A program made the translations under genes and the position numbers. A stretch of DNA of 64,000 nt, taken from Eukaryota sp. TZLM1-RC (taxonomy: Eukaryota > Protista > Metamonada: BaSk clade). Location of the stretch: contig JAUPSS010000005.1 in assembly GCA_040285825.1 (NCBI GenBank), positions 1,736,001-1,800,000 on the forward strand. Direction: 5' to 3'. This document shows, piece by piece, positions 1 through 64,000 of the stretch. Numbering within the stretch: position 1 is the stretch's first letter; the number at the start of each line of letters is the position of its first letter. Under the pieces are notes generated by a model. It did not search any database. It had not been told where the DNA came from and worked only from the letters and a program-made list of their open reading frames with translations.

Positions 1-478
1 AATCATCTTCGTCATCTGAATCATATATTGGATTGGGACGCTGAGAAGAAGGGGTGTCTTGAAAATATAGTTCATGGATGTCTAGAGCAACGTTTTGTTC
101 CAGAACAGTGTCAGTGGCAGCTGCGAGTCTTACCACAGCTTCAACGTACTTTTCATCCTTTTCCACCTTCTTTCTATAGCCTGTTGTGTGTTCAGCTTGT
201 GTAGGGTCAATGTTTCTGGGCCAACCACCTTCTGTGTGATTAACACCGGTGGACTCGGTTTCATATCGGATTGTGTTAACTTCGTGCTCAGAAACTGATG
301 GTATACAAGATATAGATTTTTCCATAAGAGGAGGTCTTCTCCACTCTGATTCTTCTTCTGGATTTGGGGGAATACTAAGTACATTGCTGAAAAAGGAAGA
401 AAAGTTGCAGGGACGACCAAATTCCTTGCGTTTTTTAGAATACTCTCTGACAGAAGCAAAACCAAGAGAGAACGTCAT
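1..478 (-). CDS. DNAI2: Axonemal outer-arm dynein intermediate chain 2, 5' part (runs off the left edge)
   Basis: Manual translation from the ATG at 478 (not in the ORF track): REYSKKRKEFGRPCNFS...SEHEVNTIRYETESTGVNHTEGGWPRNIDP...YRKKVEKDEKYVEAV...QNVALDIHELYF. This matches the conserved DNAI2/IC2 N-terminus. Confidence 0.9.
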   Translation of the reverse strand, partial: MTFSLGFASVREYSKKRKEFGRPCNFSSFFSNVLSIPPNPEEESEWRRPPLMEKSISCIPSVSEHEVNTIRYETESTGVNHTEGGWPRNIDPTQAEHTTGYRKKVEKDEKYVEAVVRLAAATDTVLEQNVALDIHELYFQDTPSSQRPNPIYDSDDEDD

Positions 479-927
479 GGCTATGGTACTACTTGCTTCA
501 AAGTGCAAGGATGTGGTTTAAGATTTGTGTGTGGATGGAGTTTTCAAAATAAATGTTAAAACGCATTTTGTATATTGAAATTTGAGTTGAAACAAGAATT
601 AAACCTACAATACATGAAGAACAATAAAGGAGCAACATCACAGTTTCAAATAAAGGCATTGAGGAGTACCAAGAACAGGTTAAAAAGGACATTATAGATA
701 ATTGAGGAAAAACACACGCAACCACAAAAGAGGATAGTGTAAACAGCCGCTCCTATATTATAAGCTAAACTAATTATAGTCTTTTTCATAGTTAGTATAC
801 TGTCATAGTTTGATATGAAGGTTCAAGAATGTTCATCAACGAAAGTTAAACTCAAATGATTGGCCTGAATTCTACTACAGTGAAAATTCGCTAATTGTAG
901 ATCCCCAAATAAACATTTTTTGTAAAT

Positions 928-1623
928 TCATTTTATAAATTCGAAAATCCTATTTCCAAAAAAATTAATAGCATTTTCCCAGATTAATAATCTCAATTCA
1001 TCAATGTTTAGATCCATCAAGTCTGCAGCTTTGTCATACACATTCCCTAAGCTATTTCCAGCAGTATCTGTTTCAAGAAAGATTCTACTTGATGGGAGTT
1101 TACCTAAATGGGCCAACTTTGGTGATTTTAACAAACTATTACCAAAAGACAAGTAAAATCCTTTTTGAATAAGAGAACTAGCGAGCTCAAATGAACCAGT
1201 GAAGCCATGAATAGCCATTTTGACTGATGGGAATTCGCGTTTAACTTTTAAAAGGTCATCATAGGCCTTTACACAATGAACCACTACTGGTAAGCCAGTC
1301 TGTTGAGCTATAGTTAGTTGTTTATGAAAAACATTGAGTTGAAGGTTATAGTTGGAGTTGACCTTGGCAGAGGGTTTATCAAGTCCGATTTCCCCTATTG
1401 CAATGATTTTCGACGAAAGATTCCGAAGTAGAGAATCATGTTCACGTGTTATGTTAGAGGAGACATGCCAAGGATGTATACCAACTGTGTGAGGTAGTGA
1501 CGTATCTATGTTAGAGCTTTCGGAAAGGAAAACACTATTGATAGGAAAATATGTGGATGTACTTGATTTATTGTGTGTGTGAAAATCAAGAAGCAGTTGG
1601 TTAGTTGGCAAAAAAGACGACAT
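928..1623 (-). CDS. tatD: TatD-family metal-dependent DNase (short, bacterial-style)
   Basis: Motifs DFHTH, GIHPW, AIGEIGLD, PVVVHCVKA, IHGFTG, FLETD. First ATG at 1623. Confidence 0.9.
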   Translation of the reverse strand: MSSFLPTNQLLLDFHTHNKSSTSTYFPINSVFLSESSNIDTSLPHTVGIHPWHVSSNITREHDSLLRNLSSKIIAIGEIGLDKPSAKVNSNYNLQLNVFHKQLTIAQQTGLPVVVHCVKAYDDLLKVKREFPSVKMAIHGFTGSFELASSLIQKGFYLSFGNSLLKSPKLAHLGKLPSSRIFLETDTAGNSLGNVYDKAADLMDLNIDELRLLIWENAINFFGNRIFEFIK

Positions 1624-1718
1624 TTGCTGATATATGTTGAGAATATAGGGTAACAAAATTGTATTTTGAGTGGTGCAAAAGTGGAGAAAAACATAAATTG
1701 CCTGCTCAAGCTACCACC

Positions 1719-2421
1719 ATGACTTTGCAACAACGTGACCAACCAGCTATTGAAATACACCACAGCCAACATAACGCAGACTCTCAAATTTATGAGGAGT
1801 CTCAGAATCTCTGGTTTTCAACTCAAACCCCACCCACAAGAGCTCCTAAACCAGTTCACCGGGATATACCTGTTCCATATTATTTAAACTATGAAAAGGT
1901 AACTCCAGAATTCCATCCATATGAGGATGAAGACATACCAAAGACTGGAAGAGCAAAAAAGGGGGTTCATCCATTGACCACCTCTGTAGTGGACTGCCTT
2001 CAACAAAAAGGATTATGTGCAATGTCCGACCTGCAGGAGCACTGTGATAACTTGGAATACAGGTAAGTCCTTGTCATCTAACAATTCTCATCACAGAAGA
2101 GCATACGAAATCCTTCAAATCTTGATTCGCTTAGGAATTGTGTCAAAAAACAAGATTTGTGAAAAAAGAATAAATGAAGATCAATCCAAGAATGAAAGTT
2201 TACCTGTCTATCAGTATCTTAATGGAAAGCCTGTCCTGAGAAGAGTGAAGCTTCATCAGATAATGGATGAAATTCAACGTGAACAGAACAATCTCATATA
2301 TGCGGATTGGCTTTTGCACCAGGTTGATAAACTTATCTTATCGAATGATGTAAGTATTCAACAGATTGTGCATTTGACTCAATTGTTGAATGAGGCTGAG
2401 GATTCTCAGTATTCAGAGTAG
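1719..2421 (+). CDS. E2F/DP-like winged-helix protein, 2 exons (intron 2063-2096, 34 nt), ~222 aa
   Basis: A GTAAGT...CAG intron joins ORFs 1659..2066 and 2017..2421 in frame, giving LEYRRAYEILQILIRLGIVSK. This resembles the E2F/DP RRxYD..NVL..LG.I.K recognition helix. Confidence 0.65.
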
Positions 2422-2839
2422 GTTTGGTCTTGGGTCTGGACAATAATTACATTTGGTGATTATTCTTTTCTGTAGTTATAGTGAATTAATTGATATTTTA
2501 AAGATAAAAATCTAGCAATTAAAGAATCATTAATTGACAAATAATAATGTCCTATTACTATCATTATCAGTCGCTTAGGAGGGTTAATTTTGCTGTGTAT
2601 TTGTTCTGGAACCTGCAATGAAATTGATCAAAAACTTTATGCTTCAACATTCCAATTTATTGAGAGATCGATCCTTTACTATGAGTAGGAAATACTTGGT
2701 CATTGGAGAAGGACGAGCCTGGATCCAATTGCAGACAACGGTGAATACAAAACATTCGTACCATCTGGATTTTGACATTTTCCCTTAGATTAATCCACAT
2801 CCCCACGGCTACTACTTGACATTAGTTTGCTATCAGCTG

Positions 2840-4882
2840 ATGCCTAAACCATGGTCTAAAAAGCGTCTTGCCGCTAAGAAAGCCTCCAAACAAACATCAG
2901 ATCCTGACACATCATCACCTCAGGTTAAACGTCCCAGGAAGGAGCTCACAACCACCAACGAAGCATTTGAAACATTTTACTCACAAGTTTTGGGTTTCTC
3001 TGATGTCGAGTATGACCAATTTCTACACTACCTTCGTCAGCCACTCCCCTCCTCATTCCGCATTGCAGGGCCTGAGAACATTAAGCAAATGGTGAACTCC
3101 CAACTTCAACACTTCTCAAGTATCCTCTCTAACGTGAAAGCCTCTGATATTTGCCCTTCTGCTCCTACAGACCTTTCCTGCGCCCCTCTCCCTATTTCAT
3201 GGTATCCAGGAGACCGTGCATTCACTCTCCCGATCGATCGGAGAGCCATTCGCTCCTCAACTGACTCCAACCTCAAAGAATTCCACTCTTTCCTGACCCT
3301 CTTTTCCGAAGCGGGGTTCCTCGTCCGTCAAGAAGCCGTCTCCATGATCCCTCCTTTGTTCATGAAGATACAGCCTGGTGGAAAGTACTTGGATCTGTGT
3401 GCCGCTCCAGGTAGTAAATCGGCTCAGTTGATTGATTTCTTGGCTGCTGAGGGCAATAGTGAATTAGATTTAGGAGTTGTAATCTCTAATGACGCTTCAC
3501 AAAAGAGAGCTTATATGATGCAACACAATCTAACAAAACTAAGTCATGGTGCACCTGCATCTTTGATTAGTAATAATGACGGTCGGGAGTTTCCTTTTCC
3601 GATCTTCGATGTTGAAAATGACCCCCAATCAAATAGATTTGATTCGATACTTGCCGATGTTCCTTGCTCTGGAACTGGAACTTTGAGGAAGAATCCCTTA
3701 ATCTGGTCCTCTTGGACCACACACTCTGAATTATCCTTACATCCCTTACAATTAGCTATTGCCCTTCGTGCTGCTCAGCTAGTCAAGATCGGTGGTCGTC
3801 TGGTGTACTCGACGTGTTCGTTTTCTCCCATTGAGAACGAGGCAGTGGTGGCCAGTTTGTTGGAACAGACAGGGGGAAGTTTACAGTTGGTTGACGTCAG
3901 CAACGACTGTAGAGGTCTACAGTACAGCAGAGGATTGAATAATTGGAAAGTTTTTGATAGCAAGACTAATACATGGTTTGAGAGCTATGATGATGTCAGC
4001 AATCAGAATGGGTTTGACTTTATCAAATCAACAATGTTTCCGGTCAACAATGATTTAAATTTGGAACGTTGTTTAAGAATCTATCCTCAACATCAAAATT
4101 CTGGTGGTTTTTTCATTGCTGTTTTTGAAAAAGTCAAGGAGATTCCTGGAGAAGCTGCTATTTATGACCGGGCGCTCAAAACTGCCAAGAACAAAGTTCA
4201 AAAAGTAGTTTATAAATCTAATCAATTTGCACCCTTGACCTTTGAAGAAGTTGACGTTTCAGAGGTTCAAAATTGCGTCGATGATTACGAATTGAATGAA
4301 AATCACCTTCCTTTTGGGCTATATAGGTCAAATTGCCTAGTTAAATACACCAATAAGGACCAACTCAACCAGCCCAAATCCCTCAGAAGGGTTAATCTTC
4401 TTACTCCAAGTGCAAAGTCCCTTGCTCTCAACAACTTTTCCTCTCTTCGTTTAGTTGGTGGGGGACTGGAAGTTATGAATAGGTTCAGAAAGGGCAGAAG
4501 GGAGACAGAAGCAGCTTTGTTTAGGCTTCCTCATAGTAGTTTACCAGCAATTCATGCGAATGTAGAGAAGCGGAAGGTGGTTGTCGATGATCACACTCTG
4601 ATTAAGGGTTTGATTGAACACGAGGAAGTTGAAATTGGATCATTTGCGGATGAAAATCTGGTCAAATTTTTCAATGATCTTGACTCTGGTAGTGCAGTTG
4701 TTTTAGTCAAACTTAGTCAAGGATTTTTGACCCTCTCTGTTTTAGTTTCAAAGACTGCCGTAAAATTGCTGGTTCCAAAATTAGAAGTCGCTTGCTATAA
4801 AGTTATTTGGGGCATACTGACCGCAACAGAGTCTAGGAATAGAATAATGTGTAGAGATAAGGTCGAAAATGAAGACATTTAG
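2840..4882 (+). CDS. NSUN2: tRNA cytosine-C5 methyltransferase, NSUN2/Trm4 family
   Basis: RQEAVSMIPP, LDLCAAPGSKS, ADVPCSG.GTLRKNP, GRLVYSTCS.SPIENEAVV, RIYPQHQNSGGFFIAV. ATG at 2840. Confidence 0.93.
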   Translation: MPKPWSKKRLAAKKASKQTSDPDTSSPQVKRPRKELTTTNEAFETFYSQVLGFSDVEYDQFLHYLRQPLPSSFRIAGPENIKQMVNSQLQHFSSILSNVKASDICPSAPTDLSCAPLPISWYPGDRAFTLPIDRRAIRSSTDSNLKEFHSFLTLFSEAGFLVRQEAVSMIPPLFMKIQPGGKYLDLCAAPGSKSAQLIDFLAAEGNSELDLGVVISNDASQKRAYMMQHNLTKLSHGAPASLISNNDGREFPFPIFDVENDPQSNRFDSILADVPCSGTGTLRKNPLIWSSWTTHSELSLHPLQLAIALRAAQLVKIGGRLVYSTCSFSPIENEAVVASLLEQTGGSLQLVDVSNDCRGLQYSRGLNNWKVFDSKTNTWFESYDDVSNQNGFDFIKSTMFPVNNDLNLERCLRIYPQHQNSGGFFIAVFEKVKEIPGEAAIYDRALKTAKNKVQKVVYKSNQFAPLTFEEVDVSEVQNCVDDYELNENHLPFGLYRSNCLVKYTNKDQLNQPKSLRRVNLLTPSAKSLALNNFSSLRLVGGGLEVMNRFRKGRRETEAALFRLPHSSLPAIHANVEKRKVVVDDHTLIKGLIEHEEVEIGSFADENLVKFFNDLDSGSAVVLVKLSQGFLTLSVLVSKTAVKLLVPKLEVACYKVIWGILTATESRNRIMCRDKVENEDI

Positions 4883-5584
4883 TATTTTAGTTTTGTTTTA
4901 TATTAAGAATATATTTATTTTATTTGATTGGTTTATTAAATTTGTTTATAAGTCATTTAGTGTAAATTTTCAATGTTGACATTTTGATTTAAAAATTCGA
5001 TGTTACTTGTTAATTAAACTTTTATTGATTCAATTTGACTATTTAGTGGAGACAATGCCTAAGCTACGTATCAAAAACTTTACCTATTTCATTCAGCTAT
5101 CACTTTCTTTGTCTGCTTGTTTGTCATGTTTCCTAATCTACTGTTAAGAAATGAGCATTGGCATCAATTTAAATTAATTTTAATTTGGAAATAACTTTTT
5201 ATCTATCAAAGAACATTTAATAACAGAATATTCTTATTTTTATTTAAATAATAGTTTCTTTTTGTAAAAGCACCATATTAGGAGTAAATACTCTATAAAG
5301 TTCTGCTTTCTTTTCTCTATTTGCTGAATTGAGTTCTCGAAAACTTATGAGGCAAGTCATGTGAACTTGAAACTTTATTACCTTGTTTATCATGATGGTT
5401 TCTACTTCTTCACTATAGGGCTTCTACAGTTCATGCTGCTGGCTAAGGACAGTTGTTGCTTGTTCATGTGTTGATGAAGAGATTGCGTGAATAATCAGGT
5501 GTTTAGTAAACGCAGACTAAATGTTGCTTTAACCTTTATTTTTAATAAACCAAAAATTAGTTTAGCGACACCATCTACAGTAAC

Positions 5585-6682
5585 ATGCGTGTCCTAGCTA
5601 TTGACCACGGTGGACTCCGTGGTATAGCTGCTACTCGTCTCCTCATACATCTTGAAGAACAACTTGGTCCCCTCCACGAGTACTTTGACCTCTTCGTCGG
5701 AACCAGCGCTGGTTCAATTATAGCTACAGGACTGGCTACAGGCATGACTGCTTCCATGATTCATCAATGCTTTCTTACTAATAGACATCGCATTTTCAAA
5801 AAGAGCCAAAACCTTCTTGGCATGGTCTGGCGTTCAAATAGTTCCCTGTACGAGACCACTGGGCTGGATACGGTGCTCCAAGAACAGTTCAGTGGTTTTC
5901 AAATGACCCCCATTTCAATAAGAAAGAAGCTTTGCATTATTTCAAGTACTCTTTCAACACAACCTGCCTCTACTTTTCTCTTTAGAAACTATGAGGCCCC
6001 CAGTAGATACCCGTGTATGACTGGAATCCCGGTCTGGAAAGCAGTCCGTGCTTCTTCTTCTGCGCCACTCTACTTCGCTCCCTTCCAAGACCCCACCCTC
6101 GTTGCCCCTTTTCCTCATACTGGAGAACTGGTGGGTAAGCGGTTTGTGGATGGTGCCGTAACTGCAAAGTCAAGTAGTGTTGCAGTCTCTGAAGCCAGAG
6201 CATTGTGTTCCCCCACAGAGCACATCACCATCGTTTCCATATGTCCTGGAACCGTTCCATCACGTGCCACTTTACCCTCGCCGACATCTTCCATTGCAAA
6301 GATCGTGTCCACTCTTTCTTCAATCACCAACAATCTCTCCCACTTCAGAAGCGTACTCAACGCCGTCGTGGACTCTGCTACCATGACTGAAGAGATGAAT
6401 GCATCGTTGGAAGATTGTTTGGCATTGGCAAATGGCACAACTGGTTCATTTAGTGATAATGGATTTGATATCAAGAACAAGGTCAACTATTTTCGCTTTC
6501 GTCCCACGCTTTCTTTTGACTTTTCCATGGACGAGGTAAGGGCAAACAAGATTACCCATCTGATGGACGATGTGAAGGGTTTTGTGGAGGAAGATAGGTG
6601 CAGGGAAATGGTGGAGATGTTGCAAAAGGTTTATATTAGGGATGAAAGCAGGGAATTCAATTTTCAGAGTATTAATAAATAA
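5585..6682 (+). CDS. Patatin-like phospholipase
   Basis: DHGGLRG oxyanion loop, GTSAG nucleophile, RASSSAPLYF, VDGA catalytic Asp. Confidence 0.88.
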   Translation: MRVLAIDHGGLRGIAATRLLIHLEEQLGPLHEYFDLFVGTSAGSIIATGLATGMTASMIHQCFLTNRHRIFKKSQNLLGMVWRSNSSLYETTGLDTVLQEQFSGFQMTPISIRKKLCIISSTLSTQPASTFLFRNYEAPSRYPCMTGIPVWKAVRASSSAPLYFAPFQDPTLVAPFPHTGELVGKRFVDGAVTAKSSSVAVSEARALCSPTEHITIVSICPGTVPSRATLPSPTSSIAKIVSTLSSITNNLSHFRSVLNAVVDSATMTEEMNASLEDCLALANGTTGSFSDNGFDIKNKVNYFRFRPTLSFDFSMDEVRANKITHLMDDVKGFVEEDRCREMVEMLQKVYIRDESREFNFQSINK

Positions 6683-6748
6683 TTTAATAATTGTTATTCT
6701 TTAATTTAAAACGTTGTATAGATAAATAAATCGAACTTAATTATTAAA

Positions 6749-8553
6749 TTTTTATTTATTTATTTTTTTGTTGATTATTATTTTTGTATTATTAATTTTT
6801 TTAATCCATCTCTTCTTAAACAAAAACACTAGATGCAACTGTCTCATAGTGAGATCCAAGAGAAAGCAAAGCATCAGAAACCATCTTCAACATCCCCTTA
6901 AAAATAGAAAAACACAATTCTATTTTGCCAAAACAATCTGTTGAAATTTCTCCCAGTTCTTCTCTTGACAATCAATTCAAAAACATCCAAAAAACGTAAA
7001 GCAGTTGGGGCAAGAGAACCAAAAAGGGAAAATACAAATGGATACAAATTGTATTTTACATGCTGTAGACTGGCCAATTTGGACAAAGGTTCATTGTATT
7101 TTTTGAGTTTGAAATTTTCAGCATTTGAAAGAGGATTATGAATTTCAGAATTAACAAGCCTTTCCTTTGAGGCATTACAAGGATCAACAGACATTACATC
7201 CAATAAAATGAAGGTTCCATCTAATCCAGGTAATATAACATCACCTTTGTTATTCTTATGAAAATCATCTTCAGTATCAAAAAGATTTGACAACAGAGGT
7301 TCCAAAAAGGATTTAATTCTATGAAACTTACACATACAATATAATTGGTCTCTTACAGCATCATGAACCTTGCTTCTAAAAGTAATAAAATGTCTACAAT
7401 TTAACAAATGAGTAATTGTAATTTTTCGAGAACATTTACAAATTAATCTATGAAGTAAATTATCAGGCCAGATAAAGGAACGAAATCTCATATTTAGAGT
7501 CCAAGCAGAATCGGATAAGAGAGTACCATAAACTTGTGGAATTGTTGTTACTAAGGCAGAAGTACTATTACAGATATCTTGTAAAAGATTTGCAACAGCG
7601 GGGTTCTTTTTGCTGGCCAAGTCAATTCCAACATTCAAAATCCAAGCTTTCAAAAATCTTTGACAATTTTTGTTGAAGCTTTTTACAGCAAACCTGCAAA
7701 TTAAAAAAAGATCGGTTTGGAATTTCTTGAATTGATTGGGGAAAACATTTGGTCCAAATTTGTGGCGGTAATTTTTCAAGTTCACAAGATATCTCATTCA
7801 AATATGGACTGCAACTAGGTACTAACAGATGAGAATCATCAGAAAATCTACGAGAAAGTTCATAAATAAAATTCTTGCCTCCACCCAAAACAGCTGATTG
7901 ACACAAAATAGAAGACTAAGTAAATCCAATACCACCTAAATTTGCTAAAGAAGATAAGTGATTTTTCAACATTCCTGGTTCTACATCCAATAAATCTCAA
8001 TGAATTAGAAGAGCGACAAAAATCTAATGCTGTGGAAGGAGCACAAGATCTCAAAATGTGGGTTATTCTCCCAGTAAAGCAATTTTAAACATGAAAAATT
8101 TAATATGTTTTTCTAAATCTAAAAAAGAAATTGAATCAAGTTCAATTTTCATTTCCTCCAAAATAACTTACAATTCATTCTGAAATTGAGGCACGTTTCC
8201 TAACCAACAACCAAGGAACTAAAAAGCATCACTACTATAATTAGTAAAAGGGACAATAGAATCGTTTAGAATCGTTTATCACAAGATGTTGAGAAATAGA
8301 GCAAATCAGAAGGCATTTGCTGGCATTAAGATGAAGCCCAATATTTTCATATGAATCGGCAATTTCTTGAGCAACCAATTCTAGTAAATCAAATGAACCA
8401 ATCAAGGATATATCATCCATATAAGCAACTGGTTTTATAGAAGGGTATTTTTGATTAATGATATTTAAAGTTTTGTGAATAGCTAAACAAATTAATAATG
8501 GGCCTAAAGGATCACTTTGTTTCAAACCAGAAGATGATTTTATACCAAATGAA
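6749..8553 (-). mobile_element. Degenerate, 5'-truncated CRE-like RLE non-LTR retrotransposon (family B)
   Basis: Frameshifted RT (GLKQSDPLGPLL, AYMDD), CKC..HLLNC zinc knuckle, HDAVRD, GDV..LLDV, KLKKY, WQNRIVF. Tentative TSD ttaattattaaa (6737-6748) / ttaagtattaaa (8554-8565). Confidence 0.85.
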
Positions 8554-9377
8554 TTAAGTATTAAAGATATAGCAGCAAAGGCAATACCAGCCACAGCACA
8601 AATCGTTTCTGGTAAAACAAGAATAAACTATATGTGTTTGCGTAGTGGGCCCACAACGTCACAAAGACCTTAAACCTGGAACAAAATCTGTTAAAGCAGA
8701 CATTTAATAGAGGAGACGGCGGAAGAGCCTAAAACCAAGGAAGTGCACTCTCGAAAGACTGCTCAGTTGGAACCATGTCCGAAACCTGATTCAAGCAATT
8801 AGTTGAGTACAAATATTCCAAAAGGCAAGAATGGGACGAATCGTCCATCTAATGTTATGCTATTGAATAGGAATCATGTACTGTATGTAGTTTTGAACTT
8901 CACATGTAGCTAATTGTTGATTTACACAATTGCAGGGTTCAAACAACACAACAAAATAGAGAATGAAATGCTAAACAAATAATCAATTGAAATAAATAAG
9001 AATACACAATTGAAATGGCCTCTACTTACTCCATGAATAAGATTTGTTTAACACAAAACTTCAGAACAAGTAAAATAAACTATAATAATTCAACTCAGCT
9101 ATATTTAATATATTGATGAACTTCACACCGCTATGTTAAAAAGGATCTTGGACGAAGTGAAAACATCTTTAGATGTACGCTATTTTGCTCTATATTGGAG
9201 TTGGCAGTAGACATTCTGCTACCAATTTCAGATGTCTTTTTGTATTAAAAAAAGGAAAACAACCCAGATGCAAAGCCATTGTTGGTGGCAACTGGTTTTA
9301 AAGTCACTTTTGCATTGTTTTTTTTGAAAATTATTTATTAGAATTGTAAAAACTGAGATTTCATATTGATTATTTTT

Positions 9378-12300
9378 TCAAAGCCTTAGGTTACGACTTG
9401 CAATACGAGCTGATCTCCTAACAGGTCTGGAAGTACTTGCTTCCTTCTTTTTCCTTGGTTTTTTCTTTGGTGTTGGACTTAGATCCAATGCACAAATGGA
9501 GGAACTCAAACTGCTCACTTCCATACGATCAAAGCAAGGGGTCTTACTAGCCCAGGAAGCTTCATTTGGTCTAGTTAACTTAGGGGTTTTGTGCTCAAAG
9601 GAATCTATAATTAATTCATTTTTAATAAATATAGGAAATCCCCAAGAAATGACAGAGCTTCCAGTTAAGTTTACCAATTTGCAACAGTTTCGGGATCTAG
9701 GAAGCAACTCTAAAGGCGAAGTTGGCGTTGTGAAGGTTGATAGCAATAAATCATAGGTTAATCTATCAAGATCCTTATCCGTAACATCCCACAGACATCC
9801 AAGTATTAAAAAAGAAGAAACATTTCCAAAGGCTAAATAATTCAAAACAAAACCATCAGAATCAAAGTAATTGTAATCAATCAATTTTGATGAAGAGCAA
9901 CCCATCAAAGCAATTAAATAGGGTGATTTGGTTGAAGGCAAAAAGTACTTGGAGAAAACATTTTCACCGGCACCATGACCACAATAAAGAAAAACGTGAT
10001 GATTTGACATATTAGAAAGGCTCATCTGTGGATCATGACACGTGTCAACCACACCAGTCCAATTATTCGTCACATTTAGTTTTTGTTTGAATTCATTAAA
10101 AGATTTCGTGGTTACAGGTAAATCCCCCGAAGGATTGATACAATAGTAAACTGAATTTGGATCAACTATCGACATTGACATTTGGGAATCTAAATTTGAT
10201 TTTAACAATGAAAAATGATCATAATTTAAGAATCGAGAAATTGTTATGGAATTTGAAGAGAAAAAAGGACACGATTCTATCGGAAAACATTGGAGGTTCG
10301 AATCAAGGATCAAAAACACGTGAGAGCTATCAAAATTTGAATGGTCTTTTGATAGGCAAATGACTGGAGTACTGACAGATCTTGGACGAGTCGAAATTTT
10401 GGGTTGACAAGTTTCATGAGCTTTACTAATCAAAAGTGACAGGTCATCATGACAGGATTGTGACAAGTTCAAATTTTGAATAAAATTTTTTGTAAGATAA
10501 GAATAGAGATCAGTCGAACCAGTTTTGATTAGTAAATACAAACATTTTTTGATGAAATCCAAAAATTCCTTCAATTTTTCATTTTTTTCCGTTTTTGAAA
10601 ACAATTTCAAAGTAGCAGAGTCTAATAATTGTGACAGATCATCAATAGGTAAAAATAGGTATTTCAAAAAACCCAAATTTTCGTCAAATTTGGACAAGAG
10701 CTCACCCAAATTTTGGTTCTGAGAGTACCTTTTATTCCACCAAACAGATTTTTCACTTTCAGATTTTAAATTCTTTTTCTTTGAACTTTGAAGCAAATCC
10801 AAAGATTCCTCTAGAATTGAATTAAATTCTATTAATAACGGTTGAAAATTAATTTCCATTTTCCAAAATAATGGTCCTGAATCTGCAGAAATAAAAGCAA
10901 AAAGCAAGCTATTGTTAGGCAACAAAGTCAAAGAAATTAATGGTGAGTCAAAGGAGTCTAAATTTTGTTGAATTTGATTGACAAAGTTAGTGGCAGTCGA
11001 GGTGACGTCATTTGATTGAAAATTTGATTGAATGTCAAGATTATTGAAACTGTTTTCCAGGAAATCTAAATCACTATCGACTGTAGAATTTACAGTAAAT
11101 TTTTGACCTTTTGTTTTCAAAATATTGAGCCTGTGTAAATGAGAAAAAGAAGGTGAAAATGATTTTGAATTGATTAAAAATCCTAAATTAGCCTTCCCAG
11201 ATTCAAATAATTTCAGTGCCAAAAGTCCAAAAATTTGTGAATTTTTGACCTTGAATAAAGACCCAACAGGAACGCAAACGTCATTGAGTGACCAAATTTT
11301 CGTGCTGAGTTCAACCAAATCAATATGATCCCCATTTAATAATTTAAATGAATTAATATTAATAAAATTGATCACCTTTGAAACAAAAAAACTAGATTCT
11401 TGATGGAAAGGGTAGAACAAAAAAGGGTAAATAAAAGCAAAATGGTGACATTCTGAGACAACCTTGTTCCTGAAAATGGATTGATAAATTGGATTGGTTA
11501 CGTGAGCAGGTACGTCATCATCGACATGAAATGACGTGTTATTTTGAACTTCACACATGTCACCTTCCAGAAACAGATCAATCAATTTGCCAAGTTTATC
11601 GCCAATCAAAATTGATTGACAATACTTCCGCCATTGCTTGATTTCTGAAGCTATGGACCTTCCACAAGATACTGATAAGAGTGAATACAAGCAATTTTCT
11701 TGAATAAAATTATAAACAGTTGAAAATAAAAATGACAATACAATGCTTGATTCGGAACTAGAATTGAGTAATTTGCAAATTGAAATAGTTGGTTTGATTT
11801 CAAAATTAGAATTTGTATATAATAGTAATTTAAAAGCTTCTTTTAATAAAATGAAGGAATCAAAAACGCTACAATTCAACTGTAAGTGTCTACTATTTAT
11901 TAATAAAACAATTGCTTGAATAATTGTGCCAGAAAATTTGAAATTTTGAGGTAGAAGAGATCGGTCAATCAAATTCAAAAGGTTTTGGTCTAACCTCCGC
12001 GAATCGTGGCCATTAGGGATCATTTTCATAAGTGAAACGAAATATTCCTCTTCATGACCAAATATTGAATCAAAAGCATTTGAATTAAATCTATTTGAAA
12101 CATCATATGGCAGAAAAGAAATAGCAAATCTGAAACAAAACACCAAAGGAATAATTAAAGAATTAAAATGAGTGATGTCCTTTGAAATTAATGAAATCAG
12201 CAAGTTATAAATACTTTCAGTAATTGAGAAATATTCTTCATTAAAACTCAAATAGAATAAATGGTTAAATAAATATTTGAATAACAAAATAATGGTAACT

Positions 12301-14378
12301 AATTGGTTTCCAAAAGCAGCATTTAAATCTATAATAGAAACTATATTCGAAAAATTTTCAATATTAATTCTAGAAAATAGGGAAATTAAAACAAGACTGG
12401 AATTCTTGAAATAAAAAGAACAAATTTTTGAAAAATTATGACTGACCAAATTATTTAAATTTTTGTACCTCTTCTTGATGCCCACTTGTCTACTTATGAG
12501 CTCTATTATCACGTCATCCGTCACGTAATCTTTCAGCTCCAAAATAGACTTTATTAACAAACAAGACGTGGATAATTGGTTAACTTGGTCTACCCAATTA
12601 TTTAAAAAAGGATGAATTAATTCAAAAAGTTCTACACAATTTGATTTAAATTTAAATAAAAGAGATGCCAATACTAGACCAAAACTTGGGTCAATATTAG
12701 CCAACCAATCAATTAATTTTGACCTACATGACGTGATTGTAGACGCGTAATCAGTCCAAAACCTTGACAGTTTAAATAAATATTGTGATAATCTAATCGA
12801 ATCAGAAAGATCAAAACATAGCTCAATAAAACGGTCAGAAATAACGAGAAAATCGTCAACAAAAGCTGGAGTTTTTGAGACTAAAATAACTTTAAATAAA
12901 CTGATTAATCTATCAAAAAGTTCATCATTGGGACAAATTAAAAGGGTTAGATTGACGGAAACTTTCAAACATAGATCACCATCAAAAAAGCAATCATTTG
13001 TCGAATCATCGAAATTTTTGCGTAACAAAAAAAGGCAAGTCGATGACAAGGAACTGTAGAGTCGATTGGTTGCCGAAAGGAGGATTTCTGGGTTAAGAGT
13101 AAAGAACTCTTTACTCTTAATCAAATCCAAGACATTTGTGACCCTTTCAACAATTAAATCAGATTGATTGATTGCTAAAATGATTGAAAATTGATTGCAA
13201 AGAATTGAAAACTCGGTAAATGACAGTAGCAATCCTTTTTGATGACTTTGCTGCAAAGTATTAAAAAAGCAACTAGAAATCAGTGAATCCAAAATAGAAA
13301 TAACAGAATCAGTGATTATATAAAAAGAATTAAATAAATTTTTGTAATCGTAAAAATCACTATTGAAGAAAAATTCGAGTTTTGAAGTAATTAATTTTCT
13401 GAAATGGTCAAATACTGGAATTAAAGCAAAATGGTGGTGAGTAAAAGTAATATCAAGAGAAAACCGGTTTAATTGATTTAAATAATTAATAGTATTTGTT
13501 TTGCTTAAATCATTGAATAAAATTCTATTAATCAGGTTTAAATTGTAACAAAATTTCTGATCCAATTTAGTTAAGACAATGTTCGATAAAGAATCACTAC
13601 CCTTGTTATTACCTTCCAAGAACAAATGGTTGAGAACATCAACTGAGGAATTTCGAATTAAAAAAATTAGAAAAATTCTAAAAATCAACTCTAATTCAGT
13701 TGTCAATAAACTACATAAAATTAAACACAAATCTATTCCAGATTTACATTGGGAAAGAACATATTTAGACTTTTTAAATTTAATTGGAAAATAATCTTCA
13801 ATAAGGGGCATTAAAACAGAAATTGAATTATTACTAAAACAATCAGCCTGGAGTAATAGACCACTAATAGGTCTCAATAATGAGCTAGCATTTTGACCTG
13901 TGCTGACGTCATCAAAAGTCAAAAATAATAATGACTTAATCAAACTTAATAGATCTACTGGTAAAGATAAGGTATGCGAAAGATAACAAGATTGATAAAA
14001 AGAGATCGCAAACAAATGAGCATGATCGGGGCCAAAAGGGGGAAAGAGGTGATTGTTGTTAAAGTGGTTGAAAGTGGTTAGGATAGAAGGGGAAAGAGCC
14101 TTATGAGCAGAGAGCTGTTGGAGGTAGTTGTAGTAAAGGCGGGATAGGTTAGAAAGAAGGAGGGGAGAGGGAGGGGATGAAGTCAGGAAGGTAAAGTAAT
14201 CAGATAAGGAAAGAAGGGAGCTGGCAGATATGTTAGCCTTCAGGAGACCTTGTAGAAGCTTGAGGGAGCAAGAGACGATGCGATCGGAAAAGGGCTGTGA
14301 TTGTAAACTATGAAGAGAGGATGTGATGAGAGATGGTGTAGGTTGCTGAAGGACCGTTGCTAGCTCATCAGGATTCAT
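9378..14378 (-). CDS. ESP1: Separase (peptidase C50)
   Basis: ~1670 aa single ORF. C-terminal WW..R, FPIES, INPSGDL, FLYCGHGAG (catalytic His), LMGCSS (catalytic Cys), GCLWDVTDKDLDR. Likely ATG at 14378. Confidence 0.92.
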   Translation of the reverse strand: MNPDELATVLQQPTPSLITSSLHSLQSQPFSDRIVSCSLKLLQGLLKANISASSLLSLSDYFTFLTSSPPSPLLLSNLSRLYYNYLQQLSAHKALSPSILTTFNHFNNNHLFPPFGPDHAHLFAISFYQSCYLSHTLSLPVDLLSLIKSLLFLTFDDVSTGQNASSLLRPISGLLLQADCFSNNSISVLMPLIEDYFPIKFKKSKYVLSQCKSGIDLCLILCSLLTTELELIFRIFLIFLIRNSSVDVLNHLFLEGNNKGSDSLSNIVLTKLDQKFCYNLNLINRILFNDLSKTNTINYLNQLNRFSLDITFTHHHFALIPVFDHFRKLITSKLEFFFNSDFYDYKNLFNSFYIITDSVISILDSLISSCFFNTLQQSHQKGLLLSFTEFSILCNQFSIILAINQSDLIVERVTNVLDLIKSKEFFTLNPEILLSATNRLYSSLSSTCLFLLRKNFDDSTNDCFFDGDLCLKVSVNLTLLICPNDELFDRLISLFKVILVSKTPAFVDDFLVISDRFIELCFDLSDSIRLSQYLFKLSRFWTDYASTITSCRSKLIDWLANIDPSFGLVLASLLFKFKSNCVELFELIHPFLNNWVDQVNQLSTSCLLIKSILELKDYVTDDVIIELISRQVGIKKRYKNLNNLVSHNFSKICSFYFKNSSLVLISLFSRINIENFSNIVSIIDLNAAFGNQLVTIILLFKYLFNHLFYLSFNEEYFSITESIYNLLISLISKDITHFNSLIIPLVFCFRFAISFLPYDVSNRFNSNAFDSIFGHEEEYFVSLMKMIPNGHDSRRLDQNLLNLIDRSLLPQNFKFSGTIIQAIVLLINSRHLQLNCSVFDSFILLKEAFKLLLYTNSNFEIKPTISICKLLNSSSESSIVLSFLFSTVYNFIQENCLYSLLSVSCGRSIASEIKQWRKYCQSILIGDKLGKLIDLFLEGDMCEVQNNTSFHVDDDVPAHVTNPIYQSIFRNKVVSECHHFAFIYPFLFYPFHQESSFFVSKVINFININSFKLLNGDHIDLVELSTKIWSLNDVCVPVGSLFKVKNSQIFGLLALKLFESGKANLGFLINSKSFSPSFSHLHRLNILKTKGQKFTVNSTVDSDLDFLENSFNNLDIQSNFQSNDVTSTATNFVNQIQQNLDSFDSPLISLTLLPNNSLLFAFISADSGPLFWKMEINFQPLLIEFNSILEESLDLLQSSKKKNLKSESEKSVWWNKRYSQNQNLGELLSKFDENLGFLKYLFLPIDDLSQLLDSATLKLFSKTEKNEKLKEFLDFIKKCLYLLIKTGSTDLYSYLTKNFIQNLNLSQSCHDDLSLLISKAHETCQPKISTRPRSVSTPVICLSKDHSNFDSSHVFLILDSNLQCFPIESCPFFSSNSITISRFLNYDHFSLLKSNLDSQMSMSIVDPNSVYYCINPSGDLPVTTKSFNEFKQKLNVTNNWTGVVDTCHDPQMSLSNMSNHHVFLYCGHGAGENVFSKYFLPSTKSPYLIALMGCSSSKLIDYNYFDSDGFVLNYLAFGNVSSFLILGCLWDVTDKDLDRLTYDLLLSTFTTPTSPLELLPRSRNCCKLVNLTGSSVISWGFPIFIKNELIIDSFEHKTPKLTRPNEASWASKTPCFDRMEVSSLSSSICALDLSPTPKKKPRKKKEASTSRPVRRSARIASRNLRL

Positions 14379-14905
14379 TGACGAATAGAGTACCAATAGC
14401 AGGGAAAATGTTGTTTTGGGAAAATCCCATCAAACTCAACTCTGAAGTGTTAGGGAGCTTTTTGATTCGTTGCACCACTGCAATGCCTGAAAGCAGTTGC
14501 TGAACCTTTACAAACAAAACTCCTAAAATGGTACATAAAACCAGAAATTCTACGCTTTTTCAAATTGTTATTCCTAACATTTTTAAAATATACCACAGTT
14601 TCCGTGGTTACAATTCACAACTTGAAATTTCAAATTTTATTGACTTCACAAAACTTAAAATTCGTAAAAATTCTAGTTTCTGAATTTCAAAGAAATATAG
14701 AAGATGATGGTGACCAAATTTGTACTCACTTAAGGGGTGTTATAGTTGTTCAAGTGTTAACAATACTTACGACTTGCACTGTTTTAGTCATTTAAAATGC
14801 GAATTTAAACACTTTTGAGAAGGTGAGGAGAGGAAATATGAATTAATATGCCACAACTGCTCCTGCATCAGAAAACCATTTTAATAACAAATATTTACAA
14901 CTCAG

Positions 14906-15262
14906 CTATTCAAGTTCATATCCAGCCTTCCTAGCTTTCTCGGGGTCTAATAAGGTGATGTTACCTTGTTCATCTACGTCTACTCCTCCTGGTGGTGCTT
15001 TACCACCACCAAGACTCTGAGGTAGAATTCTTCCACCAGGGTAGACGTGATGACCTGGTCCTTCTTCACCTCCAGCAAACTTTATTTCTCTAAACTTTTC
15101 CTTTTCTTCAGGGGTGAGGTTTTGCTTGGCTATGGACTGGTTATCGAGGTCTACTAAACAACCACCTTTGGGTGATCTACCGAGACCAAATGGAAGAATG
15201 GAGCCACCTTCGTAGAATTGTAAAGTTCCTTGGGTTGGTTCTGAACGTTGTCTAGATGCCAT
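14906..15262 (-). CDS. 118-aa Gly/Pro-rich orphan protein, copy 1
   Basis: Intact ATG-TAG ORF. Protein identical to 35849..36205; the coding differences seen are synonymous. Confidence 0.75.
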   Translation of the reverse strand: MASRQRSEPTQGTLQFYEGGSILPFGLGRSPKGGCLVDLDNQSIAKQNLTPEEKEKFREIKFAGGEEGPGHHVYPGGRILPQSLGGGKAPPGGVDVDEQGNITLLDPEKARKAGYELE

Positions 15263-15381
15263 GTGGAAAATAGCAGAATTGTTGTGTCGTAGTGCTTATT
15301 GAGCATGGTTGGTAGGTATCTTTGACAGATAGTTCATTATTTCCACCAAAAACAGAATTAAACATGGTTATTTACATTTAT

Positions 15382-16911
15382 TTACAAGGATCTTTGAAAA
15401 GCTTCAGTGTCTTTAAAAGATTTTTCTAAATTAGAAAACAATGATAAATTGGCATCCACACCTGAACCAGTGATGAGTATATTGGGAAATGGACAAGGAG
15501 GTCGACGAGGAAATGGGTCATTAAATGGAAATGAGTGACCAGGCATTGATCCCCAAGAACAGCCAGTCCTTTGAGCAGTATCCGAAGGCGTCTGGTGAAA
15601 CATGTGAAAAACTGCATTCTGTTGCCGGAATGCCGGGAAACAATGTGATATTCTTTCAAACAACAGGGAGGAAGACACTTGGGGTGAGAGTGTAGCAGAG
15701 GCTTCTCCCGAAACCAAGAAGAAGGCATTTACAACATTGGATTTGCCAGTGGCCAAATGATTGGTTATAATAACTGGACAGCTCTCCACATTACCAACTC
15801 TTTGTCCTTCCCATATGGCCGTACACTCTACCAAAGCAGCATTCTCGGCACACACCTGTTGGTCTTTGGTGGGTGTTAGCTTAGTGGCTGTAAGGAAATG
15901 AAGATACTGTTCTCCAAGTGTTTCATTGATGGATCTCACATGAGAGTTGTTTACAACAATGTGTAAGCTATAAAACGAAGACCTCAAACTGGACGTATCA
16001 CTTTGATTAGATGATTTCCGATCGATCGGGTTTGATGCAATAAACCCTGCAGTATCAATTACCCCTTTTGTACAATGGTAATCTCCCTTATTAGTTTCAA
16101 CTCCCACCACACGTTCTCGGTGAAATATGCCTGGTTTCTCAGTAATTAAACCATCAACTTTGGTATCTAGTTTGACAACTACCCCCAGTTCTCTGATTCT
16201 GCTTGACATATTTATAAGAAAATCAGATGTATTAATAAGTGCTTCGGAACCTTTAAATAAATTAATCAAATAGTAACCAAAATAAATGACACTTATTTTT
16301 GACGGTGAAGTCCCTATTAAGAAACAAAATGAATTAATTAATGCTACAATTAAAGGGGAATTTATAGTTGAAACAAAAGATTCCAAAGAAGAGTGGAAGT
16401 GAAGAAAGAAATCAGTACGGGATAGACCTTTGAAAGGAAAGGTCAAAACACGTGATAGGAGGAAAGAATCTGAGAGAAAATAATCAGAATAATGGTGACC
16501 AAACGAAATAAGTCTGTTTAATGTAGATTTAATTTGCTTCTCCTGTGATGGACAAAGCGAACAAAGCAAAAATTCAAAATCGTGGAGGGACGATGGTATG
16601 TCAACATAACCATTAGGTAAGTGATATCTGAACAAAGGAGAGAGTTTTAGAGTCTGTGGAGGTGTGATGCCATGCCGGGATGTAAGTTCTGAGATAAATG
16701 GTTTGAATACAGAAGAAGATAGTTGCGGGGAAGAATCAAGGAAGGTCTGTGTTTCTTCCAAAAAATGAGGAGTGAGTGAGCCACCAATACTAGATGATTG
16801 TTCAAGAAGAAGTATGTAAGTATCAGAGTCGTGTGAAGAAGCGACCTCCAGTGCACACTGAAGCCCAGAAGAACCTGCCCCAATGATGATGAAGTCAGGT
16901 GTTGGCTCCAT
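15382..16911 (-). CDS. FAD-dependent oxidoreductase (phytoene desaturase/retinol saturase-like)
   Basis: N-terminal DFIIIGAGSSG..LLLEQ...GG Rossmann motif, RVVGVET, TPSD...RTG..WGS. Confidence 0.75.
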   Translation of the reverse strand: MEPTPDFIIIGAGSSGLQCALEVASSHDSDTYILLLEQSSSIGGSLTPHFLEETQTFLDSSPQLSSSVFKPFISELTSRHGITPPQTLKLSPLFRYHLPNGYVDIPSSLHDFEFLLCSLCPSQEKQIKSTLNRLISFGHHYSDYFLSDSFLLSRVLTFPFKGLSRTDFFLHFHSSLESFVSTINSPLIVALINSFCFLIGTSPSKISVIYFGYYLINLFKGSEALINTSDFLINMSSRIRELGVVVKLDTKVDGLITEKPGIFHRERVVGVETNKGDYHCTKGVIDTAGFIASNPIDRKSSNQSDTSSLRSSFYSLHIVVNNSHVRSINETLGEQYLHFLTATKLTPTKDQQVCAENAALVECTAIWEGQRVGNVESCPVIITNHLATGKSNVVNAFFLVSGEASATLSPQVSSSLLFERISHCFPAFRQQNAVFHMFHQTPSDTAQRTGCSWGSMPGHSFPFNDPFPRRPPCPFPNILITGSGVDANLSLFSNLEKSFKDTEAFQRSL

Positions 16912-16934
16912 AAAAAATGTAATGTGGTTAATAA

Positions 16935-17300
16935 GTTTTTTTTATTATTTACTAAAACAAAAGTAACAAAACAAAACAAACTAAAACACATAAGAAACAA
17001 AATTCTCCACGCCAACTCTTGATGAATCTTTATACAGCTTGGACATCATTAAACTCAAGTACTTGGGAACACTTCTGTACAAGGCGAAAATGATACGATT
17101 CCTCCATAAATTCCCTGCAAAATTCTTACCGCTTGAGCGACATAAATTACCAAAATCATTGATAAAATTCAAAGCGGACTGTCCAATGTTGCCAAAAACC
17201 GAAAAGGCAAAAGGAACAAACGAAAACTTCGAGTAAAGATTCTTATATAAATCATTTAAAATATCAGTATATTTATTTCTTTTACGATCTTCAGATTAAT
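16935..17300 (-). mobile_element. 3' fragment of an RLE non-LTR retrotransposon (family E)
   Basis: EDRKRNKY..FVPFAFSVFGNIGQSALNFI..WRNRIIF, homologous to the RLE C-termini of the other copies, followed by a T-rich 3' tail. Confidence 0.7.
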
Positions 17301-18164
17301 ATATTTTTATTTATTCCAACAAAAACAAACTATACGACAAGATTAAATCAAGGTTAAATAAGTCAGCAAAATCAACATTATGGTTCAATGATAAGTCGGA
17401 TTGTGGAGGAGTTGATGCATTTACAATTGTGAAATCCATATCATGGACAAGTTTAAAAAGTCAATATCGGACAAGAACAGTAACTACATGGGCTAATGAA
17501 GAAACGACACCACAGTTATCAGGATACAGGATAGAGTAACCACTAGGAAAAAGAATTTTGAAGTTATGATGTAAACTAACAAAAATTTATTCTCTTTTGC
17601 ATTTAATTACAATGTGATCAGCACTGAAAACAAAAACTAATTAATGTAGGTCGGGATTTGTTACTAGCTACTATGTTCCTTGGATGTTTATCCTCTACCC
17701 ACCAATTCCCAATCACCACTCCCACTGTAATTCCCATTTACTGATCCCCTATTTACTGTTGATAATTCAGATAAGACTTTGTATGATTCCTCACCTATTA
17801 GTCATTTGTTCCAACCTCTTGTTGGTATTAAATCATTTCTAACTACCTTGTCAATTATATTGTTGATTTTTATGTTTCAATTTTTACTACTGATTTCATT
17901 ATTGATTTAGAAACTGTTTTTGTTCGTAATGCTACTGTTATCAGTTGATGTGCTAATGTTGAACCTGTTATTCCCCCTGTTCAATCTAATGTTGATTTCG
18001 ATGATGTAGTTGTTGTTGGTTTTATTTAACATGGCTCAGAAATTAATGATTTCCCAATTGAAACAATAGGAAGAAATAATAATGACGTATCTGTCATGGT
18101 TTCTTATTCATTTTTTTCATTTTTTTTATTGATATGATCAAAAAATTTAATCAAAATTTTTGTG

Positions 18165-21100
18165 TTAGATTTATCAATATCTGGAGACATAGAAAGTAAC
18201 ACTGGGCTGATTGGTTGGAAGATGTTCATTTAACTAGGTTTCTTTCTTCTTTATTGAATGAATATTCTCATGATTATGTTCACTTGTGGAAACCAGAAGA
18301 TGTTCAAGAATATTTGATGCAACCAACTTCAGATTCGTTTGAACATTCTGGTATTTTTTAACGTTCTTTTAGAGAACCCAATTTGCTTCCAAACATTATC
18401 TACTTACTCCCTTTTCCGACATTTATATTTTTTGTTCCAGTAAGTATAATGTTCGTGGGTCTCACTGGTGTCTTTTGATAATTGAGTTTCAACCTAACAA
18501 GACGCCATAGGGTTACTATATAGACGGTATTGCTACTGAACATTGGTTTCTTCCAATTAAAGAATTTATCAATAATTTGACTGGAGGGAATATTACCTTA
18601 TTTCTAAATTGCAATAGATTGAGTCAGCGAGACAGTCACGATTGTGGTGTATGGACTTGTTATTTTGCTAGACGGTAATTACTTTGATATCTGAAGGAAG
18701 TTTTGATTTATTTGAACTGCATGATAGGCTGAATCATTCTCACATTTATCAGAAAATGTATGAATTAAGAATACAAAGATTTAGTGATACAATAAGAGAT
18801 CATCAAGTTGAAAGTAAAAAGAGAAAGTGCAAAACTACATCAACTCCTCGTTTAAACAGGAATAGACAAGAGATTCCCATCCATCACTTGAACAATGCAA
18901 TAGTAAAAAAACTGCTCCATCAAAACGGAAAAAACAATAAAGAGCACTAAACCCCAAATCTGTGTAGAAAATACAATGTTGATTCTTGACAGCAAGAAAA
19001 TTTTGCAAAAAAAGCATTTTCTTTGCTCAAACAGGTCCTGCCGAGTCGTGGTGGTTTTAAGCCTGAATCTTTGATTAAGTTGACATCAAAGACCACTAAT
19101 CAAAATCTTTCTATGGTGATGTGCATTGATTTTGCACATATCAGGATGGTTAGCTTTACCAAAATCAGAAAAATCTATTTCTCCCAACTAATCAGATTAT
19201 CAACAAAATAAGAAAAGATGATTCAAATCTTTTGAAAAGAAAAACTCATGAAGAGTTTAATGAATGCATTTCAGATCAGAAAGTGTTTTTTATTCCCGAT
19301 TGTTGTTGATAGGTCTGACCAACACAATTTCTTTTTGGAAAGCCAATATTCGTTACTATTGAAGATGAGTTCCCAACTTAAATCTCTACCTGAAACTGAT
19401 ATTCATGTTCAGGCAGAATTATTCTCTAATGAAGAAATTTTGCTTCGTAGATTTTCAAACCTTATTGGCAATCATCAACCATATTATTTATTGAATCGCA
19501 ATTTAATCAAAATTGATGTAGAAGTATTGAAAAATCGATTCAGTGAATTTAATTTACCATTTTTCACTGTTTTAAATGATCCAATGGTGGATGTACTCGA
19601 TCAACTTTCACCAAGATGGAGAGAAGTTATCATCAGAGAAAATGGATTTTAACTTTGAGATACTCTGGTATTTGCCACAAGATTTATTAAAATACCCTAT
19701 GGACATTGCTTAGGCAATCTGGCATATAAAATGATTAGTGAAAGGCAATTCAAACTTCATCAAGAATTTATCAATATTTTATTTGTTGATTGTTTAGCAA
19801 CTGATTCACTTAGACAAAATTTGATTCAATACGGGCTCCATGATTGTGTATTAAGTCTCAAACTTTTTGTATTGTTTCAAAAAGATAAATTCATTTTGCC
19901 ATCTTATAAAACCATTCGTGCCACCGTCTACTCAATGGTTTAACATTCAAATGTGATATCCAAATTGAAAGAAACTGCTTCAAAATATCAACAATTACGA
20001 ATTCATACTACATGTTGCTTGAAGATGTATTGACAGTTCCAATTTGAACGTAATTTACTACCACCACAAATATCTGCCAAATTATATGAATCTTTGATGG
20101 CCAGAATTCGTTATATTTCAGCTGAGTATTATGGGCAAAAAAATGGTAAAATCAAGAAGTGCATTTCCACAGGATTTTGAAGACTGTGTTTATGCTGAAG
20201 GAGTTTACACTTTAAGAAATACCTTTGAGCAACAAAAGTTAAAAACTTTAACTTATCTTGATCATTTAAAACACAAGGCTGAACAGTTTCCACGATTTCC
20301 AACTGATGGCTTCAGTAGACCATCTGAGTAAATGGCCCAGGTAATTTTTGCCAATTTTAAAAATAGTTTGCAATTAAATTATGTAAAACAATTCAATCGT
20401 TTATTAATGCTTTTTTAAAAAAAACCCGATGTAGAAAATGTGTTAGCAGAAATCCACAAGCTGGGTGGATACTCAACGCCATTATCTACAATTATTTCAC
20501 TATACAGAATTAGGCTTTGTCAATTCAAAAACTTGTATTTAGTTGATGATAGAGATTGCATGAATTCTTTGTTTCGCCATCCTGAAAATATTGCAGACCT
20601 TCTGAATGATGAACTTTTCGATTTATGTGAACAACATGATATAAGAAATAATGAACTTAGAGACATATTTGAAGGTCTTATTGAGCCTTTTACTTGTCAA
20701 ATAAAGAATTTGGTCACTGGCGAGAATTTAGTTGATAACATATTTCCAGTTGATATATATTTTCTTGCAGACACTCTTGAAAAAGATCATGAAATATTGC
20801 TAACACCAGCAATCACAATTGCCCATTATATTTCCAGTAGAGAGAGAAAACCTCATCATATTTCTCCTGTCTCAACCACTGTAGGACCTATTTTTCAATT
20901 GATACAAGAACAATATAAAAGAATTATTGAACAAACAATAATTGATAATTTATCACCTACATATACGCTGAAAATGTCCAATACACTAGCCCAAATTACG
21001 AAATTCAAACAAACCGAACAATTTGACTTTTGGTCTAATATTCTCGAGTTAAACCAACCAATGTTCAAACAGAAGAGCTATAAATTCAACAACATTATCC

Positions 21101-22103
21101 CCACATATAGATTTAATATTGCAGTGGAATTAGTTCGTCGATATTTGCAAGGTCAGAAATGTAAGCCAGACAACAAGGCTAGTATTTTTTGATTTATTTA
21201 TTGATAATGTTGATGTTGAAACTTTTCAAGGCAAACGAATTGTTTGTGATCCTGGAAAACGTAATTTATTGTATTTTGGTAGTAAAAGGCTGATCAAAAG
21301 TTGTCCATGGTTCCTGAACATGAAACCGAACAGCAAAAAAATAGTCGGGTGATGAATCAAGACAAGAAGTACAAATGGTTGAGAACAACCCAAACGTCTT
21401 GGTCTTTTAAAAGTAGAATTAATGAAAAACAAGGAAAATGGGACCCAAAATACTGTGGCAGAGGAAGACAGAAACCAGACAATCGAAAATGCAAACACCG
21501 AATAATCCACCTTTGATGCAAATTCAGAAACTTTTATAGAGTTCTCAAACTTTGAGGTTACATAACTTCGACAGGTTTAGTTGACAATTGACTTTTACAG
21601 TCTTGACTTGTGGAGCATTCATAAAATACAAGCTTATATTCACAAGCAAAAGACTGAAAGTTGTTTTTTAAAAAACCTTGTTCAAAAGTTTGGCAATCCA
21701 AAAGACATTATAATTCTAACGAAATGATTATGGTAAAAACGGTTCCAAGAATTTAAAACATCATAGGCCTACTCGAGGCATTGGATGGATTCAATTTCTG
21801 AAAAGGAATGGATTTTAAGTATTGATGATTAATGAGGCTTTCACTTCAGCAAAATGTCGTGTTTGTTTTGAAAAAGTTGCTGCGTTTTTAAAAGTAACAA
21901 ATCCCAGATTCTATAGAAGAGAAAAGACTCCTGTAACTACACGTCATGGTTCATTAGCTTGTAATAGTGAGAGTTGCAAATTCAGTAACAAAGGCTCAAC
22001 AAAGCTTTTCAATAGAAATAAGCTGGCTTGTCTGAATATGTTTGCAATTGCTGAAGCCAGAAAGAGTGGTAATGAAAGGCCCCAGTATTTGTGTTGTAGC
22101 TAG
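18165..22103 (+). pseudogene. Decayed polyprotein, copy 1: 2A-like peptide - Ulp1/C48 protease - PolB-type 3'-5' exonuclease - Fanzor1 nuclease
   Basis: Manual multi-frame translation. LDLSISGDIESNTG (18165-18206). WLED..GSHWCLLI..YID..QRDSHDCGVW (18212-18654). Exonuclease motifs MCIDFA, NRNLIKID, QYGLHDC. Fanzor KTIRATV, FWSNIL..KSYKFNNII.T, RuvC-I CDPGKRNLLY (21245-), QKFGNP, PTRGIG, RuvC-II INEAFTS (E at 21834), CRVC..NP..HGSLAC..C zinc finger, RuvC-III FNRNKLACLNM, RPQYL. Many stops and frameshifts. Confidence 0.85.
18209..18678 (+). pseudogene. Ulp1/SENP-like (C48) cysteine protease domain within Fanzor locus 1
   Basis: DWLEDVHL start. His (CAC 18463), YIDG Asp, Gln (18625) and Cys (18643) all lie in one frame; internal stops present. 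Confidence 0.8.
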
Positions 22104-22205
22104 TTTTTGTAATTATTCCAGACGAAAATTGATCTTGCACTTGTGGGGAATTTCCATAAAACAGGAATGTGATTTTATTTTGTTCAACTTAAAACATTAG
22201 GGCAA
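22090..22205 (+). ncRNA. Candidate Fanzor omegaRNA scaffold / element right end
   Basis: Lies immediately 3' of the Fanzor stop, where Fanzor/TnpB omegaRNAs are encoded. Hairpin ttgtggg-gaatt-tccataa (22141-22159) enclosed by aattattcc (22111-22119) / ggaatgtgatt (22164-22174). Boundaries are inferred. Confidence 0.4.
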
Positions 22206-22744
22206 CCGATCTCTCGTTCATTAATCATATCAGATTTAAATTCCATTGTTGATGAGTCTATTGTATCGAGAGTGTACGGATGTTTTGTTTATCTGATGTT
22301 TTGAATAGTGAAAATTATATACGCAAAATGAATGTCCTCATCAAGCATCGTTGGGTTTCTTTTGGAAAGTGCAATTCATTGAAGGCAAAAACTACCCAAC
22401 ACCAAAATAATCAAACTAGAATGTTGAAACATCAGCTGAATCTTTATCTCATTATTGTGGTTATTGATCATAGTGGACAAAATGCAAACATTTGCCCAAA
22501 TAATATTGAATTGCTATATTTGGATATATGAAAAGCTTGTAGGTCATCAAAAATTTGACAGGACAACCTTTTACATTCTTAAACCTCTTATCATCATTTG
22601 TTTAAATTAATCAATTGATTCACGTTATAAACTTCTCAAGGACTTATCCTGATAGTTCACAATAATCTGCTACAACTATTCTTCACAAGCATAGGGTAGA
22701 AGATTGAGATTCAAACTCCCAAACCAAAAAATTCTTAGACCAAA

Positions 22745-23353
22745 ATGCTTGCCCTCAGTTTGGTACTGGGGACGTTTCTTGGTTTCATCACCATTGCCAT
22801 TCTATACCAACACTATTCGCGACAATCAAAGATCTTCGTCAACTTCAACCTTTCCCTACACGTCATATCCTTGGTAGCCTTTGTCTTTTGCTTTTACCTA
22901 ATATATGCACTACTCATCATTACTCTTTCCATGCTTTTTACCATTCCCCCTCGGCTGTTTTTCACCTACCATCCCCCTCTTTTCGAGTTCAGTTCACAGC
23001 TCTCTTGGATAGCCATTGGATCTTTAGTTGGAGCTCTGTTTTTAATGACGATCCCTTACTTAATTTTTCTTCGTAATCTCGATTTAGTTTTTGATTTTTT
23101 CTTTTCTCTAGCATTTATTCACATTCTTGTTGTTTCTCTTCTCGATAAGCTTCCATCCGCTTTTTCATTCTATGGTATTCTGCTTTTTGGTGTTTTCTTA
23201 TCATGGAATGTTACTGAGCTTGCAGTCTATAGGTTTAGCCGAATGTCAATTAAATCTTTCCTAGGGGGTGCAAGGGACTCTTTAGAAGAGGAGAAAAATG
23301 GTGAGGAAAGGGAATTGGAAGTTGTGATTGAAAAAGATGAGCTATCCACTTGA
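22745..23353 (+). CDS. Multi-pass membrane protein, SYS1/TMEM244-like
   Basis: About 5 hydrophobic segments. FDFFFSLAFIHIL...KLPSAFSFY resembles the SYS1 D....HFIHL....FP..WW motif. Confidence 0.55.
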   Translation: MLALSLVLGTFLGFITIAILYQHYSRQSKIFVNFNLSLHVISLVAFVFCFYLIYALLIITLSMLFTIPPRLFFTYHPPLFEFSSQLSWIAIGSLVGALFLMTIPYLIFLRNLDLVFDFFFSLAFIHILVVSLLDKLPSAFSFYGILLFGVFLSWNVTELAVYRFSRMSIKSFLGGARDSLEEEKNGEERELEVVIEKDELST

Positions 23354-23548
23354 GTTTATTGTATTTGTCGATTTACACAACTTAATTTTTTTGGGAAATA
23401 ATTAATTTTTTCTACAACTTTCTATTAGAAAAAGTTTCCAAATCTGTAATTCTGAAATAAATCTTGTACTTTTGATCCTACAAAGTTACTTTTGTTGATG
23501 GGTTGAATTGAAAACAATTGTAATATTTATTTATTTAATAAAAATGAA

Positions 23549-24988
23549 TTACACAGAAATATTAACTGCTTCAAGCTTTGATTCAACAATTGAAACATCT
23601 TGAAATGCCCTCCGTCCTCTACCCCTGTTTCCTCGGCGACATCTTCTTCCTCTTCTACCTGCATTATGATTGGGATGAGGTTGTTGTTGCAGGTTGGGGT
23701 TGGGGTTGACGTTCGGACTGGAGTTAGCAACACCTTTCAACAAGCCCAATGCATCAACGACAAAAGGTTGAACTTCTCGCTGAACAAGGGCATCCTTCTC
23801 GAGGTCATTAAGCACCTCCTTAATCTCCTTAAACATAGCAGTGACAGGATTGATTTTGGCATTGTGGAAAAGTTCATCAATCAAGGGTATGATGGATTCT
23901 TCATTCAAAATTGAACGTTCCATTATGGCAGAGTACTGATCAGGATGTTGATCAGGAGAGGCTACTGCATGAAGGAATAGATCAGTGAATGATTTTTGGA
24001 TTGCCTCCTGACATGTGCAAACTTTGGTTTTTGCTGTGTACTGATTGTTGACAGAGAAACAGTTGAGGTGTGAAGGTAGCTCTGAAGGAAAGAGAAACGT
24101 CTCAAAGCAACCTCTACATACAGCTTTGAAAGAGATATCAGGCAAATCACAACATTGATCTAAACTATCAAATAGACCCGCAGAGAAGCTGCAGTTGGAA
24201 CAAAAATCATAAATTCCATAGACATGAGCGTTGAAAAGTTTGCTTAAATGTTCAGACAACTTGAATAAGGAAGTAAATGTCTTTGTTCCCAACAATGAAC
24301 AGGTAATCGTTGTGCTTGTCTTTGGCTTCTGTTTGTTGAGCCAGTTTCCTGTGAGGTATTGAGCAACTTGACCTGATTTGAACTGTTCATATGCAATAGC
24401 AATATAATAGACATCTAATGAAGCGTATAGAATCTGCTTATCAGTAAGGCACTCATTTCTCCAATTACTTCGAGATATCTTCTTATCTTTTGGATGGATA
24501 CAAGTGAGATTTAGGGCGTTGAAAACACAGTGTGGATGTGAGACATTCTGTACAAGTACCCCTGGGTTACTTCGCATGCCAAGTTGTCTAAACATGATAT
24601 CTGTGTCATCTACAGGTGTTACATCAATGCCAAAGTATTTGGAGAACCGCTTCTTATCTTCACTGATTCCCTTGAAAACCTTAACAATTTCATTATCCAA
24701 AAGAAGAGAAGAAATACTTTGAGGTAAAGTGGTTTGTTGGTGAACTTGAACTAGAACAACCATGGTCGTGCTTGAAAATTGTAACAAATCCAAGCTGTTA
24801 TCTGGTTCTTTGAGTTTCTGGAATATAGGTTTCCATTCGGTGTCCACAGCTACAAAAGCATAGGTGAGACTGCTTCGTAAAGCAGAGAACACCTCAGTGA
24901 TGTAGTCTGGCGAATGGTCACGGAGAGATATGATGGTACAAGGCACTTTGGGGAGTTCAGCAGCAAATTGATGATAAGATGTTGTCAT
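23549..24988 (-). CDS. WRN/EXD-like DEDDy 3'-5' exonuclease with a Cys/His-rich C-terminal region
   Basis: VAVDTEWKP, LLQFSS, IVKVF.GI.ED, SNWR...LTDKQILYASLDV. Confidence 0.85.
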   Translation of the reverse strand: MTTSYHQFAAELPKVPCTIISLRDHSPDYITEVFSALRSSLTYAFVAVDTEWKPIFQKLKEPDNSLDLLQFSSTTMVVLVQVHQQTTLPQSISSLLLDNEIVKVFKGISEDKKRFSKYFGIDVTPVDDTDIMFRQLGMRSNPGVLVQNVSHPHCVFNALNLTCIHPKDKKISRSNWRNECLTDKQILYASLDVYYIAIAYEQFKSGQVAQYLTGNWLNKQKPKTSTTITCSLLGTKTFTSLFKLSEHLSKLFNAHVYGIYDFCSNCSFSAGLFDSLDQCCDLPDISFKAVCRGCFETFLFPSELPSHLNCFSVNNQYTAKTKVCTCQEAIQKSFTDLFLHAVASPDQHPDQYSAIMERSILNEESIIPLIDELFHNAKINPVTAMFKEIKEVLNDLEKDALVQREVQPFVVDALGLLKGVANSSPNVNPNPNLQQQPHPNHNAGRRGRRCRRGNRGRGRRAFQDVSIVESKLEAVNISV

Positions 24989-25439
24989 TGAAAATTTTGA
25001 AACAAAATTTTGAATTTACCCTTTTGATTAGTTCTGAAAAACTATTAAATATACTCCTTATTTTTCATTGATCAAACTTTCCTTGAATAATCTGAACGTC
25101 AAAACACTTGAACAACTGCAAATTAACACACAGGTTAACATCATTAGGTTGAGACAAAAACTTCAGCAAGAAGTATGTTTACCTTTCAACTAAACATTCG
25201 GACTATCTCAGCTTCATGTAGTGTGAGCTCCAGAGGTGGTAGACAGTAAAACGTCGGTACAGTTCAATCTGGTGGAGCATTAAGTAGAATAAATGCAGTA
25301 AATGTGATCAGTATAGTAATAATGACCGAACATGCAGTTGTTCTGTGGTATTTAAGACAACAATAAAATAGTAATGATTTGAATAAACAAAAATCCAATA
25401 AATAAACGAATAAATGATTTGAGAACAATTCCTTTTTAA

Positions 25440-28400
25440 CTAGTTGATTGATGTCAACACTGATCTACTCCGAATCATGTTCTTTCATCACCAAATTTTG
25501 GTGATATTACTTTTCACTAAATCGTCTGTTCTCTGGCAAGCAGCTTTTTGTGGTGGCGAAAACAATTTGTTTTTGAATTTTTTTTTCTTCCTCTACATAT
25601 AACCGTTTAACTTAAAACCTGGCTGAACTGAGATCATTGCTTCTATTCTTTCTTGTTGATGTCTGAATCAGTTTCTGATTCTAATGGAGTCAAAAGAAAG
25701 AACGATAGTCAACAAGATGCTCAAGACGTCCTTTCCACCTCTCCTCCTCAACCTCTTCTCTCTTCATTTTTGGACAAAAAAAATTCTGATCAAGAATTTT
25801 TAGACAATCACGATGAAAAAAAAGTTTGTTCAAAAACAAAGCCACGCTCCTACAGATGCTCAAAGTGTCGACAACAGGGACATAATGCTCGAACATGCCC
25901 CAATGTTGGAAACAATGATGCGGCAAATTCTGAAACAAAATGTAAAAGAAAATTTATTAGAAGGAAAGAGTCTAAGGTAGAACCCATAAATAATGCTCCA
26001 CAAGTTGTTGCAAAACCAGTTAGTAATCGATTGAAGCACAAAACTTGCAACACTTGTGGTATTTCTTTTAGAAAAAATGCAAAAGGAAAAACTTCTGATT
26101 GCTGCTTGAAATGCCGCATAGTTGATAACTACCATCCTCCTATAAGAATACCTCAAGAAATTCATCCGACCAAATGCAATGAATTTGCTTTCGTTTTTCA
26201 AAGATTTTTGGATCAATTATGTAAAGGAAAGTATGCTATCAATATTATTTGGGAATTTTTTGGTTCTTTTTGTCCTCCTTTTGAACAAAATTTCGTTAAT
26301 ATTTCCGAAGATTTAACTAATATAGCACCGAGAAATCAGTCATCCGAGAAATTAAGTAAAATTTTTGAAGACAAATGCTTTGACAACAAATGGTCCAAGG
26401 CTTTGTCAGCTTTAAGTCCCGGAGTCAAAGCACCGAACAATGAAAATACAGTAGATAAACTGAAAATACTTCATCCTTATGAAGACCCTATTATGGATCA
26501 AAATTTTTACGGCACATACTGGGAAAATTATCCATTGATGCCATCAGAAGTTTTTTCGGTTATCAAAAAGAGACCTCGTGGTAAGTCTGCCGGACTTTCT
26601 GGTATTACTATTGATCATGTAAAAGCCGCGATTATTTCTTCAGAAGATTGCCTTGGTTTATTGACCAAATTTTTCAACCAAATATTATCTGGTCAACGCA
26701 AGTACCCAGAAGAATTAAGAAGTTCTCGTTTGACTGCACTTGTCAAAAATTCAAAAATGGATGTTCGTCCTATTGCAGTCTCTGAGAGCTTACATAATAT
26801 TTTTTCTGCGTGTTGCTTAAGAAGGTTCAATGAAAAAGCTAAAAAGATTTTATTACCCTTTCAATATGGTATAAATACTACAGATGGAGTCTCTTCAGCG
26901 ATTTTTGCTACTGATGTCTTATTTCGTCAAAATGAATCCAATGTTTGCATGTCATTGGATTTTAGTAATGCTTTCAATTCGCTAAGTCGTCGCAGTATCC
27001 ATGGTGCTCTATTGCAATATATGCCAGAATTAATACCATATTTTCAATCAACATATTGCACATATTCTAATTTACATTTTGGTAACAACATTTTGATTTC
27101 ATTAAGTGGCGTAAAGCAAGGAGATCCGTTAGGACCTCTTTTGTTTTGTTTGGCCATTCATCCTATTCTACTGCAAATTCAAGAGATGTTTCCTTCACTA
27201 AAAATGATTGCATATATGGATGATGTTGTGCTTATTGGTGAATTAAATATTGTGAAAAAAGCAACTGTATGTTTTAAAGAATTATTTACCAAAATTGGTC
27301 TCCGACTTAATTTACTTAAATGTGTTTTGTTATCGAATTCTCCAGTTTCCACAATAATTGATGATATTGAAATTCAAGCCAAATTATATTCAATTGATGC
27401 TATTCGTCATTTGGGTTCGTTTTTAGGAAATAATGATGAAATTACCAAAAAATTGTTTGAAAAGTTGAACTCAATTTCTGACAAAATTGACCGAATGATG
27501 AATTTAGATATAAAAAAACACATCAAATTTACCATTATAAGACTGTGTTTTAGTTCCAATTTTAATCATATATTTCGATCTACAAATCCTCTCGTCACTA
27601 GACCTTTGGCTCAAAAGTTTAATGAGTTACGTGCAAAAGTTCTGTCTCAATTACTGGGATGTAAAATGTTTCAAATTCCAGATCATGCTTACCTTAGTCC
27701 ACAATATGGTGGTTTAGGGTGGACGAAGGCTTCTATTCTTACCTCGTGTGCTTTTGTTGGTGGATGCAGAAATGCAATCTTTGAGTTCTCCGAAAGATTT
27801 GCAGATTGGGAAGATTTATTGATGACAACGCAAAGTTCCACTGTTTTTGCATTAAATGAAGAAATTTCAAGAATTGATGTAGAAAAATGGGGTCGATGTT
27901 TTCCCCAATCATTCAATGGCAATATACCAGAAAAAAATGTTTTAAATTTGAAGTATACTCTTCGAACATTACAGAAAAGATTGACTGGAATGTATGAAAA
28001 AGATCTTTATAATAATATTTGCAGCTCGGCTGTTTTAAATCAAGATCTTCACTCATTGTTATTGGAAAAGGGTGTTTGTGAAAACAAGGTGTCAGATTCT
28101 TCACTTTTTGTAACCATTGTACCACGAAGATTTGGATTGTGTGCTACTAATGAAGCATTTGTAACAAAAATGAGATTATATTTGAACATCCCCATTAACC
28201 AATTATTATCAAAAGAAAAATGTATTTGTTCGAATTCACCTCAACTCACTTTGCGCCATGCTCTAAATTGCTCTAAATTGATAACTTATCGTTCTTCATT
28301 ACATGATGCTGTTAGAGACACTGTTTTCAATATGGCACAAACTGCAAGGATATCGTGTATCAAAGAGCCCCTGCTGAAAGAAACACTTTCTCTAAATAAT

Positions 28401-30045
28401 TTTGGTTCTGATGATAGAGGTGATGTATACTGTGATTGGATTGATAATTCTGAAGCTATTGTTGACTTTGTCTCATGTAATGTTGCAAACGATACTTTGG
28501 TTCACAGAAGAAAACTTAATCCTGTGGCTGCTCTGGATTTTTAAAGCAAAAGAAAAACATAGAAAATATGATAAAGAAATTGAAGATGCAAATATCGATA
28601 GAAATACACAGCTGGTTTTTATTGCTTTCCCATTTTCGATAAATGGAAGATTATCAGTTGAAGCAGAAACTTTTTTGGATGACTTCCAAAAAATGGTGAA
28701 AGAAAAAACAATGAAAAGATTTGATATTTTTTTATGGCGTTCACGGATTCAATTTGCCATTATTAATAGATTACCGCGGTTTTTCAATCGAATTAGAGAA
28801 GCTTTAGCTAGACAGCAAGCAAATCAAGATTTTGTAGAGGAAATCTTGGTTTAATGATAGTCGTCCCATTAGTTATGATTCAATTTAATCAAGTGTGCAA
28901 ATTCAATAAATTAACATAATTTTGCAACCGTTTTCCAAATGGTGATGATTTACTGAATTCTACAAGTAATAATTATTTAAGAGACCTTGAAAATGTCCTT
29001 GATTGGTTGCCCGCTGAAAGTTGGAGTAAAAGTTTTTCCGTTTATGTACAGCAAATACCACCCTGAACACTTCTAAATTTGAGGTATAGTGTAAAGGTAT
29101 TGCAACAAAATGAGGAATGATTTTTGAAGGCTTGGATTTTATATATTTGTCCCGGCTCCGCCAAAGATGATAATATCGCTTTCGCCAACTTTTCTGTTAG
29201 ACGCTCAGAACAGTTCTCCTTCGTGTTTAATTACTCAACTTCTTCAAATTTATGGTATTCTTTTAAGTGATACCACATTTTCTTATACAATGCGCCGTCA
29301 ATATCTTATTTAGCCTGATAGCGTGCCTCATAATTTATTTTCCACATGTGGATCAAAAACTTCTCCAAATCACCTTTTTAATTGTAAACACTTCATTACT
29401 TTTCGAGCAAAAGTTCATGATGCAGTAAGTGATGTACTATACTGTATGTCAAAATCCTACAGAATTGTTGCCTATTCAGAACCATTACTCTCTACTTTGT
29501 TTGGCGAAGATATTTTGTGTTTGTTTGGTCGTAATGGAACTGATTTAATGCTTGACGACGTTGAAGGGACGACTAGCATTACTGATGTGAGGTGTACGGA
29601 TGTGTGCAATAATTCTTTCATACCATCAGCTCAGTCAAAACACAAGAATCCACTATCTGTTGCTAAAAACACTTAAATATAAAAAATAAATATTGATAAA
29701 TATTTAATACTTAGATAAATGTAAAGCACAATGGTTTTCTTTGAATGCTGAATCGCAAACTCATTATGTGCTTGCTACATTTCTTTTTCCCTACATGGCT
29801 CCTTTGGACCACTTGCTGTATCTATCTTGGATGATTTTGTTGAAATTGTGAAACAACATACAAGAAGAATTTTTGACAAAATGTTCTGGCAGAACAGAAT
29901 AGTATTTCCAATTTTTAAAGGTGTTGCCCTTTTGTTATTTTTTGCTTTGTTATCTCTTTGTGGGTTTTATGAGAGCAATACTTCCATTAAATTCTTTTTG
30001 GCTGATTTGGAGTATGAATATGCGGAAGTCTAAGATGATTGGTTA
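25440..30045 (+). mobile_element. Old CRE-like element (family C), split into 25440-25581 and 28918-30045 by the young family A insertion
   Basis: The left piece encodes SPNFGDITFTKSSVLWQAAFCGG.N.VFEF. The right piece resumes CNRFPNGDDLL..YLRDLENVLD..HLFNCKHFITFRAKVHDAV..WQNRIVF. Confidence 0.75.
25582..28917 (+). mobile_element. Near-intact full-length CRE-like RLE non-LTR retrotransposon (family A), single ORF ~1064 aa with one +1 frameshift
   Basis: ATG at 25659. CSKCRQQGHNARTC knuckle, CxxC..CxxC, RT (RPIAVSE, QYG, DFSNAFN, GVKQGDPLGPLLF, AYMDD), GGLG, CIC..HALNC, HDAVRD, RGDV..VDF, KHRKY. Extra T in the T5 run at 28538-28542 versus T4 in the 39452 copy. Confidence 0.93.
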
Positions 30046-30411
30046 ATTTTTTCTTAGAATAGAGTAATCTCTATTAAACGATAGATTTGAACAAACAGGA
30101 AAACTGTAAAACAATGGAGAAGAGTTGATAAAATATTGGGTTATTTTGAGTCAAAGAACTTTGTAAAGGTGAAACTGGGTAATAGTGTTTTGTGAAAAGT
30201 TGATAACTTTGTACCAGAATGATTGCTTATAAGAGCAGTTAAAACAGAAATGGTGGATCACGGATTTGATTGGATTTAAACTAAAGTTCACCATGTTACG
30301 AATCTGGTCATCAAACAAGTAATTATTTTTCGACATCATTGGTGCAATTTTGAAATGCAAGTTTTTAATCCATTCTTGTGACCTATTTGAAACTGTTTCA
30401 GCAAAATAAGG

Positions 30412-30495
30412 CGAGCCTTAGCTCAGTTGGTAGAGCATTCGACTGTAGATGTTGTAGTTATCGAAATGTCCTGGGTTCAATTCCCAGAGGCTCGA
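30412..30495 (+). tRNA. tRNA-Tyr(GTA) with an 11-nt intron (30449-30459)
   Basis: Acceptor stem cgagcct/aggctcg, discriminator A, D arm gctc/gagc, anticodon stem ttcga/tcgaa with GTA at 30445-30447, T arm ctggg-ttcaatt-cccag, and a T-run downstream. Confidence 0.95.
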
Positions 30496-30894
30496 TATTT
30501 TTGTTGTTTCAACTTTGTAATCATCCATACCCCAGGTCAATTAGTGTACGTATGCACATCAATTGCTGCAAGATAGTTGAAGTAGTTGAGAAGAACTGTT
30601 GAATGTAGAACAATATGTGCTGAAAATGACCAATGGATCTTATTAGACTAAACAAAACTCCCACATATTGTGGTTTAAATAATGGTAAATTAACTTAGTT
30701 TATTTATTTGGTATTGATTGGGTTAATAAAAACCGACTTAGATGAAGAAAAAAATTACCAAACATTAGAAGAACGGCAAAAGAACACAAAAACAAAAGAC
30801 AAATTAAAATATGATACAGAATGCAGGATGAACTACAGCAAGAAATAAAAAAATAAAGAAAAAATTGAATAAAAAATGAAACCAGCCAAAAAAT

Positions 30895-32354
30895 TCACCT
30901 CTTTCCTTTTGAATTACCCTTTTTCAACGTCAAATGATCAAAATTTAAAAAACTTTGTGTTTCTTGGTTCTGTTGGGCTTCAGACAGCTCAATTTTGGTC
31001 GTCAACTGTTGTAAAGAATTCAATAACAATTCCTGACGCCTTTCACTTTCTTCCTTTTGTTTCCTTATTTTATCGACCAAACATAGAGCAAAACTTTCCA
31101 ACTGGTTCAAAGACTCAACATTGTCTTCATGTTGACTTGACGACTCGGTAATGGTGTGATTTACTAGAGAAGAAAGTTCTGTTAGAGATTGTTGGTAATT
31201 AGAAGCTTGATTTGACACATATTGGTGACTCTCATGAATAATTTGCTTTTTTAACTTTTCAATTTCAGCAATTTTTTCACCTAATAATTGCCGCTGAGCT
31301 CTTTGATTAACCTCAGGCCTATTTTCAATTTGTTTAGCCATTTTTGCATATCTTAAAGTACTCAATGTATCTTCGATTGACCTCAACCCGGGGGTAATTG
31401 TTGCAATTAAGACAGTTTTAGTTTTTCCACCAAGAGACTCCTGAAGTATCCTGGTAAGTTTTGACTCCCTATAGGGCACATGAGAAGCTCCTTTTTTTAA
31501 AAGGGCAATCATAACACGTGATAAGGTCAACAATGATTGATTAATCATTCCAGCTTCTTTTAAATTAACCCCTTGAACACCACTTCTCCCCACATTTTCA
31601 CTCCCAGCCAAGTCTACTAAATTCAGTTTTCCCAGCTTTAGAATGTCATCTCCTTCTGGTTTCTCTACTCTCGTGTGAATGTTCATGGTTAGAATGTAAT
31701 GTGACCGAGAAGAACGATCGTTGAGGTTAGTGCAAGCAGTTTTTCTTATTCTATATCCTTGTTGTAGGAGCTTGAGGACTTCCAACGGTCCCCTCACGTG
31801 ACGTTCTTCTTGTCCATCCACCCTTACACCTTTTTTGTCTTCAAGTATTCTGAGGTTGGTTTTTCCATCTCCTAAGAGATCTATGAGTTCTTCATTGTAA
31901 AGTTCCAAGTGCGAGCAATTTACAGTGAAATCGTGGTAGTCTGTACGAAGGCGATCAAAGACCAATTGGACGGCTCTAGGGATGATTCCCGCATCTTCAG
32001 TGGAAAATTGTTCAAAATCATGGAGAATTTCGTCAGGTCCTTGCATGGTGAAAGTCTGAGGTAATCAATAGGGGAAATAAGTACCTTTCCTGTTCCAGTC
32101 TGTCCATATGCAAAAATGGTGCAGTTGAAACCATCGATAGCATCCATGACAAGCTGGTCGACTGTTGTAAAGATTTCATCTTGTGTGCTTTGAGGAGGGA
32201 AGACACGGTCGTAGTGGAAGGTTTTGTCTTGGGCTTGTATGGTGTTTTCACTTAAAACTTCAACTACAGATTGATCACCACTTTCCATTTCTTTTTTGAA
32301 GAGAGGACGACATCGAACAACAACTTTGACATTGACTGAAGAAGGTTTGACCAT
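30895..32354 (-). CDS. Kinesin-5 (BimC/Eg5-like), 2 exons (intron 32056-32084, 29 nt), ~476 aa
   Basis: NVKVVVRCRP, FAYGQTGTGK|TFTMQG after splicing, NDRSSRSH, GKLNLVDLAGSENVGRSG, HVPYRESKLTRILQESLGGKTKT, NRPEVNQ. Confidence 0.88.
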
Positions 32355-32426
32355 TAAGTAGGAAAGGATAGGGGTGTATGTGGAGGGAACGTCTTTGATG
32401 TGGGATTGAATTGCTTTCCATAAAGT

Positions 32427-33767
32427 TTTTTTTATGAAATTGTTTATTGTCAACGCTAACAAAACATAAGCAAAAAAAACTAGAACTCAATATCCTCAAT
32501 ACACGCATCAACATCATCAAATCTTTTAAGCGCGCAATTTTCATACTCTATTCCTAATTGTAACAGTGCTTTGGTCAAAATTTCTGGAATTGCATTAAGA
32601 ATACTAAAAACAATTCTATTGTGCCAGAAATTGAAGTTCAATTCTTTTTCTGCTCTTTCTTTTATTAAACTTCTGAAACCTTCGAGAAATTTAATGCCAG
32701 ATATTCCAATGTTACCAAAAAGAGAAACAGCAAATGAAACCAGCTGATACTTGACATGTTCAAAACGTGCTAGCTGAGATAAGGGTTCATTGTACTTTTT
32801 TGATTTTGCTCTTTTCAGCAAAGCAAAGAGGAGTTTCATCTTTTTTAGCAAAATCAATTGCTGTGTCTATACAAACATCCACAGTGACAACATCAACAAC
32901 TTTGATCACACCATCAGACCCAGGGTTATTTAAATCAGCACGGCGTTTCCCAAAAGTATTTTCATCTTCATTTTCAGATGACAACCTTCGCACAAGTGGT
33001 TCTACAAAAGCTTCAATGTGATAACTTTTGCACATAGCGTATAGTTGGTCTCTAACAGCATCGTGAACAACTGAGCGATATGTAATATTAAATTTGCAAT
33101 TAAATAAATGATTCAGATTGATAAGCTGACCACAACGACAAATCAAATCATTTGGCACACTACATGGCCACAGGAAACACCTCATCCTGAAGGCAGTTGT
33201 CTATTGAGGATCATTTAATAATAAACCACGTATATTTGGAATCTGGGAAATGAGACAACTTGAGCTACTTTCCATAAGATCAATTAGAAAGTTTGCAAAA
33301 ACGGGATTATTCTCTTTAGCCAAGCTAAGACGAACAGTGAAATCTAAGTCTTCAAAAAATTTCAAGATCTTTTTCTGCAATTTAGCATATGCAAATTTCA
33401 AGGAAATCAAACTCCTGGGAGGAATTTCTTGAATATCAACAGAACAGCATTTGGACCATATGTGAGGAAAGATGCATTCAATTTCACTCTGCAAGGACAC
33501 TAAATAGTCACTAACACAACATTCTATTAAATGCGGGTTTTCAGGAAAACGTTTCAAAAATTCAAAAACGAAATTTTTGCATCCACCGATAAATGCAGCT
33601 TTACACAAATATTTAGATTTGTGAAAATCCAGGCCTCCCAATTCTGTGCTGCAAAAAATATGACTGGGTCAATAAGAAGAATCAATGTCAAGCAAATTAG
33701 CCAAAAATTTTGTTCTTAATTCATTGAAAATTCTGCAAAATTAAAGAGATATAGATGGTGATGTTGA
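32427..33767 (-). mobile_element. 5'-truncated CRE-like element (family D) with a short A tail
   Basis: GGLDF, CRC..HLFNC, HDAVRD, RRAD..VVDV, KSKIKKY, WHNRIVF. TSD-like ttccataaagt (32416-32426) / ttctataaagt (33768-33778). Confidence 0.85.
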
Positions 33768-34599
33768 TTCTATAAAGTCAATTCAAGATTAAGCATACCT
33801 TCCTAGATCGGCTAAATGTTGAGATCAATTGGGACGTTCGATTGGTTCATTCTTCCAACCCACCAATGTATCGGTTGTTTCTAGTTGAAAAATAAATGAT
33901 AATATGAATATTAGTTTTCAGCAAATAGTTGAAAGGCATGCTGAAGACCGGCTTTGTTGTTTCGAAACATTATCGACTTTCAGCGACTATCCCTCCCTTG
34001 TTGAAGTTTTGTTTTAACGATATTAAAATGAATTAATTACATCATTCCAATCCATTTTCAGGCTTTTGTTCAATTTTTAGCTGAACATTGTGATTTTTGT
34101 ATTCTATTTCCTTTTTATGTGACACCTACCTGCTTTTCGATCCTATGACTTCTCTCTTGTTAACCATACCATGTCTTTCGTTGTGGGACTACTTTGGTTA
34201 TAAGCCAATGGTTTGGAAGGAATGAAATTGTTTCAATGATTAAACATAATAATATATTTTATGTGTTTTGAATTTTAAACGAAATCTGGTCTGAAATTAG
34301 GTCGGCCGACTCAAACACGACTGTCCCTTCTACTGGTTCAAGTGTAGTATCTACATTGTTCAAAATTTAACGCTTTCATTGTGGGAGTAATTTATTGAAT
34401 TAAACATAAAATTTGACCTTTTCGATGTTTCAACTATCTAATTGAGACTGAATTAATCATTCAAATCAAATTAATCAAAAATGGCTTACATGTAAAAAGG
34501 TATCCAGGGTGTAGCTTTGAAATTTGAAACTAAATAAAGATTACTCAATATTTTATTGAGAAAACTACTGAAAAACAACACCACGAAATTATAGAAAAT

Positions 34600-35744
34600 G
34601 TATTTAGTGAATTTGCACACTTAATTTAATTAACTCATAACTAATGGGACGACTATCATTGAACCAAGATTTCATCTACAAAATCTTGATCTGCTTGCTG
34701 TCTAGCTAAAGCTGCTCTAATTCGATTGAAAAACCGAGGTAATCTATTAATAATGGCAAATTGAATCCGTGAACGCCATAAAAAAATATCAAATCTTTTC
34801 ATTGTTTTTTCTTGCACCATTTGTTGCAAGTAAAACAAAAAAGTTTCTGCTTCAACTGATAATCTTCCATTTATCGAAAATGGGAAAGCAATAAAAACCA
34901 GCTGTGTATTTCTATCGACATTAGCCTCTTCAATATCTTTATCATATTTTTTATGTTTCTCTTTTGCTTTGAAATCCAGAGCAGCCGTAGGATTAAGTTT
35001 CCTTCTGTGAACCAAAGTATCATTTGCAACATTACATAAGACAAAGTCAACAATAGCTTCAGAATTATCAATCCAATCACAGTATACATCACCTCTATCA
35101 TCAGAACCAAAATTATTCAGAGAAAGTGTTTCCTTCAGCAGGTGCTCTTTGATACACGATATCCTTGCAGTTTGTGCCATATTGAAAACAGTGTCTCTAA
35201 CAGCATCATGTAATGAAGAACGATAAGTTATCAATTTAAAACAATTCAGGGCATGGCGCAAAGTGAGTTGAGGTGAATTCGAACAAATACATTTTTCTTT
35301 TGATAATAATTGATTAATGGGGATGTTCAAATATAATCTCATTTTTGTCACAAATGCTTCATTAGTGGCACACAATCCAACTCTTCGTGGTACAATGGTT
35401 ACAAAAAGTGAAGAATCTGACGACTTGTTTTCACAAACACCCTTTTCCAATAACAATGAGTGAAGATCTTGATTTAAAACAGCCGAGCTGCATATATTAT
35501 TATAAAGATCTTTTTCATACATTCCAGTCAATCGTTTCTGTAAAGTTCAAAGAGTGTACTTCAAATTTAAAACATTTTTTTCTGGAATATTGCCGTTGAA
35601 TGATTGGGGAAAACATCGACCCCATTTTTCTACATCAATTTTTGAAATTTCTTCATTTGATGCAAAAACAGTGGAACTTTGCGTTGTCATCAATAAATCT
35701 TCCCAATCTGCAAATCTTTCGGAAAACTCAAAGAAAATCCAATC
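34600..35744 (-). mobile_element. 5'-truncated family A CRE-like copy
   Basis: High identity to 27780-28910. TSD ttatagaaaat at 34589-34599 and 35745-35755. Confidence 0.9.
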
Positions 35745-35848
35745 TTATAGAAAATCCAATACCACAAAAAACTATGAACTATCTGTCAAAGATACCTACC
35801 AACCATGCTCAATAAGCACTATGACACAACAATTCTGCTATTTTCCAC

Positions 35849-36205
35849 ATGGCATCTAGACAACGTTCAGAACCAACCCAAGGAACTTTACAATTCTACG
35901 AAGGTGGCTCCATTCTTCCATTTGGTCTCGGTAGATCACCCAAAGGTGGTTGTTTAGTAGACCTCGATAACCAGTCTATAGCCAAGCAAAACCTCACCCC
36001 TGAAGAAAAGGAAAAGTTTAGAGAAATAAAGTTTGCTGGAGGTGAAGAAGGACCAGGTCATCACGTCTACCCTGGTGGAAGAATTCTACCTCAGAGTCTT
36101 GGTGGTGGTAAAGCACCTCCAGGAGGAGTAGACGTAGATGAACAAGGTAACATCACCTTATTAGACCCCGAGAAAGCTAGGAAGGCTGGATATGAACTTG
36201 AATAG
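35849..36205 (+). CDS. 118-aa orphan protein, copy 2 (inverted duplicate of 14906..15262)
   Basis: Identical translation. The shared block covers ~35774-36215 and ~14895-15337. Confidence 0.75.
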   Translation: MASRQRSEPTQGTLQFYEGGSILPFGLGRSPKGGCLVDLDNQSIAKQNLTPEEKEKFREIKFAGGEEGPGHHVYPGGRILPQSLGGGKAPPGGVDVDEQGNITLLDPEKARKAGYELE

Positions 36206-36328
36206 CTGAGTTGTAAGTAATCGTATAACCAATATTTATCTATTAAACAACTTATAAATCAAATAATTCAATCACAAATAATGGTTTTTTTTTGAAAAAA
36301 CCAAAATTATACAATTTTATTATTAACC

Positions 36329-37615
36329 TCAACTCCTTTTACAATAAATCTTATGCCTTTTCCACGACCTCTTTTGGCAAACTCTATCACAGTACCATTC
36401 TAATTTACAGACTGAACACCTAAATTTAGCTTCTAGACCACAATCACTACACCTAGGTTTCTCCAAAATTTCAGTAACAGATGGGTTGGAGTAAAGGTTA
36501 GCTACATCTAAAAGATCATTCATTGCTTCAGGTCCAAAGTAACTGTCGATGTTTTTGATTGATTGATTGATTAGTGATTGATGGTTCTTTAATGTTTCCA
36601 TGAACAAAGGTTCCTCAGAAACAATAAATAAGGAACTTTGGGAAGAATTTGGTTGCATTATAGAAATTTGATCAACAATAGATTTTAATTCGTTTAAAAT
36701 TGGCAATTGATCTAGGTAAATTGGCTTAATAAGACTATTAATTCTTAATAAAGTTTCTCTTCGTTGGTGAGTTATTTCGTATTTTTCAGAAATAAAAGAA
36801 GAAGATAATAAATTCCACAAACTAATGAAAATTGCAGCCTCGAATTTATGAATTATATTTGGATCAGAATCTTCAACAAAAGTCGTGCCATTCCACGTCA
36901 TTCTGAGCTTTTTTGACCTATCAATTATGAGCCAGGGTCGGTGCTCTAGTAACTGAACAAGCAAACAAGGAAAGTCTACTTTTGATAACAAAAAATTTGG
37001 TACAGATAAAGGTAATTCTTCTCTTCTATCGACAATAAAGCGTAAAATAAAACCCAAATTAATACAAACCGAGAACTGAATTCTCTTATATTTCTCAATT
37101 AATTCCTCCTTTCCAGAGGATTCTAGAACCTTCAATGGTTGACAAGTTAAAAGGAAAGACAACTTGTCAATAGCAAAAGAAACTAAATCTAAGAGCATTG
37201 GGTCGGCCGACACAACAGTTTCTTTGTTGTAAAAGGCAATTTCGAGTAGATTGGCCAATGTACATGCATGAAACAGGACAAAATAAGTCTTTGGTGAAGA
37301 GAGGAGAGTGGTGGAAGAGGAAGAGGAAAAGACATTGCTTATCCAGACGTCAAGTGTTAGGAGTTCCTTAATGAGAATAGTAATAGCGTCATAAGAAAGG
37401 AGCAGGTCGACAACAAACTCATCTTGGTTAGCTTGGGCAGATTGGTGAGCTTGTAAGTTTAGCTTTTCGATAGAAGAGCGTTGGGACATCCATGGTGATG
37501 ACGCAACTTGGTCTAGGGCAAACTCCTTAAGTGACTTAACAATTTGCTCTGCTTCATAAGGAGAGAGTATAGGTCCATCAGGAAAGGACTGTTGTTCAGC
37601 AGCAATGCTCGTCAT
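36329..37615 (-). CDS. ZMYND10: Zinc finger MYND domain protein 10 (dynein assembly factor)
   Basis: EKLNLQAH, DEFVVD, YFVLFH..TLANLLE, and a C-terminal MYND finger RCSDC...RCSVC..EWYCDRVCQ..SW..HK..C. Confidence 0.9.
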   Translation of the reverse strand: MTSIAAEQQSFPDGPILSPYEAEQIVKSLKEFALDQVASSPWMSQRSSIEKLNLQAHQSAQANQDEFVVDLLLSYDAITILIKELLTLDVWISNVFSSSSSTTLLSSPKTYFVLFHACTLANLLEIAFYNKETVVSADPMLLDLVSFAIDKLSFLLTCQPLKVLESSGKEELIEKYKRIQFSVCINLGFILRFIVDRREELPLSVPNFLLSKVDFPCLLVQLLEHRPWLIIDRSKKLRMTWNGTTFVEDSDPNIIHKFEAAIFISLWNLLSSSFISEKYEITHQRRETLLRINSLIKPIYLDQLPILNELKSIVDQISIMQPNSSQSSLFIVSEEPLFMETLKNHQSLINQSIKNIDSYFGPEAMNDLLDVANLYSNPSVTEILEKPRCSDCGLEAKFRCSVCKLEWYCDRVCQKRSWKRHKIYCKRS

Positions 37616-38133
37616 TCTTAGAGATAGTGTCTATATCAATGGGGTGGCAAATGTTGAGGGGTTATTCTTCTCTCAAATTCCAACTAAATAATTATACTAA
37701 TAAATAAAAATAATTAAATAATCAAGATTACCTAAGTCAAATGATGGTGGATTAGATTGAAATGACGTTTTCTTGAGCTGCACCCATCCTTTGGCCTGTG
37801 AATCTTGCATTGAGTTGATCCATGATTAATCAATTCCACAAGTGAATCAGTACTATGATTAAATTGATTGAAAATGACATAGAAGGCTCCTTCATCATGC
37901 GTTTTACTGAGCAAGACTTCTTTTGGTCCATTCTATCACAATGCCATCTTTCTCATCTATCTGTTTCAACTCCACTAAAATGAATGAAATTTCTTATTTT
38001 ATTACCAAGAACTAATAAAACTGAATAGATTCATTGTTGGATACCTAATAATATCATCTGAACGAGAGAATGCACAACTAGAACAGCAAACTTAAGCATT
38101 TGCATCGTGATACAGTGAATTTATTTATTTTTT

Positions 38134-39273
38134 CTACAATTTGACAAAAATCTTCATCTTGTACAAAATAAATGTTACCAAAAACCAGAAAAAAGAATGT
38201 AACAAACCTCCAAACATTGAAGCCATCTTTGGGCACAATCCAATAGTTCCAGAGAGAAACTTAAAAGGGGCGGCATAGAGGCCCAAAAATCCCAAAGTAA
38301 TTGTCAGCATTGAAGAACCAACGAAGATAACCAAAGAATTACTTCCCATTACTTTAAAAATAAAAAAAGGTTTTTTAATTTCATAAATATCAATCAAATA
38401 ATACAGTAAGTAAAAGACAAATCCTGCAATTCCACTACAAACTAGTGAATAGGAAGGGGTCCACAAAGCCTTGTTAATTGGAATTACAAAAGAAAATAAA
38501 AGACCGGAGAATAAACAAATAAATGAGAAAATTAACACAGACTTACTATTTGATTTAGATTTTAAAACAAAAAAACCTAGTAAATACCCTAGAAAAGGAG
38601 TAGAAATTGATGATAAAGTTGTAAAAAGACCTTCAGGGTCATAACTTCCCTGTCTCCAATTATGCTCCGTTCCCCATATACTTTGGTCAAAATACCCACC
38701 AAAATTACAGTGAGGAGAAAGGTCTCCCGTTTCACAGTTAGGAACAGGGAAAAACAACATGAAAGAAAGGTATATTAAAGAAAGAGTGATAACGAAAATT
38801 GACTGAGCAATAGGTTGATTTGGGAGTAAAACATTAAGTGAAGCAATTGCAAAATAGCATAGACCTATTCGTTGAAGGACACCAGCAAACCTCATGGTAG
38901 AGAAGATGTCGTCAGGATGGTAAAGAAGACGAGAGTAAAAGTTAGGGATCAAGCCAAAAAGAATAAGAAGGAGTGATCGGCGTAGAACCTTGGAAAAAAG
39001 TAGAGGTTTAGAACGTGAGGTAACGATAGCAAGGGCGAAACCCATGGAAAAGAGAAAGAAAGGGAAGACGAGATCCGTGGGAGTTAACCCATCCCATTCA
39101 GCATGTGCCAGAGGTGGAAAGAGATGTGCCCATGACCCTGGATTGTTGACAAGACACATGAAGAATAAAGTTAGACCACGAAGGACATCAAGAGAGAAGT
39201 AGCGACGCACCTTTGCTGTGGCGGTGGAATCAGTGTCTAGAGCAGATTGGTTGATGATGGTAACTCGAGGCAT
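38134..39273 (-). CDS. HGSNAT-like membrane acyltransferase (short, bacterial-type)
   Basis: SLDVLRG, LVNNPGSW, HAEWDGLTPTDLVFPFFLF, GVLQRIG, DPEGL, PINKALWTPSY. Confidence 0.88.
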   Translation of the reverse strand: MPRVTIINQSALDTDSTATAKVRRYFSLDVLRGLTLFFMCLVNNPGSWAHLFPPLAHAEWDGLTPTDLVFPFFLFSMGFALAIVTSRSKPLLFSKVLRRSLLLILFGLIPNFYSRLLYHPDDIFSTMRFAGVLQRIGLCYFAIASLNVLLPNQPIAQSIFVITLSLIYLSFMLFFPVPNCETGDLSPHCNFGGYFDQSIWGTEHNWRQGSYDPEGLFTTLSSISTPFLGYLLGFFVLKSKSNSKSVLIFSFICLFSGLLFSFVIPINKALWTPSYSLVCSGIAGFVFYLLYYLIDIYEIKKPFFIFKVMGSNSLVIFVGSSMLTITLGFLGLYAAPFKFLSGTIGLCPKMASMFGGLLHSFFWFLVTFILYKMKIFVKL

Positions 39274-39451
39274 GGTAACTCAAAAAATGCATGTTTCTAT
39301 ACATATTAATAAATTTTTATATCTATTTTTATTATCTAGCTGTTGTTGATGATACTGTCATTGTTAATTCTGTTACAGCTAGAGGGTAAATCGAGATGAT
39401 GCTGATGACTACTAATAGAGATACATTTTATACGAATTAGATACCATGGTG

Positions 39452-41633
39452 CACTTGTCAAAAATTCAAAAATGGATGTTCGTCCTATTGCAGTCTCTGA
39501 GAGCTTACATAATATTTTTTCTGCGTGTTGCTTAAGCAGGTTCAATGAAAAAGCTAAAAAGATTTTATTACCCTTTCAATATGGTATAAATACTACAGAT
39601 GGAGTCTCTTCAGCGATTTTTGCTACTGATGTCTTTTTTCGTCAAAATGAATCCAATGTTTGCATGTCATTGGATTTTAGTAATGCTTTCAATTCGCTAA
39701 GTCGTCGCAGTATCCATGGTGCTCTATTGCAATATATGCCAGAATTAATACCATATTTTCAATCAACATATTGCACATATTCTAATTTACATTTTGGTAA
39801 CAACATTTTGATTTCATCAAGTGGCGTAAAGCAAGGAGATCCGTTAGGACCTCTTTTGTTTTGTTTGGCCATTCATCCTATTCTACTGCAAATTCAAGAG
39901 ATGTTTCCTTCACTAAAAATGATTGCATATATGGATGATGTTGTGCTTATTGGAGAATTAAATATTGTGAAAAAAGCAAATGTATGTTTTAAAGAATTAT
40001 TTACCAAAATTGGTCTCCGACTTAATTTACTTAAATGTGTTTTGTTATCGAATTCTCCAGTTTCCACAATAATTGATGATATTGAAATTCAAGCCAAATT
40101 ATATTCAATTGATGCTATTCGTCATTTGGGTTCGTTTTTAGGAAATAATGATGAAATTACCAAAAAATTGTTTGAAAAGTTGAATTCAATTTCTGACAAA
40201 ATTGACCGAATGATGAATTTAGATATAAAAAAACACATCAAATTTACCATTATAAGACTGTGTTTTAGTTCCAATTTTAATCATATATTTCGATCTACAA
40301 ATCCTCTCGTCACTAGACCTTTGGCTCAAAAGTTTAATGAGTTACGTGCAAAAGTTCTGTCTCAATTATTGGGATGTAAAATGTTTCAAATTCCAGATCA
40401 TGCTTACCTTAGTCCACAATATGGTGGTTTAGGGTGGACGAAGGCTTCTATTCTTACCTCGTGTGCTTTTGTTGGTGGATGCAGAAATGCAATCTTTGAG
40501 TTCTCCGAAAGATTTGCAGATTGGGAAGATTTATTGATGACAACGCAAAGTTCCACTGTTTTTGCATTAAATGAAGAAATTTCAAGAATTGATGTAGAAA
40601 AATGGGGTCGATGTTTTCCCCAATCATTCAATGGCAATATTCCAGAAAAAAATGTTTTAAATTTGAAGTACACTCTTCGAACATTACAGAAAAGATTGAC
40701 TGGAATGTATGAAAAAGATCTTTATAATAATATTTGCAGCTCGGCTGTTTTAAATCAAGATCTTCACTCATTGTTATTGGAAAAGGGTGTTTGTGAAAAC
40801 AAGGTGTCAGATTCTTCACTTTTTGTAACCATTGTACCACGAAGATTTGGATTGTGTGCTACTAATGAAGCATTTGTAACAAAAATGAGATTATATTTGA
40901 ACATCCCCATTAACCAATTATTATCAAAAGAAAAATGTATTTGTTCGAATTCACCTCAACTCACTTTGCGCCATGCTCTAAATTGCTCTAAATTGATAAC
41001 TTATCGTTCTTCATTACATGATGCTGTTAGAGACACTGTTTTCAATATGGCACAAACTGCAAGGATATCGTGTATCAAAGAGCCCCTGCTGAAAGAAACA
41101 CTTTCTCTGAATAATTTTGGTTCTGATGATAGAGGTGATGTATACTGTGATTGGATTGATAATTCTGAAGCTATTGTTGACTTTGTCTCATGTAATGTTG
41201 CAAACGATACTTTGGTTCACAGAAGAAAACTTAATCCTGTGGCTGCTCTGGATTTTAAAGCAAAAGAAAAACATAGAAAATATGATAAAGAAATTGAAGA
41301 TGCAAATATCGATAGAAATACACAGCTGGTTTTTATTGCTTTTCCATTTTCGATAAATGGAAGATTATCAGTTGAAGCAGAAACTTTTTTGGATGACTTC
41401 CAAAAAATGGTGAAAGAAAAAACAATGAAAAGATTTGATATTTTTTTATGGCGTTCACGGATTCAATTTGCCATAATTAATAGATTACCGCGGTTTTTCA
41501 ATCGAATTAGAGAAGCTTTAGCTAGACAGCAAGCAAATCAAGATTTTGTAGAGGAAATCTTGGTTTAATGATAGTCGTCCCATTAGTTATGATTTAATTT
41601 AATCAAGTGTGCAAATTCAATAAATTAATTTTT
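39452..41633 (+). mobile_element. 5'-truncated family A CRE-like copy with an intact RT-RLE frame
   Basis: Nearly identical to 26735-28910. Open 698-codon frame. TSD ataccatggtg at 39441-39451 and 41634-41644. Confidence 0.94.
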
Positions 41634-42227
41634 ATACCATGGTGGAAAGTAGCAATCATTTTGAAATCGCAATCAGCATGTCAGACAACTCTCAGCGAGA
41701 TTTTCCTGACATTTCACATTCTTCTAACATCATGCAGCAAAAGGAGAAAAAGGATAACGAGGTAACGGACTTAGTTTCCACCTCCTCCTTCAACCTGTTC
41801 TTCACAGAACAGCAGAGTTGTTCATCCCAAATTCCTCAGTCGGGAACAGTCATCCTGCTTTACAGGAATAAAAGGAAGGTCAGAGCCTCGATTTCCTATT
41901 GGAATGTCGTTTTGATCCTTCCATGGGGGTAGAGTACACCACTTTTTTGAGACATCAAGTGAGTCATGATATGGGTGCTGTTGAATCAGCCATGGTCATA
42001 ATCATTTTAGATATAGGTTGTTGTTCTTGTTTGTGTTTTGTTTTGAATTGTTATTTTGATGTTTTTGAGTTTGTTGTTTGTTGAGGTTTAGGTACTTGTA
42101 CTGTAGATCTGGGATGTTGTGCTTAATTTGTTATTTTGACAATGTTGAGTTTGATGATTATGTTTATAGTTTGTGTTTTCTATCCAGTAACTTGCATCAT
42201 CTTCTATCAACAAACCCATTTTCTGTT

Positions 42228-44752
42228 GATTCAAAAATGGACGGAGATGTTGAAACAAATCCTGATCCCAAAAAGAGGAGATCCAATTGCAAATCAACTC
42301 CTCCATTAAAAATAATCAGAAAAGCGGTTTTCTACCAACAAACATCAAAGCGTAAGCGTAAAAAAGAACAAAAATGCACTGAACCGAAAAATTTGTATTG
42401 AGAAAACAATGTTGAATATCGAGAGCAGGAAAATTTTGGCAAAAAGAAAAATTGAAACCGAGTATGGTCAAAACAGTTGAGCCAAGTTTTAGTGGCTTCA
42501 AGCCTGATACTTTGATTTGATTCAAATCAATGACCCCAAATCAAAATCTTCCCACTGTTATGTGCTTCGATCTTGAAACATTTCAGGGTGGTCATTTTCA
42601 CCAAACTCATGATGGCCAATTTCTTCCTCCTGACAAGATTTTCAACAAAAAGAGAAAAGAGTATGCAATTCCTTAGAAAAGGAAAACTGATGAGCAAAAG
42701 AATGAGTATATTTCAGATCAAAAAATCTTTTTAATTTTCATTGTTTTTGGACGATTTGACTGCCATAATTTCTTTTCAAAGAGTAAATATTCACTTATTT
42801 TGAGAATCAGTCCTCAAGTCAGCAGATTACCAGACATTGATATGGATATTCAGGGAGAAATTTTCTTACAAAAAAATCTTGCTTCCTAGGTTTTTAAACA
42901 TTATTGGTAATCATCAACCTCATTGTTGTCTCAATCACAAGTTAATGCAGTTTGATTCACAGATTTTGAAAAATAGATTAAATTATTTTGGTTTATCATT
43001 TCCCACGGTTCCAGATGATACAGCAATTGATGTACTCAATCAACTTTCTTCAAGATGGAGGGAAGTTGTCATCAGGAACAATGGCTTTTTTCTTTTAGAC
43101 ATACTGGTATTTGCCAAAAAATTCATAAAAGTACAATATGGTTATAGTTTAGGCAATCTGGCATATAAAACGATTAGTGAAAAGCAATTCAAACTTCATC
43201 AAGAATTTATCAATATTTTATTTGTTGATTGTTTAGCAACTGATTCACTTAGACAAAATTTGATTCAATACGGGCTCCATGATTGTGTACTATGTCTCAA
43301 ACTTTTTGTATTGTTTCAAAAAGATAAATTCATTTTGCCATCTTATAAAACCATTCGTGCCACCGTCAACTCAATGGTTTAACATTCAAATGTGATATCC
43401 ATATTGAAAGAAACTGCTTCAAAATATCAACCATTACGAATTCAAACTACATGTTGCTTGAAGATGTATTTACAGTCCCGATTTGAACGTTATTTAATAC
43501 AATCACAAATATCTGCCAAACTATATGAATCTTTGATGGCCAGAATTCGTTGTATTTCAGCTGATTATCATGGGCAAAAAATGGTAAAACCAAGAAGTGC
43601 ATTTCCACAAGATTTTGAAAACTTTGTTTATGGTAGAGGAGTTTAAACTTTAAGAACTACTTTTGAGCAACAAAAGTTAAACAAAACATTGAGTTATCTT
43701 GATCACTTAAGACACGCGCCTGAACAGTATCCACGATTTCCAACTGATGGTTTCAGTAGACCATCTGAGTATATGGCCCCAGTATTGTTTGCCAATTTTG
43801 AGAGTAATTTGAAATTAAACTATGAAAAACATATTAATCGATTTATCATTGTTTATTTTGACAAACCAGATGATGAAAATGTGTTAGCAGAAATGCACAA
43901 GCTGGGTGGATATTCAACGCCATTATCCTCAATTATTTTACTATATAGATTTAGGCTTCGTCAATTCCAAAACTTGTTTTTAGTTGATGATAAAGATTGC
44001 TTGAGTTCTTCGTTTCACCATCCAGAAAATATTTTAGACCTTCTGAATGATAAATTTTTCGATTTATGTGAACAACATAATATAAGAGGTAATGAACGTA
44101 AAGACATATTGAAAATCTTATTGAACCATTTACTTGTCAAATTGAGAATTTGGTCGCTGACGAGAATTTAGTTGATAACATATTTCCAGTGGATATACAT
44201 TTTCTTCCAGACGCTGTAGAAAAAGATCGTCAAATATTTCTAAAACCAGCAATTACATATGCCAAATATATTTCCAGTAGAGAGAGAAAACCTTATCATA
44301 TTTCGCCTGTTTCAACTACTGTAGGTTTTGGATATTTTCAATCGACACAAGAACAATATGGAGAATTATTCAACAATTATTAATTGATGATTTATCACCT
44401 ACACAGACGCTAAAAATGTCCAATACACTAGCCTAAATTACGCAATTCAAACCACCTGAACAACTTGACTTCTGGTCCAATATTCTAGATTTAAATTAAC
44501 CAATGTTCAAACAGAAGGGCTACGAATTCAGCAACATTATCCATACAGATGGATTTAACATTGCAGTAGAATTTGTTGGTTGAGATTTGCAAGGTTAGAA
44601 ATGTAAGCCAGACCACAAAGCTAGTATTTTTAATTTATATATTGATGTTGTTGATGTTGATACTTTTCAAGGCAAACGAATTGTTGTTTGTGATCCTGGA
44701 AAATGTGATTTATTGTATCTTAAGAGTAAAAAAACGGATCAAGAATTAGCCA
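42228..44752 (+). pseudogene. Decayed polyprotein, copy 2: 2A-like peptide - PolB-type 3'-5' exonuclease - Fanzor1 (truncated after RuvC-I)
   Basis: DSKMDGDVETNPDP (42228-42269). ExoI VMCFDLET (D 42569, E 42575), ExoII NHKLMQFD (D 42954), YSLGNLA, ExoIII QYGLHDC (43266-43286). Fanzor NLKLNYEKHINRF, IHTDGFNIAVEF, RIVVCDPGK (D 44692). Homologous to 18815-21310. Confidence 0.85.
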
Positions 44753-46430
44753 TGTCTATCTGATATTGCTTCATTTTTGCTAAAAAACCAAGGTAAACAT
44801 GAACTGATTGTGTTGGTTATCACTGCAGTGACCAAAGGAAAAGCATTATTAAATTACAAAACCTGAATTTAAACTATTGCCACGTCATCACAAGTGATTT
44901 GATGTTATCCAACATCTAACACTACCCCTTCTTCACTTTCTTTTTTACCGATGGGGAAATACTTGTAAATGGATTGAGTACAACTTCATACGACTCTTCT
45001 TCTAAAAAGTCACTACCGAAAACATTCAGCGCGTCTCCAAGGCATGAGTCAGAACAGTTATTAACATCTGCTTCACTAACAGCACAAAATACAGTGTTTA
45101 CCTGTTCTAGTTTTTTAAAACTATGAACATGAGCGGATCTTTTGATGTCGAAAGTTTGGGCAGTATCATTGTGAAAAGGACAATTATCAGCAATATGACC
45201 AATCTTATGGCATCTGTAACAAGTTTTGGCAGCAATATCTGTATCTCTGACGGCAGAACAAGTATTTGTATTTTAGTATTAGATAACGATTCAGACCAGA
45301 CTTTAGATCTATCATGGTCGACAATTTCGTCGGTAGCAATTTGCCCAAAGGTTTTGAAATCAGGTAACAATTGATCATTAATATGGACACAACGGATTCA
45401 GGTCAGACCTTTAGGAGCAATACCAGCAGCAATTCGTTTCATAAAAACATTATTTGGGATGGCAAGGCCTTCAGCCTTTTCCTTCACCTTCAGAAAGTTT
45501 CTGAGGTAATTATTCATTTTTTCTTTGGCACCAGAAATCTTGACGCTCAATTTCAACCGAGAGACCGTTCGTTGAAAGCTTCATATGATAAAAATTGTTT
45601 AGCAATTTCAAATAGTTGAGTAACACACTATCGGAAGTCTTTACCTTAGATTCATACAACTTTAGAGACTTCAAAATAAAAAAATCTACAGAGAGTTTTA
45701 AGGAAACAACTTTGGTGCTATCAGTGACAGACTAATACACTTCAAACTCGGTTAAAAACATACATACATCTTCCTCGGACAGCGAGGTCAGATAAGGACG
45801 GTCGACAGGACGCATCGCACGGCTTTATCAAAGGCAGGTACAAGAACAGTGACGGGTCTGGAACAGGAACAGAGACAGGGACAATAACGTTATTGTTGGT
45901 TTCCACTGCAATGACCAAAGGAAAAGTTGTATTAAATTACAAAAACTAAACTTAAACTATCGCCACGTCATCACACGTGATTTGATGTTATCCAACATCT
46001 AACAATTGAGCGAAAAAGGCGCAAGAAAAAACCTACTTTATCATAAATGCCTGGTTTTCTAGAGACGAAAAATTGCTTCAATATTGTCATCAGGATGATC
46101 TTTGATTTTTTAAGGCTATTAACTATTTCTTGCATTCTGATACACAAAAACTATTAAAATTAACTTCAATGAAAATATCAAATGTGGACTCACAAAATGA
46201 GTTCCTGACCAAAGTGTTCAAACAGTTATTCAAGGGATGATGGTTATTATTGACAAAATTGTATGAAGAACATATTTATTACTCAAATTGTCTTACTTGG
46301 ATTGCTTTTTCAAATATGAAAAACCAGTGGTGTTTTCCAAAGAACTTATTAAAGCCACTGTGTGGGTGGTCAAAACATTTGACAATAAATATTGTCGTTT
46401 AAAACAAGAAAAAAAAAGTTTGATTTATTA
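44753..46430 (+). pseudogene. Fragment of a divergent exonuclease-Fanzor1 fusion (ExoIII plus Fanzor N-terminus), split by the LTR element
   Basis: CLSDIASFLLKNQGKHEL (44753-44806). After the LTR insertion: KLLQYCHQD (Y at 46082), then with one frameshift IKCGLTK*VPDQSVQTVIQGMMVIIDKIV*RTYLLLKLSYLDCF..FSKELIK (46177-46353), a typical Fanzor1 N-terminal pattern. Confidence 0.6.
44811..46004 (-). mobile_element. 1194-bp non-autonomous LTR element (TRIM-like or internally deleted)
   Basis: 111-bp direct repeats at 44811-44921 and 45894-46004 (11 mismatches), TGTT...AACA termini, 4-bp TSD ATTG (44807-44810 / 46005-46008). Polypurine tract aaaaaagaaagtgaagaaggggtag abuts the minus-strand 3' LTR. 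Confidence 0.88.
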
Positions 46431-46439
46431 CTTTCTGAA

Positions 46440-47490
46440 AAATAAACACAAAAATTAAAATTCTAAATCTTCATATCCCAAATCAACCAACAAAAATTGA
46501 CTGTAAGTTGTTCCTTCATAAAAACGATTAAGAGATAATAAAGCAGAAGACAATAACGATACAACACCTTTGATAATTAAAAATACAATTCTGTTCTGCC
46601 AAAACGTTTTGTCAAAAAATCTTCCTGTACACTGTTTTACAATTTTAACAAGATCATTCAAAAACGATAAAGCAAGTGGTCAAAACGTACCATTTAAGAA
46701 AAAACAAATGGAAAAAGGACATAATGAGTGTGAGATTCAGCATTCAAGAAAAACCAACTTTGCTCTATATTTATCAGCTTTAGAATTTTCGGCACCAGAA
46801 AGCGGATTCTTGTGTTTTGACTAAGCTAATGATATGAAAGAATTACTACACACATCAGTAATGATAGTGGTCTCATCAAGTCCTTCAAGCTTTAAATGTT
46901 ACGACCAAATGAATTCAAAGTGTTTTCATCAATAAAACGAGAAAGTAATGATTCTAAATAGGAGATAATTGTATCAGATTTAGACATACAATAGAGCTAA
47001 TCTCTGACTGCATCATGGACTTTTGATCGAAAAGTAATAAAATGTTTACAGTTAAACATATGATTTGCAGAAATTTTTGATCCACATTTGCAAATCAAAT
47101 TATGAGGAAGTTTATTGAGCCAAAAAAAAACATCGAAGACGCATTATACAAGAAAATGTGGTATCATCTAAGAGAAGACCATAAATTTGAGAAATCTGAG
47201 TTATTAAATAAGATGAAGAACAAGTTTAAGCATCTAACAAAAAATTTGCGAAAGCGGGATTATTTTCTTTGGCCGAACCAAGACGAACATTAAAATCCAA
47301 GCCTTCACAAATTATTCTTAATTTTTGTTGCAATTTTTTAACACAATACCTCAAATTTACTAGTTTTCTAGGTAATATTTTCTGCACATTGTCGGGAAAA
47401 CATTTACTCCAAATTTCAGGAGGCAAACAATCAAGGGAATTTTCAAGGTCTCTTAAATAATGTTTTAAACAAGATGAAAGAACAAGTCTT
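46440..47490 (-). mobile_element. Degenerate 5'-truncated CRE-like element (family C)
   Basis: YLRDLENSLDCLPPEIWSKCFP, CKC..HMFNC, HDAVRD, WQNRIVF; homologous to 28960-30033. Confidence 0.8.
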
Positions 47491-49420
47491 AATGTCAATG
47501 ATATTCTTCTATAGTTATGTAGGGACATCAAAAGTATACCACCAGGGAAAAATGCTCAAACTTTGAGGAGTATAATGGCTAATATTTATGTTGACCATTA
47601 TTACGCTCAGTTACCCTCGATCTGTACCCATGTCAGTGACCAAGGAGTAACTCGAATTTTGTATCATTGTGTGACCAATATTTATTCGAGTTATATGGTT
47701 AATATTCAGCAACACTCTTTCGAACATTTCTGCTGCTGGTTTAATGTTGCTTTGAAAAACAAAAAACAATTTTTGTTTCACCAAAAAAAGCACGAAATGG
47801 TGAAACTTATTTTTCGAATGTTTGAACATGAACTAAATTAAATTCAAACTGTTGACTTTAACACTATCAGTATTATACTTAAAAAATTTTGTTTGTTATA
47901 GGTCATCCACTTAAACACTCAAATAGTGGTGGCGGATGATGTTGTTCAAGAACTTGAGGATGAACAAGAGATGTCAAACAAAGAAGCTGATACTATTTTG
48001 GACGCCATGTCTATCGACCCTTGTAATTCCTCTAACGAACATTTCATTAACTCGGATGTAAATAATCCTCTTCTTGCAGGCGAAAAATATAAAATTGCTA
48101 AATATGCGAAATCCATTTCCTCGGTTAATGAAAATTCTCATGCCCAATATAATTTATGTCCCTTTGTTTTTTCTTTGCTTGGATCTCTAGGTAAGGCTGC
48201 TATGGCTTTCCTTGAGGATTTTTTTGTAGTTCTAAACGAAAGAACTGGAAGAATTTTCAATCGTGTTTACTGGCAAAACAGGATTGTATTTTCTATTTTT
48301 AAGGGAACGGTAACACTAATTTCTGATTCACTATCTTCTTTTGGGAAATTTTCTGAATCTTTAGCGATTAATTGTTTTGATGCAGGGGAGGCAGGTTTTG
48401 AGGATGTGGAGTTTTAATTGTGTATTTCATATTTGTTGTTGAATAAAAATAAATTAATTCAAAAAAAAGAAGCTGAAAAGTGAAACTCACTGCTCTTGGA
48501 TTTACAAGCTTCTGATGAGATTTTATTACCAGAGCTTCTATCAAACTTCCATCAGAGACAAAATATGTGTTCAAAAAATTGTGAACACACTTATACCATT
48601 AATGACAGTTTCCTGTGAATCGCCTTCGGAAACAGTCAAGGGTGCATTATTAGACCAAACCAAACATCTATTTTAAGCATCAATTGTTGGCGAAGTACAA
48701 ATCAATGAAAGCATTGTTCATCTATAATTAAAAACTTAATGAAAACATTTACGCTGCAACAGAATGCAAAACTGTGAATGATATGCTCCAGCAAATTAAT
48801 TTTAGTTTGACCACCCTATAAATCCTAGTCAAATACAATAAAGCCTAATTTACCTAATATGTTCTACAATATACAGGTACATTGGAAATATATCTTCAGA
48901 AATCTTTCATGCTAATGGCGGATATCAGTCGTATTTCTACAGAATTAATCGCGAATGCTGAAAGGGAACCACCTAAGCCTTGATGCATTTGAAACCTTTT
49001 TCCTATTAGAACATCATCACTTTCTCCGACGTATAAGCAGATCGAAACCAGAAGTATGCAACTTATTATTAATCAATCAAATCAACTGACTGGTGACTCC
49101 ATTGAGATTTCTATCACAGAGTTTGATAAAACTCATGAAAGTGATGATTAAATTATTGACGTTGACGAACAAAAACTTAAAACTTGGAAAAAGTACTCAA
49201 CATGCAGTATAGTGCCATGACCAAAAATACTAACGGTTACTGCTTTGATGGTAGTATTCCGACAGATGGCTTTGGAGTTTCAGTTCAACACAAGAGGATT
49301 GATTTGAAAAAATGTAAAGGCAAACAAAAACAAAAAGATGAATTATGTATTCATGATCTTTGTAAAATGTGAGGTCATTGCTGGAGTAGACCCTAACGAA
49401 TATGGTACCAAATCGGTATC
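47490..49420 (+). pseudogene. Further divergent Fanzor1 remnant (REC to RuvC-I), interrupted by a retroelement at 47991-48465
   Basis: IYVDHY..GVTRILYH....IYSSYMVNIQQHSFEHF..WFN; NLFPIRTSSLSPTYKQIET; GYCFDGSIPTDGFGVSV (TDG at 49262); IAGVDPN (D 49389). Confidence 0.75.
47991..48465 (+). mobile_element. Short 3' fragment of a CRE-like element (family B-like) with an A tail
   Basis: LDAMSIDP..KYKIAKY..PFVFSLLGSLG..WQNRIVF. TSD aaagaagctga at 47980-47990 and 48466-48476. Confidence 0.85.
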
Positions 49421-49814
49421 AGTAATAGAAACTCCGAATCGAAAAGATTTTCCTTATTAAATAAGTCAATCATATGCTGCTGAGATAAGTCATATCGAGT
49501 CCAGAGGAATTAATATGACTAAAGCAGAGAAAAGGTAAAAAATTTCAAAAAAAGAGGTGTGTGGAAAAAAATAAGAAATATAAGAAAAAATAGAAAAAAT
49601 AGAAAAAAAGAACAAAAAAAATCATTTAATGAAAAAAAGAAAAAATTTATAGAAAAATGAGACAAAATAATTATTGATTCTTACACTGCTGGTAGATAAA
49701 ACTTTGAACTTCAAATAGAGAAGTTCAGAGAAACGGAAACAATTTACTTGAACTCGATCATTTTTAGGATTCAGAGCAGTGAAAACTATTTCAAAATTGC
49801 GAATTAAATCAGAA

Positions 49815-52800
49815 TCAAACATGAGCTCGTATGGTGAGTAACCAGTTATCGAACTCTTGGACGAAGCATCTCTCGGTCTCTGTTTCAGCTATCCTATTTG
49901 TGTAGTAGATAGGGTGAAACGTTTGGTCGTTAGAATGGACCAAATGGTTGATGGTAGAATTGTCGTGGAACGGTACTATCCCAATGGTTCTCTTCCCCTC
50001 TCCTATGAATGATGTCGAAAAAGAACTCAAAAAGGGGGGAAGCCACCTTCTGACTATTCTGTTCTTGTTAGGAGCGGTGAGCATGTATGTAAGGTTTTGG
50101 TGATCTGTGAAAATAATCAGTCACCTTCCCTTGAGGTAGTTTTTGAAACCAATTTTGGGTAAGCATGAGGAGAATAGCATAGAGCTGTTCCTGTCCCGTG
50201 GGCCAGTTTTGCTGAGAGTTAGTTAACAATCTGCTGAAGAAACTGATTGGTCTGCATTTATTATTGAGTTAGGAACTACCAGGATCCTTAGTGGGTTCTA
50301 TTTGTTCCAAAATCACGCCGCCTACTGCTATATCGGATGCATCGCAACTAATAACCACTTGGTTATAGACCAGATGTAAGTTTAGGGGCATATGCTCCGC
50401 AATGAGACGTTTTATTTCGGCTAAATGAAAGTCGTGGCTGTCTTTCCATTGCAACCGACACATGGTTTGCATGTGCTAATTTGATGATTGGGGCAACAGG
50501 TCTGGTTACCTGGAAAGCCATTCCCTGATATAGTTGATTGAACAATGAGGCTACCGGCGTCTTGCACGGTCCTACGTCTGAAAAGAATCAGTAAAGACTC
50601 TGTGCGTGTAGGATCTATGGTCCTAGTTTTGTGTTGGAATCTGCTACCAAGGAGCTATATTGGGTGTCTAGAAGACACAAAATGGCACTTGGCCAGTTCA
50701 AGACGGACTCTACGGGTTCAAACTTTTTCGAGGACACGTTTTAGACATTCGAAGAACTCGTTGAAAGCTCTACCTACAATGATGATGTCATCTGTATAAA
50801 TGAATTCACCGTCTCCGCAGAAGATGTCTGCCATAACGTTCTGGAATACTGCAGAAACGTTTTCGAGGCCGAAAGCAGTACGTCTGAACATGATGCTGTT
50901 GTCAGGAATGCTTAGGTTACTCTTTTCCCAGTCCTTTTTCACAATATGCAGTTCCCAAAAGGCCTTAGGAGGGTCAATTTTGCCGACGAAATTTGCTTCC
51001 GAAAGAAAGACCAGCAAGTCGCAAATTCTAGAAAGATTAGCTTCAACGGGATCTGTGTTGGCGTTGACTCCGTCCTTGCCACTGTAATCACCGGTAAGGC
51101 AAGACTTACGATGATCAGGGTACACCACAAGACAAACTGAAGAGCTGAACTCATGGATCGATGGAACAGCAAATCTTTGACGAATTCGTCAAAGATCTGT
51201 TCAATGATTTTTTGCTTCTTGGGGTTTAACCTAAAAGGGGGACTTCTCACACGAACTCTTTTATCTTGAACGTTGATCTTTATGGGAGGATCATCAATCC
51301 CGTAGCATGCGGCATGAGGGTGAATGTCTCTTGAAACTCTTTCAAGGTTAGAAATAAGGTCTTCTTGTCATTGTCACAGTCGAGGTTAATGGTGCAACCA
51401 GAAGACTGTATGTGCTCCAACCAACATCTGGGGACGTTGACGATATCTGGGATTTGGAAGATTCGATGAACTAATTCAGCCTCAGGCAGTAATAATTTAC
51501 GATGTTCCTTATCCATCTTGATAAAGAGGCCTTCATCGTTCAATAAGCCTAAGTGGTGGAGCAAATTTCGACCAATAAGTAACATGTTGTTGTCAAACTA
51601 TGCTTCACATGTACTGGTTGGGTTACACTTCCAAGTTTATAACTCAGAATGCCTTCTGCTGACCCTGAAGACTTTGACATAATGTTGTTTGCAGACTTAA
51701 AGTTTATGTAATGGTTTGTCTTTTCCATGTTGCATTTAGCTGTTAAATCACCAGTGATGACTGAATATGGAAGCTCCAGAGTCGATGATTCCACCTGTTT
51801 GTGCTACTACCTTTTGCCAAGTAGGCTTGAACTGCCTCAGAATTGGCATCGCGCCACTGCTTGGATCTTTGGCAATCAGGATCTGGACATTCTTTGATAA
51901 TGTGGTCTGGATTATTACAGAATTTACAAAGACCAGCTTTGTCTTTTTTCTGCGTTAATTGTGTCTTGCTCCGTTTACTGAAGTGAGCAGGAGCGGTGTT
52001 GCTAGAGCCCACAGGTTTGAATTTGCCTATGCATTTTTTGTCCTTTGGATTAGCTCTGACATAGTGACTCATCTGTTGTTGATAACTCTCACTGATGTTG
52101 CTCTTCTGCAGAGATGCTAGCGGTAGATGTCTCCATGGGTTTATCTTGTTGATCATCATGAGGCTCAATACTCAAAGATGAAAAAACAGTGTCTGTGTCC
52201 ACAGGGTTAGGATCAGAGGGTCTTAATTTTACACGCTCATGTTCGCTGGGATAATAACTAGTGAAGGTTTCATCGAAAATTTACCCTTATTAGTGAACTT
52301 GAATTGGTGACGCCTGTGTTTTTTTGGACGTTCATAAGTGCATCTCTAAGAGGCCTATTTTTTCTATGTTCGGGGCCAAAATAAGACGCACAATGGTCTG
52401 GCGTGCGATCTTGAAAGTAGAGTCTCTGGAAATCCGTAGTGTTTGTGTACCACCATCCTGCCTTGAAGTCTTTGCTTATATAGATAAACCTCAACCAGGG
52501 CTAAACCTAGGGAATGGACAAGAATTGCATCGATTAAGGAAAGAATTCAGCTCGTCACCGGCGAAGATCCTCTGTAATCCTTCACCATTCTGTTCTGAAA
52601 CCTACAACAACGTCTCGTTGAGGGAAATTGGACGGTGAGTCATAACGAACCGTGAGGTTGTCTGCTTTTTCAGTGGGGAAGTAGGGGCCAATTCTTCTGG
52701 GGATCCTGACGCCGTAGTCATTGACTACTTCTGGACCCCAAAATGGGGGTAAAGCAGCAATAAGCTCATTAGAAGGAATCGAGGCGGGATCTTCTTGCAT

Positions 52801-53900
52801 TAGCTCAATACTAGCGTTACGAATTAAGGCTTAAGCTTCAGTCCTTTGCTGAACAGAGACAAAAGGAGAATCTGATTCCTGCAGCTGGCTGGGAGCTTGA
52901 TAGGTGTTATGCTGGGGAGCACTAAGCACCTGCCAAGGTGCAAAAGCAAACGAAACCACCTGACCTTGCTGTCAGTCTGGCCAGCGGTTGGAGAGATATA
53001 AATAACTTCCTTTGTAGAAACTTTTGAAGAAAAAACATGTGAAGTTGAACGGACTTTTGTAGGAGTTGCCGTAATAGGAACAGAAGTTTTTTGAGAATAT
53101 ACCACAGGGACTTCCGAGGAAGGAGTAGTAGAAGTTTGGTTTCCAGCAGGAGCTACAGGAAAAGCTGTTTGTTGCGAATGTTGAGATTTTTTCTCACAGA
53201 CTTTCGTAGAAGGAGTATAGGGATTTCGTTGTCCTTCCGCAGAAGCTTCCGTAGAAGGAGCGAAAAAATTGACGGGGGCGCAAACTGTGGGTGAAGAAGC
53301 GGACTCTTTCGAGCTTACCCTTCAACAAGTCCAATCTTGTTGAAATCTTGTTGCTGGCTGAGTCAGGGTCAGTCTCCTTTATGATGTACTTCGGATATTT
53401 ATCTAAAGTATTAAAATCTTGTGGCCCCTGCATGAATTCTTCGTTCTTTCCCTCTGAACCCGGGGAGAAAAGAGGAGAGCAAAAGAATCAAGGTCTTTGC
53501 TAGGGGGAACAGGGATATTTGATAGGAAGTGCAAAAAAAATCCGAAGATGGAGTAGTATCTTGAACCTGAGGGTGAGAGAAAATAACACTTGCTTCGCCA
53601 GCAGAGGGTGGTTCTGTTCCCAACTAAGGAGTTTGGGAGGAAGAACCCATAAAACTGGTTGAAGTGACGGTATCTCCAGAAGTAGGCGCCAGCACGGTAG
53701 GATCAGAAGCATTGCTTCCCTCTGACCCAGTTATAGGAGGGTTTTCTGTTTCGGACAAAGAGTTCGGGAAAAAGAACTCTGGTTTTGAGCCGGAGGAGGA
53801 TTAGTCCTACCAGACTCGGATTCATCTTTGAAACCCACCGGAGTGGATCCAATAGGTTTTGATGATCTGGATGGGTTAGTTGACATGTATACTTTAGAGA
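49815..53900 (-). mobile_element. Decayed Ty3/Gypsy LTR retrotransposon (gag-PR-RT-RNase H; integrase not seen)
   Basis: Gag knuckle CKFCNNPDHIIKEC, protease tail LLIGRNLL, RT PFRLNP / AFGL.N.SAVFQ / YTDDIII, RNase H CDASDIAVGGV and TDHQNL. Many frameshifts; LTRs not delimited. Confidence 0.85.
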
Positions 53901-54289
53901 TGTAATGAGATTTATTACGAAGGCACAAAGGTTTCCTGTGACTTGAATAATTGTACAATAAACTATATATAATAAATTATATACAATGAAACTATAAATA
54001 AAAATAAAAATATTATCCAAGGCTAACATGTTCACTTCCGTCAATTTCAATTTATAGTGAATTGACATTGAGACAAGTCAAGCAATTGAGTACATCAAAC
54101 CAGTGAAATATTTCAGATTTTCAATTTGTTGAAACTGGAGTGTTTAACTTCAAAATTGAGATCATCCTTTTCAGATCTTGAGTTAAAGAGGACTTACTCC
54201 AACTCAAGTCGAATCTAGTCAAGTTGTTATCAACTAACGATTCAATATTTGGGTTAAGTTTTGCCCAACTGTAATTAAATGTTGAATTT

Positions 54290-56200
54290 ATATTTTTGAT
54301 TGCTTTGTTGAATTACTTGTTCAGAATTGTTGCCTTGTTTTCAAACAACATATTGCACAAAATCTGATCTGCATTTTGGTGATTCTATTTTGAAATCATC
54401 AATTGGTGTTAAGCAAAGAGATCTTTTAGAACCTCTTTTGATTTGTCTGGCCATTCATCCTATTTTATTACCAAGTCAAGAATTGTTTCTTTTACTAAAA
54501 ATGATTGCCTTTATGGATGACGTTGCTATTATAAGTGACTTAAAATTTTTCAGAGGAGCAAGTAAATCTTTCAAAGAATTATTTAACAAAATTGACCTTC
54601 AACTTAATTTACTAAAATGTGTTTTACTTTCGAAATTTTCAGTTTCTACAATAGTTGATGGTAGTGAACAAGCCAAGTTTTATTCAACTGATGCTATTCG
54701 TCATTTGATTTCGTTCGTAGGTAGTAATGATGAAGTTGCCAAAGAATTGTTTGATAAGTTGAACTCATTTTCCAGAAAAAATAACCAATAATGGAATTAG
54801 ATTTACAGAAGCATATCAAATTTAACATTATAAGACTTTGCTTCGATTCCAGCTTTAATCATTTATTTAGATCTACAAATCCTCTCATCTCTAAGCTTTT
54901 GGCCCAGAAAGTTCAATGAATTACGTGCAAAGGTTTTATCACATCTACTAGGATGTAAAATGTCTCAAATTCCTGATCATGCTTATCTTAGTCCACACTA
55001 AAGCGGTTTAGGTTGGACAAAAACCTCAATTCTTACTTCATGTGCTTTTAGGGGTGGATGCAGAAATGTAATATTTGTGTTTTTTGAAAGATTTGCAGAT
55101 TGAGCAGATTTATCAATAACAAAACCAAGTTCTACTATTTTTGCATTAAATGAAGAAACTTCAAAAAATGATGTAAAAAAATGGAATCAATGTTTTCCCC
55201 ATTCACTCATAGGCAATATTTCTGAAAAGAATTATTTAAATTTAAAATACACTCTTCGAACGTTACTGAAGTGACTGACTGGAATGTAAAAATGATTTTT
55301 ATAAAAATATATGCAGCTTGGCTGTTTTAAATCAAGATCTTCGCTCGTTGTTATTGGGAAAAGGTATTTGTGAAAATCAGTCATCAGATTCATCACTGTT
55401 TGTAACCATTGTGCCACGAATATTTAAGCTGTGTGCTGATAATGAAACGTTTGCAACAAAAATGAGACTATATTTAAATATTCCCATTAATCACTTATTA
55501 TTAAAAGAAAAATGTATTTGTTCGAGTTCAACTCAGCTCACTTTGCGACATGCCCTGAATTGTTCGAAATTGATAACTTATCGTTCTTCATTGCATGATG
55601 TTGTTAGAGACACTGTTTTCAATATGGCACAAACTGCAAGAATTGCGTGTATCAAAGAGCCTCTGCTGAAGGAAACACTGTCATTGAATAATTTTATTTC
55701 TGATGATAGAGGTGATGTATACTGTGATTGTATTGGGAACTTTGAAGCTGTTGTTGACCTTGTCTCATGTAATGTTGCAAATGATACTTTGGTTCAGAGA
55801 AGAAAACTTAATCCTGTAAAACCTTTTGAATTTAGAGCCAAAGAAAAACGTAGAAAATATGACAAAAAAATTGAAGAAGCTAATACTGATAGAAATAGAC
55901 CACTTGGTTTTAGTGTTTTTCCATTTTCGATAAACGGAAAATTATCAATAGAAGCAGGAACTTTTTGAATGATTTCCAAAATATGGTTCAAGAAAAAACA
56001 ATGAAAAGATTTGATGTCTTTTTATGGCGCTCTCGAATTCAATTTACCATAATTAATAGATTACCTCGGTTGTTCAGTCGAATTAGAGAATCTTTAGCTA
56101 GACAGCAAACAGATCAAGATAATGTAGAGGAAATCTTGGTTCAATGAATTTCGTCTTATTAGTAATGAGTTTAATCTGTTCAGTGTGCAAGTTTAACAAA
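54290..56200 (+). mobile_element. Degenerate family A-related CRE-like copy
   Basis: GVKQRD, AFMDD, HALNC, RGDV, and a 3' UTR related to family A. Multiple stops. Confidence 0.85.
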
Positions 56201-56391
56201 TATTGTCAATTTTTGAGTCAAACATAATCATTTTTGAATAGAATTTGACTTTACGCTGAAGATTTAAGTACTGAAGTTCAAATCTATTAACTAAGTAAAT
56301 TCTTTCTAGGTAATCAGCATAAAATGTCCAAAACAGAGATACAATTAAAAAAACTTACTAAAATTTATCATAAATGTAACTAAATAATCCA

Positions 56392-57885
56392 CTACTGTTC
56401 TTGGTCTTCCTCCTCATCTGTAATAAAGCTATGACTCATAAACAAATCTTCAATGGAAGCAACATTAGCAGCAGAGTACAACCTTAAAACAGATTTGCCA
56501 TAAGGACGAAGTACACAGTAAATACCATCAGATTGTCTTGATATTTCGTCTAAAAGTACCATAACATTAGCCCAACAATTAGATAATGACAGATTTAATT
56601 GTTGAAGAATACCCTTGTTGGTCCCATACATTGTGGATAATAAATCTGGTGCAGTGTCAGCAACCCTGCTGACAAAAGCAAGCTGAACCATCGAAATATC
56701 AGCCAAAATTCCTTCCAATGCCCATTTACCCATTTGAGTGGTGTTAGCATGAAGCTCTTCAGCAAGAATCGCACCTTTTTTCTTATCAACTCTATGCTTC
56801 CATCCATTGAGCCCACTTTGTTCAAACCATTCGTAGAGGGTTCGGACATATAAATGTTCAAGAGAACCATCAGAACCTTGAAGAAGGCCATTCAGAGGGA
56901 GACGAAGTGCAAGGCGGAAACCAGAGGGTAACTCAAAAATTTTGTACCTAAACCCATAAGAAACATTGTCAGGAATTGATAGCTCTGACGGTGGAGATTC
57001 AAGATCAGGTACAGAATCTGGCACACTGACCAGTAACTCATCACGAACAAGGTTGCAGACAGAGTTTACCTCCTTGAACAATTCTAACGGAGAATCAGGA
57101 CCTTTGTCCTTGAAGGGAGCAGTTGTGGAGTTTTCATCAATAGAGACACCTTCAAACATGATAGCATCTGATCTTTTATCAAGCCAGTAGCAACCATTTT
57201 TCTTGACAACTGCTACATCAAAAGAAATAACTGAGCGGGGAGCAGTCATAAGAGAAGTCAGTACATCAGAAGTAGCAAAGACATTTGCCTTTCCGGAAGC
57301 GGCCATTTCAGCAAACACGGGGTCCTTGGAGGCTGTGGGGTTGGGAGGAGCTATGGAGTCACCGACAAGGCTTCGTTTAGTTCTAGAAGTAACAGTATCA
57401 AAGCTCTTGTCGTATATCCTTAAAGAACCATAATCACCAACATTGGTAGATTCTATTTTGACAGACTCAGGAAGGTTGGTCTTCCCGAGGTTTGTAAGTG
57501 AATACTCTTGCAAAAGTTCCCAGGAAACATCAGGATCAACTGCCAGAGATCTCAAAACCGCAGAAATCGTACGATCGGGTTTTACATAGCGTCTTCGTCC
57601 AGTATATCGCTGTTCGCGTCGCTGGGGTTGTTGAACCTGAGTTTTGCGAGTTGAAGGAGCAGTACGACGTGCAGGCTTTTTTTGAGTGGTTTTAATATCG
57701 ACAGCAAAGAAAGCTCCCTCACCTGTACGTGACTCTTTACTCTTTGAAGGAGGATGGGCACTTGATATATCAGCAACACGTCCTAATTTTTCCGTTCGTA
57801 AAAAAGGTTTATATGGAATCTCAAGATGTTCTGCATCATGGTATTCAGCTCTCGGCTTCCAGCAATCTTGACTAAAAGTGAACAT
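56392..57885 (-). CDS. EIF3D: Eukaryotic translation initiation factor 3 subunit D
   Basis: PYKPF...KLGRVAD, YDKSFD.VT, TAS.DP, NVFAT..VL..LMTAPRSV.SFD, W....D.KKGAILA.EL..N...KW, GIY.VLRPY.K..LRLY. ATG at 57885. Confidence 0.9.
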   Translation of the reverse strand: MFTFSQDCWKPRAEYHDAEHLEIPYKPFLRTEKLGRVADISSAHPPSKSKESRTGEGAFFAVDIKTTQKKPARRTAPSTRKTQVQQPQRREQRYTGRRRYVKPDRTISAVLRSLAVDPDVSWELLQEYSLTNLGKTNLPESVKIESTNVGDYGSLRIYDKSFDTVTSRTKRSLVGDSIAPPNPTASKDPVFAEMAASGKANVFATSDVLTSLMTAPRSVISFDVAVVKKNGCYWLDKRSDAIMFEGVSIDENSTTAPFKDKGPDSPLELFKEVNSVCNLVRDELLVSVPDSVPDLESPPSELSIPDNVSYGFRYKIFELPSGFRLALRLPLNGLLQGSDGSLEHLYVRTLYEWFEQSGLNGWKHRVDKKKGAILAEELHANTTQMGKWALEGILADISMVQLAFVSRVADTAPDLLSTMYGTNKGILQQLNLSLSNCWANVMVLLDEISRQSDGIYCVLRPYGKSVLRLYSAANVASIEDLFMSHSFITDEEEDQEQ

Positions 57886-57961
57886 GTTGAATAGTAGATT
57901 TGTGGAGAAAATAAGGATAAACCATCTTTTCCCTCTCAAACCTTGACCCTTTATTACTCAA

Positions 57962-58566
57962 ATGGGACTCTTCTCATGGTTTTTCAACTTTCTCAATTAT
58001 CTTGGGTTGTTTCAGAAAAAAGCCCGCATCCTACTTCTCGGTCTGGACAACGCTGGTAAGAGTACACTACTTAATATGCTCAAGTACGGTAAAGTGTCCA
58101 CCCCGCAACCTACACAACAAGAGGTCCATGCTCAGCTGATGCTCGGGTCTCTCCGTATAGATGCTATTGATCTTGGTGGTCACGAAACTGGTATGATTTT
58201 CTTTTGTCCGTGACCTCAGCTAGGGCTGCTTGGCGTGATCATTATGTTGGTGCAGATGCTGTTGTTTTCGTGGTAGATGCTAACGATAGTCCACGCTTCA
58301 GTGAAGCCAGGAAAGAATTACACGAACTTCTCAACGACAAACTTTTAGAAACCGTTCCGTTTGTGATTCTAGGAAACAAGATTGATCTTCCCGGCGCTGT
58401 CTCCGAAGCCCAACTGAAGCAGGATCTCGGTATTGGTCTCTTATGCACAGGAAAGCAAAAGAATCCCCAACCCCAGGATATCCGTCCATTAGAAGTGTTT
58501 ATGTGTTCAGTAGTTGAGAAGACAGGTTTTGCTGAAGCTTTCAAGTACTTGTCTGACTATTTGTAG
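57962..58566 (+). CDS. SAR1: Sar1 COPII GTPase, 2 exons (intron 58191-58219, 29 nt), 191 aa
   Basis: LGLDNAGKST, DLGGHE T|A RAAW after splicing, LGNKID, RPLEVFMCSV. Confidence 0.95.
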
Positions 58567-59754
58567 ATGTGAGCCGTGATGATTAAAATCATTCATGTGA
58601 GGTGAATGTTTTGTTGTTTGTTTTCCCCTGAAAATGTAATAAAAAAGTCTAAATAACATTTGAATTGGCAACAATTAGCATTATAAATTCACCCAACTAT
58701 TGTATTTTTGTTTTGAAACAGTGTTCGAAATCACATACACAAATCTGAATGATTGGCTTCTCGTTCCAATCACACATGTGATAATCATGGTCTCAAGGTT
58801 GATAAACAGGTCCTTTTGTGTGGTATTAAATTGTCTCTTTTCTCATGAAAACCCATGTGTATTTATTGTAATAGTAGCAGGGGATTAAAACCTATCAATT
58901 TTATCTACACATATAGAAAATACTAACCTAACAAATGGTGGCAGCAATCTGACATTCAAAATTCTAGTTGGTGTGTTCATTACGGAGAAACGTGAAGGTT
59001 TTTTGGCTATAATTTTGTTTTCCAAACGTTACACCAGGCGTTTATATCAACTAATTACCTACGAGAAATTGACTATCCAAAGATTTCCAATGAATCTATT
59101 GTAAAATTGAAATAATAAGAATTCATTACGAAGTTGGTTTCTGTACGTCTAGTATTGTAGCATGTTAAATTTAATTCGTCCGTGGGTCTCGATTTTCAGC
59201 CCTATCATTACATGCATGACCCTCGTTACTGAATGAGATTCTTGTGAATCTCTGGATATAGTACATTTGTTGTGGTTGAACATCAATACAGATTACAATT
59301 TTTATCTCTTTTATTGTAATTCGGATTAGAGGTCACTTTTGAAAAAATTCTTTGTACCACCTTTGTCAGAGATGTAACTTGGGCAGTCTTCGTCTAAGAA
59401 AATTGTAATCCGTATAATTGTGTTTACGATGACTATTTATTTGTTCTGTAGTTCTCAATTTTAAAGAATTTAAAAGAATCAAATTTCATTTTTCCCTACA
59501 TTTTGAATTTTGGAAACCGAAAAAAGATTCCTGATTATTTAGTTTTTGCTAGCTGAATTGCAGCCCCGAATATGGTAAGTAATGTTAGGTATGATTCCCA
59601 TTGCGCACCATACAGAAAGAATTTCTATAAAAGAAATAATTAAGGCAAATTACTGTCACCTCAACTTTTTCAGAAATAGCAGCAGAATCTATAACTTCCG
59701 CTTCAGGCAAACAACTCATTCATTGTTTTTTTCACTTGTGAATATGTTTTTATT

Positions 59755-62700
59755 GAACTTGCAAACTTAACAAAATAAAATCATAACTAATGGGACGAAA
59801 TTCATTGAACAAAGATTTCCTGTACAAAATCGGGATCTGCTTGATGCCTAGCTAAAGCTTCTCTAATTCGATTGAAAAAACGGGGGAAAAATTTCATTTT
59901 TGAATTTTTGAAACGCTTTCTAGAAAACCATCATTTAATAGAACATTGTGTTAGTGATTATTTAGTGTCTTTGCAAAATGAAATTGAGTGCCTCTTTCCT
60001 TCCATCTGGTTCAAATACTTTCCTGCCGATATTCAAGAAATTCCACCCAGAAGTTTGGTTTCCTCGAGATTTCCATACGACAAATTGCAGGAAAAGTTAT
60101 AAAAAATTTTTGCAAACCTGGATTTTAATGTTCGTCCAAGCATGGCTATAGAAAAGAATCCCGTTTTTGCCAACTTTTTAATTGATCTGAAGGAAAGTAG
60201 CTCAAGCCGTCTCACTTACAAGCTTCCAAATGTTTATGGTTTATTGTTAGATGACCATCAATGGACAAATGCCCTAAGGATGAGGTGTTTTCTGTGACCA
60301 TGCAGTGTGCCAAATAATTTGATTTGTCGTTGGGGTCGGCTTATCAATTTGAATCATTTATTTAATTGCAAATTTAATATTACATATCGCTCAGTTTTCC
60401 ATGATGTTGTTAGAGATCAACTGTGTGCCATGTGCAAAAGCCACCATACTGAAGCTTTTGTTGAACCACTTGTGCGTCAATTGTCACCTGAAAATTAAGA
60501 TGAAAATACTTTCGGGAAACGCTGTGCTGATTTAATTACTCCTGTTTCTGATGTTGTGATCAAAGTTGTTGATGTTCTCACTGTTGATGTTTGTAAAAAA
60601 TCAGCAATTGATTATGCTAAAAACAGATGAAACTCCACTTTGCTTTGCTGAAAAGAGCAAAATCAAAAAGTACAAGGAGCCCTTATTTCAGATAGGACGA
60701 GTTGAGCATGTAAAGTACCAGCTGCTTCCATTTGCTGTTTCTATTGTTGGTAACATTAAAATATCTGGTATTAAATCTCTCGAAGGTTTCAGGTGTTTAA
60801 TAACGGAAAGAGCAGGAAAAGAGTTGAACTCTAATTTCTGCCACAATAGAATTGCGTTTGGTAGACTTACAACAATTCCCGAAATGATAATCAAAGCACT
60901 GTTACAATTAGGAATAGAGTAAGAAAATCGCACACTGAAGACATTTGATGATGTTGATGCGTGTATTGAGGATATTGAGTTCTAGTTTTTGGTTTTGTTG
61001 TTTTGTTTGCATTTTAAAATAAATGAATCTTTAAAAAACCCAGGTAATCTATTAATTATAGAAAATTAATCATGAAATAGCGCCATAAAAAGATATTAAA
61101 TTTTTTCATTGTTTTTTTTGAACCATTTTTTGGAAATCGTTGAAAAAAGTTCCTGCTTCTACTGATAGTCTTCCGTTAATCGCAAATGGGAAAGCAATAA
61201 AAACTAGGGGTGTATTTCTACATGCATTAGTTTCCTTGATATCTTTGTCCTATTTTCCATGTTTTTCTTTGGCTTTAAATTCGAGAGCATCTACAGGCTT
61301 AAGTTTTTTTCTTTGAAACCAAAGTGTCATTGGCAACATGACAGGAGACAAAGTAAACAACAGCTTCAGAGTTTTCAATCCAAACACAATATATATCAGC
61401 TCTGTCATCAGAACCAAAATTATTCAATGACAATATTTCTTTCAGCAGAGGCTCTTTGATACACGAGGTTCCTACAGTTCGAGCCATATTGAAAACACTG
61501 TCTCTAACAGCATCATGTAATCAAGAACGATAAGTTATCAATTTCGAACAATTCAGAGCATGACGCAAAGTGAGCTGAACAAATACATTTTTCTTCAAAT
61601 ACATTTTTCTTTTAATAATAAGTGATTAATGGGAATATTTAAATATAGTCTCATTTTTGTTACAAACGTTTCATTATCAGCACACAGCTTAAATTTTCGT
61701 GGCACAATGGTCACAAACAGTGATGAATCTGATGACTGATTTTCACAAACACCTTTTCCCAATAACAACGAGCGGAGATCTTGATTCAAAACAGCCAAGC
61801 TGCGTATATCTCTATAAAAATCGTTTTCATACATTCCAGTTTGTCGTTTTTGTTTTGTTTGAAAAGTGTACGTTAAATTTAAATAATTCTTATCAGGAAT
61901 ATTGCATATGAGTGATTGGGGAAAACATCGATTCCATTCTTTTACATCAATTTTTGAACTTTCATCATTTAATCCAAAAATAGGAGAACTTTGCGTTGTC
62001 ATTTTTAAAACTTCTCAATCTGAAAATCTTTCGGAAAACTCATATAATGCATTTCTGCATCCACCTATAAAAGCACACGAAGTAAGAATTGAGGCTTTTG
62101 TCCAACCTAAACCGCCATAGTGTGGACTAAGATAAGCATGATCAGGAATTTGGGACATTTTATATCGCAATAATTGTGAAAAAACTTTTGCACGTGATTC
62201 ATTGAACTTCTGGGCAAAAGGCGTAAAGATGAGAGGATTTGTAGATAGAAATATATTATTAAAGTTGGAATTGAAACAAAGTCTTATAATTTTAAATTTG
62301 ATATGCTTCTGTCTATCCAATTTCATTATTTGGTCAATTTTCCATGAAATTAAATTCAACTTATTAAATAATTTTTTGGTAACTTCATCATTATTTCCAA
62401 AACAAACCCAAATGACGAATAGCATCAGTTGAATATAACTTCCCTTGAATTTCAATACCATCAACTATGGTTGAAACTGAAGCGTTTGAAAGTAGAACAC
62501 ATTTAAGTAAGTTAATTCGAAGGCCAACATTGTTGAATAATTCTTTGAAACAAAAGTTACTTCTCTGACAATCGTTAAGTCACCTATAAGAACAACGTCA
62601 TCCATATAAGCAATCATATTTAAAGAAGGAAGCATTTCTTGAATCTGTTATAAAATCGCATGAATGGCCAGACACAACAAAAGAGATCCTAAAGAATCTC

Positions 62701-63090
62701 TTTGCTTTACACCACTTGATGATTTTAAAATAAAATTACCAAAATGCAGATCTGAATGGGTGCAATATGTTGTTTGAAAATATGGTAACAATTCTGGTAA
62801 GTAATTCAACAAAGCACCATGAATATTGCACCGATGAATTGAATTAAAGGCATTGATAAAATCCCACAACCTGCAAACATTTGATCCATTTTAATGAAAG
62901 AAAACATCTGTAGCAAAAACAGTTAAAGCAACTCCATCAGTGATGTAAAAACCATATTGGAATGGCAACAAAATTCTACTTGCTTTTTCTTTGAATTTGT
63001 TTCAGCAGCAAACAAAAAAATATTGTGCAAAGATTCAGAAACAACAATTGCACTATCATCCATTTTTAAAACTAAATCACTTGTGACTAA
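59755..63090 (-). mobile_element. Degenerate family A-related CRE-like copy, split by a family D insertion
   Basis: RT (DFINAFNS, GVKQRD, AYMDD) through RLE at 61035-63090. Its final codons and 3' UTR resume at 59755-59885. Confidence 0.82.
59886..61031 (+). mobile_element. 5'-truncated family D CRE-like copy nested in the family A copy
   Basis: Homologous to 32440-33590 (KNFIFEFLKRF ... DVDACIEDIEF*), ending near AATAAA. Confidence 0.85.
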
Positions 63091-64000
63091 TTTCAGAGTC
63101 AATTTTGGTCCAGATGAGTACGTGTGCCTCAGGTCAGAGAATTGGACTACAGTGCATAATATAATGTGAATAGGATAAAGTTGGTTTATTTTGCCCTTAT
63201 TTTATTTACGCACAAAGCCGTCAACATACCAGCAATCGCCTTGCTGAACAACAACAAACATTTAAACCAGAAAACACCAACACAATATGCCCTTTTCCTG
63301 AAGCATTCCGCCTTCAAAACAGTGGTTGGAGTAGTCCATCTAATTTCAACACTATGGCCAAGCAAAGTCTGAACAAAACCATACCAGTTTACAAGTTTTA
63401 TAGAGCGAAAAGGTTATTTAAGACACTAAAACAAATTCTTCAATTGAAATGTCGTGAATGGAAGAGTATACTGCATTCTATTTGAAAGACGTATATTCAA
63501 AAAATTCTCCCTTAATTCTATACTTTACTTATGACACCATTTTTGTGCTGTTACAGTTAATTATTTGGAACATCAAGCCACTTTTGACAATAAGTAAAAG
63601 ACATAGAAAATCTTGAAAAAAGACAGCCCTTCCTCATAGTCAAGATAGTCCAGAAATTGTCCACTTACGACTAAATTGGACTATAGCCAATTTTGATAGG
63701 ATCTCACTGAACATGCAAAATTCAGTTGATGACTATACGGTTAGTGAAGATTTGACACCATCAAACGGTTTTTGATCAAAATACAATTGAAATAAAACTA
63801 ACAATTGCGCTTCCTAGATTATTTTAAATTACACAATACATTTGAAAATACAGTAACAACACAATCTGCCACAATACAAAATATATTAGTTGATGGTCAT
63901 GAAAATAAACATTTGGGAGTCCCCGGTTTCGACTATTCTTTTGAGTTCATTGGCATTGATATTAGAAGAGTTTTTAAAGGATGCCAATGTCGAATCACAC

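Follow-up and report, generated by a model that had tools for sequence, protein, structure and literature searches.

Fanzor1 fused to a PolB-type exonuclease, with optional SENP8-like proteases, in a mobile-element family of Skoliomonas

Introduction

Does a heavily damaged coding region in the soda-lake protist Skoliomonas (S. litria) descend from one multi-enzyme polyprotein ending in a Fanzor1 nuclease, or do unrelated remnants merely lie side by side there? The region belongs to a 64,000-nucleotide stretch of DNA, referred to below as the window. An initial annotation, made from the sequence alone, read 18165-22205 as one same-strand order of about 1300 codons (2A-like motif, C48 protease, basic linker, DEDDy exonuclease, Fanzor1) followed by a structured 3' segment. 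It proposed an undescribed architecture, possibly a new mobile element class, with no transposase nearby. Separation of the domains into different elements, or a C-terminus that failed to match Fanzor/TnpB, would have refuted it.

Results

The window copy

The proposed order held at 18165-22103 (about 1313 codons, read with an X placed at each stop and frameshift), supported by profiles and by relatives: 2A, C48 protease, basic linker, DEDDy exonuclease and Fanzor1, all on the + strand. Broken by roughly 15 stops and 10 frameshifts, this copy is a dead pseudogene of a mobile-element family, and no intact copy of the exonuclease-Fanzor family was found in S. litria.

The decayed 2A (StopGo)-like peptide (18165-18206) aligns with the intact 2A-protease junction of P0060 and P0031 from Skoliomonas sp. 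RCL, the sister species. It reads N-T-G, then a frameshift at about 18207, in place of NPGP, so that the claimed 2A-like motif is upheld for its homologous position only. A candidate second 2A remnant at 18798-18815 was rejected as not significant (116-460 of 1000 shuffles were equally good).

A SENP8/NEDP1-like C48 protease remnant with stops and frameshifts follows at 18209-18790. A SENP8-like HMM, trained on 109 cellular SENP8-like proteins with the Skoliomonas rows left out, has its sole match in the whole window at 18367-18696 (iE 6e-10), and the X read-through scores 44 bits versus at most 5 in 500 shuffles. The claimed H/D/Q/C residues were confirmed as His 18457 (motif 18457-18468), Asp at about 18523 (18514-18528), Gln 18625 and Cys at about 18643 (18625-18648). 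The NLS-like linker (18791-19118) is basic from 18816 and has stops at 18948 and 18987; the stretch 18672-18947, which bridges the protease end and the linker, is stop-free.

The PolB (Pol delta-like) DEDDy 3'-5' exonuclease remnant (19119-19900) is supported by PF03104 (Pfam; 19236-19649, E 4e-4) and by the sibling P0051, with which the exonuclease and the N-terminal half of Fanzor share 71% identity (403/571). Its motifs lie at 19119 (ExoI), 19494 (ExoII) and 19830 (ExoIII); the DEDDy claim held in part, as the ExoI Glu is lost at a frameshift and the ExoII and ExoIII Asp are retained. Joined to it without a 2A, the Fanzor1 pseudogene (19901-22103) has the D(PG)/E/N triad and a C4 zinc finger: N-terminal KTI at 19905, DPG at 21248, RuvC-II E at 21831, the C4 finger at 21855-21977, RuvC-III RN at 22011, RP.YL at 22077 and the stop at 22101-22103. 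The last piece matches the structurally solved PpFz1 (E 2e-8) and, less strongly, SpuFz1 (E 0.005), in line with the Fanzor1 claim. A TAA at 19941, at the exonuclease/Fanzor junction and also found in the second copy, was rejected as an ORF boundary; it is a lesion, because the siblings P0001, P0050 and P0051 read through it.

The second family copy in the window (42019-44754, + strand) is 82% identical in DNA to 18923-21309. Its order is leader, 2A-like motif (about 42240-42270, reading NPDP), linker, exonuclease and a Fanzor truncated after RuvC-I; the protease is absent and the 2A-like motif directly precedes the linker, which is homologous to that of the first copy (score 111 versus a shuffle maximum of 57). 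Leader homology between the first copy and either this copy or L008 was equivocal (4/500 and 60/500), so the left end of the window copy is undefined.

Intact relatives and their architecture

In Skoliomonas sp. RCL the same domain order is found in single uninterrupted ORFs of 1905 aa (P0021; 1791 stop-free codons counted from the 2A) and 1571 aa (P0025); the naturally intact ORFs of this species are KAL0211769.1 and KAL0227444.1. Five RCL loci show the same protease-bearing order, and neither refuting outcome was borne out. The family thus has a single-ORF architecture of leader, 2A, zero to two SENP8-like proteases, basic linker, and exonuclease fused to Fanzor1. No second 2A lies downstream of the protease in the intact RCL ORFs.

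The C-terminal module, including its N-terminal WED/REC part, is Fanzor1 by sequence and fold, guided cleavage being inferred. P0021 matches SpuFz1 across nearly the whole Fanzor (E 3e-32), and in Foldseek the top 7 matches are Fz1, followed by the exonucleases of Pol delta, HSV and Pol epsilon (model pTM only 0.35). The RuvC-I DPG, a shifted RuvC-II Glu and the C4 zinc finger are present. RuvC-III is RN, not the RD of the Bao and Jurka motif, across all Skoliomonas families. We rejected this Asn as the mark of a dead nuclease, because active GtFz1 likewise has Asn in RuvC-III, compatible with cleavage (PMC11423790).

Wherever a family's N-terminus could be read, the exonuclease accompanies Fanzor, and the pair occurs in three Skoliomonas species. 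All three motifs (ExoI DxE, ExoII NxxxFD, ExoIII YxxxD) are kept in intact relatives, whose exonuclease matches Pol delta. The 2A consensus D(V/I)ExNPGP is met in P0021, P0017, P0031, P0005 and P0060 (skipping activity is inferred), and P0025 reads NAGP, off consensus.

Protease copies number 0, 1 or 2 per element: the domain is absent in P0012, L008 and the second window copy, and P0017 has two C48 domains (PF02902, E 2e-17) besides its exonuclease (E 3e-13; both Pfam). Element proteases contain the His-Asp-Cys triad and oxyanion Gln in CE-clan order, with Asn replacing Asp in the P0025 type. The best PDB match of the intact relatives' protease is SENP8; cleavage of NEDD8 or SUMO conjugates is possible, an activity inferred from that best sequence match only. 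Two proteases only about 32% identical to each other sit on exonuclease-Fanzor DNA that is 97% identical, and the window protease, the only one among six readable S. litria copies, is about 30% identical to those of RCL elements. In a quick tree it groups with element proteases (SH-aLRT 86), which is weak evidence given the quick method and the very long window branch. The exonuclease-Fanzor pair is the constant core and the protease an optional, swappable cassette; the multi-enzyme protein as a fixed unit therefore held only in part.

Values of dN/dS (exonuclease 0.12-0.27, Fanzor 0.05-0.22, protease 0.27) show purifying selection, and the catalytic motifs are intact in uninterrupted relatives, from which activity is inferred. 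The second protease of family A has a dN/dS of 1.4, with few changes and no selection signal. Leaders vary among near-identical copies, and divergent upstream ORFs, considered as common cargo, were not shared across the loci compared.

We found no relatives outside Skoliomonas in a search of 1.84 billion proteins, no family members in a metagenome scan and no relatives in the ESM Atlas, all with limited sensitivity. No paper describing a natural fusion of 2A, C48 protease, proofreading exonuclease and Fanzor was found in the literature searched, in line with the initial annotation.

Element ends and insertion sites

Homology of the window copy with its siblings ends at 22156-22166, not at 22205 as annotated. 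The putative omegaRNA scaffold and right end (22090-22156, + strand) is conserved in 5 copies through a terminal hairpin ending CCA. Three hairpins are predicted for it in siblings (folding z of -1.8 and -2.0); it is decayed in the window copy (z of -0.3, no better than shuffles), where the claimed structured 3' segment is not significant. Rfam gave no match for this segment, and no compensatory pairs were seen within the S. litria set. The adjoining putative guide, or right flank (22157-22176, + strand), includes CAGGA (22162-22166), which is common to 4 of 5 copies, a level reached by 10 of 20000 random sets. It could mark the real end of the element or be an echo of the target seed. A short word just beyond the terminal hairpin recurs in two of three families, RCL family B having no shared flank word.

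The 3' ends of copies are fixed and the 5' ends ragged. No TSD was found at nine loci or in the window, and neither TIR nor poly(A) was seen at the copies examined, whose true left ends are possibly unsampled. A Pfam scan of 10 window ORFs revealed no transposase, as the annotation had stated, and Pfam showed no RT in the intact ORFs. The family does not meet the criteria for a cut-and-paste DNA transposon such as hAT, Mariner or MuDR (DDE transposase, TIRs, TSD), for a Helitron (the copies have a terminal hairpin but neither CTRR ends nor a Rep) or for a non-LTR retrotransposon (no RT or endonuclease in cis, no tail). A PIF1 gene beside L005 was not found beside other copies. Several right ends sit 40-110 nt upstream of a same-strand host start codon.

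As to the genomic surroundings, RLE non-LTR elements are plentiful in these genomes and hAT genes are present; the window itself is rich in RT elements.

Comparison with known systems

SpuFz1 (Spizellomyces punctatus, Spu-1 elements), PpFz1 and GtFz1 are each encoded alone, by an ORF of about 600-720 aa. The Skoliomonas Fanzor instead forms the C-terminal part of an ORF of 1100-1900 aa that also encodes a 2A, protease(s) and an exonuclease fused to the Fanzor. Spu-1 carries inverted repeats of 30 nt; no TIR or TSD was found in the Skoliomonas family. Giant-virus Fanzor1 proteins (IMG/VR L011-L025) are 24-30% identical to the family in the RuvC region and start alike at the N-terminus, but are stand-alone ORFs, mostly of 600-710 aa; the 15 viral loci showed no similarity to the exonuclease or the protease (limited sensitivity).

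The accessory modules resemble parts of other systems. An optional N-terminal Ulp1-type protease is found in NeSL/Utopia non-LTR retrotransposons (PMC4640811) and an N-terminal 2A in Ingi/L1Tc/Rex1/CR1 elements (PMC3708506); as in the Skoliomonas family, these modules sit on a single mobile ORF and copies are 5'-truncated. Unlike them, the family has no reverse transcriptase or RLE/APE, its nuclease is an RNA-guided-type RuvC and its protease is SENP8-like. The modules' best matches are the deneddylase SENP8/NEDP1 and the DNA polymerase delta exonuclease domain, to which they are 25-35% identical, having been captured into a mobile polyprotein.

Discussion

The best explanation, in our view, is a Skoliomonas-specific Fanzor1 mobile family that spreads by homing-like copy-in from its guide end, an account that may as easily prove wrong as right, its mechanism being inferred. 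Here 2A skipping would release the enzyme from any upstream leader; the right flank would serve as guide, and Fanzor would cut empty or guide-like sites about 15-20 nt past the insertion point. On the TAM side, the fused 3'-5' exonuclease would trim back the 3' tail that lacks homology, and guide-side-primed repair synthesis would start at the right end of the element and copy inward, halting at variable points. The protease would be accessory cargo that strips NEDD8- or SUMO-type tags, protecting the protein or biasing repair. Our working analogy is T4 intron homing, in which endonucleases cut away from the insertion site, exonuclease trimming precedes copy-in, and PolB 3'-5' exonuclease activity is required (PMC2988022). 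In T4, DexA and the polymerase exonuclease act as separate phage proteins and a protein recognizes the target, whereas in Skoliomonas the exonuclease is fused and RNA targeting is proposed. The proposal rests on no biochemical or expression data, with the TAM and true left ends undefined, and the ragged 5' ends also fit reverse transcription or rolling-circle replication in trans.

The strongest rival, which on balance we doubt without being able to set it aside, is a non-autonomous element that depends for its movement on a separate enzyme acting in trans (Helitron/HUH, hAT-type DDE or the abundant RLE non-LTR RT), with the exonuclease-Fanzor merely guarding or restoring the element at its own locus, like TnpB. 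In its favor, the Fanzor1 elements described so far either travel on DDE, Crypton or Helitron transposons or have no transposase in cis (PMC3627910, PMC10530073, PMC10432273); non-LTR elements typically show 5' truncation and carry 2A and Ulp1 domains (PMC3708506, PMC4640811); and RT elements abound in the window, with hAT and PIF1 genes near some copies. Against it, no TIR, TSD or poly(A) tail turned up, the 3' ends lack the CTRR of Helitrons, and the hAT, PIF1 and RT neighbors differ from copy to copy. Because mobilization in trans is not excluded, a new mobile element class remains unproven. A bolder reading, which is conceivable, is a class of eukaryotic mobile element that is self-sufficient and needs no transposase: Fanzor would open new, guide-like sites, the exonuclease would prepare the ends and host repair would copy the element in, beginning at the guide end, while the 2A would borrow any upstream start and the deneddylase-like protease would tune host repair or silencing.

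It is improbable that the protein is a mutagenic-cutting device resembling TREX2-Cas9, by which rival elements, endogenous viruses or host 5' regions would be deleted or silenced without copying. Engineered exonuclease fusions (TREX2-Cas9) were made for such use, and the right ends near host start codons mean that guides could derive from host 5' regions. However, numerous dispersed, mostly dead or truncated copies match a selfish element better than a domesticated system, and no conserved syntenic copy was seen. Still more remote is a protease that acts as polyprotein maturase, freeing the exonuclease-Fanzor in the style of viral polyproteins: it precedes a long, disordered linker in cis, with no 2A after it in the intact RCL ORFs, but it is missing, duplicated or swapped in other elements, and its nearest relatives are SENP8 deconjugases. 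Chance nesting of an unrelated protease pseudogene beside a Fanzor element, suggested by the single protease-bearing S. litria copy and its low identity to RCL proteases, is practically ruled out by the same order in uninterrupted ORFs and in five RCL loci, the stop-free stretch from protease to linker and, weakly, the protease tree.

Whichever way the family moves, it unites retrotransposon modules (2A, Ulp1-type protease) with an RNA-guided nuclease, and is a natural counterpart of the nuclease-exonuclease fusions built by genome engineers. The two intact RCL proteins make it testable without reconstruction. The host role of Fanzor is still open; an exonuclease welded to Fanzor1, retained in three Skoliomonas species under purifying selection, hints that ends may be processed after the cut.

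A single protease-exonuclease-Fanzor1 element

The protease, exonuclease and Fanzor modules belong to one element. Using the exonuclease-Fanzor junction as query against 1.84 billion representatives, we retrieved seven proteins, which come without exception from three Skoliomonas species; the window element has its nearest relatives among the proteins of Eukaryota sp. TZLM1-RC, with 74-96% identity to the query pieces. The search for an intact copy succeeded in the sister species Skoliomonas sp. RCL, and no intact ORF from the metamonad Skoliomonas litria, which we take to be the species of the window, was found among the database relatives. The RCL protein P0021 (KAL0211769.1, 1905 aa) contains DVEANPGP, two C48 (Ulp1/SENP8-type) protease domains, a linker, the exonuclease and Fanzor1, in this order, and the genome translates directly over 1791 stop-free codons from the 2A. 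P0025 (KAL0227444.1, 1571 aa), with one protease, is also uninterrupted, and the predicted protein P0017, whose gene model spans a frameshift, carries the same domains as P0021 (C48 E 2e-17, exonuclease E 3e-13). Chance nesting of unrelated pieces, with the domains in separate elements, can be practically ruled out, as P0021 and P0025 carry all domains without interruption. In the window copy, a stop-free stretch connects the end of the protease with the linker, which is homologous to the linker of a second family member in the window (copy 2).

Sequence, fold and motifs all identify the nuclease as a Fanzor1. The Fanzor part of P0021 matches SpuFz1 over nearly its full length (E 3e-32), and the predicted exonuclease-Fanzor model, of low confidence (pLDDT 63, pTM 0.35), retrieves Fz1 structures first and then PolB exonucleases. 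The best matches of the proteases and the exonuclease are SENP8/NEDP1 and Pol delta, respectively. Comparison between RCL copies (families A and B) gives a dN/dS of 0.12-0.27 in the exonuclease, of 0.05-0.22 in Fanzor and of 0.27 in the protease of family B; it was uninformative for the second family A protease.

The window copy is a pseudogene

Read across its breaks on the + strand (three-frame translation and frameshift-aware alignment, with an X per break), the window copy, readable from 18165, shows the order 2A, protease, linker, exonuclease and Fanzor1 over ~1313 codons, in agreement with the about 1300 continuous same-strand codons of the initial annotation. Stops lie near 18359, 18508, 18948, 18987, 19151, 19650, 19656, 19941, 20031, 20329, 20416, 21503, 21563, 21578 and 21816; frameshifts lie near 18207, 18413, 18672, 19134, 19286, 20139, 21178, 21314, 21430 and 21722 (all +). 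The protease module is genuine: an HMM built from 109 cellular SENP8-like proteins matches only 18367-18696 within the 64-kb window, with iE 6e-10, and its score on the read-through is 44 bits vs at most 5 in shuffles. The exonuclease piece matches PF03104, and the last piece matches PpFz1 and SpuFz1, as expected of a C-terminal Fanzor. The copy is dead because its 2A is broken and the ExoI glutamate lost. The multi-domain Fanzor polyprotein reading is real and supported in a copy that is itself a pseudogene, and the claimed 2A-like motif held in position only.

In copy 2 (42019-44754, +; 82% identical), a 2A-like motif stands immediately before the linker, there is no protease, and the sequence stops short after RuvC-I. 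Both copies share a stop at the exonuclease/Fanzor junction, which is a lesion and not a true ORF boundary, because sibling copies read through there. Positions 19711-20030 and 43150-43470, this stop included, are near-identical against 82% overall; the probable cause is gene conversion between the two dead copies. The sequences at 47515-47838 and 48949-49457 look like remnants of a more divergent Fanzor, interrupted by a non-LTR fragment, with a weak HMM match at 49190-49357.

Genomic neighborhood and comparison with known elements

Four flanking host genes lie outside the element: separase-like (9378-14396, -; by eye), FAD oxidoreductase (15382-16911, -; Pfam), SYS1-like (22745-23353, +; weak Pfam match) and WRN-type 3'-5' exonuclease (23549-24988, -; by eye). 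No DDE, HUH or tyrosine transposase was found among 10 window ORFs scanned with Pfam, as initially claimed. RLE-type RT elements are abundant in the window; its retrotransposons show 92-95% identity to loci of the Eukaryota sp. TZLM1-RC assembly. One RLE-type non-LTR retrotransposon (zinc knuckle, RT) has at least five copies, some 99% identical (25653-28911, 34601-35734, 39472-41625, 54322-56204 and 61031-63020; fragment 16968-17560), and further families are present.

The element does not meet the in-cis criteria for cut-and-paste transposons, Helitrons or non-LTR elements; both Ulp1-type proteases and 2A peptides have precedents in non-LTR elements (PMC4640811, PMC3708506). Unlike the Skoliomonas element, none of 15 giant-virus Fanzor1 loci has an exonuclease or protease. 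No such Fanzor fusion was found in the open-access literature searched, Fanzor survey passages included (most subscription papers were outside this scope), and to that extent the claim of an undescribed multi-enzyme architecture held. The element is a variant of Fanzor1 elements with an architecture not previously found in that literature.

Element ends

Alignment of the flanks gave a fixed right end, ragged left ends and no TSD. Homology among five S. litria copies extends through a terminal hairpin whose last bases are TTCC(C)A (22156 in the window), and left ends begin in the leader, in the linker or deep within Fanzor. Neither TSD, TIR nor poly(A) was found at the ends of the sampled copies or the window copy. 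The right end folds into three hairpins in RCL family B and in siblings that have decayed less; in the window copy the fold is no better than shuffles, and the structured 3' segment claimed there is not supported. CAGGA occurs within 12 nt past the terminal hairpin in four of five S. litria copies (10/20000 random sets as good) and TTTCA past it in three of four RCL family A copies (162/20000); no recurring word was found in family B copies. Either the element truly extends to 22166, or the sites of new insertions resemble the guide seed of the parent.

Several right ends lie 40-110 nt upstream of a same-strand called start codon (L007:13065, L002:14158, L027:9226, L008:14777 and 6253, all loci outside the window). 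This does not hold for the window copy, where a stop follows the ATG at 22167 and the nearest long ORF downstream begins at 22745. At L004:15635-15855, ~45 nt covering the terminal hairpin and right flank recur 170 nt farther downstream, around an AT-rich spacer. Two Fanzor copies were split later, L003:11308-17525 by a Gypsy LTR element and L010:11721-17107 by a 1.3-kb unit repeated in tandem.

Proposed mechanism and alternatives

In known Fanzor1 systems, the guide is an omegaRNA from the right end and flank, and the cut is distal to the TAM. GtFz1 is active with Asn in RuvC-III, and SpuFz1 activity is raised by D606N (PMC11423790); T4 intron homing requires 3'-5' exonucleases, the PolB polymerase's own included (PMC2988022). 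In our proposal, the distal cut would leave the TAM-side end with a 3' tail mismatching the donor junction, the fused exonuclease would remove this tail, and the guide-side end would prime copying from the element's right end inward, which would leave 3' ends fixed and 5' ends ragged, without a TSD. As a whole, this scheme could equally well prove right or wrong, its activities being inferred without expression data. Mobilisation in trans is the strongest alternative, although we lean against it; mutagenic targeting is improbable, and a maturase role for the protease can hardly be entertained.

Variable modules around a constant core

The protease count is two in P0021, one in P0025 and P0031, and zero in P0012, L008 and copy 2; among six readable S. 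litria copies, only the window copy bears one. P0025 and P0031 have proteases only ~32% identical vs 97% identity of their exonuclease-Fanzor DNA. Leaders upstream of the 2A vary between near-identical copies, and the sequence shared by L004 and L005 begins only at an ATG ~37 codons upstream of the site of 2A cleavage. Each intact RCL ORF has one 2A only; a second 2A remnant after the protease of the window copy was tested and not significant.

At L027:8019-9226, an internal deletion joins leader-2A-protease straight to the last ~75 Fanzor codons and an intact right end; judging from sequence alone, this would be a protease-only 'ghost' retaining the putative omegaRNA. A further RCL 2A-SENP8 family (P0060 and P0062; L009:7001-8030 and 8934-9872, -) continues into an unidentified helical region without an exonuclease, with a weak Fanzor RuvC-I trace close by (E 0.002). 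At L002:8001-14084 (P0009), a DEAH-box helicase is followed in frame by a 5'-truncated element, both within an uninterrupted 2027-aa ORF; this may be a fusion to a host gene or one more captured module. The constant core of the family is the exonuclease-Fanzor.

Follow-up and report, generated by a model that had tools for sequence, protein, structure and literature searches.

Two decayed element copies in a 64,000-nucleotide stretch of DNA from Eukaryota sp. TZLM1-RC (the window) belong to a family whose intact open reading frame, as read from predicted protein sequences, appears to place a 2A-like motif, zero to two Ulp1 domains, a PolB-type DEDDy exonuclease without a polymerase palm, and a Fanzor1 nuclease in a single chain. 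Such an in-frame joining of exonuclease and Fanzor had been proposed from the window DNA and is borne out, being intact in many copies in related genomes. The 2A-like motif, the optional Ulp1 domains, the Asp-Glu-Asn (D-E-N) RuvC triad and a stop codon common to the two window copies went unremarked in that proposal. The combination of a Fanzor1 with a built-in PolB-type exonuclease is apparently an undescribed architecture, so far found only in Skoliomonas, the anaerobic flagellates of hypersaline and soda lakes that comprise the isolates TZLM3-RCL, TZLM1-RC and GEM-RC1, and of which TZLM3-RCL is the deepest branch (PMC11603281).

Architecture of the fusion

Sequence searches and cluster look-ups gave 61 proteins (15 of the 17 members of one relatives' cluster were taken in), from which the unrelated SH3 protein P0008 was dropped and the exonuclease-free Fanzor P0047 kept apart, leaving 59 counted gene models, whose organism names are Eukaryota sp. 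TZLM3-RCL, TZLM1-RC and GEM-RC1. In 18 of the 59, one chain holds the complete set of six exonuclease motif residues together with the RuvC D-E-N triad. All 18 come from TZLM3-RCL, and the models of this isolate are spread over at least 13 contigs of distinct length. Intact fusions of 940 residues are represented by P0019 and P0031. Among the rows covering each column, many of them near-identical copies drawn from only about seven independent subfamilies, the ExoI Asp is conserved in 35/35 and the Glu in 34/35, the ExoII Asn in 39/39 and the Asp in 38/39, and the ExoIII Tyr and Asp in 39/39. The subfamilies are mostly 21-57% alike; for their representatives, bar one same-subfamily pair, the figures are 25-57% for the exonuclease and 21-56% for the Fanzor part. 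Models without the exonuclease either start within Fanzor or are short fragments.

The passage from ExoIII to Fanzor is ungapped in 37 of the 39 models with ExoIII, the exceptions being P0021, which skips this passage, and P0049, which the search pattern did not match. Neither a 2A motif nor a Gly-Gly was seen in the junctions inspected, the family's 2A-like motif lying further upstream. The relatives are predicted gene models, and P0001, which carries an RT, and P0010 and P0059, which carry a helicase, are chimeric away from the junction; at the junction itself the models match an uninterrupted run of window DNA with no gap, so an intron need not be invoked. Across the sequences the exonuclease-Fanzor pair appears fixed and the N-terminal module variable, since zero, one or two Ulp1 domains intervene between the 2A-like motif and the exonuclease. 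Separate trees of the exonuclease and the Fanzor have in common a well-supported P0045+P0015 group and a P0003/P0019/P0021 side. They disagree on the position of the window lineage, which has no firm support in the exonuclease tree, and neither settles the deep branching.

The exonuclease domain

PolB-type DEDDy exonucleases are defined by ExoI DxE, ExoII Nx3(F/Y)D and ExoIII Yx3D motifs. The profile match to PolB exonucleases that the original prediction named as a check is clear in the intact relatives, which match Pfam DNA_pol_B_exo1 (PF03104) above its cut-off with E 1e-10 to 1e-17, while the decayed copy 2 piece gives E 0.0015 and 18.4 bits, under the cut-off of 23. When a profile of 20 family members was searched, Pol delta was the top polymerase match (E 2e-12), followed by Pol II, alpha, T4/RB69, epsilon and herpes enzymes. 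Of 120 viral loci fetched by a polymerase motif, 75 gave a score with this profile, the highest being 39.9 bits, whereas yeast Pol delta scores 48.0. In a quick tree of the Skoliomonas exonucleases with 11 viral PolBs, cellular polymerases not included, the Skoliomonas sequences form one side (SH-aLRT 99).

The modelled exonuclease of P0002 (mean pLDDT 85) resembles 17 family-B polymerase chains with Z 15.2-19.1 (rmsd ~3 Å over 172-197 residues) and vaccinia polymerase with Z 12.3. Other DnaQ-fold enzymes score no higher than 12.5 (Exonuclease I 12.5, TREX1 10.9, RNase T 10.1), with RNase T, ERI/3'hExo, ISG20 and RNase D in the range 9-11, and Foldseek agrees with the family-B assignment. By structure the alpha, epsilon, delta, Pol II and herpes enzymes tie as donor. 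The domain shares with family-B proofreading domains the ExoI/II/III motifs, the PF03104 match and the fold, with Pol delta best by sequence, and differs from family-B polymerases in lacking palm, fingers and thumb and in having two extra basic helices after ExoI (residues 26-52 of the P0002 model). Indeed, as had been predicted, no palm follows: neither the intact relatives nor the family profile search gave a DNA_pol_B match, and Fanzor starts about 10 residues past the ExoIII helix. Sequence and model together indicate a PolB-type proofreading exonuclease from which the palm is absent, and the modelled fold favours DNA over RNA as substrate.

The Fanzor domain

The family profile matches SpuFz1 (2.6e-61), PpFz1 (1.7e-59) and GtFz1 (6e-27), and the best three PDB sequence matches and best seven Foldseek matches are all Fanzor1, with the enlarged REC and overall homology of that class. 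The whole-protein model, at pTM 0.43, gives no domain arrangement, and from it the exonuclease cannot be positioned relative to the strand that is cut. Both window copies carry DPG at RuvC-I, where Asp is found in 38/38 rows covering the column, and the C-terminally shifted RuvC-II Glu (32/33 rows), which aligns with that of SpuFz1, is followed by a C4 zinc finger (in copy 1 from 21834). RuvC-III, covered in four subfamilies, carries Asn in 30 of the 31 Skoliomonas rows that include the residue (one Ser, no Asp) and in copy 1, while P0047 has Asp. The literal 'RD' of the 2013 Bao-Jurka motif is absent from the family, as it is from GtFz1. The RuvC-III Asn does not mean a dead enzyme, because GtFz1 cuts with Asn at this position and the D606N change in SpuFz1 raises activity above that of wild type (PMC11423790); on the GtFz1 precedent the idea of an inactive RuvC was abandoned.

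Homology to the fungal Fanzor1 proteins SpuFz1 and PpFz1 (PDB 8gkh, 9cf0) is full-length, spanning everything between the first WED strand and the C-terminus (Foldseek E 1e-19), and extends to the DPG, the shifted Glu, the C4 zinc finger, and the multi-copy single open reading frame with no transposase inside. Unlike these two, the Skoliomonas form has a PolB exonuclease of about 250 residues in front, a 2A-like motif, optional Ulp1 and Asn at RuvC-III, and in its decayed window copies no inverted repeats or guide RNA stand out. GtFz1 (Guillardia theta Fanzor1; PDB 9cer) has the same D-E-N triad, and in the available portions of PMC10432273 no clear inverted repeats or transposase are reported for it either. 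It is more distant (E 6e-27), and its profile match is limited to the Fanzor part, with no exonuclease match. The Skoliomonas family adds a second natural D-E-N Fanzor lineage.

The two window copies

The window is gene-dense, AT-rich eukaryotic DNA that contains several CRE-type retrotransposon copies and uses the standard genetic code; an altered code was rejected because long host open reading frames are open in the standard one. The two element copies are 82% identical across the 2.4 kb that align (18923-21309 in copy 1, 42354-44754 in copy 2). Both are pseudogenes, with stops and frameshifts, and their features lie on the plus strand. Two DNA sequencing runs contain many pieces 80-99% alike along copy 2 and none across all of it; the sequencing runs listed include no RNA run.

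Copy 2 opens with an ATG and a degenerate 2A-like (StopGo) motif (42237..42269), in the same place as an intact NPGP in its close relative P0007, followed by a decayed basic Lys/Arg-rich linker (42270..42553) that resembles P0007 residues 11-55 and is a possible nuclear signal. The PolB-type DEDDy 3'-5' exonuclease domain (42554..43316), assigned from its motifs, Pfam and the P0002 fold, contains ExoI at 42566-42580, ExoII at 42933-42956 and ExoIII at 43269-43283. The four acidic residues and Tyr that copy 2 had been said to keep were all located on the translation, at 42569 (ExoI Asp), 42575 (ExoI Glu), 42954 (ExoII Asp), 43269 (ExoIII Tyr) and 43281 (ExoIII Asp); the ExoII Asn has become Lys. 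A TAG at 42674 and, between ExoI and ExoII, a frameshift near 42860-42875 interrupt the domain. The Fanzor1 that follows (43347..44754), delimited by the family profile against SpuFz1, is decayed and 3'-truncated; it begins with the first WED strand and breaks off shortly after RuvC-I (DPG, 44692-44700). Its starting Lys at 43347 is 26 codons past the ExoIII Tyr, the spacing first described. Further breaks come after the TAA at 43380, and similarity to copy 1 stops at 44754.

Copy 1 has a degenerate 2A-like motif (18165..18209, from comparison with P0018 and P0022), a decayed Ulp1/C48 protease domain (18210..18690; Pfam PF02902, and tblastn of P0018 with E 1e-5) and a decayed exonuclease domain (19113..19875; ExoI Asp 19128, ExoIII Tyr 19830). 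It is broken too, but its decayed Fanzor1 (19908..22103) is full-length, with DPG at 21248, RuvC-II Glu at 21834, the C4 zinc finger, RuvC-III Asn at 22017 and a stop at 22101-22103. Its ExoI Glu had been reported as changed to Ala. The residue is altered, but not by clean substitution: it sits at a 1-nt deletion, so the change is a frameshift. By position only, the two hairpins at 22101..22170 mark a candidate guide-RNA scaffold region. At this one decayed 3' end the hairpins are no better than shuffles (z-scores -0.18 to 0.37), and there is no Rfam match.

Both copies share a TAA (43380..43382 in copy 2), 11 codons inside Fanzor, which at face value would count against the fusion. It falls in a tract (43170..43547), spanning the exonuclease-Fanzor junction, that is near-identical in the two copies (dS 0.025, against 0.61 in the remaining exonuclease and 0.19 in the remaining Fanzor), and outside which they are 62-90% alike. 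The copies are therefore not independent at the TAA, the tract likely reflecting recent exchange between them by recombination or gene conversion. Since SpuFz1 homology begins upstream of the TAA codon, which lies within the Fanzor WED region that is also present in SpuFz1, the TAA interrupts Fanzor itself and is a lesion and not a gene end. The nearest database relatives, P0001 (66% identity) and P0002 (78%), have Lys at this position and their frame continues. A real stop at the junction of intact copies, named in the original prediction as evidence against a fusion, was looked for and is absent, the relatives' frame being open there. Between the window copies dN/dS is 0.45 in the exonuclease, which adds little because a shifted-frame control behaves similarly (0.56).

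Upstream modules and element ends

The 2A consensus is D(V/I)ExNPG/P. A 2A-like motif lies upstream of the domains in most subfamilies, exact in the P0007, P0018 and P0022 types, with Glu changed to His in the P0013 and P0045 types and degenerate in both window copies; it was not seen in the P0015 type. The NPG/P motif is that of 2A peptides (PMC5009743). Of the Ulp1 domains found between this motif and the exonuclease, copy 1 has one and copy 2 none. Those of P0018 (64 bits) and P0024 (73 bits) match PF02902 well over its cut-off of 20.7 and carry the His, Gln and Cys motifs, while that of copy 1 (E 0.00067, 20.0 bits) is just under it.

Around the decayed window copies no convincing terminal repeats were seen, and the scanned gene models contain no transposase domain family. 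In P0045, P0049, P0052, P0054, P0060 and P0003, tandem repeats upstream of the element open reading frame are read into the gene models, and these may mark the element's 5' end. Upstream of copy 2, the segment 41640-42230 has related pieces on several contigs of the DNA runs and may be a 5' part of the element or another repeat. At the point where copy 2 is cut off, a 111-nt direct repeat (44811-44921 and 45894-46004, 90%) surrounds about 1 kb with a minus-strand CCHC zinc knuckle, possibly an insertion of LTR-like type. In P0010 and P0059, both from TZLM3-RCL, exonuclease-Fanzor chains of two separate subfamilies are linked to HrpA-like DEAH helicases that are nearly identical to each other. 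Either the repeated element is larger than the fusion or these gene models are chimeric. Cys/His knuckle-like motifs are present in P0059 as well, and its N-terminus is common to P0003 and P0009.

Proposed role of the tethered exonuclease

We give about even chances to a reading in which the exonuclease tethered to Fanzor1 in intact relatives of this decayed, repeated Skoliomonas-type element would trim the 3' DNA end of a predicted RNA-guided cut. The upstream leader would come off by ribosome skipping at the 2A-like motif. Cleavage by the D-E-N RuvC would fall ~14-21 nt from the TAM of an empty target site, as with other Fanzor1s. The TAM-side 3' end would then bear a short tail mismatching the element-bearing template at the insertion point; by removing this tail, or at least by blocking simple re-ligation, the tethered exonuclease would steer repair towards copying the element back in. 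A proofreading domain is suited to such a task; when yeast repairs double-strand breaks, short 3' tails without homology are taken off by the proofreading exonuclease of Pol delta. A 3'-5' exonuclease could also shorten the 3' ends required for strand invasion and, if unchecked, hinder homing, and dispersal to new loci would need a transposase or another factor besides. Cutting by Fanzor1 14-21 nt from the TAM is described in PMC10432273, where copy-back from a sister template is a proposed TnpB/Fanzor role; the literature consulted describes what Fanzors do biologically as unknown. A more ambitious version, which we regard as doubtful, has the cut-and-trim enzyme driving a transposase-free element: a guided cut would be made, the 3' end pared to the insertion point and the element copied by host recombination, with a 2A-released polyprotein and SUMO proteases, possibly inside a larger helicase-bearing element.

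Somewhat unlikely, in our estimate, is that the exonuclease is cargo acting apart from cutting, for example in destroying the single-stranded DNA of rival retroelements or of viruses, just as the Ulp1 domains may counter SUMO-dependent silencing; the fusion would then serve only to bring it into the nucleus. The interchangeable N-terminal module, with its varying number of Ulp1 domains, the wealth of CRE-type retrotransposons in the window and the accessory exonucleases of other transposons (PMC3627910, PMC6338049) are all consistent with such cargo. However, Ulp1 comes and goes, yet the exonuclease is present in every sampled subfamily, at a fixed short junction. A role in maturing guide-RNA 3' ends or in trimming the element's transcript is unlikely. 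The guides of Fanzor1 are cut back to 15-20 nt (PMC11423790) and RNases occur among the DEDD enzymes, but the fold is that of a family-B DNA proofreader, with scores far exceeding those for RNase T, ERI/3'hExo, ISG20 and RNase D, and guide maturation needs no domain of this kind in other Fanzor1s. We think it quite improbable that the RuvC is weak or nick-only and that Fanzor mainly delivers the exonuclease as effector; the near-invariant RuvC-III Asn (30/31 Skoliomonas rows), set against the Asp of exonuclease-free P0047, would fit this, but RuvC-I Asp and RuvC-II Glu are retained, and the Asn form is active in GtFz1 and raises activity in SpuFz1 (PMC11423790). That the fusion is a gene-prediction artefact or a chance pairing of separate genes ended by the shared TAA is barely credible, despite the presence of that codon in both window copies and the visibly chimeric models (P0001 with RT, P0010/P0059 with helicase), as the model junction aligns ungapped to contiguous window DNA with no intron invoked and the TAA is inside the Fanzor WED region and the near-identical tract, where 37 models read through.

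The trimming of cut ends, our preferred reading, bears on a wider question. An active-looking end-processing enzyme kept on a nuclease across subfamilies ~30% alike asks what befalls the cut DNA ends, for which a D/E-to-A change in the exonuclease is a clean control. The existence of intact P0019 and P0031 means that the fusion is open to test now, and intact versions could yield a compact editor with a built-in exonuclease.

Distribution and comparison with other systems

A phmmer search of 1.84 billion representatives with a 170-residue exonuclease piece gave seven matches, six from Skoliomonas and the SH3 protein P0008. Word-indexed searches, which are insensitive and length-limited, gave 1, 6 and 7 matches, all from Skoliomonas except P0047. 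No relative was confirmed among viral contigs, a RuvC-III motif pattern found two viral and 12 metagenome loci of which none is a credible relative, and phage tblastn gave nothing. Literature listings and abstracts, with subscription journals and Repbase outside their coverage, contain no natural Fanzor-exonuclease fusion. The word 'exonuclease' is absent from the main text of PMC3627910, bioRxiv 2023.08.09.552727 and PMC10530073 and from the searchable supplements of PMC10432273 and PMC10530073, and 'Fanzor' is absent from the main text of the Skoliomonas genome preprint. Among the ESM Atlas matches listed there are plain Fanzor-like clusters (0.76, a lead only) and PolB-exonuclease clusters (0.92-0.95), and no exonuclease-Fanzor cluster.

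The role of Cas2-DEDDh is spacer trimming. This natural fusion (PDB 8fyc, by title) and the engineered Cas9-TREX2 (PMC13370227), in which the exonuclease is likewise 3'-5', also attach a DEDD exonuclease to CRISPR-type machinery. In contrast to the two of them, the Skoliomonas fusion is a natural one on a predicted RNA-guided nuclease of Cas12 type, and its exonuclease is PolB-type instead of TREX or DEDDh. Accessory DEDD exonucleases are likewise borne by mobile elements in the P and piggyBac transposons and LTR retrotransposons, and in the portions of PMC3627910 and PMC6338049 available none is reported on a Fanzor.

Other features of the window

A CRE-type RT/endonuclease retrotransposon is present in five copies (25632-28914, 34590-35734, 39409-41636, 54301-56202 and 61031-63070), two of them 99% identical, and a second, related family lies at ~6900-7800, 28970-30020, 32440-33580, 46470-47460 and 59890-61020. 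Copy 2 is found just downstream of a CRE-type copy, and the P0001 model joins such an RT to the same element. A 446-nt inverted duplication (14892-15337 and 35774-36219) is 99% identical. On the minus strand, an open reading frame at 23549-25015 shows by eye a DEDDy/WRN-like exonuclease motif pattern; it has no match to the element proteins by tblastn and is likely a host gene. A tRNA gene lies at 30412-30495.
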